From contig MU004235.1 in the NCBI GenBank assembly GCA_010405405.1, forward strand, positions 1,502,538 through 1,566,537: a stretch of DNA of 64,000 nucleotides, in the 5' to 3' direction. The DNA comes from Microthyrium microscopicum (Eukaryota). The notes beneath the pieces were generated by a model, which had not been told where the DNA came from, made no database searches, and saw nothing but the letters and a program-made list of their open reading frames with translations. Shown here piece after piece: positions 1 through 64,000 of the stretch (positions within the stretch are counted from its first letter, which is position 1; each line of letters starts with the position of its first letter). The position numbers and the translations under genes were made by a program.

Positions 1-184
1 TCTTCCACCACCTTGTTACCTTTGCACGAAACTGCAGCGTGTCGTTAACCACCGCCAGTCTTTGCTATTACATATCATTGCATCGCATTACAACACATCA
101 TAAGCTCGCAACGCTCATCCACGCGCATCGCATTATCCCAACGCAAGTGTTGTCTACAGTACTAGACCACGAGGATCAGGCAAT

Positions 185-2053
185 ATGGACCAACCTGTAA
201 GTACTACATCCGCCTCACATGCCCGCCCACCAATTACAGCAAGCGCCTTCCTTTATTCCCTCAACTCCCTTCGCCTTGATGAACTTCACTTGACACTTTA
301 ACTTGCATTATTCCACGCCCCTCCTCCAGCCTACACACCTCTTACACTCCCATCTCCCACCACTAATCCCTTTGATAATTCTCAACCCTCTAACCCATTC
401 TTCCAGACCACCACCAAAAACCCAGACTCATTAGCAGAGAATCTGGCAGCAGTGAACTTAGCGGTTCAACCACCTACTGAGAATTTGAAGATGGATAGAC
501 CGACTCCGACATTCCTCACTTTGCCGCCCGAGATTCGGCTGCAGATTTATGAGTGTTGTTTTGAGGCTTGTGGGGATGCGACGATGGTGTTGAAGCAGGT
601 ATGTTCTAGTGAGGTTGTTGGAGGACTGAGTTGCTTGTCTGCGCCAGTGGCGTTGATGGGGAGTTCAGTGTATCAGTGGATGTTGGAAAGGTGGTGGTCT
701 TGAGAGGGATATGTGCTAATGGGGTTGTAGCAAATTGAGCATGCTGATCCGGACATCGACACTGATAGTCCTGTTGACGATGAAGAGGATGACGGTGGTG
801 AAGATGACGAAGAGCGCGATGAAGATGATGAGGACGGTGAGGGTGAGGATGACGATGAGGACGAAGAGGTGAGTTTCTACCCAACAGCAATTCTTGGGAA
901 GTCCATGAAGTGTTTTGTCAACTACAGCGCTTCATGGGAATTTCAGCGTTTCATGCTCACTTGCACGTCTCATAGAGTTGATGGCTAACAAGAATTCAGG
1001 ACGACGAAGAAGAAGATGACGTCCAGCTTGACACTAACGGAGCTATCATCACTGATGCCGGACATGGCGCCAATGTTACCTCGAACTCTGCTCCTGTTGT
1101 CACTGAGATTCGACTCGACGATGAAGACGACGAGAGTGCTGATGAAGGTGGCGCTGGACAAGCTACCGCCACTCCTGCGATGATAGTTACCAATGTCTTC
1201 GCCGGTGATGCTGCCGAGGCGGATGAAGATGACGACGAAGATGACGGTGAAGATGATGATGACGGCGAAGAGGACGACGAGAATGCAGAGGACGAAGATG
1301 CCTCTGAGGACGCAGATATGGACGATGGTCCTCCACTGGCTCCAGAACCCGACATTGACGGAATGAAAGCCATCCTCGAGCGTCGCCCAGATCACCCAGG
1401 TCGCCAAACTCAATATCGCCACATGTTCGGCATTATGCAACTCTCTCATGCACCACCACCTCTGGCTCTACTTCAGACGAACAAGCAAGTCTACGATGAA
1501 TGCATCCACCACTACTATGGTAAGGAAGTGTTCTAGTTGTGATCTTAGTTCCTACTAACAAATCCCAGGAAAAGCGGCACTCTACTGGGACGTCACCGCC
1601 TCATTCGCCCACGAATCATTCTTCCGCGAAATGCTCGAGCACTTGCTCTCCAACACCAACGGTCCTCTTCTCCAGATCCGCCGCATCTTTCTCCGCTTCG
1701 TATGGGACTCTGAACTCATGCCACACTACCCATCCGGCCCAGTCATCGAGGCCGCTATTCTACCAGACCGCATCAACCAGATGGAGTCTCTCCTCAACGC
1801 TATGCCAAAACTCGAGAGAATCCAGCTGAACTATCATGACACCACTAACTCGACTCCTGGCGCTATAGAATTGCTATCCACGGTCGTCGAGAAGTTGGTT
1901 ATGGTCACCGCCAACAACATCTCGGGTCTTGCCGTGGATCTGGACACGAAGACATTCTTCCCTGAGACTGGTGTCGATCTTGCTGAGGGTTCGTTGTTGA
2001 AGGTCCGTCGTGATGAGCTGGCTCTGCTTAGCACTGGCAATGGTTTTCGATAG
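185..2053 (+). CDS. F-box-like N-terminal motif protein with long acidic (D/E) insert; 5 exons
   Basis: ATG at 185. Introns 197-406, 599-730, 869-999 and 1520-1568 are all GT..CTAAY..YAG and keep the frame. The motif PTFLTLPPEIRLQIYECCF and later LALLQTNKQVYDECIHHYYG are typical of fungal F-box-like proteins. Confidence 0.75.
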
Positions 2054-3263
2054 GGTGAGATCCGGACCAGTTTGTTTGTCAAGGTTGTGATACGGCGCGC
2101 GCTGGCGGGACAATATGTCTGGGAAGGCTTTACTTGGGAGCTTAATTTGTTCGAGATTGTCTGGCGGCATCTCTTCCGTCATCACTGGAAATCAGGATTG
2201 TTCCATCGGGTCGCTAAGGCTATGTAGTAACAGCGATTATGAAGCCTGTGGATCGCAGGCAGGGCTGTTCAATGGGTTCGTGAATGTTCAGTTGCATGTT
2301 CGGATGAATGTGCTTATATTGTCGCGTGTGGTACATGATCAGTAAAAGTTTGACAAGATAATATTACCCAAATCACGACAAGTTTTGGTTCCTATTTGCA
2401 GTGTGATCACGATTTACGATGTTGAAAGAGTGTTTTTTTGTAGCAACGCGTTGAGTGGGCAATTCCTCCGAAATTGATGTCTTCTATTTGCAGCCTTGCT
2501 TATCAAGTCACAAGTGTTTTGTCTCCGATAGAAAACGTAGGTTGCTTGCTAATGACTTTTCGAACACTATCAGAAATTGAAACATAAGATACCTACTTGT
2601 CTCAGTAGCGTTGCTAGTAGTCGATGGGAGCGTAGCAGTTATCTTGTCAATCTGTTTTCTCGTTCTCGCTGCGACTGCGTCTTTTACTTTTCGAGAAAGC
2701 GTTCTGTTACTCCATTTTCAATTCGAAGCCTCTGGTTCGATACTTTAGCGTAGTCGAGTGACTCGAGTCCCGGACAGTTGCTGTGGTCATCTTAACAGTT
2801 GGAGTCAATTGCTGGACTCATTCTCTAAATAGAGGAATAGTAGCAAGCTAGCCATTCACTTATGGTTGGTCGGCGTGAGATATTCTGTGATTGTTTTGAC
2901 TTTTTCATATCGTCCGCTTTGATTTTATGCCGATTTGCCTTTGACACGGATGGATCGAAGGGCAGCTGAGCCTGAGCAGGAGCTCGCATCTTTATTGTGT
3001 CTCTCTTCTGTGTTCTCAAGCAATGTAAGAATTGAGACCTGTGTTGAGTCATGTACTGCTAGAATGGCCTCGATATATTCAATGACAGCAACTTGAGTTT
3101 TCGTCGAGATTACACTGGAATATCACAAATACCTGTCGATTTACTTTGCTCTCACCTATACCATAAGTATCTTATATAGTAGACCGCAGCAGTAATCTGC
3201 TTCCTCAGCATACCCCTAATGAACTTCCTCCCTACCACATCGTCTCTCCAATTCGTAGTCCCT

Positions 3264-3978
3264 CTACGCCCTCAACGCATCCGCCGCAACCATCCCCCTA
3301 TGAACCTCATTCCTCCTCTCCTTCCCCACCAACAACTCAACAACCAACAAACTAAACCCCAAAACCGTCCCCGGTCCCCTCGTACTAATCACCTTCCCAT
3401 CAACAACAACTCTCTCCTCGCTATACTCCCATCCTGCATCCACAACTCTTTGCTTAGCGCTCGGATGGCTTGTGACTTTGACTTTCTTTGCACTCTCAAT
3501 GCCCTCCGTTTTCCCCGCCCCGCCTACACTGGCCACCAACGCAGTCGTGCTCGCACAGATGACGCCAACCCACTTCCCACAGTCTCGGTAGGCGCGGATG
3601 AGCGATTGTACGCCGGCGTGAGTGCAGAACGTTTCGGCGGCGTCGGAGCCGCCGGGTAGGATTAGGATGTCGGCGGTGGGTGTTGTGGGGAGGGTGGTGG
3701 TGTCTGGGGTTATTTTGATGGACATGTTGCCGCTGGGGGATTCTTAGCAGTTTGATTCAGAAGGATGTGCTAAGGAGTTAGAAATAAATATGAACGTACG
3801 TGGCATAGCTTTCTTTCAAGTCGACGCCGATGGATTTGACATCGAAGCCGGCGCGCACAAGGACTGAGATGTGTTAGTTTATCTAGATAAAGATGTAGTA
3901 ATCGGACGGACCATTATAGGGAGTGACGAATTCGATTTCTTCGGTGCCTTCAGCGAGGAGGATGATTGCGGATGGCAT
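3264..3978 (-). CDS. DJ-1/PfpI family protein (YajL/glyoxalase III-like); 3 exons
   Basis: Spliced product (introns 3864-3911, 3733-3799) reads MPSAIILLAEGTEEIEFVTPYNVLVRAGFDV...DILILPGGSDAAETF...ICASTTAL...VTSHP...ERVVVDGKVISTRGPGT, with the conserved Glu and nucleophilic Cys. Confidence 0.93.
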
Positions 3979-6900
3979 TTTGATGATTTTGACTGCTTTT
4001 ACAGATTGTTAACTTGTTTCGATGTAGATGGTAAGGTAGCTGAACGATGTAGGATTGGTATCATTGTATCACGTATCCGTGGACATTGAGAGGGGCCGGC
4101 ATGTGCAACATCAACTTCAACTGCAAATCGTGGTTATCAGGCTAGTAAGGCAAGGCTGAAACACAAGATTAATCCCTGTCATGGCATTGCCAACTTCACT
4201 AGGGAAACTTTTGGTGGTGAAGATCGGATGTTTGGTTCCGGGAATCAATTATCATGCCACAGGACGAAGAAATGATTGGTCGAAGAGCAATGGTTGATAG
4301 CAAAGTTTGCTACAGGTACTTTCCGAAATTGTTGTGGGAGCGTCACCAGCAGTCAGACAATATTAGTATGTAGAATGAGAGAAACGAGTTTTGACAGACT
4401 GAAGATAGTCTTGGTATACATTTAAAAAAGATGAATGAATCCGGGAGACTACTCGAAACTAAGAACTGATCGTGTTTTATGCTAAAGTAGCGATCTTTCA
4501 GCGAGAGTGAGATGCGTTGGACCAATGTTCAGCTTCAAGACCAGCACCAACGAGATGGGAAGTTGTCAAACTCCTTAAAAGCATGAAGATAAAAAGCTTC
4601 TGAAATGCAGGATTCAATTCATGATCAGCGTGGCCATTTAGAATGATAGGAAATCAAGTCCAGGCGAATGTTCTGTGTTGGCAAGGCACGTCGTGATGGA
4701 GCCAAAAAACAACACAACACCGCAAAACATCGCGATGATGAGCTCTTCAAAGACCTGCCACCACACCACCGCCCAATGAATAATCCCAAAAGATCCGGAA
4801 ATAGAATGAGAAAAAAATTCTGTACTTAGCCAACAGCAAAAAAAATCCAACAACGTGGTTTGAAAGTCCAGCGAAATCGTTTGGAGACATTCCAAGTGGC
4901 AAAAAACTATTTGGCAGTAACTAATAAGCTACGCTATAGGGAAAAACACCCAGTGTCTCCAGACACCTTAGAATGGTGTTGTTTTATCATGCCACCGACC
5001 ATGATACATGGTGGTTTTGAACTTGCGAACTCACTGTACCTTTAGTTTCGGAACGAGGAGCTTACTTAATTCGGCTGCCATCGCCATTTTCGGCCTAAAT
5101 AATACAGACTAACGTATAGGGAATGGTCGCTCTTGTGCTAGTAAACAGCTGGAGCTGCACTGCGGGAAGGAGCTATAAACCAAGCTCACAATTGACATTT
5201 TGATTGAAGAACAATTGCCGGCGACAAGTACATATACTGCAATTGATGCTTTTCTTTCCCCTCAATAAGGAATTGAAGCGGTCCAGCACAGCACAGCGAT
5301 AATTGATTCCTTTTCCTGGTGGTCCAGATATTTTTGGAAATAAAATTTCCACTTCTCGAAAAATGAAAACAAATCCAAGAACGAATATTGGCAATGGGAG
5401 CAACGAAAGCATGAATTTGCCTACAGAAATTCCATCCAACACGGATAGAAGGGTTGCCTTGGGTATCATGGAGGCTGAAACTATATCCACGAATAATTTT
5501 CCACGATAGGTCCAAGTAAATTTTCAGCCAGTAATTCCAGGTCCTGCTACGGACAATGCATCCACATTTACAATCCGAGAAGAATTATAAGCGAAAGCGG
5601 ACAACGGATGTCAAAGACACATCCACAAAGCCAGTCCATAGTCACTGAAAGTCCAGAACCTTGAATGTGCATTGAAGATGAGCCATGCTCGTCCCACTAG
5701 CGATGTAGTAGCCATCCATAATGGTTTCAGGAGATGAGTCTTGCCCTCAGCACTGCTTGAGATGTCCTGACGTGCTTCCAAGCTCTTCTATGTCCAGGAT
5801 TCTGAAATTCACCATGGGGAACCCATTGTGCCGCGAGGGGAATGCCGGGGGTCCCTAGTGTGCATTCGTGGCAACGAGGAAAACGAACAAGTCGGCTAGA
5901 TGTTGACTCATACTTCAAGATGGCAGAATGATTAGCAAGATAGTCATGGACTCAGTGGCGATGAAGTAATAGATGAACAGCGAAGAAGCACGGAGTAGCA
6001 GAAGAACAATGAAGAAGCACAAAAGTAGATAAATGGAAGCACAGACAGCAATAAGAACATGTGATCATAAGAATAGATTGCTAGAAGAAGAAAGAATAGC
6101 TGGCGGACATTATCGAATAGAGAAACTTTGATAAGTGAAAGGCGATAAGGGGAGAAGTCATAGCTGCAGGCAACACGCATACATGTGGTGGAAGAACTTA
6201 CCATTTGGTCCAGTAGCACCGGAAGGTGAAGTACCACATCAAGCTTTCCTATGTAGGAATATTTCAGTCGATGCCATGGTGGAAAGCTCGACAAAAAGTT
6301 TGTGAGTGCGGAAGAGAGAAGAGGTGAGGTTGGGAAAATATGCATCTACAAGACAAGGGGCCGAAGTCGCACAGGGCGGTAGGATAACCATGCAAACCCT
6401 GTTTCATACCATTTTGACGCTAAGCACGTTTATGGACAAGTCAGGTCCATTCGGTGTATTTGAGGAAAGAAAGTGTTTGCTTCTTCTTTGTTTATGCCTT
6501 GTATCTCTTTATACTGTTTGCTCTGGCGGTATCTGAGAGAACCCTTCAGCATAGAGTACACAAGGCTGCAGCTACCTTGAGCCCGGCTAACGATCCATAG
6601 CCCTGCGATACGGGTCAAGGAAATCGGTAGATTAAGGCGATGGCACTTCCTATGCGTCTGATCTGGCTAAGTTCTGAGATGGTTGTATGCAAGGCCTTGC
6701 AGCAATAGATCTTGTAGGAGTTTAGACGCTGGCTCTTGTCGTTTCCTCTCCTTTTGCAGGCTAGACGCCGAGTGCATTTGCTGGAATGATGTAAACCAGC
6801 ACTTGCAGTTCCAGTTGCATCGCTCTTCATCTGAGTGTCGTGGTCTAGGTCTTTGGACCTTCGTGTACACGATTTCAGACTATTTTCAGGTTGCTCGAGC

Positions 6901-7073
6901 CCCTTAGTCGCTTGTAAGCTCTTATCTGGCCATACTAATATAGAGGCGAAGCGCTGCTGCCATCAAGGCGGTTCATTCCAGTCACACAAGACAAACGGAA
7001 TTGTGCAACTGCTCTGACCTCTGAAAGCCTTAGTTGTCCGCAACATGCTCGACATGTTCCTCCTGCTCAGTTA

Positions 7074-7678
7074 ATGCCCCTCATCACCAACAAAGAAGTC
7101 ATCATGTCCCTCCAAGCCATCATAAGCTGCCTGCGCGGCAATTTCACTTCCGAACTTGATGTCAATGCAACAAAAGAAGAGAGTCTTGCGGCCGAGATCG
7201 TCGACAAAATCTACAGCTCGGAGAAGCATGGCACTGAACTCGAAAATGAGCTCCGTTCCATATTCTATGCCAATGGAGCATCGGAAGAACTCGCAGAAGC
7301 CGTGCTCAACGCCCTTGCCGCAGCGATCCAAGCAGGTCGCGTGATGAATGAAGCGATGAACATTGCGTACGGCACCGCTGTCGAAAAAGCTAGTGAGATT
7401 GAGGAATTTGTCAAGGAGCATCCGCTCTTCTGCTCACTTATTGCGTTGGGGATTGTTGTGTTGCTTATGCCGGGGCTGCTTACTGCCCTTGGTTTTGACG
7501 AGATGGGAATCATCGAAGGTACGTATCTTACGAATTGGGCATTTGTGGCAGAGGCTAATATCTTGTGGCAGGTTCTCTTGCCGCACGATGGCAGGCTACT
7601 TTCGCTGGCTATGTACCCAAGAGCTCCTTGTTTTCGTACTTGCAAAGCCTAGGAACCAAACTCCATTGGTACTACTAA
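7074..7678 (+). CDS. Small membrane protein with C-terminal ISG12/IFI6-IFI27-like glycine-rich motif; 2 exons
   Basis: Intron 7519-7571 (gtacgt..gctaat..cag) gives the C-terminus LIALGIVVLLMPGLLTALGFDEMGIIEGSLAARWQATFAGYVPKSSLFSYLQSLGTKLHWYY*, matching the ALGF..G...GSLAA..Q....G.V...SLFS.LQSLG pattern. The start may instead be the second Met (MSLQAII). Confidence 0.75.
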
Positions 7679-8180
7679 GCATGCTGAGGAGTTCTGCGAA
7701 AGGACGAAGCGCAGTGCTGTTGACTTTTACACGGTAACCGGTAGTAGTTGTGGAGAATCAATAAAGTACTCTCTTTGCAAACTTCCGATTTCTCAGCGAG
7801 TGGTTGGATTTCATTCAAGTACAGAGTCCATACAGCCTAAACGAATCATTCTCCGACCAAGATGCAACTGATCTGCAAAGATATGTCTGAATCGTGCTCG
7901 TTAGGCTGAAGAAAGTTGTTGGCCAATTAAACGATGCCAACCTGCAGGTTCCATTAGGGACTATCGGAATCTGCCTTGTCGCAGATTACGCCCATGCATA
8001 TGTCCCCGCCTTCCTCTGCCAGCTCGAATGGGTGAGGCTCAGCCTTCAGGTTCTGCTTGTAAAACATTTGGGTTGTCTTCGATCGGTGTCATCTTGTTTA
8101 ACACCACCAATTCAAGCTGAGCTTCCGTGCTCCAAATATCCTTATTGTCGCAAACGTTCTTCATATCTGCGCAACTAAAC

Positions 8181-11100
8181 ATGGATGCCGCAGGCACTGC
8201 TTTGGGCGCTGTGTCGTTAGGCCTGTCTATCTTGGATGGAGTCATCGAATACTGTCAGAAGTGGAAAGATCGCGACAAAGATATCAACGACCTGCAGGAG
8301 TTCGCTCGGGATCTTTACAACATCTTGGATGAACTGAGGCCTCGACTAACTGGACTTCATTCCATCTCACTCGCGACTCAACTCGAATCATGTATTACGC
8401 GTTGTGAAAACCGACTCCAGAAGTTGCTCGATAGGAGCTTCGAGTTCGAACAGACCTCCAAGCCTCTGAAGAATCTATGGAGGAAGGCAGTTTATCCTTT
8501 CAAGAAAGAGTCTGTGTTTGGTCTGCGAGAAGCACTGCGATCGTTTCAGGATAACTTGAATTTAGCGCTGAACCTTTGGAATTTGTAAGCTGTTTTTTAA
8601 TACACCCTTTGCACACCTGCTACTGTATACCAACAAATGAATGTGGTAATTTTACTCAGAGCCGAAGCTTCATTTGGGACTGACATGATACCCCAGGGAA
8701 CTCAAGGACCAACACCACGTTAGCGCCACTGCCAATCTTTCCGCCGTTCAGCATCAGATCGTAAGTGAGGTTCGGGACGTCCCGAGAAACACCTCACAAG
8801 CTGTGCAGTTGACGATTCTGCCAGAAATCGCAGCTGCAACCGATAGGCTAGATCGGGCAATTCATGATGGGTCACAATCGATCAAAGACGAACTGGAAAT
8901 AAGAATCCCCAATCTGGAAGCTAATGTGACAGCAGTCGTACAGAGTTCGAGTAGTACCTTGAGTGCGGATATTCAAAGGCATACTAGCCACATCAACGAC
9001 ACCCTATGCACACGACTTCCTCAACTGGAGGTCGGACTCTCGACGATGATGATTTCCTCCACCAATCGTATCACAAGCGACCTAGATGCTGTTGCTCAGG
9101 AGCTGCCAATTTTGGAACGAAGAATGGGAAATCGCTACGAGCAGCAGCTGACAGTGATAAAGGAGCAAATAGTTTCAGAACTGGTGTCAGAGTTCAGACA
9201 GGCAAATCATACGAGTGCTCACAACAATACTCTTTTACAACTCGCTACTAGTGATCGAAAGGTATCCAGAGCTGGTAGAAGCCCAAGTCAATCCATTTCG
9301 AGGGCTTATAAATCCATGGAAGAAGCATTATACTTGAGTGACTGTCGCTGCCAAGTGAAGAAAGCCATCAAACATTTTTGTCACAAACCACGCGGAGCGT
9401 TCAGTGTTACGGACGAGGCTTACCTGATCCATGAGCGGAGATGTCCTGTTTGGTACAAGAGTCGAAGAGTCAGATCAGCCTACGTCAACTTCGGCGTTGG
9501 ACGACTGCAGTTGTTTGGATCCTTGGAGATCTCTCAGAGCTACTACCACTGGTCCAAGGGATGGAACATAGCACCAAATTTAACGTTTCGAGCTACCGTG
9601 CCCCGGGATTCCCCTTCCTTCAGTACTATTGATCAATTGATGAACAAATGGATTAAGATGGGTGACCCTATCTTACAGGATGTAAAAGACTGCCTCATGG
9701 ACCTGAGACGAGCCTTTGATGAGGGTCGATGTCTACCGACAGACAGAACGCTTAAAGGCCATAACCTACTGCACGTATGTTCTTCTTTGACTACTTTGCG
9801 CAGCTAGAAAGGGATACTGATTTTTGTACAGAAGGTGTGCTATGAACTGGCGAGACTGAGTGATTTAGATCTTCATATACCAGTCCGATTAAGTCGCAGC
9901 CTTTTGCAGGGTCTCACATCTCTTGGCTCAGAAGAAATGTGGCAAGAGACAGACTCGAACCACCAGTGAGTGAACTTCCAAAACTTGAAATAGCAAAGCC
10001 GTGGAAGCTGCTAAACATTCTTAGCATTCCACTAAAGATATATCTCCTTGGCTGTAATACAGTTGACTCGGATGGGCACACTCAAACAATTGATTATATT
10101 TACTCCGAAACGGATGCGCAAGTAGAAATTCAAGGCTGGGTCGATTTCAGCCCTTACGCATATGGAATGTACCTGAACTCGCAATGGAATGCAAATTTTG
10201 CACAGCGTACGTATGCCAATTCGGTCTGAGACGTCTTGAACTGATTCAAGAGGTAGTCCTGAGCTATGGTCCATTCTCCACGGCTGTCCTTCGAAGGGAT
10301 ATAAATGAAGTATCGCAGCACCTTGAAAGAGACTCCGCCGTCGCTCTACTTGAGCAGAGCGGATTAAATCAAACACCGCTGCATCTTGCATCTGACTGGC
10401 CTGATGGTTTAGCACTGATACTTACTTATGTCGACGAGTACGAAGCCATCAATGCTACAGATGCCAATAACGAATCCGCACTTAACTACACGATCAACCA
10501 GAACTCGACACACTGTTTCCGGTTGCTGATGAGTACAGGCCTCGTGAGACAGTATTTCGATCATAGACTCATCGGTTATGGTATCAAGCCACTCATACCG
10601 GAGATTTACTTGTGTATTGCTGAAGTGATGTCCAGTAGTTGCGAGCAGCTCATACATGAAGCTCAACGACTTATTAGCTGCAAAGAATGGGATCGCTACG
10701 CACTCCTACGTGATCGAACTTTTGACTCTAGCGTCATCGACCTTCTCGATCAGTTGCATTTCGACGACAAGGAAAAAGTCAACAGAATCTCTCTACTGAT
10801 TCCGCAGAGAGGCAATATTTTCCACAATATTCCATTCTGGGGTTCTGTCCAGAGCACCAACCTTATACTTGCACTTCTTAGCTCGGGATTTGGGGAGATT
10901 GATACTACTTGGAATGGGGTATCACCAGTCATGTGCTGGCGCTCAAAGTTCTTTGCTCACGAGGACGAGTTTTGTGCAATTTTGATGAACAAAGAGCTCG
11001 ACTTATATCGCAGAATCCCTGAGGATCTGATCAAGCCTAGCGATATTTCAAATGATAGTACTGCCGGTCAATGTCTTGCGATTCACAAGGTTGCTAGCAC

Positions 11101-11857
11101 TCATGGCTGGTGCTTACCGGAGAAGTCATCCCTTAATCTCGAAAATCCGTCGGAGGTAGCGAAAGAATCTTCATCCAAGTATTGGGAGATCATTTTTACA
11201 GACCAGTCGGCAGACACATCCAGCTGTGGCTGCAGCATGCTAGGTCATACAGCACTCACTTTATTCCTCAAACACCTCGATTTTCTACCCTTCTTACGGT
11301 GTATAAAATCAGGACTGAATAACCCTGCTGTTATGTTACATATTGGGTCCATCCTAGAACGCACAGCTAGAATATTCATATTTCAAGAACTCGGACTGAC
11401 ACATACTTGTTTGAGCTATTACTCCTGGTGGAACATCGACTCCTGGCCTGATCCGATGGTTACAGGTCCTTCCGCGGACGAAATCCGAGACATACAATGG
11501 GAGGAAGAAGAAGGCCTCGCAAGGCTGGAGAAGACTCTCAGAGCCGTTATGATCAAAATTTCAGAGAACCAAGCACCATGGCCATACTTCATCGAACACG
11601 ATTTCTTGAACCACATACTGGTCGCAATTGAAGACACAGAGGCGCCTGTAGGCGAACAGGATATCTACCAGATCAAAGCGGCGGGTGTTGTGATTGAAGA
11701 AGACGACGAGGTATACTCCCATCTCAATCAGGGCGACGATGAGGAGCGCTTCGCAGTGAGTGATGACGAAGACCACCTCGCAAACGGCGAGCCTGAAGAG
11801 CTACGATACACGTATTCATGGCAAAAGAAGCAGGAAGTGCTCTTTACTGCTTCTTGA
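8181..11857 (+). CDS. HeLo-like/SesA-type N-terminal helical domain plus ankyrin-repeat protein; ~5 exons
   Basis: The N-terminus MDAAGTALGAVSLGLSILDGVIEYCQKWKD...LWRKAVYPFKKESV is a fungal STAND-type N-terminal domain. Introns ~8585-8696, 9775-9831, 9966-10024, ~10207-10250. Ankyrin motifs GHNLLH, LNQTPLHLASDWPDGLALIL, NNESALNY. C-terminal RIFIFQELGLTHTC. Confidence 0.75.
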
Positions 11858-12089
11858 ACTCGTCATCCTGAGGCCGTTCAACAATCCATGGTAGATTTGG
11901 CAACCACGTCCATTTTAGAACACAAAACAGTTGGAATAGTACGTCGTTATTACAATCATACTTGAACCATAGCCAATGATCAAACCTTGGAAGTCATAGA
12001 TCCTTGTGATCGAAGGGTACGCTTTCACCGAACGCTTCCAGGGTTCTATCCCAATCCCAATTCCACCACATCCCGTAACCCATGCCTCC

Positions 12090-13511
12090 CTACCTATCCT
12101 CCTCCTTCTTAACCAAAGCTCCCCCAAATAAATCCTCCCCCTCCCGCTCTGCCTTCTCTCTCGCCAGCCTCCTCTTCTTCGCAACACCCTCCTCCACCGC
12201 TCCATCCGCAGTCCCACCCCTTTTTGTCGCCGCGTTCATCCGCACCAAATCAACCTTATCCGGATTACTGCAATACTTGAGTTTGCGATCCACACGCGCC
12301 GCCTCTTTCTTACTCGCGCTCACTGCTGTCCTTTGCAAGACCTCTGCGCATGCTTCTATCTCATCGAGAATTCTGTCCACCGTTGGTTTGTCCCGCTGAT
12401 CAGCAGGCAGTCGAGATGCGGGAGGCGGTGGGACAACAGAAAGTTTCGAAACGACGAGATCTTGTGCAATGGCAGAGTCCGCTAACCACAGCGCGGCGAG
12501 CATAATTTGGCTCGGCGTATAGAGAAAATAGGCGTCGGACAGGACAGCGCTCCCTTGTAGCCGATCCCTCGCCGTATAATAAGCCTTCTCACACCTCTCC
12601 CTGAACTTATTCGGCGCGCCATACTTGTCACTCAAATGTCTCCTAATCTGTCCCTCAATGCCGCCTTTCCAACTCTTCGGCGCCTCATCGCCCCGAACCA
12701 AATCCAACAACACCTCCAACTCCAGCTTCGCCCCCTTCAAACCCCTCGTCGGATGCCGCACGTCGAAGCAGAACCGTAGCCCCTGAATGATAATGTATTC
12801 CGGCGCAAGCAGTTCTTCAAGGGTGGTATTTTCGAGGCCGGGAACGGAGGTGAGAGAAGTAACGAATTCGGTGGCGGTGGCGTGTGCGCCTTCGGACTTT
12901 TGCGCGATGTAGAGGGCGGTTATCATTATAGATTTTGGGTGGTAGGACATTACGGAGTTAGTTAGGTAGAAGCGGCGCATGTACTGGACTGCTGTTGCCT
13001 GGGTGGGGTAGGTTAGCGAGCGGGATCTCTTTGGGGAGGAAGGGTGAATCTGTGGTGAAAGGATTGGAGAGAGGAAAGATGAAGTAGATGATATTGGGTA
13101 GAGGAAGCTTGGGGGAGGGAGTGTACATACAGCAATGGTATTATTATATCGTTCCGTGAAAGGCGACTGTTCCATCATACTCATAAGTTGCGAACAGAAG
13201 AAGTCAATAAGCACAAGCTCCTCCTCCACCGTGAGAAAATCAATTTCTGGATAGCCATCGGCGCCTATATTTCTGTTCGCCGGAGTTCCATTGCCCGTGG
13301 CGGGTGTTCCAGAGCCACCATTTGCTGGTGTTCCAGAACCATGGCTCTCAGGAACGGCAGATCCGGTTTCTCGTTTTCGTTTTAAGGCATTGAGCACATT
13401 TTTTTTGGCCCGTTCGTTCGTTTTTTGTCGTAAACTTGCTAGATTTTGGGGCGTGAAGTTCCAGAGGCGGTATTGTGATGAGGAGCGGTATAGTTCATCT
13501 TCTGTGGGCAT
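12090..13511 (-). CDS. CCL1: Cyclin H / TFIIK cyclin Ccl1
   Basis: MPTEDELYRSSSQYRLWNFT, FLTVEEELVLIDFF, ATAVQYMRRFYLTNSVMSYHPKSIMITALYIAQKSE, EYIIIQGLRFCFDVRHP and DAYFLYTPSQIMLAAL are cyclin H signatures. Probable in-frame intron at 12999-13130. Confidence 0.93.
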   Translation of the reverse strand: MPTEDELYRSSSQYRLWNFTPQNLASLRQKTNERAKKNVLNALKRKRETGSAVPESHGSGTPANGGSGTPATGNGTPANRNIGADGYPEIDFLTVEEELVLIDFFCSQLMSMMEQSPFTERYNNTIAVCTLPPPSFLYPISSTSSFLSPILSPQIHPSSPKRSRSLTYPTQATAVQYMRRFYLTNSVMSYHPKSIMITALYIAQKSEGAHATATEFVTSLTSVPGLENTTLEELLAPEYIIIQGLRFCFDVRHPTRGLKGAKLELEVLLDLVRGDEAPKSWKGGIEGQIRRHLSDKYGAPNKFRERCEKAYYTARDRLQGSAVLSDAYFLYTPSQIMLAALWLADSAIAQDLVVSKLSVVPPPPASRLPADQRDKPTVDRILDEIEACAEVLQRTAVSASKKEAARVDRKLKYCSNPDKVDLVRMNAATKRGGTADGAVEEGVAKKRRLAREKAEREGEDLFGGALVKKEEDR

Positions 13512-13935
13512 TTCGATCGGTGTTTTCTGGCAAATTTATGAGTGGGGAGATTATGAACGTGCCGACTATGCTGGCGGGGAGTATGAAGCGGAATATGGTG
13601 AGTTATGGGGAGTGGAATGTTGACATGTACACGATTAAATGGCGATGCTGAGGCGTTGAAGTTAAGTTTAGGACGCCACCATTACAGGGGTCCTCGCTCT
13701 TGTCCCACGCTAGTTCGACCGTTCCATTTTTGGCAGCGACAGCTTGAGCATAGCCAATATTCTGATATACGTAGATGAGAAGGTGATATTGAGATCGTTT
13801 TGAATATGCAAGTGGTTTCCGGGTATTTGAACACTAGAAACTTGGTCTGAGTTTAGACATTGAAAACAGTTCTGATGCTCTGCAACGCTACAATCCATTA
13901 TCTAATTGCTATAGTTATACAGTGTCTGGCATCCA

Positions 13936-15426
13936 TTACAAGTACAATCCCTCTGGCTCCCCCTCACTCTTCGTTTTCAGCACACGTTCGCGAGCAGTAC
14001 GGAAATCTTCCATATTCACTCTCATTCTTCGTTCACGGAGAGCCATAAGACCTGCCTCTGAGCAGATGGCTTTGATATCAGCACCAGAGAGATCATCCTT
14101 TTGGTTGATGAATTCGTCGAGATCGACATCCTCGTTCAAGGACATCTTTGAGGTATGGAGAGTGAAGATCTTCTTCTTTGTGTTCTCTGTGAAATGAATT
14201 AGCATCAAGTTTGAAAGTAGTGAATGGTAAAGGCTTACGGTCTGGGTTCTCGAAGAGAATCTTTCGATCAATTCGACCAGGGCGGATCAAAGCTGGATCA
14301 AGAGTTTCAATCTTGTTAGTGGCCATGATGACCTTGACGTCACCACGGTCATCGAAACCATCGAGCTGATTGAGCAACTCCAACATAGTTCGCTGAATTT
14401 CACGTTCACCTCCTGATGTTGACTCGTATCGTTTTGTACCAATGGCATCAATCTCGTCGATGAACACAATGGAAGGCGCATGCTCAGCAGCAACCTGGAA
14501 GAGTTGGCGGACAAGTCGTGGACCATCACCAAGATACTTTTGGATAAGTTCACTTCCAACGATACGCAAGAAGGTGGCGCTGGTCGAGTTTGCTACGGCT
14601 TTGGCGAGCAAAGTTTTGCCGGTTCCTGGAGCACCATAAAGAATTACACCCTTCGGAGGCTTGATACCCATCTCCTCATACAACTCCGGATGAAGAAGAG
14701 GAAGTTCGACTGCCTCTCGCACCTCTTGAATCTGTTGCTCCAGACCTCCGATATCCGCATACGACTCTGTGGGAGCCTTGTCCAGTTTCATCACAGAAAC
14801 CGAAGGATCTGCATCATCCGTCAAAACACCCACAACAGCGACCGACTTGTGATGTAAGAGAATAGAAGCACCGGGTTCGAGGAGGTCTTTGTCAACAAAC
14901 GACATGATCGAGACGTAATACTCAGGACCAGTGGCGCTTGACACGATGGCGTGATCATCATCAATAAGTTCTTCCAGATTTCCAACGCCCATGGGACTTC
15001 CTCTTATGTCATCCACACGGCTGCGCTCATCTGCATTTCGATCGGCTGCTTCGCCATCGACGTTGGCGGCTGCCGGGGCTGTTTCCTTGGTCTTGGCTTT
15101 GCGGTATTGCTCTTGGTTTTCGACGTATTCTTCTTCGAGTAGAAGATGGTCGTGGATGCGCTGCATTCGCAAGTATCGTAGCTTGCAGCGAGCCGATGGA
15201 TAGACAGCTGGAAGCTTTGCGGAAGCACTTGGGCCGGCGGCCTTCTTTTTGCGACGACCGATGCGGGTGGTAGGCTGTGGCGGAGGTTCGTACTTTGGCT
15301 TATCTTTCTACAAGGGAGCGTTAGAATTGGCTGTAATGGACGAGAATTTGGACGATATACCTTGTCTTTCTTGTCCTTTCCATCACCAGCGCCTCCGCCG
15401 GGCATGTTGGATTGAGCGTTACCCAT
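13936..15426 (-). CDS. RPT2: 26S proteasome regulatory AAA-ATPase subunit 4 (Rpt2/PSMC1); 3 exons
   Basis: Myristoylation-type start MGNAQS, Walker A GAPGTGKT, Walker [24 protein letters not shown]-terminal PEGLYL. Introns 15308-15360 and 14187-14238. Confidence 0.97.
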
Positions 15427-15931
15427 TGCTCAGTCAGAGGTGAGAGCGTATTACGATCAGAACGTAGTATGTAGGAGGTCAAGCGGATGTTGAGGAAGGA
15501 TGGGAAAGTGATGGCTGGTACACTAGAGGGTGAAGGGGATGAGAAACTGAGTGTTGATGGAAGCAACCAGACCAGAGTCGTTGAGTCGTCAGCAGCGTGC
15601 CTGGAGCTTGGAAGCCGCGACCCAAACAAGCGCGTATGTAAGGCGCTTCTGGCGGCTAATATCGTACCGATCTTGCCGTGTCGGGGCCGATAACAAGCAG
15701 TCGCGTCTGAGCTTCGGCGTGGGGTCCTTGCCGTATTTTAGATCCCTTCCGAGTCTCTCCTTCCCATGTCCGGTGTCGAGCTTGGCTTTGGCATCATGCT
15801 TCTGTCTCTATTCACCAACATTAGACGCCCACCCCCAACACTACAATCCCCTATCACAAGATTCACTAGGTGCCCATAAACACTTCCCAGCTCTTAGCTC
15901 TATCTTCCGTGTCACTTTATTCCTATGTAAC

Positions 15932-15945
15932 GTGGCTTTGCCACA
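15932..15945. promoter_or_regulatory. Candidate Rpn4/PACE-like site in the divergent RPT2-UBC1 promoter
   Basis: GTGGCTTTGCCAC is an inverted repeat. Its reverse strand contains TGTGGCAAA, an 8/9 match to the yeast PACE element GGTGGCAAA. Confidence 0.35.
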
Positions 15946-16267
15946 GCCTGATCTTCCCCTCACCATATCTTGGTACCAAATCCCCAGCTCCGCCTTACGC
16001 TTCCCAGGCATTCTGCAGCCCAACCAGAACAGTCACACAAATCTGTAACTCGTGGAGACTTTTACACATCATATACTCCCATAGTTGCGGCTCGCAGTGT
16101 AACCTACATCGAACTAGGTCGTTGTCACACGCCATATTCCAACAGCTGCCTGCCCCGCTGCCTACAAGTCAACCCTTTCTTCGACATTGTACGCTCAACT
16201 TCCACCGCTCTGCCACCCATCAACTCTTATCAAAACTGCTGGACATCGCCACTTGTTAGCTTCCGCC

Positions 16268-17113
16268 ATGGCTTCAGCGCGGGCCAAGCGCATCAACAAG
16301 GAGATTCTCGAAGCTAAGAAGGACACAGACTCCAAGATTGAAATCGAAGTCCTTAGAGATGACCTGAACAATCTTCGAGGCCGCTTCCCGGGGCCTCCAG
16401 ATACCCCCTACGAAGGCGGCATATACAGTGTGGAGATCAAGATACCCTCCGAGTATCCATTTCGGCCGCCAAAGATGAAGTTCGAGACCAAGGTGTGGCA
16501 TCCAAATGTCAGCAGTGTCACCGTAAGTTCCCCCAAATTCCCAGGCTCTATTCTGAGTATATACTGACTGTGTCCATCAATCAGGGGGCAATCTGTCTCG
16601 ATACACTATCATCCGGCTGGTCCCCAGTCCTAACCGTCAAATCCGCCCTAATGATGCTCCAATCCCTCCTCGCCTCACCAGAACCCAAAGATCCCCAAGA
16701 CGCCGAAGTGGCCAGCATGATGATTAAGCATCCTAAGGAGTTTGAACACCGCGCGCGCGAGTGGGCGGTCCTACATGCAGGTGCTCCTCGGAAAGAGGAA
16801 GGCGAATCTAGTGGTGGTGCCGACCCGCATGTAGCGAAGAAGACGCAGCAGGCAAAGGAAAAGACGAAGCCAGATGCAGCACAGTATGTTAAGCCCCTTT
16901 TGCTGTTAATGGTGGAACGTGGACTGATTATTTTGCAGATACCGTGGCTACAACAAAGACCTTATTGACAGATTCTGCGCTATGGGCTTCGAGGTGCCGC
17001 AAGTCGTTGCCGCGTTTGAATATGTTGGTATTGATAAGATGGATGGGATGGACTATGAGCTCGAAGAAGCATACATGGGCGATATCACCGCCCGTCTGTT
17101 CGGTGAGCCGTGA
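16268..17113 (+). CDS. UBC1: Ubiquitin-conjugating enzyme E2 with C-terminal UBA domain (Ubc1/E2-25K); 3 exons
   Basis: MASARAKRINKEI...GPPDTPYEGG...YPFRPPKMKFETKVWHPNVSSVT|GAICLDTL (active-site Cys)...PEPKDPQDAEVA, then UBA YNKDLIDRFCAMGF. Introns 16523-16584 and 16884-16938. Confidence 0.96.
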
Positions 17114-19120
17114 CGAAATCCCGCCATTGGAATCTGTGAGTGGAAAGGGGACGGGACGATGGAGAAATAGAGCAAGTAAGTCAAAGCTTGCCCGAGTTCA
17201 AGCCTCGGAATACGAATTCAATGAAGATCAGCCGGAGTTTTCTTGTTACCCCTATGCATTAGATTCAGTCATTGGCCATTTGAAGGCGTACTGCTGTTGT
17301 TCATATATCTGAGTAGTCAATGCTCTTGTTTATTCTTTCATAATTACTACAGTGCTATCATTTGTACTTCTTCCTATGTTGATGTGTAGTTACATTCTAT
17401 CTTTAAACACGCTTAATCCATGAAGAAGGAGGATCAAATCCTGATTAGCGATTAATATGGTGGAAAGATTTAGTAAGTGGCACTATCTTATCAACTTTGC
17501 TGACTATCTGACTGCTAACGATTTCTGATATAGAGCGGCCTTTGAGGAGGACGGGACGTACATTTCATTCTCAACATCCGGTTGCATTGGCTATCTTCGT
17601 TTCCAGTATACACTACAATCGAGGCTCTCACTGGACTAATACTCGCCATTGAGACTCACATTAAGCGGTTACGCAAAACTTCCCTGGCCACCAAAGAGAT
17701 TCCCAGACCAGCTACCAACCCAACAATTTATGCTTTGCGACTCTTGTTTCTAGGCTACTGGATATACGCCCACCAGAAGTGACCCCGATGGTGGCATAAA
17801 CATAGCATCGCTTGTCAAGGATATGGGCCCGTAGTTGTGATAAGGCGGCATCCTTCTACTTAAGTTTTCTTCGGCTTGTGATAAGAGTATAACCACGGAA
17901 GTGGTGATCTCCTACCTTATGTACTGGCAATTCCTACAAGTACATCTTGGCTGACCATATCCCAGAGCGATATGTCAGAAGACTTTCCATCTCATTCACG
18001 TGCAGTACCAGATATGGTGATGAGTCCTATCTTCCACCCCAGCTTGTCACCACACACTGAAGCTTTTCAGTCCCTCTGATCAAGTCTAGTTCTTTCTGTT
18101 CTAACAGTCCGTACCTAGGATCAGCACGCGTCCGGTGTCATGGTCATTTGACGATAAGCAACTCCTGCGTCTTTGGAGTTTGTCAGTGACTCTGGTAACT
18201 CTGGCTCGTGGGGACGTGTTTACTCTTCCCTATCGTTACAATACAACTTTTTCGATTTAGCGCTGCGTTCTGGAGCTTTGTGACTGTCCGAAGTCATAAT
18301 TTAAGAAGTCAAAGAGCCTTTTCAGGTCGAGAATCTGCCAGTGACTTTGGTCACTGATATATCGGGGCCATGGGCTGTGATCGGTGTTCCGTTATCCATT
18401 CCTAGAACACGACTACTCTATTCTAGCGTCGCGCTCCAGAGGTAGATTTACAGGCGGTCGTGAGACTTCTGCTCTGTTGGTGGTGGCCAGCGACCTTGGG
18501 ATTGGATTTGTGGTGGAGCTGTCACTGCTGTTTCACCTCACGACCTCGACCATGGGCCTCTTCGGTCACTCTATAAGGCTTCCCAGTCCTCTTACTCCGA
18601 TGGGGGGCTACCCTCTGCACCTTGTTACGGCTGCAACCGAACTTACGATATGCGTTCCTGGTAAAGCCGTCACTGCTCTTCCACCTCACCACCTCCACAA
18701 CTGGCCTCCTCAGTCACTCCATACGGCTCTCCCAGTACACCTCCCCCTCGAAGTACCTGCTCCGAAGCTTTTTATTGTCTACTACATAAGCCCGCCCATT
18801 GATTTCGTTTCTCAATCCTTTTCCTCCCTCCTCTTCTCCCCAGAACCTGCCCCCGTCCCAAAATTTGTCTTGCTAAACCAAATCTCTCCATATTACCAGC
18901 ATACTGCAGGCTCTTTACAATTTTTCTCTATTTACCTCCATCACACCACATTTCTCCCTCCCATATTTGCACTGGCTGCTGCTAGTGACGCCAGCCGCCC
19001 ATCGTTGCCATCGCGCAACAACAAACTACACCACCAACACCTCTCTTCCCCATCTCTTCGCGCGCCTAATTCTTCGCGCGTTCCATCCTCACGATCGGAT
19101 TCATAGCAGCCTTGCACAAG

Positions 19121-21580
19121 ATGTTTGGTGCTATTCTTATCTCGCTGTCATGGCGCTTCCTACAGGCCGTCGCGTTCTGGGCGCTTCTGTCTCTCTTCTT
19201 GTTGGGTAGCGCAATGGATACGCCTTCTCGTGAGGGTGATTCCAATCCTACTTCCTCTACGGCTGAGTCCAAAGATTCTTCGACGAACTCGCCTAAAGAG
19301 GCCAATGCTATTTCTTCTTCCAACGAAAAGCCCAAAGAGGCTACCCAGCACGATCAGTCATGGCGTGTTTACATGGACTATGAAAATTCCATGTATAACA
19401 CTTCCTCATCGATGGTCGCTGTTTCTGAAGATCGCAAGGGCTCCGTTCCTGGATCTAGCGATAGTGGATACAAATCCGGCGACGACAAGAAACACGCCAT
19501 AGGATTAAATGGCCTCATTTGGGAGGAGCATTCAAAGACCATGGAAGCGGCTGTTGAGGAGCGGCGCAAGGAAGATGCTTTTTCTATTGTCCAGCTTAAA
19601 ACCCAACTCACACGACTCGAAGGCGATGCCGTGGAACGCGAAGGCCGTGTCGAATTCCTCGAGCAAAACATCCTCAAACTGATGTTAGACCTCCAACAGG
19701 AGCAAGTAAGCTCGGCGAAGAAGGATGAACATCTCTCCCTACTCCAGAAGGAGTTTGAGGAGAAAAAGGAAATCTTGGCCAAGAAGGCATACCGTGTCGT
19801 CGAACTTGAAGTGCATGCTGTCCTGGTCGAAGACCATGCCATCCAGCTATTCGAAGAGCTCCGACAGGAACGCGAAAAGCCAAAAGATGCTGCCCAGCTA
19901 GAAGAACAGGTCACCCAGCTCAAGAAAGAGGCCATCCAGCTTGAAGTGAACGCCTTCCAATATTTACAAGAGCTCCAGGATGAGCAAAATAAGTCGATAA
20001 AGAAGGAAGGAGAGCATGATCAAGATTATGTCATATGGCAGCAGAAGCATGACAAGCTCCAAATCCGTCATGACATGTACAAGAAGGTCTATGAAGGCGC
20101 GCTAAAATCGACAGATTCGTTGAAAGACCAAGTCAAACTCAACGAGGCTTCCATTACATCACTCCAAAAGGACAATAGTCAACTCAAGAATGACCTCATG
20201 GCTAAAGATGTCCAGATTGCTGGATTGAAGGCTAGCATCCAGGAGCTTCAGAATAGACCAGTTTTCCAGAAGGCTGATAGCCCAGAGGCCAATGGTTCAG
20301 AAATTGCCGAACTACGAGCTCGCATCCAGGTGTTTGAGAACACTGCTCCACAGGGCCTGATTCGTCTCAAAGATAACAAGATAAGTCGCCTCGAGCAAGA
20401 TGTGAAGCAGCTCCATGAGAAGCAACTCCACGCAGAGACCTCAGAGACTGCCATGCTCCATGCAGGACTTCTCCGCCTGTTGGCAGAACAAAAAGAGAAG
20501 CTACGTCTAGGAGCCAGCAAGCTCCGAGCAAGCATTGAAAGCGAAGTAGAGGCGAAGCTCAAATATGCTCAGCTTAAAAAGTTCATCGAGCATGCTCTTC
20601 ATGACACACTAGAATCGGCTGAAGAGTGCAAGACTCGCGCCAGCGAGTTCTTGGAAGTCGCAGAGACCACGTCGGTCTTTGATGCTAGTGCCTCTGCATA
20701 TCTTGAGTTCTTCGTCTCCGGTCTCGGTAACTTCGGTAAGACCTTGACAGACGCATTCGAGTTGCTGATGGACAAAAATGAGGAGATGGCCAACAATGTA
20801 GCCCCACTCATCAAGGGATTCGTCTTTCGCATTGATTGTCTCACCAAGGAGAATAGATGGCTTCGAGACGATAGTGCTTACACCAAAAACATGAACGAGC
20901 TCCTCCGAAAAGATAACGCCAAGTACAAGGCCAACGAGGAGAATAATACCTTCCTGCTTGCGCTCAAAGCTGAAAAGGACCGCCTGCAGGATTTCTGTCG
21001 TTGGCTCGTGGCTCAGCACATTGAAGACGGAGAGCTACTCCGGGCTAACGAGTTCTATGAAGACAATCTTCAATTGCAGGAAAATGTCGATCATCTACTA
21101 GAGGAAATCCGACGAGTTCGCGAAGACTTCTGGAATCTGAATATTGCAGCCGAGCAATATCGCGAGCTCTATGAAAACCTTGCTACTCAGTGGAACGCGC
21201 TGTTCACACAAGCGCCCCCTCCCTCTGATGGTATTCAGCCTACGGCAGCACAAGATGTGGCTACTCAAGCAGACGGTCAAAACCAACAATCTTACCCACC
21301 ACCCGGGCAAGACATGAGTTCTGATCAGTACCCAAATGGGCATGTCCATGATGATGGTAACGGCCAGCGCAGTAACCCAGACTTGTCCAATGCTCAAACT
21401 CAAGATTATAGCAGCTTTGATGGACCCACTGCACAAGAACTCTACGAGCAATTGAGCAATTTCCCTTCGGACCAAAATGAGGTGTACCCCATAGACGAGA
21501 ATGATGAATTGTCAGAAGGGGGCACTGAGGAGGGGGATTCTGAAGAGGAGGGTTTTGAAAAAGAAACTTTTCAAGAATAA
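19121..21580 (+). CDS. Orphan coiled-coil protein with N-terminal hydrophobic anchor and DSGYKS motif (family member A)
   Basis: Intronless ~820 aa ORF: hydrophobic N-terminus, Ser-rich linker, SSDSGYKS, long E/K/L/Q heptad region, Q/S/D-rich tail. Confidence 0.75.
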   Translation: MFGAILISLSWRFLQAVAFWALLSLFLLGSAMDTPSREGDSNPTSSTAESKDSSTNSPKEANAISSSNEKPKEATQHDQSWRVYMDYENSMYNTSSSMVAVSEDRKGSVPGSSDSGYKSGDDKKHAIGLNGLIWEEHSKTMEAAVEERRKEDAFSIVQLKTQLTRLEGDAVEREGRVEFLEQNILKLMLDLQQEQVSSAKKDEHLSLLQKEFEEKKEILAKKAYRVVELEVHAVLVEDHAIQLFEELRQEREKPKDAAQLEEQVTQLKKEAIQLEVNAFQYLQELQDEQNKSIKKEGEHDQDYVIWQQKHDKLQIRHDMYKKVYEGALKSTDSLKDQVKLNEASITSLQKDNSQLKNDLMAKDVQIAGLKASIQELQNRPVFQKADSPEANGSEIAELRARIQVFENTAPQGLIRLKDNKISRLEQDVKQLHEKQLHAETSETAMLHAGLLRLLAEQKEKLRLGASKLRASIESEVEAKLKYAQLKKFIEHALHDTLESAEECKTRASEFLEVAETTSVFDASASAYLEFFVSGLGNFGKTLTDAFELLMDKNEEMANNVAPLIKGFVFRIDCLTKENRWLRDDSAYTKNMNELLRKDNAKYKANEENNTFLLALKAEKDRLQDFCRWLVAQHIEDGELLRANEFYEDNLQLQENVDHLLEEIRRVREDFWNLNIAAEQYRELYENLATQWNALFTQAPPPSDGIQPTAAQDVATQADGQNQQSYPPPGQDMSSDQYPNGHVHDDGNGQRSNPDLSNAQTQDYSSFDGPTAQELYEQLSNFPSDQNEVYPIDENDELSEGGTEEGDSEEEGFEKETFQE

Positions 21581-21592
21581 TTCTCTGGAGCA

Positions 21593-21743
21593 GCGGATGC
21601 TGAAGAAGCAGATGCTGAAGGATAGGTCTCCGAAGATGATGATGCTGAGGAACAAGGCCCTGAAGATGATGATGATGAGGAACAGGACCCTGCAAGAGAA
21701 ACTTCCCGAACTAGCGGATGCTGAAGAAGCAGATGCTGAAGGA
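21593..21743 (+). repeat. 30-bp direct repeat (gcggatgctgaagaagcagatgctgaagga) in the degenerate acidic tail past the stop
   Basis: Identical copies at ~21593-21622 and ~21714-21743, in different reading frames. Confidence 0.85.
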
Positions 21744-23388
21744 GAGATCTCAAAGGGATGGAACTCGGAGGAAGGGGAATCTGCGGAGGACGTCTCTCAA
21801 GACGATATTCTAGAAGAGTTTGGATCCTGAAGGCAAAGAAGAAGAAGATGAAGACATGCTCCGGGTTGTTGCTCAGAGGAAACGAGTCCCTTGTCATTTG
21901 GCGACTTTCCTCGCAAGCCTGACAGTATCTCGATCCTAGTTCTCAGTCTTTGAAATTTATTATGCATTAAAAGTAGGTGGAGCCGCTCAAGTTTACGACG
22001 AACACGCCATTCTTACCCCGATTCTGCTTTGTTTTCTTTTTGGCTCGATTTGTCGAAGTGTTCTTACACATATGTCCTTATTATGATCAATTGTTGGGTT
22101 GGAGCCATCAGGCTGGGACAGGGACTGCATGGAATAGGAGTTTGATATTTAGATATCCCTTGGTTTAGATTATATTTATGGAACCACTTGCTTCCAATCA
22201 AAGTTCCTGGGTCAATGTGAAGTACTGATATACAGAGAGTAGTCTCGCTTGTCCTGAATTCTTCAATTTCGTTTCAAATGTAGCCACTCATATACAAACA
22301 GTCTCATAGAAATCAGCAAAAATATATAGAGCTACTCTCGAGTAAGGCTCACAATCAGCCTCTCGCACTCGAATACGAAGTAATGATTGGCTTGTGCCGA
22401 AGAGAGATATAGGCGGCTGAGACCCGTATTAGAATGTACTAAATGGCGAGGGCATTAGCCAACGAGACACAAAGAAGAAATCAACCACAGCTACATTGAT
22501 TATGAACATCATGTCACTTGACATCTTCAAACAGGTCGAGTGAAGCAGTTTTCTGTAGGTCGTTGTGCGCAACCTTGCTAAGAATATCGATGTTTGACAT
22601 GTCAACAAACAGATCGATCATGCGGATGCTGAGACTCATATCTTCTGACTATGTGCTCTCTCCTGTCAAACTGCAGAGATTGTCAAGGAATGGGCTAGAA
22701 GTAACAGGAATGGCCAAGAGCTGCTCATGGAGCTACCTCACGGGCATCATGGCGGCATATCCAGCGTTTGTCTCTACTTTTATGCGCTTATACATCGCAC
22801 AGTCGCGGTTTCTCTGGAAGCCATCAAACTTCACGGCACTAAAATTTGGCTCTACCCACCAGAACAGTCTTTGCACTCTGGTCTACGCCTAGACTTTTCA
22901 ATAGTAAGCATCTGCATTCTACTTAACAATAACTAGGGCAAGCAGAACTCATAAACTAGCAAGACCTGACTTTCTAGTTCCCCCTAGCCTTCGAATTATC
23001 ACGATCACTGAGAGCAGAAACTTTTGTTGGGACGCCTTCTGATTCCGAAGTATATTCTATCTAATCGATGACTGAATTTCCAATTGCCGCTCGAAAGCCT
23101 GTCAATGCCTTTGATCTACCCATGTTGAAACTGGTTGTTATGCTGTCGCCGAGTACTTGGAGGATAGTAGCATTATTGTGCACTGGAGGACTGACCATAC
23201 TAGCAACCATCATGGGAGACTGAGCTATCGGCGGTCTGTTGACTGCTCGAATCACCATATGGCGTGTAAGAAGATTGGAATTGAGCAGCCGTGGCATGAC
23301 CGTAGTCTTTCTGGTTCTGCTGGAAATTATGCGAGGACTGTGGCACATCGTAGTTGGACCGCCCAGAGTGCTGACTAGTAGGAGCATC

Positions 23389-25566
23389 TCAATCACTGTC
23401 AGGTGTAGTGGGCGGGAAGAATCGAGACTTCTTGCCAGAGGCTCGAGGTTTTTCACCTTCCAGTTGCGGTGACTGAACAGCCTGCTTCAATGGAGCATGT
23501 GGCGTTATGCCCTGTTCTTGACCACCAGCGCTGTTGGTATTACTATTAGATCGCAGGAGCTCGAGCTCTTGGTCGCGTTCCCGAAGCTGACGTTCTAGCA
23601 TCACAATGTGGTGGTAGTAGCGATCGTTGTTCTGGGCGATCGATTGGTTATGATCCATGAGATTGCTGTTTTTGACCTCGAGGTCTTTCTTTTCTGCTTC
23701 AAGAGCCTTGTGGTTTGCTTCCAGATGATCCGCATAAGTAGACCATTGCTCATGCGCATTGGTCATTTCAGCAAGAGCTTTCTCGGCATCCTCTTTCTCG
23801 TAGCGAAGCTCGCCGATCAACTGCGCTTGTAGATGGACCTTATTTTCAGTGTGAACGTAATGATTCAAGTCATCGGCAATGCGCTCATGCTTCTCAAAGT
23901 CGCGGCAGTGCTTAGCCAATTCCTTCCAGACATCATCAACATCAGTTTTCATCGGACCCATGAAATCTTGCGCGATATTTTCGATGTTTTGCATGACACG
24001 ATGCACCTGATCATCGATCTTCGCGGGAAAATTATGCAGAGTTTTCGCATAGAAGTGGAGAGCATCTAGCTTTTCATCTGCGCCCTCGTCGTCCTTCGCG
24101 GCGTGCTCCAGCTGCTCGATGAAATATTTCATGCGCTCCGTACACTCCTTGGCCTCATCTTGCAGAGGCATGAAGATGTTATGACCAACATAAAGGCAGA
24201 AACGAGTTTGGCTCAGCTGATTTCGAGTGTCTGTAAGTTGAGCGAGGAGTGGCTTGTTCAAGCGCATTTGCTGGGCAGTCTCTTTCATGGCCTGTCGAAG
24301 CAGGAATGGATATTCAGAGCCAAGGTTGTCAAGTCGATAGCGAAGGATGCTCATTTCCTTGACCTTTTGTTCCAAAGCCAATTGATGGTCATTCATATTG
24401 CTAATGATTTGCATCTTTTCCTCGATATCAGGATTACAATGCGTCTCAACAAGGCCCTTCTGAAAGCGGACATCATCTTTGAGCTTGGTGATTTGCTTGT
24501 AGGCGAGTTGATTGATTCGCTCAATTTTATCCTCGTAGTCCCGTTTGAGCTGCTCACGCTTGTCCTTGGCTTTCTTTTTCTCAATATTGATGTCGCGAAT
24601 CTTGTTGGACGTCAACTTCTGGTGCTGCTCGGCCAACTGTTCCACAAGTTGCTCTTCATGCTGACGTTGCAGCTCCGCGATCTCATTGTCGTGTTCACCC
24701 CGCGATATCGAATTGCTTCCAGCAGAGGGACCACTATTGTAGCCACTGTCGTCGGAGTTCGAGCGCTGATGACGAGATCTATATATGTGTGGGATCATAA
24801 ATCCCATTTCAGGAAAATCGAGGTATCCCAATTCCTCAGCAATCGCGTCGTCCTGTACGCTAGGTATGACGTCCCCATGGGTTTGGGTTGAGGGACCTCC
24901 GAACGGGAATCCGAGTTCTGGAGAATAGAAGGACGTCGGTTCCTCGGCAGGCCCATCGTCATTTGCAGAAAGGGAGACTTTTATAGTGGGCGGTGCCTCA
25001 TGAGTGGTCTCAGTGGAAGTGGCAGAAGATGTTGGGGCAGACTTGCTTGCGGAAGCCAGTGCCGCCCGGAGAAGATCCATGGGAGTGGATGGCGCAGTCT
25101 GGACTGCCGTAACAGGCAATGTTGCTTCTACGATAGTCGCGGACGACAAAATCGCAGGAGTAGGCAGTGTCGCAGGAGTAGACTCAACTGTCACTACAGA
25201 TGTACTCGATTGCACCGCGACTACGGAAGCAACATTCGTATTCGATTCCATGGCAGCATACAGAAAGAGGAGGCACATCAGGAGCGATAAAGCCGCATCG
25301 TGGTAGTCGTGGCTCATGACTAGGGCTGCCAAGAGCGATATCAGGAATGGGCGCCACTTGGAGTCGCCATCTTCGGGTCCCTCATCCTTTGCCAAAGTCT
25401 GAGTGTCGCGCAATTGACGCGAAGGGGAGTCGGCACGCAAGTAGGCGTTCAGGAGTGTTGGTGCTCGGAGAACAAGGAAAGATGCGATCAATGACAAAGC
25501 GGCATCTCGATAGCAGCGGCTCATGACCACGGCCACGACGAGCCACACGATGAAAAGACCCGACAT
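23389..25566 (-). CDS. Orphan coiled-coil protein with duplicated hydrophobic hairpin and DSGYNS motif (family member B)
   Basis: Intronless 725 aa ORF. Two copies of hydrophobic-VMSxxYxDAALSL-hydrophobic, then a Ser/Thr-rich linker, SDDSGYNS and a coiled coil. Confidence 0.75.
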   Translation of the reverse strand: MSGLFIVWLVVAVVMSRCYRDAALSLIASFLVLRAPTLLNAYLRADSPSRQLRDTQTLAKDEGPEDGDSKWRPFLISLLAALVMSHDYHDAALSLLMCLLFLYAAMESNTNVASVVAVQSSTSVVTVESTPATLPTPAILSSATIVEATLPVTAVQTAPSTPMDLLRAALASASKSAPTSSATSTETTHEAPPTIKVSLSANDDGPAEEPTSFYSPELGFPFGGPSTQTHGDVIPSVQDDAIAEELGYLDFPEMGFMIPHIYRSRHQRSNSDDSGYNSGPSAGSNSISRGEHDNEIAELQRQHEEQLVEQLAEQHQKLTSNKIRDINIEKKKAKDKREQLKRDYEDKIERINQLAYKQITKLKDDVRFQKGLVETHCNPDIEEKMQIISNMNDHQLALEQKVKEMSILRYRLDNLGSEYPFLLRQAMKETAQQMRLNKPLLAQLTDTRNQLSQTRFCLYVGHNIFMPLQDEAKECTERMKYFIEQLEHAAKDDEGADEKLDALHFYAKTLHNFPAKIDDQVHRVMQNIENIAQDFMGPMKTDVDDVWKELAKHCRDFEKHERIADDLNHYVHTENKVHLQAQLIGELRYEKEDAEKALAEMTNAHEQWSTYADHLEANHKALEAEKKDLEVKNSNLMDHNQSIAQNNDRYYHHIVMLERQLRERDQELELLRSNSNTNSAGGQEQGITPHAPLKQAVQSPQLEGEKPRASGKKSRFFPPTTPDSD

Positions 25567-27599
25567 TGCAGAGAACAGTAGTAACGTAGTTGGTGGTTAA
25601 GTGCGAGCCAATGATTAGAGGCGCTTTAGGAGAAGATGTTGGTGCGGTGGGTTCCTCGTTGCGAAAATGGGTAGATGAAAAGGTTGGTCGAGTGCGTGTG
25701 ATTAGTGTTGCTTTTTGGAGCACGAGGATTTGAGGGTTGGAGTGGTGTGTTAAAGTTGAGGTTTGAAGGAGAAGATGGTCTGGTGGGTTCGAGGTTATGC
25801 TGGTTTTCTCCCAAAGAGTGACTCTTGCTGTAGTGAAGTTCAAGCATGAGGTGGACTGATTTGGATACATTGGAGGGGTCAATGGGATTCCATATTGAAG
25901 GTGATCCTTATATATAAACTAAGTTGATAAGGACTTACTTGAACTATGAAGAAGAGACCTCCTCCGTAGTCTCCAGACGAAATGAAGTTACAAACACTGC
26001 TATCTACGATATGTAGTCTATGAGCAGTCCATTTCTCTTGCAAGTTTTCCCAGTGAGTTTCGGAACAGATCAAAATGGTCTCAAGCGCAGTCGGACATCC
26101 AAAGTACATGATAAGCTTCTCAATTGCTCGTTGCCTGTTGTAAAGTATTCACGCAGAGTTGGCTTGTTTGCGGGCCCCGGGACGCCATGGGATATAACTT
26201 GATGGTTTGCTTGTCCACCTGAGCTTTGTGACAAGATGGTTGGACTGTAAGGTTCAACGGCATGGCAAAATAAATGACACGCTCCCATCGAAGACGATAG
26301 GTACTACAAACGTTGTTAGGTAAAAGGGGCTATTCCTCCTATTATATTTGATACAATTTGTGACTCTGAACAGCCTTACGGTAAATAGAGCACTCGATAA
26401 AAGAGCGTAGCGTGTGCAAGCTAACGAGGTTGATGGGAGCGCGCAAATTATCTCGTCGACCTGTTGAAGGGTATGATTGTTAATCATTCGAGGGAGCAGG
26501 TACTTTCCAAATATCTGCTCCGGTATCCGATGAGCCAGAGCTAGTTGACATGCTGTGCGAAAAGGGAGCGCTCGAGTAGGTAGTTACTATCAAGACGGAA
26601 ACGATTTCCATGGCCGAGCTCCACCTCAATGGCCTTGAGCTTTTTCAATCGGGACAACAATGAAGAAGCAGTAGCTTAGTTTTACTTGTTGAATGCCTGT
26701 ATTCGCTTGTTAGAGACTGTCATCGGTCGACTTTCTGGCTACAGTGATACCGAAGTATTTGCAGAAACGGACCTTTCTATCTTTGGATATTATGCAGGAC
26801 TATTACATAATACTACATTGAGTATGAAAATCTCTTGGATTAAATCTCTATCCTGAGAATGTGCTTGGAATGGCCATGGATATCATACATCTACTTCGTA
26901 TATTGCTTTGAGTCTATTGCGAGTTTTGTCGTGCGGTGAAAAAATTGTCAATCAGCTACTGGGCACAACACTGGCCATCATCTCAACATCTAGAACTTGC
27001 CTTCTTCGACTTTTGATGTTGTAGTATAGTTGCGGTTTATCCATTGCAAATTGACTATTCTCTAGGAGATATGATGTTCACCTCGAAATTAAGCGCATTG
27101 CAATAGCACCTCTAAGAGTAGTCACCCAAGCTGTCACTTCCTCCTAAGGGAGAAGCTCTTTCCACGGCAAATTTGGAGGCTACCTTGAATACGAGCCTTT
27201 TTAAGAAGGTCCCAGTCTAAATGTAGTCACTCTGGGAGCAGTCACTGCTCGGGATCAACGCAACGTAATGTAAACATTAGAACCATCTCTTTAGACTCGT
27301 TCAACCTCTGCAGCCCACCAATTCCCTCACCACAAGGTCTACTCTCTTGTTCAAATCAATTCAAACTCCATCCTCCCTATCGCATCAGTGCAAACTACAT
27401 CTCTTCTATCACATCATTTAAAACTACAAATCTCCATCAACGATACTAGCTCTTGCTAATTTGCAGCAATCATCATCACCATCAATTGTCGTAGTCCATT
27501 ACCATCACCTACCTCTATCGCTTACCCTCCTCGTCAACTCCGAGCGACATCGGTAAATACTCTATACGACGGGTCCTTCTTCCTCGTCTTCCGAGCATT

Positions 27600-29255
27600 A
27601 TGCCCAAGCCATCAGCCGTTAAAGCAACTCAAGTCCACGATAATATGTCCGCCTCATTCCTTGTTCTGCTCCTAGTAGCCACCGTCATGAGCAAGAACCA
27701 CCTCCAAGCAGCACTTTTGGCAATCATCGCGCTCCTTGCCCTGCTCTACATGGTATTGAGCGCGTCACCCAAGGCTACTTCTCCTCCAGTCGATTCGAAA
27801 CCTTCCTCGCCAGAATCCGATGCAAAGCCCCCATCTTCTGTATCGAATAACGCGGCCACCGATTCAACTCCTTCACCCGGGTCTGGTAAGGCAGTCATCG
27901 ACCCGGACCTCTACTGGTATGCCAATCCGTATAGCGAGTACTACAACTTCGACACTCCGCTGCCCAAACTGGAAGATAAAGATAGCAAGCACTCTCGGTC
28001 TGGCTCGAACGACAGTGGTTATAAAAGCGAGGACGACAAGCCAGTGCTTGGTGTTGATGTCATAAGCTTTCAGGACCATTTGAATGCCATGGAGGAGCAG
28101 CGTAACGAGACCTCGACTCTTACTGAGGAGCTCGAAACTCGAGTCCACGCACTCGAGCAAGAGCTGCAAGAGGAGCGTGCTAACACTGAGAAGGGTGAGC
28201 GAAACCAAGTTGTTTTGCGAAAGAGCCATAATAAGCTCATCAGCGAACATCGTCTCTTGAAGAAAGAGTTTAGAGCTTCGCAGATGTCAACCTTCCAGTT
28301 GAAGAAGGACCTTGAAGCTATGGAATATAAGTGGAAGGGGGAACTCGAAGCTAAGAATCTTGAACTTGAGCAAAATCTTGGAGCCGAAGAGCAGGACTTT
28401 AACAAAGAACTTGAAGCTGCAAAGACTCTCTCGAATTCCTTACTGAGAGCTACTGCAGCTGCAAATTCAAAGCTCATGAAGCAGAAGGACCAAATGGCTG
28501 AATACTCCAAGGCCAAAGATGCCTCAGAGCGCGAGCTCAGCCGAGCCAATGCAGCAATTGAGCTGCTTCAAAAACAAAACAATCTTGCTCATTCGGAGTA
28601 CTATACTCTCCATGGCACAGCGCTTGAGAAGGAGCGAATTATCCATCATCTCAATGCTAAAATCGTCGAACACCAAGCTTCCAAAGCACAACTCGAGACC
28701 TCCTTGAAAGAGCTTTCGAACGAGTATGCAAAACTTCTTCACTCAGCCCGAGATGAATCGCTGGTTGTCAAAAAGAAGGACAAGTGGCTCGTAGAGGGAA
28801 AGACAATGCTTAGCGAGAAGGGTGTGCTAGCTGGAAGTTCTCTCCTTGCCGGCTTTCAACGTAACCAACTCCGCGATGAGAACGACCTTCTTCGCATGGC
28901 GAACTCGTGGCCTCCATACCCATCCACGTTTTATGAACCTACTCTGGAACCAGAACACGTTGCTACTCCGCCAAATCTCTTGCCTTTCGACCCTGTTTCA
29001 TTCCAAGAGGGATTCCACGCACAACTTGCACTTCCACCGCAAGTAGATCTCTTGCAAAAGTTGCATCGAGTTGTCGACTCCGAAGAACTATCTCTTCAAC
29101 ATGAAGTGCTCATGTCCCCAGCCAAGTTCGTACCAAAAGAAGAGTTCCTAAAGCAGAATGATGTCTTCCTTGACTCGCCTCCCAAGAAAATTCCTGCTCA
29201 TGGCAAAGGCAAAGCATACCAGCTGCCAACTCCCCCCCCATGGCCCATGTCTTGA
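27600..29255 (+). CDS. Orphan coiled-coil protein with hydrophobic hairpin and DSGYKS motif (family member C)
   Basis: Intronless 551 aa ORF: FLVLLLVATVMSKNHLQAALLAIIALLALLY, SGSNDSGYKSEDDK, coiled coil. Confidence 0.75.
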   Translation: MPKPSAVKATQVHDNMSASFLVLLLVATVMSKNHLQAALLAIIALLALLYMVLSASPKATSPPVDSKPSSPESDAKPPSSVSNNAATDSTPSPGSGKAVIDPDLYWYANPYSEYYNFDTPLPKLEDKDSKHSRSGSNDSGYKSEDDKPVLGVDVISFQDHLNAMEEQRNETSTLTEELETRVHALEQELQEERANTEKGERNQVVLRKSHNKLISEHRLLKKEFRASQMSTFQLKKDLEAMEYKWKGELEAKNLELEQNLGAEEQDFNKELEAAKTLSNSLLRATAAANSKLMKQKDQMAEYSKAKDASERELSRANAAIELLQKQNNLAHSEYYTLHGTALEKERIIHHLNAKIVEHQASKAQLETSLKELSNEYAKLLHSARDESLVVKKKDKWLVEGKTMLSEKGVLAGSSLLAGFQRNQLRDENDLLRMANSWPPYPSTFYEPTLEPEHVATPPNLLPFDPVSFQEGFHAQLALPPQVDLLQKLHRVVDSEELSLQHEVLMSPAKFVPKEEFLKQNDVFLDSPPKKIPAHGKGKAYQLPTPPPWPMS

Positions 29256-30824
29256 GCAATCTGCTCGATGTGTATTGAGGCGCTCTACAACCTTCATGAG
29301 CTCTTCCTGGCCGGATTTGATCGAAAAGAAACTAATATAGATAAATCGCGTTTTGAACCGTCAAAGCCCCTGACCGAGTGCGATGTACCACCGGCAGTAC
29401 GGCGAGGATATACCAGAATTGAAAGCTCGGCTGCACGAATAATTTCTAGGGGAGAACGACGTCTTCTAGGACTCGCCTGATAAGCAAATTTCACTTGGTG
29501 ACAATAACGATCTTGACGCATCGTGTAGTCCGCAATTCGCATGCCGCATCTTATTGTCTCTCCAGCAGACTATAGGTGTTGACGCTGGCAACTAAGACGA
29601 AAATGGCTCCAATCATGTCGATTCTGGCAAAAAGAGTTTTGAAGAGGAGGATCATGATGAGGATGACCACGATCCTCCTTCAGAACTCGTACATATCATG
29701 TGGAGAGAGGATCTCCGTTGCTGGCTACGCACACGACGCGGGAGACGATGGTTTACCAGCTCTATTTTCTCAATTACCCTGTCGATCCATGCTTGGTCGA
29801 CTTTGGTTTCAGATACTATATACCAAGATGCTGTCCGAAAGTCTAGGTCCTGACCCCGGATGAGTAATTACAGAATATTTCTCCTGGTTAGAATCGAATG
29901 GGAAGTTATGATATAGAAGGGGGACTGTGCGAAACCAGGAGGAAGTTGTTTGGATACCCCATCACTTAGACTACATCTATAAATGCATATATACCTCCCC
30001 AATACCCATAGTTTTGGCGTGATCGTGAGATTAAAGCTGCTCGAGAACCTAAGAAAAGAGGCAGGTCATATGCTAAATGATGACTTGATTGAATACAAAA
30101 GGCAAATATCAATTGGAGCTTGTATGCCAACGCCTGAAATCCAATATCTAATATTGCTCATTTGAAATGCCAATCTCGTTCTGACATTTGTTGGCTTCTA
30201 GGTATCCCAAATGTCTCACTCGTGTTGCATCTGCAATAATTGATATGAAAGATGGGTTGATAGCGAAGAGACTTGCGAGACTGGCGTCTATTTTCGTCGG
30301 CAAAGATCAATTCCTCGTCTGACACTGGGGTTTTGCTCAGAATTTTGGACTCAAATCGCCCAGAATACGGCTTTAGGATGTAGTCTAGCCATATCGCGGT
30401 CTGAGGTGCTTGTTCCCGGAGAGATACTCCATATACACCTCGACAATGATCCCACTGGAGGAGCAGTCACTCCTTGGGAGCAACACCCAGCAACACAAAC
30501 ATTATAAACATTTCCTCCTAGACCCCTCCGACCTGTTAGACCTCTGTTCTATCATATCACACTCCACGCGCTTCCAGATAATTATTTCCAATTTCCCAAT
30601 TCGAGCCACATCGCTACAAATCAATCTCTGCTTGCTATACAACAGCTCGCCTCCAAAACCCACCGATTTGCCATCAGTAAGGTATCTATCAATCAAAAGC
30701 TTTTGCATATTAGATTTACATTTCGATCACGCTAGTTTCAAGATTTCGTCATTATCCATGGTAGTCGAAAATTGCTTCTGCTCTTTATGAGTTTACTAAC
30801 CTCCCCCAGAAACTCCACAAACCG

Positions 30825-31967
30825 ATGCCTCAACCAAAACAGAAAATTCAAACGTCACAAGCACCTCGACCCTCGAAATGGCGATCACTCTGCAATAAAG
30901 CCGCGTTACTCCTACGGCTGAAACCAAAGAGTAGAAATCCCCAAGAGTCGCGGCCTGCAATCAACCACGAGTCCAGTCCTCTGGTACCACAGCAGCCAGT
31001 AAATCCTGCGGTCGGGAATCAACAAAGTCCAGAACCTGGCACTCCAGTCCGGCAACAAACCAAATCTCCATCACCAGACAAAGGCAGTCCCGACTTCAGT
31101 TATGCGGAATCACTACACATTGCGCGGAAGCGTCCAGCCACAAATGGGGGAGTCCAAGTCAATTCCAAATCCTCTCCAGATGCGGAAGCCGATGACACCG
31201 TAATATGGACCCAGCAATCTCCAGAACATCAACTTGAATCACCAACAAAACCCCAGTCAGTGGCAAACCATATGATGCGAAATTCCACATACCGAGAAAA
31301 GATGCTACAATTCCTCAAGGCCCGCATATTCAGTGGCAACGAACGCAAGCAGCGCCACGACGAGACAGTATACCTCCAACAGCAATCAATAACTAAGCTC
31401 CAAGCTAGCTTGGAAGCCGCAACTATCAAAGTCGATGGCTTACAAACCGATCTTGATATCAAGAATAGACGAATCAGCCGACTTCAAATGATAGAGGTCA
31501 AGTGTAACTCCAAAATCGTGGAGTTGAAGTCGAAGCTGCTTGCCAAAGAAAAGCAAATGGCGAGGCAAGCAACTCAAAGTCAAGCAGCCCAAGATCACAC
31601 TGCACGGCCCGCTGATGCGGACGATGCATACCGGAATGCAATACTGGAACTTCAGCGGGTCAAGCAGGAAGTGCTAAGATTGGAAATTGAAAACAATGAT
31701 ATGCGGCAGAAACTGGCTTGGAATCCAATCTCCAACTTCATAGAATTCGGTGGGTATCCTTCTGGTGGACGGGTTAGGACTGTTCCAGTTCAAGTTTTGT
31801 TTGATGATCGAGAGGCGAGCCCGACGTCGTCGATGCGAGAGCTGCCGCAGATTCCGGTTCATGATGGAGAGATGAGTACGATGTCGCCGTTGAGGGAGGT
31901 TCCACAGATACGCAATCATGAAGTACAAGATCGAGAAGAAGATGTTTTTGGGGAGGAATGCTTTTAG
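30825..31967 (+). CDS. Orphan protein: Pro/Ser/Gln-rich N-half and coiled-coil C-half
   Basis: 380 aa ORF preceded by a probable 5' UTR intron (gtaagg ~30677 to tactaac..cag 30809). Heptad-rich segment LQQQSITKLQASLEAA...LELQRVKQEVLRLEIEN. Confidence 0.7.
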   Translation: MPQPKQKIQTSQAPRPSKWRSLCNKAALLLRLKPKSRNPQESRPAINHESSPLVPQQPVNPAVGNQQSPEPGTPVRQQTKSPSPDKGSPDFSYAESLHIARKRPATNGGVQVNSKSSPDAEADDTVIWTQQSPEHQLESPTKPQSVANHMMRNSTYREKMLQFLKARIFSGNERKQRHDETVYLQQQSITKLQASLEAATIKVDGLQTDLDIKNRRISRLQMIEVKCNSKIVELKSKLLAKEKQMARQATQSQAAQDHTARPADADDAYRNAILELQRVKQEVLRLEIENNDMRQKLAWNPISNFIEFGGYPSGGRVRTVPVQVLFDDREASPTSSMRELPQIPVHDGEMSTMSPLREVPQIRNHEVQDREEDVFGEECF

Positions 31968-32575
31968 TATAATGGGTCAGTTGTTGTGAGATTGAGAGAC
32001 GGGATAATTTTGGCTAGCTCGTCAAGTTTTATTCGGACGGGCTTATGCATGCTTGACGGTATAGACTCCATATATCATTTTCATCAATATGATTATCATT
32101 TTGTTTGTAGCGAGAACTCTGCCTTTCGACGGTATCTGTGGCCTTGCGATACCCTTTTATACATCTGCAGTGCACCGATCTGCCCCAAACGATGATGGTC
32201 ACTCGCCCAAACGGGTACTGCGTTATACATATTGCTCTTTGTGGTTGTTAAATGATGATTCCTCTTCATTGCCGATGGGGAGACGTTAGAGAAAAGGCAA
32301 AGAATTGATTGGAAACTCTATAAGGCTGCAGCCTTGCTTACGTAACAGAAACGCCACTTGGTCGGGTTCCATCTCCACGATGATTGGCTGATCAGTCCGT
32401 CGCCTCTTATGCGCGATCCTTCGCCATCCATTAAACGTGCAACAATAACAAGGGTGGCTATATCATTGAGACGTGTCCTTTTGATCAGGCTGTAACCTTT
32501 CTTAAATAGTTCGGTGTTGTCAGGTTGTTGGGCTTTAGATCATCCAGAGCGTGAGCTCCCCAACCACCCCAAACC

Positions 32576-33578
32576 ATGAAGCTTACTAAATTGCCACCTA
32601 GCCTATGGGCATTATTTACATTATCTTTATTCTCTTCTACAGCAATGGCATTTGGCAGCGCGAATAACAAAGTGTTGTTGAAAAATGTACAATCTCTTAC
32701 TCTACGCGATGGAAAGATGACGACGCATCGACGCGTGGGCGCAGTACCACAGGTATGGTAATATCTCAATTCGCGAAGCAGCAAGCTGATACATTTTCTA
32801 GCTCAAATGCGTGGGAGGCAATGGCTGCAAATACTATAAAGTTGACGTTATGCGTTGTCAAAACGCGGGCGTGGACTACTCAGAGCACGACATCCAATGG
32901 ACGTGTCAAGCCAGTGTCCCAGAAGAATTTAAACTTGGTTCCACGGACGTCAAATGTGAAGGCTACACCAACTCGAAAGATCCATTTATCTTGAAAGGCA
33001 GCTGTGGTGTCGAATATCGACTACTGCTCACCAGCAAAGGCATGGAGAAGTTTGGCGGCGGGAGAGCAGCGAAATCATCGTCTTCGTATGGTGAAGATTC
33101 TGGGAATTCCGAAAAGCCAAGCCAAGTTTTCGTCATTTTATTCTGGTCTGCCTTCGCAGCTATTATCTTCTTCATGCTCCGGTCCTGGTGGAGAAACCTT
33201 GGAAACCAACCCGCCCGCCCGCGCAACAACCAGCCTCGTCGACCGCCATGGGACGGATGGGGCGGTGGAGGACCAGGTTTCGGTGGTGGGGGACCAGATG
33301 ATCCACCACCGCCGTATTCGCCATTCCCTGGGAAGACACGTGCTGCTCAACAGCAACAGCAACAAGCTGGGTGGAGGCCTGGTTTCTGGTCTGGTATGGC
33401 GGGAGGAGCTGCAGCAGGTTATATGGCGGGTGGGCGAGGGACTAGACAAGAACAGGGACGATATCGGGACAACTCGTTCCTACGAAGACCAAATGATTAT
33501 AACGATGATCCAGGTGAGGGAAGCAGTTCTACAACTTTTCATCAGACGACTGGATTTGGAGGGACTAGTAATCGGTGA
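32576..33578 (+). CDS. SARAF/TMEM66-like protein (DUF1183); 2 exons
   Basis: Signal peptide, VLLKNVQSLTLRDGKMTTHRRVGAVPQ|LKCVGG, DVMRCQNAG...DIQWTCQA...FKLGSTDVKCEGY...DPFILKGSCGVEYRL, one TM helix, PPPPYS, C-terminal TGFGGTSNR. Intron 32753-32801. Confidence 0.92.
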
Positions 33579-34584
33579 TTTCGGTATAGACAATAGTTCG
33601 ATACCCAAAGATATACTTCTGACCATGAACGAAGTCTAATGCATATCATTGTGGAGATTTTATGAATTGTCCCAACTTCATTTCGAGAGTGACTGATCCG
33701 AGGAACTACTCTTAGACCAAAGGAATCATGACAACATGTTTGTCGAAATCCGTATCGCAGGCGATTTCTTCTCGCACTGAAAATGCCCTTCGTCGTGCTT
33801 CTCCCAACATGGTCGATATACCTGAGTTATGATCTGACGTTGTGATTTTCGAGAACCGATTTCATAAGCTACTGGTAGGTAACGAAGCGCTTTCTTATAC
33901 TTACCTAGGTAATTTCGACAAGGATAAAAAAGACCTCTCCTCGTATATCATGCAATTTTCAAGAGCGTTTCCACGTCCGCAAGATTAGTAAGCCAGGCTG
34001 ACGACAAGGCTGAACGGGTCAACACTAAACTTCCAACGTGGAAGAACATCATGCATGCACAGCCTGATAGAATGAAACGATTTGTCACATCCCGCAAACA
34101 ATGTCAACTTCCAGCTTTCGCTCCGCAATTGAAACTTACAACTGCAATGTCAAGAACATAAACACGCTAACAACCACAGCCAAGAAATCCAGACTACTTA
34201 GCCCGCATCCCTTTAAATAAGTGGATATCCGCCAAGTTATATAGACCCTTGGCCTCTCGATTAAAAGACTTCAACTTGCTTCAGACTGGTTGACATTCAA
34301 CGTTAGCGAGGTACGATGTTGGCTGGCCAAACCTAGAGGGTCTCTTGATCGCTATTTATGTCCCACTAATGTGCTACTAATTCGGAGTGGCCGCTTTGCC
34401 GTTTGGAAGTTCGGAAGATAGTCCGTAGCAGAAATTGCTTCTAGAGCTAACGGGCAGGAAGTTACTCCGAAGAATGAGATATGTGGGAGCCATGCCCGTG
34501 TCTTTGCTCAAGTCCTCAAACGAGTCTCCTACAACTTCCCTCCAAAATACTACACTTACATCTTAGCATCATAATCTATACGAA

Positions 34585-35317
34585 ATGCATCTCCTCCCAT
34601 CAACCCTCATCCTCTCCCTAATAACCCTCACAACAGCCGCCGGCACCTGCTCCAGCTCTGGCTCCATGTCGTGGCCACCTGTCGGCGACTGCGCGACGCC
34701 CAGCAGATTCGACACTACTGTGCAGACTTGCAGAGCATGTTGTATGAATGACGCAGACTGCTTCAGCAGATGCCTAAAAGCAGGAGGTCTCGCCAGACGC
34801 GATACTATTGGCGCGCAATTCTTCGGTGCTATTAAGGAGAAGAGGAACGCTGAGCTAGTTAGGAGAGCTACGCTGACTTGCGTTACCAATGAGGGATGCT
34901 ATAAATTTACGGATGGTAGTTTATTGTGCTTGAATTTGGGGACTGGTATGTTGAGAACTTCTTCGTGGTGAGTTAAGGGCTAATGGCGGTGTTCTAGGTG
35001 ATTATCATGATGATGTTGGTGGTAATGGCAATTACTACTCCGGCGTGTACACCAGTCCGGATGGAAAGACACAGACTGGCACGTCGAGTGCTACGTCTAC
35101 GGGCGGAAACAAGGCTTCTTCGTCGGTGGCAAAATCGTCTGCCACTGGATCAGGTACTTCGAGTAAAGCTTCCGGAGCTGCTGCTAGTGTTACATCAATT
35201 GCTGGCTCGGCCGCGAGTTCTGCTGCCGCTTCTGCGACTAGCAATGCTGGGAGTGAGGCTCTTCGTGTTGGCGCGAATGTTGGACTTGTTGGTCTTGTGG
35301 CTGGACTTATTCTCTAG
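34585..35317 (+). CDS. Secreted Cys-rich, Ser/Ala-rich, probably GPI-anchored cell-surface protein; 2 exons
   Basis: Signal peptide MHLLPSTLILSLITLTTAA, 10 Cys, intron 34946-34997, S/A/T stalk, and C-terminal SNAGSEALRVGANVGLVGLVAGLIL resembling a GPI signal. Confidence 0.85.
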
Positions 35318-35604
35318 AAGATTGGTCAACAATTACGATGGAGGTAAAGACATGATATGGTACAGGTATTAATAACTTTGTAGATAATTGATGATGAATG
35401 ATCGTTCTTCGGATCTTGTTATTACTTGCATGGACATCCGGATGCGCAAAACGTGTGTCGAAGGCCTGATAGACCTTGGCAGGATAGATATGCGGGGGTT
35501 AGGTCCCTATTTTGTACAAACAACACTTCGAATCCGACAATGCCTCCAGGGGTATATAACAGTAAAAATGAAAAAAGTCAAAGAGACATGCACACACCGG
35601 CCGC

Positions 35605-36658
35605 TCAGTCCAGATCCATAGCTTCCGGGGTTGCATAAGTAGAATTCGTTTCCGAAGTCGATACTTCCTCCAGCGATTCTGAGTTTGGGCTCCAGTCCAT
35701 CGATTCTAGAGGCCTTTCGCTGATGTATCGCAGTGCTTCCTACACACAAGAGTTAGTCAATCTACAACACATGCTTATCGGCCCCTTTAAAGCAACCTAC
35801 CTCCAACTTCCGTCTCCTCTCCTCCGCATTCTTCCCCTCATCCCAAGCGATCAACTCATCAAAGAGCCACTCGAACTTCGCCCTCCTCGTCTCATCACCG
35901 TACATAACCATCAAACCCGCCGACCAATCCGCCATCTTTCGCAACTGGCCATTATCACACAGTTGCCGATGTGTGCCAACATTTCTTAGTCTTACCGCGT
36001 CAATCAGCGCCTGCGTGAATGAGTAGCCCGAAATCACCACGAGCGCACTCGCGGGCACAGCTTCCGGGAGCGTATCTCTCCACATGGCAAGTTCCACCCG
36101 CTCAGAACAGTCCCACGCCTTCTCAGCCAGGACCTGGGGAATGGTGCGCGAGGCGAAGTCAAAACTTGCCTCTTCCAGAATTCGCCGCATCATTTCTAAG
36201 ATGAAGTGCTGTACTTCATACGGAAGGCCCAGATCCTGGCGTTGAGGGGTAGAACTGCGTGCTGGCGCAGTGCGCGTCCAGATTTGACGCGGTTGCTGTG
36301 GTTGGTGATAGCGAGGCGCGTATCGGCTGGAGAAGAGGTCACTTGCCTGCTTCGGCAGGGTGGGGTTGGCGTATGGGGGAATGAAGTTTGCTGTAGGTGT
36401 AGCTTTTGAAGTGTTTGCTGTGATGGATGGTCCAGTCGCTCCCGCTTTTTGTCGTGAAGCCGTGCAGTTGAGACATTGGGTGCGATGCGCAAAGTTTGAA
36501 AATTGGCAAATCGGACAAATCCACTCATCGCGTGCAAGTTTCTTGGAGAAAGTTGAGCCCGGATGGGCCCAGCGGCTGGAAAACAATCCTTGGTCCATTT
36601 GACGGCCTGGGTCTTGCTTCGTGAATATCTTGATTGATGGCGGATTTCTAGGCCGCAT
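35605..36658 (-). CDS. RanBP2-type zinc finger protein with uncharacterised helical C-terminal domain; 2 exons
   Basis: DEWICPICQFSNFAHRTQCLNC fits the W-x-C-x2-C-x3-N-x6-C-x2-C pattern. Intron 35740-35800 (gtaggt..ctaac..tag) extends the ORF to EALRYISERPLESMDWSPN...MDLD*. Confidence 0.8.
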
Positions 36659-37701
36659 AGTCCAAGCAGGCGGCTAGGCAGTCACCCGATGTTTTGATAG
36701 AGCGACATTACTGGCGATGACAGCTTGTCAAGAGGGAATTCATGGTGTTTGAGCCTGTGTTAGTGAACGTGGGCGTGATGAAACAAAAGAGGTGAAAGAG
36801 GATGGAAAAGGTGGCGTAGACAATTTATATGGACAGGAGCAGGGGTCTGTGCGCTGGTGGTTTGGCAGAAGTTTTCCTCCAGTCTCTATCATAATCACAA
36901 AGGAGAACCTATTATTGTGATTGTCTTTCGATGAGGAGCTACAGCAGCAACGCTGTTCGTGGAAAGTAAAACATACGGCAACGCAAAGTGGTAAGTGAGG
37001 TCCACAGCATGAACGTTCTCCGAAACGCCGCAAGATCAGCCGGTCAAAAGCGCAGGTTTCTCACGAGCGTCACTCCTCAACAGACATTCGCAACAATTGG
37101 CAGAGTAGAGGGATCTTGGCCAGAAAGTCAAGTTGATGATAGAGATGTTGTTGGAGATGGAAAATGTTGCTGCAGAATCCCGATCTCGCTTCCGACCTTG
37201 ACCCCCCACAAAAAATCAGCAAGACTCAAGCCAACTTCGATTTCCAGGTATGACTTTATATTGTCTTTCGCAATAGGTTTTGTAGCTATTTGGTTCCGAC
37301 CAAGAACAAGTAGCCCGAAAATCCACGCGGCCACGCGAGTCCCTGGCAAGTTTCGCGTTGTCTCGCCACGGGCCGGGATGCCATCAAGCTTCGGACCCAC
37401 ACAATCAACTCTAGCCTAACCATGACTGAACTTTAATCATGACCCACGATGCTCTATCCAGTTCTCACCGTGTTAGAGAAGCTGTTATCATAAAAGAGAA
37501 ACATATACCCGATGTGACGCAACGAGTGGACCATGCCTGTCAGCCTACTTTGTATCAACCAATCGAACAGGCTAGAGGGGAGGGAAGGGTGTCACAGTCT
37601 CGGATTACGCCATTTGATATCCAAGAGCCAGGTAAGAAATATAAAGATCCGTCAAGCACAAAGTTTCTGACTTTGCGGGAGGCTTACTGGAAAGTCGAAA
37701 A

Positions 37702-40261
37702 ATGAAATTATGGGATGTTTTCAAGAGAGGAGTCATACGGAGTGGTTCGAATGACTTTTATCCAAAACGGCCGTCAGATCTCAAGGGCAAATCAAGGAAA
37801 TTGGTAGCGCATCCATTTTTGGAAGAAGAGCCTACTGTAAGAGAATGGCTCGAGACTTGTGTTCCAACGAGAAATGACTTGGGACAATATATCAGTAATC
37901 TTTTCCCGTCCTTAGGATGGATTCCAAGATACAACTCGGACTGGATGTTGGGAGATGCTATTGCTGGTACATATGCATCATGTCATGGGAGCTGAAGTTC
38001 AATATCTAATCCATGATAGGACTCACTGTCGGCATCGTTGTGATTCCCCAAGCCATGGCATACGCGCTGTTGGCAGGACTGACTCCTGAATATGGTTTAT
38101 ACACGTCATTCACAGGGGCTGTTGTCTACTGGATGTTTGGGACGTCCAAAGACATCGTAATTGGAGTGAGTAGCGTCCAGTGCATTGCGCGTGAAACTGG
38201 ATGCTGATCTCTGCTAGACCACCGCAATTGGCTCTCTGCTAGTTGGCGAAGTCGTAGCCACTGTTGAAGAGGCCAAGAATGGCTTATACTCCCATGAAGA
38301 AGCTGCAAAAACACTTTCACTCCTAGCGGGCTCAGTATTGCTAGTTTGTGGTTTTCTTCGACTAGGCTGGCTTATTGAGTTCATTCCATATGTTCCCATT
38401 TCCGCATTTGTCACAAGCGCCAGCATCACCATCATGACTACTCAATTTCCTGTGGTGCTAGGCATAACCGACATCAACAAGAGAGATTCTCCTTACCATG
38501 TGATACTCAATACGTTTAGGGGACTTGGTCGCATACAAACGGACGCCTACATCGGGCTCTCTTCGATCGTTCTTCTTTTCTTTCTCAAATCAGTATTCGA
38601 CCGCTTGGAAACCAGACAACCTGAAAGGAAAAGGATGTGGGCAACTCTCTCATCACTGAGAATGACATTTACAATGATTCTCTTTACCATGATTAGTCAA
38701 ATGGCACATTATGGCCTCCCCGAAGATCAAACCAGGTTCAGGATAGTAGGGAAGATTGAAAATGGTTAGTTCATAATCTCCTCGCATTTTCCACAGGAGC
38801 TGATATCATTTCAGGGTTCAAACATGCTGGAATACCAAACCTCGACCCAGATCTGATAGGAACCGTATTGCCTCAACTTCCGGCTATTGTTATGATCCTG
38901 ATTATCGAACACATTGCCATTGCTAAATCTTTTGGTCGAAAGTTTGGGTATACTGTAATCACATCTCAAGAAATGTGCGCCCAAGGATGTGCCAATATTT
39001 TCAGTCCATTCGTTGGAGGTTATGTTTGCACCGGGTCCTTCACTGCATCCGCTGTCGTGTCTAAATCTGGAGTTCGGACTCCTCTTGCTGGGCTATTCAG
39101 CGCATTCATATTGGTATTGGCACTATATGTGTTGCCATCTGTATTCTACTATATTCCGATGGCCGCTTTGGCTGGTTTGATCATTCATGCCGTAAGCAAT
39201 CTGGCCACTCCACCGAAAACTCTGTACAAATATTGGAAACTGTCACCATTCGAACTATTTATATGGACGGCTGGTGTAGTATCGGCATTTTTCAGCACTC
39301 TGGAAACTTCGATTTATTCCACAGTTGGCTTGTCTTTTCTTCTACTTCTGGTTCGGCATGCGCAAGCGCAAGGCCAATTTCTTGGTCAGGTACAGGTCTA
39401 CGAGGTCTCTTCAGATACAATGAATGGCGCCACTGGCCAACAGAATCAGCATGATCCTCACCCTGAATCCTTAGGACTCAATAGCCCGAGGGACACGTAC
39501 CTACCAATCGATTCTACAACAGGCTTAAGCCCCGATGTCCGTGTTCAATCTCCATACCCAGGCGTATTCATCTATCGCTTCACCGAAGGTTTCGACTACA
39601 TAAATCAAGCCCAAAACATCGATCATCTACTCTCCTACATTACCGCAAACACTCGCCACGCCAAGGTCTACGATGACTTTGACTCACAAGTAAGTCTCCT
39701 ACCCACCCCCAAACCTCCACTAACATGAACATATAGGCTCGCCTCTGGTGCGACCCACCCCTCTCCAATCATAGCGACTACAACGCCATAGCCCTCCCGG
39801 CTCTCCAAGCAGTCGTCCTAGACTTCTCCTCCGTCAACAACATCGACATCACCAGCATCCAAGGCCTCATCTCCGCACGCAACACTTTGGACCAACATGC
39901 CGCCGATACGATTCCATGGCACTTTGCTGGCGTATATAATCGCTGGACTCGTCGGGCCCTTGCTCTTGCTGGCTTTGGATATCCTACTGTGGATGAAGTG
40001 GACAGCTGGGAGCCGTCCTACACGCTTGCTGCTCCTCCAATACCGGCGGAAGAAAACAAGTATAGCCCGATCAGTCCAAGGACAGTGAGATCTGAGGAAG
40101 AAAATAGTGGTGTGGGCGATTTGGAGGGACTGAGGCCGATATATGGCACAAACCGACCGTTCTTTCACCCAGATCTCGTTGCTGCTGTGAGGGCAGCTGT
40201 GCATGGCGCAAAAAGGAGAGATGGATTGCCTACATCGGGCATATCATGGCTTCCCACCTGA
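37702..40261 (+). CDS. SulP/SLC26 sulfate permease with STAS domain; at least 5 exons
   Basis: LFPSLGWIPRYN..WMLGDAIAG|LTVGIVVIPQAMAYALLAGL.PEYGLYTSF, EHIAIAKSFG, SKSGVRTPLAG, PGVFIYRF and VVLDFSSVNNIDITSIQGL. Introns ~37967-38019, ~38167-38217, ~38764-38814, ~39690-39737. An upstream exon from 37439 is possible but I could not splice it in frame. Confidence 0.92.
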
Positions 40262-40876
40262 ACCTTACTCCAAAATGTGTTTTTCACGTCAATATAGATC
40301 CAAACTAATACTTCATGATCATGAAACAGATTCAAATAAATAATTTGGCTCAATAAATTGCAGTGACGACGAGACAATAAAAGTCCAGCCTTTAGACGCA
40401 AACAAAGGAACTCTTAGCACATCAACCTCACAGGCACTTCAGAATCAAGAGTATCGAAAATGGACTAGATATATTGGTAATATGAGGCTCCTTGTCCTCT
40501 GCAGATACCTGTCCCATGACAGATCTCTCTGCATGCATGCCCAAGGCATGAACTATCAATATCAAAAAAAAATCCAAAACCTGCCTACCAGAGAAATCCG
40601 CCTGTAGAACTTTGGCAACGCTAGGAACCAACAAAAGACAAACAAATGGGTATAAAACTATGGACATGGAAACAGAAGGTGTAAAAAGAGGCCTTGGGGC
40701 CTTGGGGGCAAAGCAATGATGAAAATATGTCGGCCGTCCCTGTTGGCCCAGAGTCGAAAAAAAGGACAGTCGCAACAGAATAAGAGTCTAGAAAAGATCG
40801 AGCGATTTGCAGATCAAGAATGGACCATATATCTTGGGCGTGGGGTGAGGGGAAAGGGGAAGAGAGGCGGGAGCGA

Positions 40877-42649
40877 TCAGATTGACCAAGGACGAGAAAC
40901 CTTTGAAAACCGCTTCGAAGAGCCTATCCCGGAGTCTTCGTCCAGACGAGCACGAAGATCCGCAATCTCCTGGTCCTTGAGGGCCATTTGGAGCCGCGCA
41001 TCATTGACTTTGTCCTGAAGCTTCTCTGCCTGGCGCTTTCTCGCGAAGATGTCCTGATACAGCGTCTTCAAAGACCGGCGCTGAGCGGCGATCGTTTTCT
41101 CGTTGCGCTCGATCACCTTCTTGTCGCTGTTGCTTCCAAACTTGCGACGAAGAAATCGGACAACGCAGTTTCCTGCCAGTGCTTTGTCGCGCTCGGCTCG
41201 AGCAGCATCACGTTCTCTTCGAAGCATATCCGCCTCTACTCGAGCCTGATCGCGCTCTGATCGAAGCCGCTTGCTTTCACCCACCCATTGGCCATTGGCG
41301 CTTCGCACTTCATTCAAAGCTGCTCGAAGGTCTTCAGCCTCCTGCTCCTTCGCACGAAGGGTCTCTTCGACCGCATCAGGCAAGGGAGCGAGTTCGTTCC
41401 CGAAGCGCTCCTCGCAATCCGTCTTCTCGTGATACTTAGGAAAAGCGCGGACGCGCTCGGGACCTACCAAATGTAGAGACTGCACTCGGGGTAATGGACA
41501 TGGTGTGTCCCTACTTGCGGTTTTTCCCAGCGACAACGTGTAGGTGCTATCGAATTGCGGAGTGGAATCAGGCTTGCTGCCTCTCGCCCAGGCAGGAACT
41601 TGACCGTCTGGTGTCACGTTGTTATCTACCCAGGCCTGAGTCTTGCTTTTGCGAATAGTGGATGTTGGTGATTCCAGTTCATTGATATCGATACGCGCAG
41701 CTGACGCTGGAGAATCCCGCTGGTGCATGTCGACTAGCAGATCAGGCATCCCGTTTTCGCGTTGTAGACTCAGACGCTGTGCGTCTTCGGGGGAGTGGCG
41801 GTACACGGGCTGTCCTGGATAGGACGGCACGCGGGTTTGAGTGGCCATTGGCCGATTTGGTTGTCGCTGAGAAGCCTGCCGACTGGACTCCCCATGTTGG
41901 CGAGGTTGATGATGTTGACGGCTAGTAGCCCGCAAAGAAGCTTGCCGACTCAACCCACTATTCTGGCGCTGTTGCGGTTGGCGACTTCGTTGAGGATCCT
42001 GATCACTGGCGACTCGCAGAGATCGAGGCAGAGAGTCAAGCGCGCGGCGTAGCTGTCGAGCGTGTTGATTCATCCGCTCCTGCGCGGCAACGCCCACAGG
42101 CACGTCATTCTCATCGGCTCCTTGATCTACCTGTTGATGACGTGGCTGATCTGGGCTTTGGGTGCTCCGGTTCTCAGCCGGAGCTGCCGCAGGCATTTCA
42201 TTTTGCCCAACTCGTTCAACTGTGACCACTTCTCGTCGTGGAGCTTGTTGCTGTCCAGTTGCCTGTTTAGGGCATGGTTGTTGAGCGTTTTGTGTTGCAT
42301 AATCCTGAGCTGGAACTCCAGCAGACATTTCATTTTCGTCATTGTCCTCATAGATAATCACCGCTGGTTGCTGAACGCGTCGCTGCGGAGCTGGAGCTGG
42401 AGCTGGAGCTGGAGCTGGAGCTGGAGCATCGTCCTCTTCATCCTCGTCGTCCTCAGGCAGCGGTATTCCATAAAACGCGGACAAATCAGTCATGATCTGA
42501 GCTCGTGTCGCAGCGTCATTTCGAGGAGGAGCATAATGGGCGGCTTGCGTCGGCGCCCGCAAAGCATTGGCGCGTCTGCGCACATTGTCGACATGATCGC
42601 CAAAGTTACACCCGGCATCTTTCACCTTGACTTTGATGCGACGGAACAT
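40877..42649 (-). CDS. Orphan protein: Q/R/P-rich disordered N-region and C-terminal coiled coil
   Basis: 590 aa ORF with a PA repeat and Q-rich linker. Heptads from LRAKEQEAEDLRAALNEV to LKDQEIADLRARL. Ends EDSGIGSSKRFSKVSRPWSI. Confidence 0.72.
   Translation of the reverse strand: MFRRIKVKVKDAGCNFGDHVDNVRRRANALRAPTQAAHYAPPRNDAATRAQIMTDLSAFYGIPLPEDDEDEEDDAPAPAPAPAPAPAPQRRVQQPAVIIYEDNDENEMSAGVPAQDYATQNAQQPCPKQATGQQQAPRREVVTVERVGQNEMPAAAPAENRSTQSPDQPRHQQVDQGADENDVPVGVAAQERMNQHARQLRRALDSLPRSLRVASDQDPQRSRQPQQRQNSGLSRQASLRATSRQHHQPRQHGESSRQASQRQPNRPMATQTRVPSYPGQPVYRHSPEDAQRLSLQRENGMPDLLVDMHQRDSPASAARIDINELESPTSTIRKSKTQAWVDNNVTPDGQVPAWARGSKPDSTPQFDSTYTLSLGKTASRDTPCPLPRVQSLHLVGPERVRAFPKYHEKTDCEERFGNELAPLPDAVEETLRAKEQEAEDLRAALNEVRSANGQWVGESKRLRSERDQARVEADMLRRERDAARAERDKALAGNCVVRFLRRKFGSNSDKKVIERNEKTIAAQRRSLKTLYQDIFARKRQAEKLQDKVNDARLQMALKDQEIADLRARLDEDSGIGSSKRFSKVSRPWSI
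42387..42427. repeat. (GGAGCT)~7 coding microsatellite encoding (AP)n
   Basis: Tandem ggagct hexamers read directly from the sequence. Confidence 0.95.
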
Positions 42650-43879
42650 GCTTTCCTTGGGCTGGCCTAGACTCTATTTGGCATTAGCATTGCTCGCCTG
42701 AAGAAGTGATGAAGTTGCTGGATAAGATAACTTACGAGCTGGGCGACGCCGGAGTGGATGCCGTTGTTTGTGTTATTACGAGAATGCATTCTGAAGCGCA
42801 TGTCAGTACGTGCTTGGAGTATTGTTCCGGCGAGCTGACTTGATTGAAGAGAAGGAAGAATTAATTGTTGATTGTCCTTCAGGAAGAGATATGGAGCGAG
42901 CTCGAAAGCGCTGTGGACGAGAAAAGATGATGATAGGAGGCGATTGAGATCTAGTCGTGGTAGTAGGCTGGTTCTTTTGAAGATGGAGAAGGTTATCTAT
43001 TATGAAGAACAATTGATCAGAGCAAAGAAACTGATGGCGAGCGATTTGAAGGAGGCTACTAGAGGGTCTGGAGTCTGGAGTTGGTCGAAGGTGTTCTGAA
43101 TTTGGGTCCGATGGTAAACAAAGAATTGGAGGAGCAAGTTTACATAGAAATGGAGAAGGGCTTACATGGGCCCGGTACTCGACATCTTTCACTGCTCGAG
43201 AACGAGAACTAACCTCATTATGTCGAGTGGAAGGTTGCCAGCCAGAAGTGAAAATTAGCCCGGTCCGAACGTAAACAACAGCAGCTCTTGCCCTCGGAGC
43301 TCTTGCGAAGATGTCTTGATTGGTTGTGTAGTCTATATATGTGAAAGCATATCTACCTTACAGCATCTTTACAAGAATCCGCACGGAGCAAGGCTGAAGT
43401 GAAAGTCTACCGGGTCCAAGCGTGGATACAGGAGTAGTTTCCCACAAGGCCTTCACGCTTATGACTGGCTTGGCCGTGTATATGCATATCTCTATGAGGT
43501 GTTCCGTCAACCTGAAAGCATAGCAAGTCCCAAGATAAGTTGAGTGGATCGTTTGGTCCCGGGGTATGTCCTGTAGGGCAAAAAGCAACAGCCCCTATTT
43601 TTTGTTTACATATCTGCTCGCTAGCAGAGTTGATGGAACTGTAGGTCAATCAAGTTTGAAGAGCGTAGAAAGACAGATCACGGAGAACTGCCGCAGAGAT
43701 AGCTTCGGTCGTTCGTCAAAAAGCCCTGTCAATTGCTTGCTACTAGATGTTTGATTGCGTGTCCGCAGTCAGACGGTCAGTGTCAGTCTTGCTTTGCGCG
43801 CTCAAGCAATAGTTCTCAAATAACCTTGCTTTTGAGGAAAAGAATTTGAGGTTACTGAGCCAGGTTTATTTCAAATGGA

Positions 43880-44810
43880 CTAGTTAGGTTTATTGCCTGG
43901 CCCACTGTAGAATAGATGAAGAAACAGCTCTCTTCGACCTATGCGGTCGAAGAATATCCTCGCTTCATCGTAAGCTTTACAGCTGCCAAGCAGGCAACTG
44001 GTCATTGTCATCTCTCCAGGTTGCTGCTTACCACGTATCGCCATGCAGATATGGCTAGACTCCACGAAAACGGCAACACCTTGCGCCTGGAGTATGTCTG
44101 AAATCGCAAAGGCGATCTGATTAGTGAGCCTTCTCTGGAGCTGAAGCCGCTGTGACAAGGTCTCGACTATTTTGATAACCTTGGCCCGATCAATGTCTTG
44201 TAGCTTGGGGATGTAGCCAACGTGTATCTGGAACTGTTAGTTCAACATTGAATAAACAGGTGGTTCGCTAACATACCTTCCCAGAAAATGGTATGAGATG
44301 GTGCTCACAAATTGAAGAGAAATCAATCTCCGATTCTGTAAACATCTCTCTGTGGCTTACAGGCTTATACTCAGCTTCGCTGGTGGGTATGAAGGAGTCT
44401 AAGCTCTCTTCATATCCTCTTGTAAAGTATAGAATTGACTCGGCATAACGCATTGGCGTATGGAGCAGACCTTGTCGACTTGGGTCCTCACCTATACATT
44501 CTAGGATAGTTTTCACAGCGCCTGACAGCTTGGCGAGCTGATCATCTCGTTCTTCTCTAGAGGCTTTGTTTCTCCCTAGAGTTTTCTGACCTTGCATTTA
44601 TGAGTATCCAGTCTCCCTTCCAGGTAGAAACTCACTTTGCCAGGTGAAGTCATTGTCATCGTTATCAGGCTTACGCATGCAAGAGATCTGAATGTAGCTA
44701 ACATCCGGTGATGATTTTGTAGAGCTGGGTACTTTGGGATCCTCTGGTTTGTTCTCATGAATCTCGCTATGTTCAGACACGGAAGAGTTTGCGCTCTCAT
44801 CCGGTGCCAT
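43880..44810 (-). CDS. Divergent GTP cyclohydrolase I (FolE/T-fold) paralog; 3 exons
   Basis: Introns 44591-44635 (gtgagt..aag) and 44228-44276 (gtatgt..ctaac..cag) give LSGAVKTILECIGEDPSRQGLLHTPMRYA...SICEHHLIPFSGK|IHVGYIP...RLQLQRRLTNQIA...GVAVFVESSHICMAIRG. The Zn ligands (CEHH and HIC) are retained. Confidence 0.88.
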
Positions 44811-45399
44811 GGTGGTTATGGTGGAATTACTACGATTTGTCAGATGGTAAGCACTTGCAACCCTTGAGATAACAACTGACAGTTTGTCGGTGGCGAGTTT
44901 GCAAGTATTGGAAATTCTTCCTGTATTGCGGACAGCTTTTTCTAAACAACAAATGATTTGGTTTTTGGTTTTGTGGCGATTCAAAGAACGGAATTTCCGA
45001 TGCTTCAAATATTTACATCATTGCGTCAAACGGGTGTCTTAAATAAAAGCCACTCTAAACGATGTATGTGATTCAGCTGGTAAGGCATCAGATCCATCGT
45101 ACAACTGGGAGCAGTGAATTCAGCGTATTGCCCACTTTGCTGCAAGAGAATTCACTGGGTCTTCTTTTTGCATTTCACAATTGGCATAAACAATTTGTCT
45201 GTCTCAACACTGTTCGGAAGCTAGTGTTTGTGTCTGATCAGAAATGGACGAAATAAGATGCGTCCGCCAGCCACTTCCATAATCCTCATCAGCGTCGTTT
45301 GATGACAGAGTGCTTTACTCCCAGTTGAATCCGTGGCTAGCAGGTAGGACACTTCAATCAGAAGTTTCTTCTGTCTACCTAAGAGGTAGGTAAGCATAG

Positions 45400-48300
45400 A
45401 TGGCGACCCTCGAGGCCCTTAAGTCGGCCCTTCAACACAAAGCTCAGGCTACGGAGACAGTAAACGCGCAGGCATTATCTGAAGCACAATACAGCGCCGG
45501 CTTTGAAGTCTTCGTGCAGGACTCTGGATGGTTGACTTACAGAAACTTCATCATTCCTCAGCTCTCACAGTCGATGGCCTCTCTTCTTAGCTCTCGTAAG
45601 AAAATTTCGGTATTAGAGATTGGACCCGGTCCGAAGAGCGTGCTGGGATATCTTCCGGAGGATCTGAGGAAGAATGTAAGATGCCCGTGTCAGAAATTCT
45701 GGGCCCCATTCGAAACAGCAAAACCTGTGGTCCCCGGCAGTATATCCGACGGCATCCATTGTCATGTTCTAACAAATTCCAGGTCAAAAAATACACAGCT
45801 TTTGAGCCCAACGGTTTGTATGCTGTAACTCTAGAAGAATGGCTTGGCTATGCTTCCGGCCAAACGTCCCCACTACCGAACCTAGATCATCCGCCCAATA
45901 TCCAACAGGTTCCTTTCGAAAAGAACGATAATGATGAAAAGTATGACATCGTCTGATTCTGCCACAGCATGTACGGCATGAAGCCTAAACGCAAGTTCAT
46001 CGAACAGGCATTGGAAATGCTTACTGAGGAGCCACAACAAGGAATGGTGGTGATATTTCATCGTGAAGTCGACTTGCAACTTGAAGGCTTGGTATGTCAT
46101 CGAACAGCTTCATATCCTACCGGAGTCGTCAGTGTGCGAGATGAAGATAAAGTGATCGATGAATTCGCTCCGTTTGTGGCGGGATACATCCTACAGAATG
46201 GCGACTCTGGTAAGGCCGTCCGGAAGATATGGCGGGAGGAGTGCCGCGCCTTAGGTCGTCACGAAGATGCACCCCCGAACCATCTTCTTTTCAGTGACCC
46301 AAACATCATGGTGGCCTTTAATCCACATGCTACCAAGCTTTCGGAGCTGACGGCTACTGTGCCACTATATGACGGAAAAAAGTCGATCAAAAATCCAGAA
46401 GCTCGTCACTGCAAGCCCGCTGCGATCGTTAGACCGACAGAGGTGCAACATGTCCAGCAATGTGTCAAGTGGGCTATAAAGCACGATACTGGATTGACAA
46501 TTATTGGTGGTGGTCACAGCGGACACTGCCTCTGGCCTAATGTGGTGGCGGTTGACATGAGTGCTTTTAATCAACTTCACATATTGGATTTGGCGAAAGA
46601 CGAGGTGGCGATCTTGCCCGATGCCAAATATTTGGTGGTCGCCGGAGCTGGCTGCACAACAGGCGACATCATCCGCAATACTATGCAATTTGGCGTGACA
46701 GTTCCGCTAGGCGCTCGTCCAAGTGTTGGAGCAGGATTGTGGCTTCAAGGCGGCATTGGGCACTTATATCAGTCTCATGGTCTTGCGTGCGATGCTATTG
46801 TGGGCGCCGTTATGGTGAGCGTTGATTCTGGCCAAGTCCTCCACATCGGCTATGTACCTCGTGAGCACCGACCGCCTGGCTCCGTTCGCCCCGAGAATGA
46901 ACGTGATCTATTATGGGCCATCAAAGGTGCTGGGACCAATTTTGGCATCGTGGTCACTGTAATCTTCAAAACAGATGCGGCTGCGACCTACGCGATTCGA
47001 AATTGGGCTCGTCCGTTGGAGGAGTACGTCGGAGACGACATCGACCACTTCAGTCAGTCCGCAACCTGGGTTCCTCAACAATGCTCCATGGACGGGTATC
47101 TCTACATGGATGCTGGCAAATTGCATCTTGGCATTAGCCTGATCGAATATTCCACGACCAACCTGGACTTCGAAGAAAGTGAGAGGTACGCCGGGAACAT
47201 GAGCATCAGTTGGAAGTCAAAACCTAATCTCAAGATTGCTGATGGCTTGAAGATGTTTGAAAGTGAGATGCATATGACATCGTTGCACGGCGGGCACGCA
47301 AGCGGCAAGACTTCCTCCTTCAAGCGATGTCTATTTCTAGATAACATCGGTCACCACAGTCAGCACGACACCTCTCGCCTTTTAGCAGAAGCGATGCGGA
47401 GCAGTCCCACACAGCTTTGCTACATTCATCTGCTGAAAGGTGGTGTTCGACCGCGAAATATGGGTGACATTAAGAATACCACTACTGCTTTCGGCAATCG
47501 TATCCTCTGGGATTTCGCCTGTATCATAACGGGTGTTTGGCCTCGTGAGCAAGACGGCACCGAAATTGCACAACGAACTGTGCGGTGGGTGTATAAAGTC
47601 GCTCAAACCTTGCTACCGGCAAGTCGAGGAGTTTATAGTGCCGATCTTGGCCCAGATCCTAGAGATGTGGAGTTGGCGGTAAAGGCTTTTGGTCCAAACC
47701 GGCCTCGCCTGATCGATCTCAAAGATGCCTTAGACCCGCACAATGTCTTGGCCTATGCATGTCCATTTCCAAAGACTTCGATGAGACAGAGACTCATAGT
47801 CCTTGTCACAGGAGAAAGTGGCGTTGGCAAGGACTACTGTGCGAACGCCTGGGCCTCTGATCTCATCAAGAGTGGGTTCACGGCGCGCGTGGCTAGCATC
47901 AGCGATGCTATAAAGCGGCAATATGCAAAGACCACAGGCTCCGATCTGAGTCGCTTGCTTTCGGATCGTGGCTACAAAGAGCAGCACCGATTAGCGCTTA
48001 CAGAATTCTTTCAGAAACAAGTTCTAAAACGACCAGAGCTGCCGGCCGAGAACTTCCTAGACGTAGTGTCCAAATATGGGGAAGTAGATGTCCTCTTCAT
48101 AACCGGAATGAGAGACGACGCACCGGTCGCAACCTTCTCACATCTAATACCTGAAAGCAAGGTTGTTGACTATCGCATCAAATGTAATAGAGCAACGCGG
48201 CGGAGTCGTGGGGTCCACGTTGAGAGTGATGGGCGCGACAAAGATATTGACAAAACCGAGTCAGGCTTAATGCTCCCAAAATACCTCCCCACTCTCATCT

Positions 48301-48980
48301 ACATCAACGATGAGACAAGAAACATGGGCATATATCCGCCGGCCAAAGCTTTTCTATACATGTTCCTCCACGAGAAGCTGCAGCGACTAGGCCGTATGGT
48401 GAATTCAATGTCCGATTTTCCACGACCAGGCGTTGAGTTTCGTCATGTGCTTGGTATCGCAGAGGCGCCGGGTGGCTTGAATCTGTGCGCGTCTTTACTC
48501 GAAGACCTATTCGGAAGTACAGGGGACTGGACAAAGGTGGACGCAATTGTGAGCTGTGAGGCCGGCGGCTTTGTCTTTGCTTCGACATTAGCTTCGCGGC
48601 TTTCAGACCGTGCAGGGGATGACAAGACCGTGGTGCTAATCCGTGAAGCGGGCAAAATCCCGCCGCCCGCGATTTCTGTTGCTAAGCCGGCATCCAATAT
48701 CTCGTCTAGGGGAATCGACAGTTCCAATGAGAAACGGATTGAAATAGGACGAGACGTGATCCCAAGGGGCGCGTCAGTGGTGGTCGTGGACGACGTACTT
48801 GCCACTGGGAGAACGCTGTGTGCAGTTCTGGAGCTACTAGGCAAAGTTGGCATCGACGCGGAGAAGATCAGTGTCATGGTTGTGGCGGAGTTTCCAGTTC
48901 ATCGTGGTCGGGAACTGTTGCGCCAACGTGGGTTTGGTAAAGTCAATGTCCAGAGCCTCCTGGTCTTTGGCGGTGAGTAG
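45400..48980 (+). CDS. Multidomain fusion: SAM methyltransferase-like + BBE-type FAD oxidoreductase + phosphomevalonate-kinase-like P-loop domain + APRT-like phosphoribosyltransferase; in-frame TGA at 45954-45956
   Basis: Methyltransferase VLEIGPGP..YTAFEPN..YDIV*FCHSMY (intron 45676-45782). FAD domain PAAIVRP..IIGGGHS..VGAGLWLQGGIG..DLLWAIKGAGTNFGIV..LDPHNVL. Kinase GESGVGKD..ISDAIKRQYA..LLSDRGYKEQHR. PRTase DFPRPGVEFR..EAGGFVFA..VVVVDDVLATGRTL. Confidence 0.85.
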
Positions 48981-49740
48981 GAACGTTTCAAGCAGGCCGC
49001 ATACTCTTGATAATCATTAATCGCTATGACAACTAAGTAAGTAGCCGGAGTCTGAATTGATCCTACCATTTTGAACGTCCTTGTGCCTACTTGCCCCAAA
49101 ATATAAATAGATTGAGCAACCTGCTGCAATCGTGAACACGTTGACTTTTTAGAATTTTTGTCTCAACTTCTTGCTCTAATTCCGGCTAATACTAAGGAGC
49201 TTGTCCGTAGCAGAGTAAGCTGAATTGCAACATTGAAGCTTAATCAAGATGAAGTTTGTTCCAGCGCTCAACTACTCATATTCCATGTGGCGCCGCTTTG
49301 TAAGTCGATCTTAGCTTGTGCAAAAGCTCAAGGAGAGTAAGTTTTGCTCCTTGTTCTGACGTGAATCGCGACTAAAGAAAACATGAAGTCGGTAATTTGA
49401 TCACCCCGAACCGAGCGTCCTTCGGCATGCCGACCGGAAAGGGGCTCACGCCTATGCTACCCGAGACTACAACTGCATGTCCAAACATAAACTCAACAAC
49501 AAGCCAGATGTCCTGTCGCAAACCATAATTCATATTGAATAGCTGTTGGTGAAGAGACGAGAAGTATATCAATGTCCCAAGAGAAATAACTGTGGAGAAC
49601 TGTAAGAGCTTGGGAAGAACTGCGCATAGCGGCCTCAAGGATCAGACCACGCCTTCGCTGCGGACGCCAGGACTCATACATATTCTTACAACTGGAGGAG
49701 TTTTGAGTACGCATTACAAACTTTCGGCTGCCAATCCAAG

Positions 49741-51303
49741 ATGAGAGAACGAGTCACCTACATTCTGCGGAATCCAACAGGCGTTTTCGACCCAAAACAA
49801 CTGGAAGTAAAAAAAGACAGCTTCGCCGTGGACGGTCTCGATGCCATCAAAGAACACCAAATCACCCTCGGATTCCAAGAAATAACAGCCGAGATATGGC
49901 GCGTACTACGCAATTGCCATGAACTTCATGTCCGCTGGTCAACCGCTCAGGCCTACGAGACGGTATCCCCATACGTCTCACGCGTAACGCCAGGCCTACA
50001 CGTATCATACACACCGCTAGAAGGCAAATCCGCAAAACGACTCTGTACATTAATCCGCCAAACCTTCGGTCAACGCATAAAATGCAACGACGTCACAACA
50101 GCGTTCACCACACCACCCATTCTCTCTGAACGATTTGCCGCAGTCGCAGCCCGCCAACTGTATTACTATGTCCCATCGCTCCAAGACTTTAGCATATATC
50201 TCCAACAAACCATATGTGGAGTCGATCGTATCTCATGCCGGATCCGCGCACATGATTTGGAAAGAGCAGACACTTTAGACATAGACTATGATGCCGTCTC
50301 GCAATCCCTGATCATCAAAGCGCTCTGGACAACCGCCACCAGCCAAGACGACAAATGGTACGAAACACACCTAAAAGGTTCTGACGAGCACGATACCCTC
50401 GAAATAGGCGTCCTGGTAAACGAAGTGCCCGACGAAGAAGAAACAATCCGCTTCTCCGGCGTCCTCACCAGAATCGGTCAAGATGATAAACCAGGTACGT
50501 GCCATTCCCCATTCCCCTTCTGCCCCATCCCCGAATCTCCAACCTTCACCCAACTGACATCCCTAGCACCAACCCTCTTCTCCACCCCCTCCCGCCACCA
50601 CCCCTCCAAGCAATCCTACACAGCAAGCTTCCGTACGCCCACCGGCTTGCACCCAACCCTGCAACTCTCCTTCCCACCCTTGACACCACCCTCCGAAACA
50701 TGCGCACTGCACGCCTACGTCACCCTCCCCAGCACCCTCTTCCTAGATCGCTACGCCTTCACCGATCCTCTCTTCCTATCCAGCCACCATTTAGCCGCAA
50801 TGCACGCGCTCTCCGGTGCAACGGATTTGGAGGCCCCGGAATGGACTGTTGAGACATGGGGATCTGCCGCCCTCTTCGAATTGGCGCCTCCAGATAATGG
50901 AAGCGGGTTCAACGCCACAATCCCCCTCCATCTGCGCTACTTACCACCGTTAAACGCATCAACCCTCCTCCATCCAGTTGCATGGCCGTCCGTTTTCTGG
51001 GCCTGCACAGCGGAAATGGGAAGCAAGTACAGTTCGAGCCCATTCGATCGGCGAGATTTGGGATATGATGGATTATTCGGTAGTAACACGCGTTTTGAGC
51101 ACTTGACTCCTGCAGCGCATGCCGTGAGTACATTGAATATTCCCGTGCTGGATGTCCGGAGGACGAGTAAAGTGGAGAGCGGGACGAGTGCGGTGATCCT
51201 CATTGGGACGCTTTGGGTTTGTTGGGTGCTTATGAGGGGTGTGTGGAGAGGTGGTGTTGGAGGGAGTGGTGGTATCCAAGGGCAGAAGAAGAAGGGTCAG
51301 TAA
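49741..51303 (+). CDS. PBN1: PBN1/PIG-X, GPI mannosyltransferase I stabilising subunit
   Basis: MRERVTY start, ELHVRW..PYVSRVTPGLHVSYTP, PTGLHPTL, CALHAYVTLPSTLFLDRY, TDLEAPEW, IPLHLRY, C-terminal TM helix and KKKGQ. Probable in-frame intron at 50495-50566. Confidence 0.9.
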   Translation: MRERVTYILRNPTGVFDPKQLEVKKDSFAVDGLDAIKEHQITLGFQEITAEIWRVLRNCHELHVRWSTAQAYETVSPYVSRVTPGLHVSYTPLEGKSAKRLCTLIRQTFGQRIKCNDVTTAFTTPPILSERFAAVAARQLYYYVPSLQDFSIYLQQTICGVDRISCRIRAHDLERADTLDIDYDAVSQSLIIKALWTTATSQDDKWYETHLKGSDEHDTLEIGVLVNEVPDEEETIRFSGVLTRIGQDDKPGTCHSPFPFCPIPESPTFTQLTSLAPTLFSTPSRHHPSKQSYTASFRTPTGLHPTLQLSFPPLTPPSETCALHAYVTLPSTLFLDRYAFTDPLFLSSHHLAAMHALSGATDLEAPEWTVETWGSAALFELAPPDNGSGFNATIPLHLRYLPPLNASTLLHPVAWPSVFWACTAEMGSKYSSSPFDRRDLGYDGLFGSNTRFEHLTPAAHAVSTLNIPVLDVRRTSKVESGTSAVILIGTLWVCWVLMRGVWRGGVGGSGGIQGQKKKGQ

Positions 51304-51521
51304 AGGAGGAGCAGTGTCACAGATGGAGAAATAATGTGGGGTGGAAGAGAGAAGTTCAATATCGTAAATATTTGGGTATATAATGAAGCACTATGGGAGG
51401 CAGAGGTTGGCTCTGCATTAGAAGTATTGGATGGGTTAGACTTGTACACTACGCGTCTTGTGCCCGTAATATGTCTTAATATCAAACCGCTGAAACGCAC
51501 GCTGCAGATATGTCAGTTCAT

Positions 51522-53386
51522 TCAACGAAAATCAACGGCCGGCGTGAAGCGCGGGCCGGAATATCCGTACGCGGCAACGAACTGAATATCAATGTTACCG
51601 CTTTCGCGATTTGGATTAAACAACTTCAGCAATATATGTCTTCCAGCGCTATTATAGAGTTAGTATTTGATCACAGCAGATAACATGGTGAAACTTACAC
51701 TGGAGGACTGAATTTGATGGTGATTTTATTTTGCGATCTGCGGATGTAGAATTTGGCATTTGGCTTCATAATGTCACTTTCTTTAGCACCCTGAGGAAGG
51801 ATTCTCTCAAGACGCCCAGAAGCAGGTTTTATGACCGACACTTCGTAAACCTCGTCAACATCATAACTTAACCGATCACGGCGGAAAGTCATAGTAGTAT
51901 CAAACTCTCCAGAACGTAGCGGAGGAGCAGGCCGAGCTGGACCAGAGGCAGTGACGCTATGATTCTCATAGCGGTAGACCGTGGCCTGCCGAGCTTCGCG
52001 TGAGTCTGGATCGTTGAACTCCACTTCGGATGGAAATTCCTCCTCAACTGCATGAGGCGGAGTTGGTGCGGTGGTAAGTTCTGGTGCATGCGAGGGCTCC
52101 CAATCTGGGGGCGGTGGATAGTCGCATTCAAACATTTCTCTAAATCCAGCCCATGTTGCAGGTGGAACACCGTCTGATCCTGAGCCTTGTGGCGGAGGTG
52201 ATCGTATGTCTTCCAAAAGCGCTAATGAAGGCATTGCTCTCGTGTCTGAAGTCATATACATGACTTCATCGTCATATACGTCCGATGGCTCTCGAATCGG
52301 ACGATGAATTGCGTGTGGACGTGGATAGATCATTCGATATGCTTTGGAACTCTTCAACATTTCGTCTGCGTCCATGCCGACAAACACAAGCCCATGTTGT
52401 ACTGGTGATGTAAAGCCCCTCTCAGGACCTTTGATGACAACGGTGTCTACAAAGAAGCTCGTTCCGGCTTGATGTCGTAGGAGTAAGTTACATTTGGATG
52501 ATTTTGTACAGTAGACATCGTTGTCGTCGCGAAGTATATTGTCTGGAGGATGTTCGGATGGATTCCGCTCAAATTCACCCCCGTCACAGCTGACCAGCTC
52601 GAGGCGTAGTTGGCCTGGATCAACTTGTCCATTCCATCCATATTTTACAGGCTTGCATCCATCGATTGAATCGCTATGAGTCAATTTTCTTCGTTTGGCC
52701 TCTCGAGCTGGGGGAGGAATGGATGAGCCATATGATGCTGCATCGGAGTCGGTGTCTGTGACTGTTTCCTGATGCGAGTAGGCTAGGAAATCGGCTGGTC
52801 GATGCATTCGCCGACTGTTTTGAGCGCTTCGTCGAATCATATTCGAGCTTGCACGTGAAGATCCAGAATCGCGCTCTGCATGTGCTGGCCGAAGGGAAGA
52901 GAAGGATAAGCGCCGACGACGGCGAGGAGGATTAGATGGTGTAGCGAGTGTGCGTAAGTTCTCGTCAAGATTGGAGTGACTTTCAGCCCAAGAGCGAAAT
53001 CTTCTTCGATGTTCAGATCGTAGTTGGTCGTTTTGCGATCGAGTTAGAGTAGGATCGAATGATTCGTCTGAGTTGGTGGCCGATGTGGCGTTCATTTGCT
53101 GTCGACGTTGTCTACTTGGATCCATGGCTCCAGGATAAAGAGAGGCTCTAGACAGACGTTGATGTATGGTCTCAACACTACGAAGTCGTTGACGGGTATT
53201 TGCTTCAATGTCTCTTATTGCATTTGTATAGTCCCGATCGTGGCGCAGACGGCGAGACAGGTCAGTCAGATGAGACTCGAAGATGGCAGGTGAAGGGACT
53301 CTAGGAAGAGTTGGACGACCGGATTGCTGAACTGGTGAAGGAGCAGAAGGAGCAGGAGGAGTAGAAGTCTGGTCAGGCGGAGGCAT
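51522..53386 (-). CDS. Conserved fungal hypothetical protein with a split galactose-binding-like (jelly-roll) domain; 2 exons
   Basis: YGWNGQVDPGQLRLELVSCDGGEF..NILRDDNDVYCTKSSKCNLLLRH..GFTSPVQHGLVFV, then after a long insert AKFYI..ITIKFSPPV|AGRHILLKLF..NIDIQFVAAYGYSGPRF. Intron 51649-51698. Start uncertain (53386 or 53542). Confidence 0.75.
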
Positions 53387-53829
53387 TGGTGACGGTCGGA
53401 ACGCAGTGCAGTGGTTTGGATGGAGGAGGGGGGAATTGAGGCGTAATGGAGCAGCTAGCGATCTAGGCGTGGCCGGTTGCAGGACTTGTGTGGTACAGGG
53501 GAATATGTATGGTCTCGACAACGGGCTAAGCAGCGCAACCAAGGAAGACAGATGTCTTTAATCGAGTTTGATATGAACAGATGAATTAGAGGTAAAGAGA
53601 AGGCCAAGTGGTTACAGAGTGAAAGATGCAGTTGGTGAGCATCTGGGCTGGCGGGATTGACTGGGATGATGGTTTGGCTGCAAATCTGGGGCGCAGGAAG
53701 GAGCGACTGCCAACTGCCAACTGCCAACTGGATTGCGCCCTTTGTTCCTGCCGTTTCTTCACCTGCACCTGCCTTATTAGCCTTGTTTTCACGGCATCAA
53801 CTCCTTCTATTTTAAGCACTTGAGCCACA

Positions 53830-54538
53830 CATTAGCGGGCATTACAGGGGGTGAATAACAGTTCTGGAGCTGTTATGGAACGGTTATAATGCGGAAGCGC
53901 TTTCTGCGTAACAACAGTTCTAAAACCATAATTTCACTTTAACCGTTCTTGCAAATAAGCGTTTCGGACAGGTAAACGTTTCCAAGCCTGACTTAGTAAG
54001 CAAGCTTGGAAGGCTACAAAAAAAAACCCTTGCTATTTCTAGCTAGTTCCTCCGCTTTTGGTAAAGGACTCTGTTTGTTTTTTGAGGAACTTTTTTTGCT
54101 ACGGCTGTGAGAATTGACCTAAGAGGATCACATGATTACGAGGATTAACTAACTTATGAGGAGAAATTTACGGACTTAGAAGAGCTAGGCTTGATTACAA
54201 AGAAAGATTGATTCTCCACTAAGGATTAGCTTATGCATGACATCTAGAAAAACTAATCATAATTGGCCTAAATAAGCATATATAGTAGAATCCCTACTTC
54301 CTGAAAATGAGTCAGAAATATTTTCCCATCACGTGAATATCGCTTCTAACCTCGAAACGTTTATTCTTTCGAAACGCTTATTCTACGAAGCGTTCTGATA
54401 ACGCTTATTGGCTAAAAACATTTACATAAAAGAACGCTTATTATGCAAAGCGTTTTCTAGCAATAAACGCTCTGGAAACGCTTGTATTCTTGCAACCATT
54501 ATAGAACGGTTATCGGCCCCCATAGATCTCCGCTAATG
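53830..54538. mobile_element. MITE-like non-autonomous DNA element with imperfect terminal inverted repeats
   Basis: Left end cattagcgg-gcattacagggggtgaataacagttct. Right end reverse complement cattagcgg-agatctatgggggccgataaccgttct. Inverted subterminal AAGCGTT/AACGCTT repeats, AT- and TpA-rich interior, no ORF. Confidence 0.7.
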
Positions 54539-55053
54539 CATGCATCAGTCTTATGTATGCCCCATCGGAAATACCTTTCTCCGTCCATCTATCTGGTAAA
54601 GATGAATTGGCACGTTTCTGTAAAGTATACATAACGTCTTATTTGCTGCGTCAAACTACCAGGTGCTTTACGTCCATCAGATACGTAAATCTCTCCACTT
54701 CATATCGAATACGCTGAGAATCAAAGCATATTTTACTTTAAAAGGTGCGATGGGAGACATCTTCGGTGATGGGAGCGCGCGCTAATTGTCCATCGCCTAT
54801 TTTCAGCCTCAAAGTAGGTTCAACCAATCAATGGTCTTCATCAAAATTCAACTTTTGAAACAAACCAGCTGCCTTGTTGCCTGTTTCCATCATCTCAACT
54901 TCCAACTGACAACTTGAGCTTGCAATTCACAACCAGCACTTTAACATAAAACTTGCAATCCACCGAGCGTGTATCCAACAGCAAAACCATCATCTGGCCT
55001 TTGGTACTCTCCAAATACGCATTTTCAAGCGTCCAGAAGAGACGATATCCAAT

Positions 55054-56268
55054 ATGACAGACATTCAAGCTCCGCCAGCTCAGGCGCATTCAGCAGCCAA
55101 CGACTCTATGTCCGCCGATGAAATCGCTTTGTATGATCGTCAAATCCGTCTGTGGGGAGTCCAGGCCCAAGAGTATATTCGCAAGGCCAATGTTCTCCTG
55201 ATATCAATGAAGGCTCTAGCCAATGAAGTAGCCAAGAATCTAGTTCTAGCCGGCATCAACACCCTCACTATCATCGATCACGAACTAGTCACTGAAGAGG
55301 ACCTCGGGGCCGAATTCTTCGTCTCGATGGAAGATGTTGGAAAAAACGTAAGCCAATTGACCATCTATATCGACTATCACTGACAGCCATTTCAGCGAGC
55401 AATGGCAGCGGCTCCACGCATCTCAGAATTGAATCCACGTGTAAAGGTGTTTGCAGACAACGACTCCATCGCCGACAAACACGAATCCTACGTCAAGGAC
55501 TTCGATGTCATCATAGCCACGGATCTAAACTTCAAAACCATGACTGTCCTCAACGCTGCCTGTCGTCTAGCCAACAAACCCTTCTACGCTGCCGGCTCCC
55601 ACGGGTTCTATGGCTTCATCTTCGCGGACCTGATTTCCCACGATTTTATCCACGAAGAAACAGACTCACATAGCACCCGCATCGCCAATACCAAGGAGTC
55701 CGCAACCCGTACCGTCATCAACGTGGAAGTCACCAAAGAAGGCAAAAGCACCCGCCAAATCGTAACACGCCGCGAAATGTACTCGCCCATGATATTGGCC
55801 AACACTTCACCCCTCCCACCAACATTCCGGCGCAATCGGCTCGCAAAAGTTACACCTCTCCTCTCCTGTCTGCGCGCCCTCTGGGATTTCGAAGAACATT
55901 CTGAAGCCCACCACGTCCCCCAACCCAACAGCGCATCCGATATCGCTAAATTTACCTCCCTCGCGACTGAAAAGCATACTTTGCTGAACCTTCCCCGCGA
56001 GACGCTCAAGGCTGAGTTCCTTCGGAAGTTCTTGCAGAATGTGGGCTCCCAGATCGCACCAGTCACTGCCATGTTGGGTGGTTTACTAGGCCAGGACGTG
56101 ATTAACGTCATTGGAAAGCGCGAACAGCCGATCCAGAACTTCTGTCTGTTCAACGGAGACGATTACGATGTGCCTGTGTTTGCACTTCATCCAGTGAACT
56201 TTGAGAAAGAGGGTGAGAAGAGCACGAAATTAGAGACGGCGGTGGAGGGGATGGTTGTTGTTGATTAA
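55054..56268 (+). CDS. AOS1: SUMO-activating enzyme E1 subunit 1 (Aos1/Rad31); 2 exons
   Basis: SADEIALYDRQIRLWGVQAQ, LANEVAKNLVLAGI, AAAPRISELNPRV, APVTAMLGGLLGQDVINV..EQPIQNF. Intron 55348-55395. Confidence 0.94.
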
Positions 56269-56585
56269 GCTGGGTCATTGGATGTGGGATGGATTAGTGT
56301 AGACTCATGGGCCTGAATATGATAATGTATGATAATTAGTACTGAAGAGGAATGTATATTCTCTTAAAAACTTGCAATTGAGCAAGATTTCCTTGTGTGA
56401 AACCGCATTCCTTGATGCCATCGGATAATCCCAAAACCCTCCATCTCCCATGACACTCGATGGCTACCATAAGATGCGTTTCAAATCAAATGCTATGGAC
56501 ACCATCGTCTGCGATGGCGATTTTAAGTATCTATTGAGCCAATAACAGTGAGTCTTTCCTGGGCGTGTTGACTTTGTTCGTGTTC

Positions 56586-57320
56586 TTATGCTGACCTACT
56601 CGAGGATAACTGACGACCAGACCGCCTGTATTCAGCTTGCTCGCCCAAGTATCTGTTGTTCTCCTCCAGCAGCTCGATGATCTTGGCCTGCTGAGCAGCC
56701 TGTTTACCCACAGGGTCCACCCGATAACGCTGGGCGCCAATGTCCATGGCAGAGTTGCTCATAGAGCTTAACAGGTATGTTGGCGACGGTTCGTCTTGTC
56801 CAGAATGGATGTAGAAGAACTGTGTATCCTGATGGCCAAAGCTGGATTGGCATTATGTCAGCGTTTTTTAACAAGGTAAAGATAGATTAGAGGAGCTTAC
56901 GCGCTGATGAGGGCGTTCACTTGTGCGGCTAAGCTTTTGACTCGTGCGGCGGTCTCGTCGCTTGGCTGCTCGTGGTATGCGTTGATGGCTGAGGCAAGGC
57001 CTGGCCGATAGGTGAGACTGATTTCATGTGGTATCTTGGAGGTTTGGTCAGTTTTATAGTATAGGGGTTGTGGTGATGCATACTTCGAAGCAGTTCAAGG
57101 CATTGGCCCGGCAGAAAGAGCATCGCACGGGCTGGAGGCCTGGATGGGCGGAGTGTAACACGATACCTGGTCCTAATGCTTCGATCCCCTCCTTGTTGAA
57201 TTGGCAATCATTCTGGAGATTGCCGAAATTTGTGATATAGTGTGGTAAGCAGCGGACACATGGGTTGAGTGTACCTTTGGTCTGGGTGTGAGGTAAATCT
57301 GAGCGATTGCTTAGATTCAT
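56586..57320 (-). CDS. Small six-cysteine (expanded Zn2Cys6-like) protein, copy 1; 3 exons
   Basis: Introns 57035-57083 and 56842-56900. Product MNLSNRSDLPHTQTKGTLNPCVRC..C..RCSFCRANALNCFE|IPHEISLTYRPGLASAINAYHEQPSD..|FGHQDTQFFYIHSGQDEPSPTYL..QQAKIIELLEENNRYL..RSA*. Supported by the paralog at 61005-61749. Confidence 0.8.
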
Positions 57321-57719
57321 GGTAGAACAGGCGAGTTGAAGGGACGGGATTGAGAATGGTGAAAGGGAGAAGACTTGATGGTAGACTCCTGTTGGGAATG
57401 GTAGCACTTTAATACAGTATTATCAAACATTAGGTAAGGTTATTGACAAAGAAGATGGAACGGACTAGATCACATATTTGCTGTAATCTTTCCAGATGGC
57501 AGCATTTGTCTTTGATTGCAATCAATACTAGCTGCTTTGTTCAATGGCAACTCTAGGCAAACATAATCTCCATAACACAGGATGGCTATCCCTCCTGTAT
57601 ACCACAGTAGGCACTAGCATGTCGATATGTCATGGGCCACCAAACTTCCGACTTTGACATTGTCGATAGTCTGTTAACATGTCGCGGAAGTACGCTCGAA
57701 AAATAATGTCGTATTCTAG

Positions 57720-58702
57720 TCATGACCCACTATCACTACCACTTTGATTGGAATCGTCTCGGCGATGACTTCTCAACTTCCTCACATATAGATCGTTTGG
57801 TGTCGCCCGGACTTGTGTAAGAATTCCAGATGACTCGATCATCTCGTCAAAAGCATAGAGATCACTATTCTTTGTAATCCTTGATTGTCTTGGCCCCATC
57901 AGATCCACTCGCCAATGTGGCTCCGTCCACGCATTATCAAAGTCAACCAACAAGCCGTTCTTGTAATTTCGTTCTATGATATCTCTTTGAAACACAAGAG
58001 ACCCTCTCAGCTTCTTCAAGTCTTCTAGCATCGTCTTTGGCTCCTTGATAGATATCTCAGTGTTCTCGAATCTTTTTACCAATGCTCGGAAAGGCAGTCT
58101 TTTCTTCACGGGGTGTTTCTTGTTCTCAATTGATCTGTTCCAAAATGTGATTCCATACTTTTCGGCGAGGATTTCTTCGTATGGATCTGCTGCTACGGCC
58201 ATGTAGCCATAGCAAGGTACCGCAAGTTCCTTCGCCGTCGGTCTCTTCGTTTGACCTGTCCCCTTTGATTGACTACGTTTTGCGTGCTTTTCTTCAGCTT
58301 CTTTTATTCTTCCGTAAGCCCTGCACTCAGCGAAAAAAGGGTCAGAATGAAAAGTGAGTTTTTCACCAGACACGCGCTTTCTCCAAGTAACTCCTATGCT
58401 CTGTTGAGCGAATTCTAGATCGAAGAACTTGAACTATGATTTCGAGTCAGCTTTTATTCTAGAACAGTACCGCGATTCCTGTTAGAACTAACGATCTTGA
58501 GGGCATATATTTTTCTGTTGATGATCACTTTGAAAACATAAGCGCCATGGCGTTGAGGTGAGGTGGAGGTCTCATCCTCAAGGTGACTGAGGATATCCAA
58601 AAACTCAATCTTTCTATTCCGGTCTTTGAACGGTTGTAATCGGGGGCCTGTGCATGATATCGGAGGTAACGGTTCATTGCTTCTAAGATCATATTGAGCC
58701 AT
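57720..58702 (-). CDS. Protein-kinase-like fold protein of the fungal 'FTA2-domain' type; 2 exons
   Basis: Intron 58434-58492 (gttagt..gctgac..tag) joins GAYVFKVIINRKIYALKI|FKFFD..DPFFAECRAYGRI..AVPCYGY..PFRALVK..FQRDIIERNY..LLVDFDNAWTEPH. Confidence 0.82.
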
Positions 58703-59395
58703 GGAGTAGATGTATGGACAATACTAAAGTGTCAATTCTGGTGGCATATACCTTGTTCGAGTATTGCTTTCCATTGAAGATACATCCTATTTTGAGCCCA
58801 TTGACCCGATAGCCGGAAGTTGTCTTCTTTGGGAGCACTGCAGCTTGTGTTACGATAAGATCGGTAGCTCAAAGCTCCATTGGGCTAAAAAAGAGAGAAC
58901 TGTATGCATTACCCGCATAAGTCACCCCTGAAAGCATCGGAATAATTTGAAGTCAGGTCCAACTTTTATTTCTACTGGGAAGCAAGCTTTGAGAAACTGT
59001 AGGTCGTAAATTGATATCTCAATCATACAATTCGCAAATTCGAACCTATTAGACAAATTTATGATATGCTATTTGATTTATCTGTTGATGAGTTATCTCA
59101 TGAAATAGTAAGAAACGTACCTGTTAGGTGATCCTTCGATGCAGGATCCAACCTGCTTCTCTCCAAATGGAGAACATGCCCCCGGCTCTGTTGCTGATGA
59201 CTCAAGCCAGTACTCGCTTATCTATCTGCTAAAGTCCTTACCTATTCGCGTCAGGCGATATACTGGTATTAGAAGGCATAACTTGAAGTCTATGATTAGT
59301 ACTGCGGCTGGCTATTAGATCTTTCATACCTGTGTAGCTACGAGATACATCTGAACTCTCAATTGCCTGTCGAATACAGCTGTTGGAGACCAGCT

Positions 59396-60737
59396 ATGTC
59401 CAGGCGATCGACTAGTAGTGGCACAACCCTCCTTGATTACCTTCGGCAAGCTAATCCTACAGTATGGTGTAAAGGAGATCAGAGCTCCAGTGGTGAGTAC
59501 CTAGCCACTCCGACTACTTAGTACTTTGTCCATGCAAGTTTCACTTCCAAAGAGTGTTAACATGACTTTAGCCGGCTCCACCAAACATGAGGATTATCCA
59601 ACTCCAAGTCGAGTAAAGCGATGGAAAGAGTTCAAGCTCACCAATATCAGGAAGATCTTTGACAACGCCATTGACTTGGCCTTGAAAGATACCCCTACGG
59701 AAGCTTTTAGAACTATCGATTCCGGACCTGTCGAACTGAATGACATCTTCAAAGAAGACTGCTTAAACAGTGTTATCATTCGATCTATCCAACCGATCAC
59801 TGTAGAAGCACTGTCTAAGACATCGCAAGCAATCGTTGAGAAGGATATATTTATGCATCGTGGCACCGCAGCAAAACTTCCAAGTAAATCTAGATTCCAG
59901 CCAGACTGGGCAGGGAAGACTTCCTTGCGTGGAGACATCAATGCTCTGCCAGGCGACACTAAAGTCAGCAAAAGTTGGACCAGCCTGATGTTCAAAACTC
60001 AGCTCAACAGCAAAGGAGAGATCAAATATGAGAAATCCCCCTATGTGTGGCCAGTACGCCAAGTCTTCCACTATTGCATCAAAACCCATTCCCGGTACGG
60101 CTTTATCATTACTGATGCAGAACTCGTGGTTTTACGGTTTGGTTTGGCAAGCCAACAGAATGGCCAAGCAAGCGTGGAGAAAATAAGAGAATACATTGAA
60201 GATGATGGTTATGCAGAGTGGCAGTCTATTCCATGGAAGCATGATAGCGATAATACTGGATCATTGAGCATCAATCTCGCCTTGTGGGTTCTACATCTCC
60301 TCGCTGTAAACAATGGTTTTCTCGAGAGCAATTACGGCAAGTTGAGTGAAGAAGTGAAACGACCAAATGCAGAGCTCATACAACAACATAAAGAAGTCAT
60401 GGCATGTTTGGAACCCTTGTCAGGAAAAGAGACTGACGTGGAAGATGAAGTCGAGAGTGGACAGCGAGCAGCATCGATCGCATCACGAGCAGAGTCTCAA
60501 CGAAGTGATGCCTTACCCAGTCCCGACGAACGAGCGGCTGACGATCCATACCGAGCCAGCTTTCAGAGCTCATCCAATTTCGACAGCAATGCTCGCACTC
60601 CCTTTGTCGGAAGCTTTGTTTCTGAGGGTAGCACAACTCGAAGCAGAAAGAGACGTCAGGAGGCAATGCAAGATGAAACCCCAAACGGTTCACAGAAGCG
60701 ACGCCTGAGAAAGGATAGTGGAAGTACTTCTATTTAA
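59396..60737 (+). CDS. PD-(D/E)xK restriction-endonuclease-fold protein with disordered basic C-tail; 2 exons
   Basis: ATG 59396, intron 59493-59571 (gtgagt..ttaac..tag). Motifs FQPDWAG..ALPGDTKVS, PVRQVFHYC..SRYGFIITDAELVVLRF, SIPW..LSINLALWVLH. Tail RSRKRR/QKRRLRK is NLS-like. The fold assignment is by motif only. Confidence 0.75.
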
Positions 60738-61004
60738 CAGGAAACCAAGCGAGACGCTTGGGGGATACTCTCATTGTCTGTGACGTCTGCCAAAACACCT
60801 GTTAAGGAGAGAGGCTCTAACTCCACGCGCTTGATGTCTGCCGAGATATGTCATGTCAACATGTTTTCATATTCGATCGCGTCACCAGAAGAAGGAAAAA
60901 GCTTCGACAGTTCAGTCATGTCAATTCTAGCCATTGATTCTGATCCCAAAACCGATTTCGCAACGCTCGCTGAAAAGAGGAAGCTAATCTCTCTCTTAGT
61001 ATTA

Positions 61005-61749
61005 CTACCTGATTATCTGATAACGAAGCCTCTCGTTTTGGTTCATTCCCAGCTCACGTAACTCTCGAAGTAACCTAGTATTCTCCTCCAACAACGTAGC
61101 CAGCTTCACTTGATGTGCTTGATTTTCCGCCTCAAGCTTGCTTTGTTTGTCCAATGCGTAGTAATGATACTTGCTGCTGACTTCAAAGAATTCTTTCCTC
61201 ACAGGCTCGATGTAGGTGGGCGTGGCTGTATCTTTGCCAGAATGAAGATAGAAGTTCTTTCTTGCTTCGGCTTGGTAGCCAAACCTAGGGTCTGATTAGC
61301 AACATTGGGGATGCCCATACAAAAGAGCGGTATGATTACATATTCCACAGAGATTCCACCCGCAAGGCATGAGCTCTAACTACTGCAGCGTTGATGTCAT
61401 TTGGGTCTTTGTGATAGACCGAGATTGCTCCAGCCAGCTCCTCTCGAGCTTTGCAATCAACACCTGTTGAGACCTGATCCCTACTTTTAGTTGACACCAT
61501 ATAATATAAATCAATACTCACCTCGAAACAGTTTGTGCGAAACTTGCAGCACAGAGAACATCTGACAGTATGAGGCGTCGGATTTTTGGAACTTGTCACG
61601 ACACCTGGAGCAATCTCCACTACGTCCTTTTCAAATTGACATTCGTTGACAAGCTGACCAAAATTAAATGCGTAGTCTTGAAGACAGGAGACACAAGGAT
61701 TTAGAGTCCCCTTGCTCTGATTATGCTTGTCAGTGGATCGATTGTCCAT
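61005..61749 (-). CDS. Small six-cysteine (expanded Zn2Cys6-like) protein, copy 2; 3 exons
   Basis: Introns 61474-61521 and 61285-61339 at the same positions and phases as copy 1. Product MDNRSTDKHNQSKGTLNPCVSC..C..RCSLCCKFRTNCFE|VSTG..LAGAISVYHKDPND..|FGYQAEARKNFYLHSGKDTATPTYI..HQVKLATLLEENTRLL..IIR*. Confidence 0.8.
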
Positions 61750-63622
61750 GTTAAACTCAAGTAATTTCCGAACAAAATCGAAGTGATGGAATAAAATCAG
61801 AGTTGGGGGACGAAACGATGTTGTCGGGGAAGAACTTACCATTTATACTCAATAGAACCGTCACTAACTCCATTATGAGCGTTAGCAATCCCAAAGAATT
61901 TGAGTAAAGGTCTTGATTTCAGATTCTGATTTTCAATTGCGTACAAGTGGAAAATTCCTCTTTGAATAACAACAAAACGGCACAATGGTTTGAGTTATTG
62001 CTTCTGTAAGATGCAGTTGACGTATGGCTACGAGCTTTAATCTGATCACTGGCTTCCCATCGGCGGCGAAGGCGACCACGATGTCTTATGACAGAAGTAT
62101 ACCTACTTTTCCATCTTAATCATTATATTGAGCGAATACTTATTCACTCGATGAAAACAAAAAACCAATTAGGCGATCGTGGTACATGCATTCCATCCAT
62201 TTTTGTCGGTCATGACGAACCCAGGAGTTGCTCATGCTCCAAAGCCGCCAGGATGCGAATCGTTGAAGCGTAGTAGTTAGTAGTGTGTGCCAACACAAGG
62301 CGATATTTCAGTCAACTATACTTTGGCTCAAATCCAATTCAGTTTAGTGCTCATCCTCTGCTTGGCCGCCATCAACTTTACTCATGATTAAAATTTTGGC
62401 ATTTCAGTTTGCTCGTGCTCAACCCTGTCATTATTCCACGTTTGGGTCCTATTTATACTTAGTATAGAACTTTAGATTAATATTCCAAAGGATGCTGCCA
62501 CGGTTTGCTCATATCCGCATGTGACAAATCACTCCTCGTCCTTGTCAGTTGTCTTATTATGTCACTTTATGTGGTCTTTGCAATGTAAAAACTGGATCTA
62601 AAAATAGTCCAACGGCTTCGCACCGCACCGTCCCGACGCTTGGAAACGGGACGAGCTTGCAGGCTGTCCGCGAGTCAGGATGCCAATAAAAACGATCGTT
62701 CTTATTGGCTATCCCATCGTACCTTTTGCGCCACTGTCTCATCTCGAAAGGCACTGATTTCACGTTACATCTGCCAAGTGCTTGTCATCCTCCTTTCCCC
62801 CTCCTGAGCTTTTGAATGGAGCAAGCATGCGATATCACTTTGTAGACAGCTGAAGCAAAGCAAGCGCTTGAGCCATTTGGTGGAGCGACAGACATCAAGA
62901 TGACTATTATTCCAAAGAGTCGATTTTACCTCAGCCTGATACTTTACATGTTTGTGTGGTGTCAACGGACCCTGGCACAAAGCGATTGCCCGTCAGAAGA
63001 CCTTCTCGTTTACTCTCCTTTCAAACCATGGTTTTCATTTTATCAAGGATCAAGCCAAAGATGCTGGTCAGCCGCCATATGTTTATTCCAAGCAGCCGAT
63101 GAAGCAAGGAAGCAGCAATTCTCAGCAACTGCACTGATCATGGGACTGCTCCCGTTGACCCTAAAGGATATCGCTTGGCCTGAACGTAGACTTGTTCCAG
63201 TATCCCACCGATTACCAGTGTTGGCCGAGATTTTGGTTCGGGCGCTTAGTCTTGAACCTGTTGAAGTACATGGCAAAAATGAAGCAGAGAAACGGACAAT
63301 GACCGAGAGCTGGTTGACAATACATTCACCCAGCCTGGCTGATTGGGTTTGGAATCTGGAACAGAAGAGAATATTGTTCTACGTGGCGGGATCAACCCTC
63401 TCTCTGCTCCTTACATATGCCGCACTGGTGCTGGTGGAAGTCTATTCGAAACGCTCATCGCTCGGCTGCATATATCCAGCCTTCATTTTGACTTGGTACA
63501 TCGTAGCTCTCTTACCAGCTACAATTCACACACTGCTATCAAAACTGCGACATTCGAAACAGAAAAGAAAAGCCAAAGGCATTTTGGAAGCCAACCTCAA
63601 CATAGTCACTGCAGACACACCA

Positions 63623-64000
63623 ATGACACCACACCCAAACGATGTTGAAAGCGCTGGTGCAATAGTTTCTGTGATCAGCGAGCCAAGTTCATATCCTCGT
63701 AAGACCCATTCAACGCCTCTCGGGGCTCGCGATATCAAGAACCAAAACATCACACTGGCAGATCCAAGGACTTTGAGCCAAAACGGACAAAACAAGAGTC
63801 TCACTCGATCCCAGATAGCATCTGCCGTACAGGGAGCCGAAGAGTGGTGGATAGTCCAGCTCGTGTGGGCGATCTACTATATTGCTGGAACACTTGTTTT
63901 TACTTCCATCATGGCAGTCACGGTCATCGAACTGTTTGTTTGGGTCATGACTGGCTTTGCAGTAACTGGAGCAAGTAAACTGCTGGCGCTCTTGCTTTGT
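63623..64000 (+). CDS. Hypothetical membrane protein, truncated by the window end
   Basis: ATG 63623 stays open to 64000: MTPHPNDVESAG...WWIVQLVWAIYYIAGTLVFTSIMAVTVIELFVWVMTGFAVTGASKLLALLLC, with consecutive hydrophobic segments. Confidence 0.55.
   Translation, partial: MTPHPNDVESAGAIVSVISEPSSYPRKTHSTPLGARDIKNQNITLADPRTLSQNGQNKSLTRSQIASAVQGAEEWWIVQLVWAIYYIAGTLVFTSIMAVTVIELFVWVMTGFAVTGASKLLALLLC

Follow-up and report, generated by a model that had tools for sequence, protein, structure and literature searches.

The bacterial toyocamycin and tubercidin clusters combine a GTP cyclohydrolase I (GCH I) with a PRPP-dependent transferase acting on a GTP-derived base, and they need QueD, QueE, and QueC. 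A fungal product, asperopterin, is an N-methylated, ring-oxidised, ribosylated pterin. Asperopterins A and B from Aspergillus oryzae are given as a glycoside of isoxanthopterin and the corresponding aglycone (PMC6208954); genes for their biosynthesis were not found in the literature searched. A duplicated GCH I, PlmC, has been described in the penilumamide (plm) pterin cluster of Aspergillus flavipes. The cluster's own duplicate of the primary-metabolism enzyme feeds a pterin- or lumazine-derived product, and methyltransferases and a FAD-dependent oxidoreductase are present as well (PMC10549243).

The window, a stretch of 64,000 nucleotides from Microthyrium microscopicum (contig MU004235.1), contains a GCH I gene and a four-domain fusion gene on opposite strands, head to head, with 589 bp from ATG to ATG. 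Both had been proposed in a first-pass annotation at these positions, and ORFs, Pfam matches, and the sequence agreed. The remaining neighbors in the window have housekeeping roles (a proteasome ATPase, PIG-X, a sulfate permease, and an enzyme of the ThiF type). The features are as follows:

43880..44810, minus strand: GCH I-like gene, 278 aa (P0121); Pfam PF01227, identity with P0121, RNA-like joints
44810-44636, 44590-44277, and 44227-43883, minus strand: GCH I coding exons, with the stop codon at 43880-43882
44591-44635 and 44228-44276, minus strand: GCH I introns, both seen as splice joints in the RNA-like X5 contigs
44228..44276, minus strand: intron 2 of GCH I (49 nt), between ...PFSGK and IHVGYIP; X5 joint 44227->44277, CT..AC ends
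44811..45399, no strand: spacer between the start codons, 589 bp, transcribed on the minus strand as the GCH I 5' leader
44830-44880, minus strand: leader intron in the spacer; X5 joint 44829->44881 (CT..AC)
45376..45537, minus strand: second intron of the minus-strand RNA (162 nt); X5 joint 45375->45538, CT..AC ends
45400..48980, plus strand: four-domain fusion gene, from ORFs, sequence, and tblastn with the intact ortholog P0005
45400-45675, 45676-45782, and 45783-48980, plus strand: exon 1, intron (107 nt), and exon 2 of the fusion gene
45400..46400 (end approximate), plus strand: N-terminal class I SAM methyltransferase domain; VLEIGPGPKS motif, structure model, weak Pfam match
45676..45782, plus strand: the fusion intron, GTAAGA...CTAAC...CAG, lineage-specific
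45954..45956, plus strand: in-frame TGA, Leu in orthologs (YDIV-L-FCHSMYGM)
46416..46847, plus strand: FAD_binding_4 domain of a BBE/VAO-type flavoprotein oxidase, GGGHSGHC motif; Pfam E 2.4e-14
47805..48149, plus strand: P-loop kinase domain of the phosphomevalonate-kinase family, GESGVGKDY; Pfam PF04275, E 1.8e-22
48456..48887, plus strand: type I phosphoribosyltransferase domain, APRT-like, VVVVDDVLATGRTL; Pfam PF00156, E 3.4e-19

Compared with plm, the pair has no NRPS and no aldolase, and its tailoring domains all lie in one protein, whereas plm consists of separate genes, among them three for NRPSs, one for a deaminase, and one for a duplicated dihydroneopterin aldolase; conversely, the kinase and the phosphoribosyltransferase have no counterpart in plm (PMC10549243). 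GCH I and a phosphoribosyltransferase are common to this pair and the toyocamycin and tubercidin clusters, whereas the Que homologs of the latter have no counterpart here.

A Pfam search of the window's own ORF returned FAD_binding_4, P-mevalo_kinase, and Pribosyltran, that is, the oxidase, kinase, and phosphoribosyltransferase named at first pass. A methyltransferase domain was not found by Pfam in the window's fusion pieces; its annotation was corroborated by a weak Methyltransf_23 match in P0005 (E 0.0011), a Methyltransf_25 match above cut-off in a distant four-domain homolog (L073), and a modelled structure for the N-terminal part of the ortholog (pLDDT 71.3). The model has a class I SAM methyltransferase fold, and its best solved folds were histamine N-methyltransferase (TM 0.55-0.61), along with other small-molecule N-methyltransferases. 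In a profile search of the PDB, the oxidase region of the orthologs resembled EncM, 6-hydroxy-D-nicotine oxidase, and BBE-like oxidases (E 1e-17 to 1e-13), and the BBE C-terminal motif scored 20.0, just under the Pfam cut-off of 20.6. FAD_binding_4 with GGGHS is shared with BBE-like/VAO oxidases (EncM, 6-hydroxy-D-nicotine oxidase, carbohydrate oxidases), but here the oxidase is embedded in a four-domain protein of 1160 aa. The kinase domain reached 79.9 bits in the window against a PF04275 cut-off of 33.8; that of P0005 lay far under the NCBIfam equivalog cut-off. The transferase region matched adenine phosphoribosyltransferases in the PDB (profile search, E 3e-21), and P0005 missed all APRT equivalog cut-offs.

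The same three Pfam domains were found in 120/120 homologs among the matches listed, most of them 1050-1180 aa long within the searched size range of 554-1762 aa. Across an alignment of 26 sequences, whose genera belong to several classes, mean column identity was 81%. The E, G, P, and G of LEIGPG were invariant in the N-terminal alignment (A3, 26 loci), as were the residues of GGGHS.HC in alignment A2. Given 358 alignment columns invariant across 22 orthologs and cofactor-binding motifs conserved in all four domains, the fusion is, judged by its sequences, a real enzyme under constraint. P0005 covered the window by tblastn with its residues 1-94 and 92-1157. The ortholog aligned as a single segment in 58/77 loci, and none of the 19 multi-segment loci broke at query residues 92-94, the site of the window's intron; this intron is therefore specific to the window's lineage.

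In the window, the reading frame of the fusion is broken by a genuine TGA at 45954-45956, inside the methyltransferase domain. It was present in contigs of all four sequencing runs examined, with no alternative letter (X1 and X4, which may derive from the source sample, X5 from a second study, and X6 from a third), and the X6 record 45781-46058 spans it without differences. Stops in the fusion frame were seen in 5/35 loci checked, in addition to the window. The window copy retains 323/358 invariant residues (0.90), compared to 0.82-0.96 in other divergent lineages, of which the intact ones retain at least 0.88; lying within the range of intact divergent lineages, this value argues for a recent TGA. 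The methyltransferase part 5' of the TGA (76/84, 0.90) is on par with the remainder, and the oxidase, kinase, and transferase domains retain 0.87-0.94. On its 3' side, 1007 codons are open, a Met codon directly follows, and a database protein, P0001 (1003 aa, 100% identical), begins exactly at this Met.

The GCH I gene is transcribed and spliced, as both coding introns were seen as joints in contigs of X5, whose RNA nature is a guess of the tool. Record 9 of X5 runs on the minus strand from 45378 across the spacer into GCH I. The 162-nt minus-strand intron overlaps the start codon and exon 1 of the fusion, so that antisense RNA lies over the fusion's 5' end; the shorter side of its joint (45375->45538) has only 27 letters, making it weaker than the other joints. 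The divergent spacer of about 590 bp annotated at first pass was thus correct in length, but a simple shared promoter does not fit a spliced minus-strand RNA that crosses the whole spacer and reaches fusion exon 1. The fusion intron was not seen spliced in X5 record 11, which spans 45538-49006 without a joint, and no spliced sense transcript of the fusion was found among the RNA-like contigs, assembled contigs being able to miss rare spliced forms.

The GCH I gene itself is strongly altered. Both large exons match PF01227 (whole protein 172.7 bits), and the protein scored 179.2 against the NCBIfam folE equivalog cut-off of 181.6, 2.4 bits short. Only 49/67 invariant residues are retained (18 lost), compared to 0.78-0.97 in ten comparison sequences, among them four cluster representatives and a chytrid GCH I (0.95). 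The changes include E195R in QERLT, S178A, G176D, R182K, and V230K, whereas CEHH and SHICM are kept. The Glu of QERLT, Arg in the window, is the guanine-binding residue. Canonical GCH I (FolE/FOL2; PDB 1fb1, 1is7, 1a8r, 37xd) shares its fold family, 40-53% identity, and the CEHH and SH.CM motifs with the window protein, which differs by the Arg, by RAK for LSK, by three inserted residues and a tail of 15, and by missing the folE cut-off. Its end branch measured 2.98-4.15 against a median of 0.26-0.36 in 'quick' or FastTree trees, in which the rows from the window form branches of great length. By sequence comparison, the window GCH I has diverged more than tenfold faster than its relatives; no relative above 49% identity was found among 1.84 billion cluster representatives. 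Taken as a whole, the window's pair looks damaged or in the course of being remodelled.

The window GCH I fell (support 96.5) inside a clade with support 99. This clade unites nine fusion-linked copies with GCH I proteins of 255-271 aa from three Dothideomycetes and two Leotiomycetes, whose class assignments were confirmed, and is separate from the longer proteins (325-357 aa) that other Dothideomycetes have. The window and Lepidopterella copies have PFSGKIHVGYIP and TPMRYA in common. It is this phylogeny that suggests a paralog, the term used at first pass. The linked copies do not form one clade: L018 sits with Aspergillus and Penicillium sequences, and those of L027, L056, L057, and L068 have a Hypoxylon sequence, a Claussenomyces sequence, and some cluster representatives as their nearest company in the tree. 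In some lineages the neighbor may therefore be plain housekeeping FOL2.

GCH I adjoined the fusion in 22/77 related metagenome loci, and the pairing is thus not confined to this genome. After clustering of the fusion loci at 95%, which gave 53 lineages with the window included as one of them, 17/53 lineages had a linked GCH I, at least 14 had none in upstream flanks of 3-9.5 kb, and in 22/53 the flanks were too short to tell. Most linked loci were head to head as in the window, with a spacing of 607-1112 bp. Four had GCH I upstream on the same strand, one of them (L024) with a DDE transposase in the interval, and two had it convergent downstream. The tblastn match of GCH I in other loci (e.g., L004, L024) splits in two at the query position of the window's intron 2. 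One group of at least 95% identity mixes linked (L004, L019) and unlinked loci (L014, L034). In Lepidopterella palustris, the GCH I P0271 and the fusion P0005 have the same length listed for their longest contig, 9,974 bp, and probably share that contig. GCH I was the sole neighbor recurring across lineages: no other window gene recurred beside the fusion in any of the 77 loci, and no other neighbor there recurred beyond close relatives. The first-pass annotation had held that a lack of linkage in other fungi would speak against a joint pathway; recurrent adjacency across lineages was found instead. The pair is undescribed in the literature searched.

We consider the pair, with a probability of roughly one half, an accessory two-gene module, patchy across Pezizomycotina, that when intact would serve a predicted modified pterin or purine pathway and that is disabled or remodelled here. 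The recurrent pairing and the PlmC precedent support the pathway reading of the first-pass annotation in part; the lack of Que genes among the ORFs scanned and the missing linkage in at least 14 lineages do not.

An unlikely competitor is that FOL2, the ordinary enzyme of folate synthesis, accounts for the linked GCH I and that the fusion is an unrelated or loosely related enzyme of primary metabolism, e.g., in purine salvage. Shared regulatory DNA, which makes divergent pairs hard to separate, would then preserve the head-to-head arrangement in place of a joint pathway. Canonical QERLT, CEHH, and SHxCM are kept in all linked GCH I outside the window, some linked copies follow particular classes (L018; L027, L056, L057, and L068), the window's other neighbors are housekeeping genes, and the fusion is very strongly conserved. 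However, members of both Dothideomycetes and Leotiomycetes fall into the clade of short GCH I, contrary to the class tree and apart from the longer forms, and fusion and short GCH I occur only sporadically across named genera among the matches listed. Frame stops in 5/35 loci and the window would be unexpected in an essential gene. Furthermore, if the window GCH I were the sole copy, Glu to Arg and 18/67 losses would imply no folate synthesis.

Somewhat more doubtful is a functional but altered pair in the window, in which the replaced guanine-reading residue would give the GCH I-like protein a new substrate and a 1003-aa oxidase-kinase-transferase would start at the Met after the TGA, the methyltransferase not being intact. 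The open frame, the start of P0001, the correctly spliced GCH I transcript with CEHH and SHICM kept, and the retention of 0.87-0.94 in the three downstream domains are in its favor. On the other hand, the equally well kept methyltransferase part fits a very recent hit rather than a long-standing loss, the fusion's 5' end is overlapped by antisense splicing with no spliced sense transcript seen, and 18 invariant-site losses resemble relaxed constraint more than a targeted change of specificity.

A toyocamycin- or tubercidin-like 7-deazapurine nucleoside cluster is very improbable, although GCH I and a phosphoribosyltransferase co-occur as in the bacterial clusters. Domains of QueD/PTPS, QueE (radical SAM), and QueC were not found when all window ORFs with 110 aa or more and those of 62-109 aa at 33-60 kb were scanned, which bears out the absence noted at first pass, nor was any Que gene a recurrent neighbor of the fusion in the 77 loci; the analogy with these clusters drawn at first pass thus fails on their defining genes and leaves a deazapurine route without support. 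That two unrelated genes became neighbors by chance, to which the unrelated housekeeping neighborhood might point, was rejected on the synteny counts: the two lie side by side in 16 other lineages, and probably in one named genome, although nothing else of the gene order is preserved.

In the intact accessory module, GCH I would open GTP to a dihydroneopterin-type pterin. The fusion could then methylate a ring nitrogen, oxidise the ring, attach ribose phosphate, and phosphorylate further, assisted by housekeeping folate enzymes and phosphatases. Alternatively, the fusion might first build a modified guanine nucleotide, which GCH I would then open. Either order would lead to a small molecule of modified pterin or purine nucleotide-like character. 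We infer this chemistry from domain families, none of which reaches an equivalog cut-off. By purely chemical analogy, the chemistries of asperopterin are those the fusion's domains could supply; the analogy gives the kinase no role. To our knowledge, there is no precedent for O-ribosylation by an APRT-like domain. The plm cluster is a precedent for a duplicated GCH I in a fungal pterin cluster (PMC10549243).

In Microthyrium microscopicum, the fusion carries a recent, genuine nonsense codon in the methyltransferase domain and shows no sign of correct splicing, while its partner, with Arg for the QERLT Glu, has diverged fast yet is transcribed and spliced. With its nonsense codon and altered active site, the pair looks compromised, and this genome is a poor place to seek the product. 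Across the fungi that carry it, the pair suggests a small pathway of pterin or purine chemistry that has not been described so far, as predicted from its domain families.

The window carries two head-to-head genes whose start codons lie 589 bp apart: a three-exon gene for GTP cyclohydrolase I (GCH I) and a four-domain fusion of a methyltransferase, a BBE-type flavin oxidase, a phosphomevalonate-kinase-like kinase and an APRT-like phosphoribosyltransferase. The first-pass annotation had described both genes and all four domains correctly, and Pfam, the ortholog alignment and the structure model agree on them. A TGA that breaks the frame within the methyltransferase domain was missing from that description. 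The gene models are as follows.

44810-44636, 44590-44277 and 44227-43883, stop codon 43880-43882, minus strand: GCH I, three exons, with a Pfam GTP_cyclohydroI match on both large exons
45400 (start) to 45675 (exon 1), intron 45676-45782 (107 nt), exon 2 to 48980, plus strand: fusion gene
45954-45956, plus strand: in-frame TGA within the methyltransferase domain, where orthologs have Leu (YDIV-L-FCHSMYGM)

The spliced GCH I product equals the stored protein P0121 (278 aa), which carries the source name 'GTP cyclohydrolase I [Microthyrium microscopicum]'. The organism is a Dothideomycete, and the window is fungal DNA. In the long ORF of the fusion, Pfam recognised FAD_binding_4, P-mevalo_kinase and Pribosyltran. 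The remaining recognised genes of the window are ordinary.

3267-3743: DJ-1/PfpI
8121-8585: PigL_N-like
12093-13535: cyclin
13939-15307: proteasome AAA ATPase
16118-16965: ubiquitin-conjugating enzyme
32802-33575: SARAF
38010-39725: sulfate permease
49630-51300: PIG-X/PBN1
54910-56265: ThiF-type enzyme
57723-58723: kinetochore FTA2

No PKS, NRPS, terpene synthase, pterin or folate gene was found among these other recognised genes, in agreement with the earlier statement that the locus lacks a PKS/NRPS core. A 598-aa ORF without a Pfam match (40880-42673, minus strand) contains an (Ala-Pro)n run and Gln/Arg-rich stretches, and its C-terminal part looks coiled-coil by eye.

Metagenome contigs were scanned with the ortholog alignment, which yielded 77 fusion loci, flanked on either side by at most 10 kb. 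GCH I was detected by tblastn in 22 of these, in the following arrangements.

Divergent and upstream, 607-1112 bp away from the start of the fusion (the window's own arrangement): 15 loci
Upstream, same strand, 1.2-2.7 kb from the fusion: L002, L012, L019 and L024
Upstream, same strand, 242 bp from the fusion: L077
Downstream, convergent, 211 bp from the fusion: L047 and L048

In L024, DDE transposase ORFs (4100-5164 and 6740-7384) flank the linked GCH I, one of them lying between GCH I and the fusion. Clustering of the 77 loci and the window at 95% identity gave 53 lineages. The pair was present in 17 of them (the window and one mixed group counted), 14 had at least 3 kb of upstream sequence and no GCH I, and the flanks of 22 were too short to tell. 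The mixed group, at least 95% identical, contains both linked and unlinked loci. For Lepidopterella palustris, the longest contig listed for GCH I (P0271) and for the intact fusion ortholog (P0005) is 9,974 bp in both cases, which indicates that the two genes are probably on the same contig.

None of the other window genes recurred in any of the 77 fusion loci, and no other neighbour of the fusion recurred among them outside close relatives. As the linkage to GCH I recurs where other synteny is absent, the pair has outlasted all other synteny. Physical linkage of the two genes is conserved beyond background synteny, and we show that GCH I and the fusion form a conserved two-gene module. The possibility raised in the first-pass annotation that the genes are unlinked in other fungi was not borne out by the counts of loci and lineages; the synteny search that it proposed returned the fusion together with GCH I across lineages and no further conserved partner among the 77 loci.

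Intact reading frames of the fusion family encode proteins of roughly 1150-1165 aa. The same three Pfam domains were found in all 120 fusion matches listed, and the named organisms among these are lichen-forming and other filamentous ascomycetes. The N-terminal 300 residues constitute the methyltransferase domain, whose LEIGPG motif (EIGPG) is invariant in 26 orthologs. A structure model of an ortholog N-terminus (pLDDT 71.3) had 184 PDB matches at E ≤ 0.001; the top match was histamine N-methyltransferase (TM 0.55-0.61), followed by other small-molecule N-methyltransferases. The model thus assigns the predicted N-terminus to the class I SAM-dependent small-molecule methyltransferases: the fold is Rossmann-like and the SAM motif is rich in glycine. 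Pfam sees this domain weakly, the exception being metagenome locus L073 (Methyltransf_25, 29.3 vs. a cut-off of 27). There, a single ORF of 1281 aa (75-3917), with only 26% identity, shares all four domains and their order, and the architecture therefore reaches far outside the main family; this contig ends too soon to show any neighbours.

The oxidase domain of the window fusion matched FAD_binding_4 with 53.6 bits (cut-off 26.4), and the BBE C-terminal motif scored 20.0 in P0005, just under its cut-off of 20.6. PDB profile matches of this domain were EncM, 6-hydroxy-D-nicotine oxidase and PpBBE-like 1, the first two being the closest solved relatives. The kinase domain of the window matched PF04275 with 79.9 bits (cut-off 33.8); P0005 did not reach the equivalog level of animal-type phosphomevalonate kinases (TIGR01223, 34.5 vs. 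188.15). Similarly, the fusion has the general PRTase domain and the PRPP motif, and P0005 remained below the equivalog level for adenine phosphoribosyltransferase (best model NF002636, 88.3 bits vs. 125). Cofactor motifs are conserved in all four domains. A Protein Atlas query with P0005 returned clusters of its own family only.

In the fusion tree, which covers L001-L077 and named orthologs, a 'crown' of very similar sequences, with end branches mostly of 0.02-0.25, intermixes genera of different ascomycete classes. The tree also holds several long basal lineages, and support values are mostly weak. The mixed-class crown could reflect extreme constraint or transfer between classes.

P0121 matched PF01227 with 172.7 bits (cut-off 27), compared to 244.9 for the intact linked ortholog P0271, and missed the NCBIfam equivalog cut-off for folE marginally, by 2.4 bits (TIGR00063, 179.2 vs. 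181.6). A quick-method tree built from 57 GCH I sequences placed nine linked copies together with five named proteins of 255-271 aa (support 99), from the Dothideomycetes Lepidopterella, Lasiodiplodia and Didymosphaeria and the Leotiomycetes Cadophora and Drepanopeziza. This short clade lies apart from four other Dothideomycetes, whose proteins measure 325-357 aa. P0121 fell inside it with a support of 96.5 in a tree with fewer long branches, and has PFSGKIHVGYIP and TPMRYA in common with the Lepidopterella copy. The branching pattern fits an accessory GCH I lineage that would travel with the fusion. This is not the whole story for the linked copies: GCH I of L018 grouped with Aspergillus and Penicillium sequences, outside the short clade, and those of L027, L056, L057 and L068 grouped with a Hypoxylon, a Claussenomyces and unnamed representatives. 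The main rival explanation, which we consider unlikely, takes the neighbour to be plain FOL2, with the two genes kept together as a divergent transcription unit.

Transcription of the window was explored by comparing the contigs of four public sequencing runs with positions 43800-49100. X1 and X4 are possibly from the source sample, X5 is from a second study, and X6 is from a third study under a different organism label. At 45954-45956 no letter other than those of the TGA was found in any of the four runs, which dismisses an assembly error as the source of the stop; the X6 record covering 45781-46058 is identical to the window. RIP was set aside as the cause of the TGA by reasoning, since conversion of a Leu codon to TGA always needs a transversion and RIP produces transitions only.

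No run was recorded as RNA. X5 is tentatively classed as RNA, and was taken as such because its contigs skip introns. One X5 contig skips three introns, the two coding ones of GCH I and one of the 5' leader (44830-44880), each with the CT..AC ends of minus-strand splicing. The GCH I transcript is carried by contig record 9, which reaches about 1.4 kb past 43800, towards the 598-aa ORF. A fourth minus-strand joint, from 45375 to 45538 (intron 45376-45537), spans the start codon and exon 1 of the fusion, its short side comprising only 27 letters. The minus-strand RNA therefore starts within or beyond fusion exon 1 and crosses the whole 'promoter' into GCH I. The resulting 5' leader is very long (44811-45567, minus strand, with the two introns 44830-44880 and 45376-45537). 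As it starts inside or beyond fusion exon 1, the genes overlap in antisense and there is no plain divergent promoter. From the shared divergent promoter of about 590 bp proposed earlier, the head-to-head spacing was retained and the plain shared promoter was not. No 8-10-mer was common to more than five of 12 divergent spacers, and no conserved promoter element is claimed.

One X5 contig covered the fusion from 45538 to 49006 and left the plus-strand intron in place. The assembled X5 contigs showed no spliced sense form; they can miss rare forms, so that this is not proof of absence. The 107-nt intron (45676-45782) has canonical GT, CTAAC and AG signals and is peculiar to the window lineage. 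The fusion aligned as one segment in 58 of the 77 loci, and none of the 19 multi-segment loci breaks at query residues 92-94, the site of the window intron, which from the alignments looks like an intron gain.

The window fusion is 59-63% identical to its orthologs, whose mean column identity among themselves is 81%. It retains 323 of the 358 residues invariant in 22 orthologs (0.90), and 76 of 84 in the methyltransferase part; other divergent fusion lineages retain 0.82-0.96, the intact ones among them at least 0.88. As invariant residues are kept as in intact lineages, the TGA is a recent hit in a gene previously under normal constraint. Five of 35 other loci checked likewise had in-frame stops in the fusion (codon 815 in L017, 53 in L024, 47 in L046, 976 in L059 and 138 in L064); these may be decayed copies, lineage-specific introns or assembly errors.

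GCH I of the window is far more altered than the fusion. Its end branch measured 2.98-4.15 in two trees, compared to medians of 0.26-0.36, and no relative above 49% identity was found among 1.84 billion cluster representatives. A homolog search with exon 3 ('longer' lengths) gave 97 candidates, with no match but the window's protein itself, and is uninformative on relatives. Of the 67 columns that do not vary among 25 fungal sequences, P0121 retains 49; the share is 0.78-0.97 in ten sequences used for comparison, among them a chytrid (0.95), four unnamed representatives and the divergent linked copies of L035 (0.80) and L032 (0.91). Changes include E195R in QERLT, G176D and S178A in GLSK, R182K and V230K, in addition to a 3-residue insertion and a 15-residue tail. 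The Glu replaced by R195 is present in 29 of 29 other aligned sequences and in all linked copies covering the site. We take it to be the counterpart of E. coli Glu152, which binds the guanine ring, a placement consistent with the chain ranges; no paper confirming the role of Glu152 was found in the literature searched. The CEHH and SHxCM motifs, presumably the zinc-binding and catalytic Cys/His motifs, are kept, and C153, E154, H155, H156, H222 and C224 are invariant columns with the window included.

A pair that is still functional here, though changed, appears doubtful. This locus seems to hold a decaying copy of the module, in which the partner GCH I drifted first and the nonsense codon in the large gene followed.

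For intact versions of the module, GCH I would convert GTP to a dihydroneopterin-type pterin, and the fusion might then N-methylate, oxidise, phosphoribosylate and further phosphorylate this pterin or a purine relative. The steps may just as well run the other way, with the base turned into a nucleotide before the ring is opened. A more far-reaching reading, to which we give a probability of roughly 12%, is a previously unrecognised, self-contained two-gene pathway of filamentous ascomycetes that leads from GTP to a pterin that is N-methylated, oxidised on the ring and ribosylated; this might be an isoxanthopterin glycoside of the asperopterin type or the corresponding nucleotide. In this reading the window would show the module in mid-decay, and the two genes may travel jointly from class to class, since classes are intermixed on very short branches of the fusion tree.

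A route to 7-deazapurines, for which toyocamycin and tubercidin clusters had served as the analogy, is nearly excluded: no QueD, QueE or QueC Pfam domain was found in the window ORFs and no such neighbour recurs in the 77 loci, so that the analogy fails. Chance adjacency of the two genes, set beside linkage in 17 lineages, is likewise nearly excluded.

The methyl, oxo and ribosyl groups of the asperopterin structure match three of the four fusion domains. Asperopterins as the product of the pair are speculative and would rest on this analogy. Asperopterins are isoxanthopterin glycosides of Aspergillus oryzae (PMC6208954) and count as orphan products. According to PMC10549243, a duplicated GCH I feeds a fungal pterin product in the penilumamide cluster, which sets a precedent for a duplicated GCH I beside pterin biosynthesis. 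Two further papers, promising at first, concern GCH II only (PMC9200314, PMC10512309). The full-text literature searched, which comprises neither about 1.7 million PubMed Central articles nor most subscription journals, held no description of the gene pair or of the fusion's function. In our assessment the pair is a candidate pterin or purine cluster that brings its own GCH I, lacks a core synthase and has its tailoring steps joined in one protein.

Standard cluster finders seek PKS, NRPS and terpene cores and would miss a 'housekeeping' GCH I beside a multi-domain enzyme. If the pair is a true pathway, it would add a new way in which lichen-forming and other ascomycetes make pterin- or purine-derived small molecules, and genes could be assigned to orphan fungal pteridines. 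The fusion would then be a natural case of four consecutive tailoring activities on a single chain.

Follow-up and report, generated by a model that had tools for sequence, protein, structure and literature searches.

A conserved pair of predicted FTA2-type kinase and PD-(D/E)xK nuclease genes in Pezizomycotina as a possible toxin–antidote-like module

Introduction

Do the nuclease, kinase and cysteine-rich genes that lie side by side in Microthyrium microscopicum form one functional unit, which of them belong to it, and what might such a unit do? The genes are found in a 64,000-nucleotide stretch of contig MU004235.1 (hereafter the window), and a sequence-only reading took all four for a Spok-like killer-resistance cassette split into separate genes, claiming functional analogy rather than homology. 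According to excerpts of PMC6660238, SPOK proteins couple a kinase to a PD-(D/E)xK nuclease that bears the QxxxY motif, and in SPOK3 the nuclease domain kills while the kinase domain gives resistance. Crinkler C-termini, such as that of P. infestans CRN8, combine a REase-superfamily nuclease with a protein kinase and have a nuclear target, with toxicity presumed to depend on the nuclease and its regulation on the kinase (excerpts of PMC5289972). What the sequence-only reading said of Spok, and of the pairing of REase and kinase in Crinklers, agrees with these portions of the two papers.

The mechanism of resistance through the SPOK kinase is described as still unknown in a 2025 Genetics paper. 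With nuclease and kinase on separate proteins, each part could be expressed, mutated and purified alone, and a naturally split pair would permit a direct test of phosphorylation of the nuclease, or of the nuclease's target, by the kinase. Split pairs also allow tracing of whether single-gene killers arose by fusion, and they give a function-linked context to a Pfam-less nuclease family and an adjoining FTA2 subgroup, both uncharacterised.

Results

Gene structure and surroundings

All four proposed genes were confirmed in the M. microscopicum window. Cys-gene 1 (56586-57320, minus strand) has three exons and is followed by the FTA2-family kinase gene (57720-58702, minus strand), which consists of exon 1 (58493-58702), an intron (58434-58492) and exon 2 (57720-58433, including the stop codon). 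The putative PD-(D/E)xK nuclease gene (59396-60737, plus strand; intron 59493-59571) encodes 420 aa and matches exactly the protein P0001, which the database lists under Microthyrium microscopicum as a hypothetical protein, while Cys-gene 2 (61005-61749, minus strand) encodes the 213-aa protein P0005. The start codons of kinase and nuclease are 693 bp apart (58703-59395), in keeping with the earlier estimate of ~690 bp, and this divergent intergenic region is presumed to be a promoter shared by both genes. No 7- or 8-mers common to the divergent intergenic regions exceeded those of shuffled sequences. Transcript data (run X1) support the kinase gene model: a spliced 1,055-nt contig spans 58751 to 57638 and skips 58434-58492, with GT..AG borders on the minus strand, which confirms that the intron is spliced.

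The surroundings are those of ordinary housekeeping genes, with a cyclin, a proteasome ATPase, an E2 and a ThiF gene around the pair in the window. The last of these (54910-56268, plus strand), the upstream neighbour, has a Pfam ThiF match; its predicted product is compatible with an AOS1-type E1 subunit and is assigned at the level of the ThiF family only. A search around the pair in the window for flanking repeats and signs of mobile elements found none.

The conserved unit

Among 80 metagenomic loci with nuclease relatives, the kinase is present in 43, always upstream and on the opposite strand. These 43 loci represent 18 distinct lineages, to which the window adds a 19th, and kinase and nuclease are the only genes that the 19 have in common with one another, no other gene being shared between lineages, in surroundings that are otherwise unrelated. 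Every locus that covers sufficient DNA shows the head-to-head layout, 603-1,443 bp separating the matched parts, and no kinase match away from the nuclease was found in 1,147,602 bases. The divergent arrangement is thus conserved in other genomes, which supports this part of the earlier reading, and because it recurs in 18 further distinct lineages, the adjacency of the two genes is not due to chance. Co-occurrence of kinase, nuclease and Cys family, suggested earlier as a check, holds for the first two (43/80 loci) and fails for the third (0/80). Two of the four genes, the kinase and the nuclease, make up the conserved unit.

Pairwise identities of nuclease and kinase are correlated (Mantel r = 0.80, with 0/5000 permutations as high). 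Up to four lineages of the pair occur per assembly, two distinct paralogs each are named from Viridothelium virens and Trypethelium eluteriae, and the module is found in saprobic and lichen-forming ascomycetes. Kinase and nuclease are inherited and duplicated together across Pezizomycotina. Correlated distances are, as a general matter, expected of linked genes of any kind.

The Cys genes

Both Cys genes are lineage-specific neighbours that fall outside the conserved pair. They are paralogs of each other, 52% identical over their N-terminal Cys regions (tblastn E 9e-24). The N-terminal Cys-rich region of Cys-gene 2 (C19, C22, C37, C64, C67, C68, C74) is followed by a long C-terminal helix, and in an AF2 model with a pLDDT of 48 the helix at 151-212 is the only confident part. 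The cysteine spacing, C-x2-C-x14-C ... C-x2-C-C-x5-C, is no more than half like that of the binuclear cluster; Pfam searches of all Cys-gene exons at E <= 1 gave no family reaching its cut-off, neither Zn(II)2Cys6 nor another known zinc finger. The database search with Cys-gene 2 returned only itself, tblastn at E < 1e-3 found no relatives in the 80 related loci (weak matches up to E 10 were scattered), and the Cys pattern was not found beside any other kinase–nuclease pair. These searches yielded no family, fold or relatives for the Cys proteins.

The SPOK cysteine pattern, C-x3-C-x13-C-x5-H-x7-H, is absent from P0005 and from exon 1 of Cys-gene 1. A loosened form (C-x3-C-x10-16-C-x3-8-H-x5-9-H), run against the kinase exons, P0001, P0005 and exon 1 of Cys-gene 1, likewise gave no match to the cysteine cluster that precedes the kinase in SPOK. 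The proposal of a four-gene cassette therefore falls with the absence of the Cys family from all 80 related loci, and that of a Cys counterpart to the SPOK cluster with the absence of the SPOK pattern from both proteins; the Cys-rich genes appear to be local bystanders of the pair.

The nuclease

In the AF2 model of P0001, which is confident (pLDDT 82.1, pTM 0.77), a folded domain at about residues 1-312 is followed by a disordered, basic C-terminal tail with an NLS-like cluster, and a basic cluster lies within the last 80 aa in 86/95 nuclease relatives; the nuclease is probably nuclear. The modelled secondary structure (helix 94-121, strands 125-129, 145-149 and 160-162, helix 192-203, strand 208-212) reproduces the core alpha-beta-beta-beta-alpha-beta fold of the PD-(D/E)xK superfamily. 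The motifs PDWAG (143-147) and GDTK (160-163) fall into place on this model, with D144 opening strand 145-149, D161-K163 in strand 160-162 and Q196xxxY200 in the helix that follows. Each residue of the signature E94, D144, D/E161, K163, Q196 and Y200 has been retained by 92-95 of the 95 relatives: E94 of helix 1 in 93, D144 in 94, position 161 in 93 (D in 70, E in 23), K163 in 92, and the QxxxY motif, as defined in the excerpts of PMC6660238 and lying within helix 192-203, in 95 (Q196) and 94 (Y200).

Structural comparison by VIA-align placed BpuSI first (Z 9.4, 145 residues, rmsd 3.1), and the matches below it include DrdV (7.7), 9y1l (7.0), 3ijm (6.5), HsdR 3h1t (6.4) and the HsdR of EcoR124I (5.6). 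Thirteen solved chains reached Z >= 5, of which 11 are restriction-type or REase-like and two are mitoribosomal proteins, and about 40 among the 50 matches listed belong to the PD-(D/E)xK superfamily. Foldseek with the same model gave nothing at E <= 1e-3, its best rows being the same restriction-type enzymes. No sequence-level match of the nuclease to restriction enzymes was found, and Pfam recognised no family at all in P0001 or any of the 95 relatives; this Pfam-less family comprises at least 523 clusters at 50% identity. Fold, restriction-type structure matches and conserved signature agree in bearing out the earlier suggestion that the gene at 59396 encodes a protein that models as a PD-(D/E)xK nuclease, and the model and residue conservation together predict a catalytically intact enzyme.

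A sister branch of the nuclease (29 loci, 10 clusters) lacks the kinase and has a dead active site. Position 161 holds L, I, V or F instead of D/E in each of its loci except L052, which keeps D161 and is missing D144, and from L053 onward Q196 and Y200 are lost as well. The split of the family into active and dead branches is a single evolutionary event.

The kinase

The kinase matches Pfam FTA2 (PF13095) with 80.8 bits in exon 2 and 34.4 bits in exon 1 against a cut-off of 30.2, and the kinases at loci L002, L044 and L046 score 83.8, 98.8 and 43.3 bits. K69 (in YALK) is invariant in 18 kinase sequences, and E36 (in ECRAYG), D151-x4-N156 and D164 are invariant in 16. The catalytic Lys of strand 3, the Glu of helix C, the D-x4-N loop and the DFG Asp are all present, and in alignments the catalytic loop and the DFG region correspond to HRDxxxxN and DFG in Cdc7 and can also be matched to other protein kinases. 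The neighbour had been read as a kinase-fold, FTA2-type gene, which the PF13095 match and the intact catalytic residues uphold, and judged by these residues the product is predicted to be an active FTA2-type kinase. The kinase lies well over the cut-off of a family called 'Kinetochore Sim4 complex subunit FTA2', a name that implies the kinetochore, whereas the members here keep every catalytic residue and adjoin a nuclease, and nothing suggests a kinetochore role.

Decay and selection

Stop codons interrupt the nuclease at L008, L036 and L045; two of these loci, L008 and L045, have an intact kinase. At L035 the situation is reversed, as a kinase with four in-frame stops lies beside a stop-free nuclease, which has the substitution E94G at a site kept in 93/95 relatives. 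Estimates of dN/dS range from 0.13 to 0.6 for nuclease and kinase, on few substitutions; these values indicate purifying selection of the usual kind on both genes and give no hint of an arms race.

Discussion

The reading that we prefer, with a probability of roughly 0.5, is that of a two-gene, toxin–antidote-like conflict module made up of an FTA2-type kinase and a nuclear PD-(D/E)xK nuclease. Lying head to head on either side of one short intergenic region, the two genes would be co-expressed; the nuclease would cut DNA in the nucleus and so be potentially harmful, and the kinase would control it, most likely in restraint, by phosphorylating either the nuclease or the nuclease's target. The pair could behave as such a module because a potentially harmful nuclease would then be under the control of a co-expressed kinase, and it may be a split-gene counterpart of the REase–kinase fusions SPOK and Crinkler. 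In its favour are the restriction-type fold of the nuclease, the intact catalytic signatures of both proteins, the pairing with its correlated divergence, the lack of the kinase in the branch whose nuclease is dead, the nuclease stops at L008 and L045 beside an intact kinase, the multiple copies, and the SPOK and Crinkler precedents. Several observations count against this reading, namely the order of decay at L035 (kinase broken, nuclease stop-free), which is wrong for a simple toxin–antidote pair, dN/dS values without an arms-race sign, the housekeeping surroundings, the lack of flanking repeats, the fact that no fused protein was found, the correlated distances and the single active/dead split.

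Much of this would be at home with an ordinary cellular DNA-processing enzyme and its own regulatory kinase, active for instance in repair, recombination or development and free of any conflict role. Purifying selection on both genes, housekeeping neighbours without mobile-element signs in the window, expression of the kinase in an ordinary transcript assembly and the persistence of a stop-free nuclease without a working kinase at L035 all speak for it; we nevertheless consider it unlikely, as several divergent paralogous pairs per assembly and per named species, pseudogenes scattered over lineages and unrelated surroundings between lineages are more in keeping with genes that can be dispensed with and turn over fast than with a core pathway. 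Less likely again is a kinase that, as sensor or activator, switches the nuclease on, the pair being an immune or cell-death effector that responds to non-self or stress. What was found on pairing, co-divergence and the active site holds for this reading just as for the preferred one, and loss of the kinase beside a stop-free nuclease at L035 would be harmless, but nuclease-first decay with the kinase retained (L008, L045) is not predicted, and in the two characterised precedents, SPOK and Crinkler, the kinase is given the part of restraining or regulating. A four-gene cassette with the Cys proteins in the role of the SPOK cysteine cluster is favoured by the tight flanking of the pair by paralogous Cys genes in the window, and is rendered very improbable by the 0/80 loci with a Cys relative, the missing SPOK pattern and Cys proteins for which neither family, fold nor relatives were found. 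FTA2-family genes are numerous in these fungi, the sole point in favour of kinase and nuclease being chance neighbours; that idea is refuted by the same orientation and spacing in 43 loci and 19 lineages, with no other kinase match in 1.15 Mb.

How closely would a conflict module of this kind be related to SPOK? V. vulnificus HsdR (PDB 3h1t), the best HHpred match of the SPOK3 nuclease in the excerpts of PMC6660238, also matches the nuclease model here (Z 6.4), and SPOK and the present pair are both multi-copy with pseudogenes. Spok1-4 of Podospora are single-gene spore killers, whereas here two separate genes lie on opposite strands, the kinase belongs to Pfam FTA2 and not to the SPOK kinase family, and the N-terminal coiled-coil repeat of SPOK is not seen. 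No fused nuclease–kinase protein occurs in the best 150 of 523 nuclease relatives (184-505 aa), and none of 885-2525 aa were found, which is weak evidence, the range of ~700-885 aa being covered by the best 150 only. The nearest structural neighbours of the nuclease in the Atlas include clusters with the SPOK N-terminal domain SPOK2_N (PF27653; TM by query 0.68-0.71 over 262-280 residues), one of them a 772-aa cluster with a Kdo-type kinase. By features, a cluster having SPOK2_N in 76% of its members scores 0.93 (190 features shared); all of these lie below the tool's bar and are to be taken as leads only. Given these modelled neighbours, which are leads only, the restriction to analogy in the sequence-only reading may be too modest. 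It is a tentative and rather doubtful extension that the pair is a true Spok homolog in two pieces. It would then be a two-gene toxin–antidote system widespread in Pezizomycotina, the nuclease serving as toxin in the nucleus and a dedicated kinase as antidote; single-gene SPOK would have arisen from it by fusion, or the reverse, and at least some copies would act as spore killers or vegetative addiction modules.

The likeness to Crinklers lies in the coupling of a REase-superfamily nuclease to a protein kinase, as described in the excerpts of PMC5289972, and the nuclease can be aligned with an Atlas cluster of Crinkler plus Pkinase (TM 0.61), again a lead only. Crinklers differ in that each is one protein, secreted or translocated, with a header domain at its N-terminus, whereas the genes here are separate and the nuclease is without any Pfam match. 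The restriction enzymes BpuSI (3s1s), DrdV (7lo5) and HsdR (3h1t/2w00), of types IIG/IIL and I, share the D...(D/E)xK...QxxxY layout with the nuclease, the role of QxxxY in HsdR being that given in the excerpts of PMC6660238. In these bacterial enzymes the nuclease domains are fused to methylase or motor modules and are 9-14% identical to the fungal nuclease, which is longer by ~90 residues at the N-terminus and also has C-terminal helices and a tail that is basic.

The kinase–nuclease pair and its recurrence

Four genes occupy the locus as proposed from the sequence, namely Cys-gene 1 (56586–57320, minus strand), a kinase gene (57720–58702, minus strand, intron 58434–58492), a nuclease gene (59396–60737, plus strand, intron 59493–59571) and Cys-gene 2 (61005–61749, minus strand), with 693 bp of intergenic DNA (58703–59395) between the kinase and the nuclease. 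The translated nuclease gene is identical to a protein annotated as hypothetical in the dothideomycete Microthyrium microscopicum, and the protein numbered next in that genome corresponds to Cys-gene 2. The gene upstream of these four has a Pfam ThiF match. Housekeeping genes (cyclin, proteasomal AAA ATPase, E2 enzyme, SARAF, sulfate permease and PIG-X) occupy the remainder of the window. A search for flanking repeats or mobile-element ends around the locus returned only short chance-level repeats.

The tight linkage of kinase and nuclease noticed at this locus recurs elsewhere. Contigs were scanned with the nuclease alignment, and among the best 80 of 135 confirmed metagenome loci, 43 hold the kinase, 41 of them recognized by an HMM built from kinase partners and two (L036 and L041) by tblastn, with exon 1 only, at contig ends. 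Every match places the kinase on the strand opposite to the nuclease and upstream of it, with 603–1,443 bp between the matched parts (in L046, exon 2 is 1,880 bp away), and no kinase match was found elsewhere in the 1,147,602 bases of these loci. The other 37 loci comprise 29 members of a sister branch, seven with too little upstream DNA (44–1,203 bp; L014, L017, L020, L047, L049, L050 and L076) and one real miss, L048, where no kinase lies in the 3.6 kb of DNA upstream of a nuclease fragment that contains a stop codon. In the cluster mates of L014, L017 and L020, the kinase begins 1,163–1,217 bp upstream.

The head-to-head pair is thus present in 19 distinct lineages, namely 17 paired lineages delineated at 90% nuclease identity, L046 and the window itself. 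An all-versus-all comparison of every ORF of at least 60 aa indicated that nothing other than the nuclease and the two exons of the kinase is common to more than two of these lineages, the remaining apparent families being alternative frames of this gene pair. Identities between lineages range from 27 to 67% for the nuclease and from 30 to 73% for the kinase, and the two are correlated (Mantel r = 0.80, 0 of 5000 permutations as high, 18 lineages), as is expected anyway for linked genes inherited together. No 7-mer or 8-mer exceeded shuffles as a shared promoter motif in 17 intergenic regions, and no fused nuclease–kinase forms were found at 885–2525 aa, which is weak evidence. A single assembly prefix can include as many as four lineages, which in metagenomes may represent more than one organism, and two distinct paralogs each were found in Viridothelium virens and Trypethelium eluteriae. 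Further named members belong to Bogoriella, Karstenula, Icmadophila, Usnochroma and Xylaria; together, the named members presumably span Dothideomycetes, Lecanoromycetes and Sordariomycetes. No account of a gene pair made up of an FTA2 kinase and a nuclease turned up in the literature searched, and full texts or supplements beyond it could hold one.

Family, fold and catalytic motifs of the nuclease

An exhaustive HMMER search delineated a nuclease family that numbers 523 representative clusters at E ≤ 1e-3, of which 244 also reach E ≤ 1e-10; the best 150 are 184–505 aa long. Pfam assigned no family to 95 aligned members, save one stray weak match, and sequence searches against solved structures with P0001 (the 420-aa database protein of the nuclease gene) or its profile gave no usable match. 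The AlphaFold2 model built from the 95-sequence alignment has a mean pLDDT of 82.1, a pTM of 0.77 and 260 residues at or above 90, with a disordered tail from about residue 315 on. Foldseek returned nothing for this model at E ≤ 1e-3; its top rows, all above that threshold, were DrdV, the putative restriction endonuclease domain 9y1l, DUF820 and BpuSI. VIA-align, a structural aligner independent of Foldseek, found 13 chains with Z of at least 5, headed by BpuSI (Z 9.4; 145 residues, rmsd 3.1) and followed, at values below 8 that may mean merely a common arrangement, by DrdV (7.7), the mitoribosomal protein 3j7y_5 (7.6), 9y1l (7.0), the mitoribosomal protein 7a5f_s3 (6.6), 3ijm (6.5), Vibrio vulnificus HsdR (3h1t; 6.4), TT1808 (6.4), DUF820 (5.9), BsaWI (5.8), EcoR124I HsdR (5.6), SgrAI (5.2) and NgoMIV (5.1).

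Because one superfamily dominates this list and the expected motifs are in place, the protein encoded from 59396, proposed earlier to be of the PD-(D/E)xK type, is probably such a nuclease. In the model, D144 stands at the start of strand 145–149, G160-D161-T162-K163 falls in strand 160–162, and Q196xxxY200 lies in the helix after the (D/E)xK strand (P0001 numbering). Across the 95 relatives, E94 is conserved in 93, D144 in 94, K163 in 92, Q196 in 95 and Y200 in 94, while position 161 is D in 70 and E in 23, an exchange predicted by the (D/E)xK definition itself. A basic cluster within the last 80 residues is found in 86 of the 95 relatives, and this tail may act as a nuclear localization signal.

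The kinase and its expression

Both exons of the neighbouring gene score above the Pfam FTA2 cut-off, as do the partners from three other loci, one of which additionally has sub-threshold WaaY, Pkinase and RIO1 matches. When 16 to 18 distinct partners are aligned, the catalytic residues do not vary: the lysine of strand 3 (YALK), the glutamate of helix C (ECRAYG), D151-x4-N156 and D164 are all invariant. An exon 2 profile search gave weak matches (best E 0.016), nearly all of them to protein kinases. The kinase call of the sequence-only reading is upheld by the FTA2 matches and these residues. A 1,055-nt contig of the public run X1, presumably an RNA run, maps to 57638–58433 and 58493–58751 and lacks exactly the predicted GT..AG intron on the minus strand, which shows that the kinase gene is expressed and its transcript spliced. 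This single run covers the kinase only and has no bearing on nuclease or Cys-gene expression. A complex prediction for kinase exon 2, exon 1 and nuclease residues 1–320, made without controls, scored 0.01 and 0.30 against a mark of 0.34 and has no bearing on binding.

Divergence, decay and selection

The sister branch comprises 29 loci (L051–L075 and L077–L080; for example L062:8660–10477) in 10 clusters at 90% identity. Its proteins are mostly about 600 aa long (423 aa in L051), with a long low-complexity N-terminus; hhalign identifies their C-terminal half as a homologue of the nuclease family (probability 99%, E 6e-18). In alignments to the family model, position 161 is occupied by a hydrophobic residue (L, I, V or F) in all loci but L052, which keeps D161 and is missing D144; from L053 onward, Q196 is replaced by H or R and Y200 by V, C, L or F, so that QxxxY is gone. 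No kinase was found in the DNA of the 29 loci, and in at least 16 of them the sequence upstream of the ORF exceeds 3 kb. Because this branch with altered catalytic residues has no kinase neighbour, the kinase occurs only alongside nucleases whose catalytic signature is intact, a suggestive association that rests on one evolutionary split. The branch itself possibly represents a nuclease fold that has lost its activity and been put to another use.

Decay within the paired lineages affects either gene. In-frame stops in the nuclease occur at three loci. L008 (10100–10903) has one just before the QxxxY helix; in L003, the same lineage in another assembly, the nuclease is intact, and the kinase is intact in both. 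L045 has one stop, has also lost the PDW motif and keeps an intact kinase, and L036 has three stops, with kinase exon 2 off the contig. L035 (8258–8878; 9908–11272) is the reverse case and the only lineage in which the kinase is the pseudogene beside a stop-free nuclease; its kinase has four in-frame stops, and its nuclease carries E94G at the nearly invariant acidic site. Between close or syntenic copies with at least about 10 substitutions, dN/dS (Nei–Gojobori) is 0.13–0.6 for both genes.

Comparison with SPOK and Crinkler proteins

The Spok and Crinkler background of the sequence-only reading agrees with PMC6660238 and PMC5289972. According to the former, the PD-(D/E)xK domain of SPOK3 includes a QxxxY motif and has V. 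vulnificus HsdR as its best HHpred match, killing requires K240, and resistance requires the cysteine cluster and the kinase domain; according to the latter, Crinkler C-termini are commonly REase plus kinase, the REase being the supposed toxic part. The nuclease–kinase architecture is described as widespread and its resistance mechanism as unknown in PMC12693581.

In the Atlas, P0001 residues 1–315 recover their own family at 0.97 and, at 0.93 with 190 shared features, a cluster with SPOK2_N in 76% of its members, which is below the naming bar and a lead only. Structural rows to SPOK2_N clusters (TM 0.68–0.71), one of which is 772 aa long and has a Kdo-type kinase, and to a Crinkler plus Pkinase cluster (TM 0.61) are likewise below that bar. 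Pkinase_fungal (FunK1-type) clusters align to the nuclease domain at TM 0.46–0.53, also below the bar. As a separate observation, the rows at TM 0.46–0.61 hint that several fungal kinase families might carry an unrecognized REase-like N-terminal domain.

Whereas SPOK and Crinkler proteins are nuclease–kinase fusions, the Microthyrium pair consists of two genes. By analogy with these fusions, kinase control of a nuclear restriction-type nuclease is the most likely mechanism and the one that we favour; a co-expressed kinase would control the nuclease as in the fusions, but from a gene of its own. Of the four-gene cassette proposed earlier, the linked nuclease and kinase genes stand, and the membership of the Cys genes does not.

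The Cys genes and other open frames

The two Cys genes are paralogs of each other. None of the 80 loci (the best of the 135 confirmed) holds a relative at E < 1e-3, weak matches up to E 10 being scattered, and the cysteine pattern is absent beside every other kinase–nuclease pair. The genes have no Pfam family, a word-based database search with the Cys-gene 2 protein returned its self-match only, and Atlas scores (0.82–0.84) are under the useful range. The AF2 model of the Cys-gene 2 protein is poor (pLDDT 48) save for a long C-terminal helix, and the SPOK cysteine-cluster pattern is absent from the Cys proteins. We treat them as lineage-specific neighbours without an assigned role. A weak tblastn match at 44850–44990 (E 0.025) does not have the Cys pattern.

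Just past Cys-gene 2, a long open frame (62846–64000, plus strand) without any Pfam family has several hydrophobic stretches and continues beyond the window end. Elsewhere in the window, a single stop-free frame of 1007 aa (45957–48977, plus strand) has Pfam matches to FAD_binding_4, P-mevalo_kinase and Pribosyltran, an unusual mix if this is one gene.
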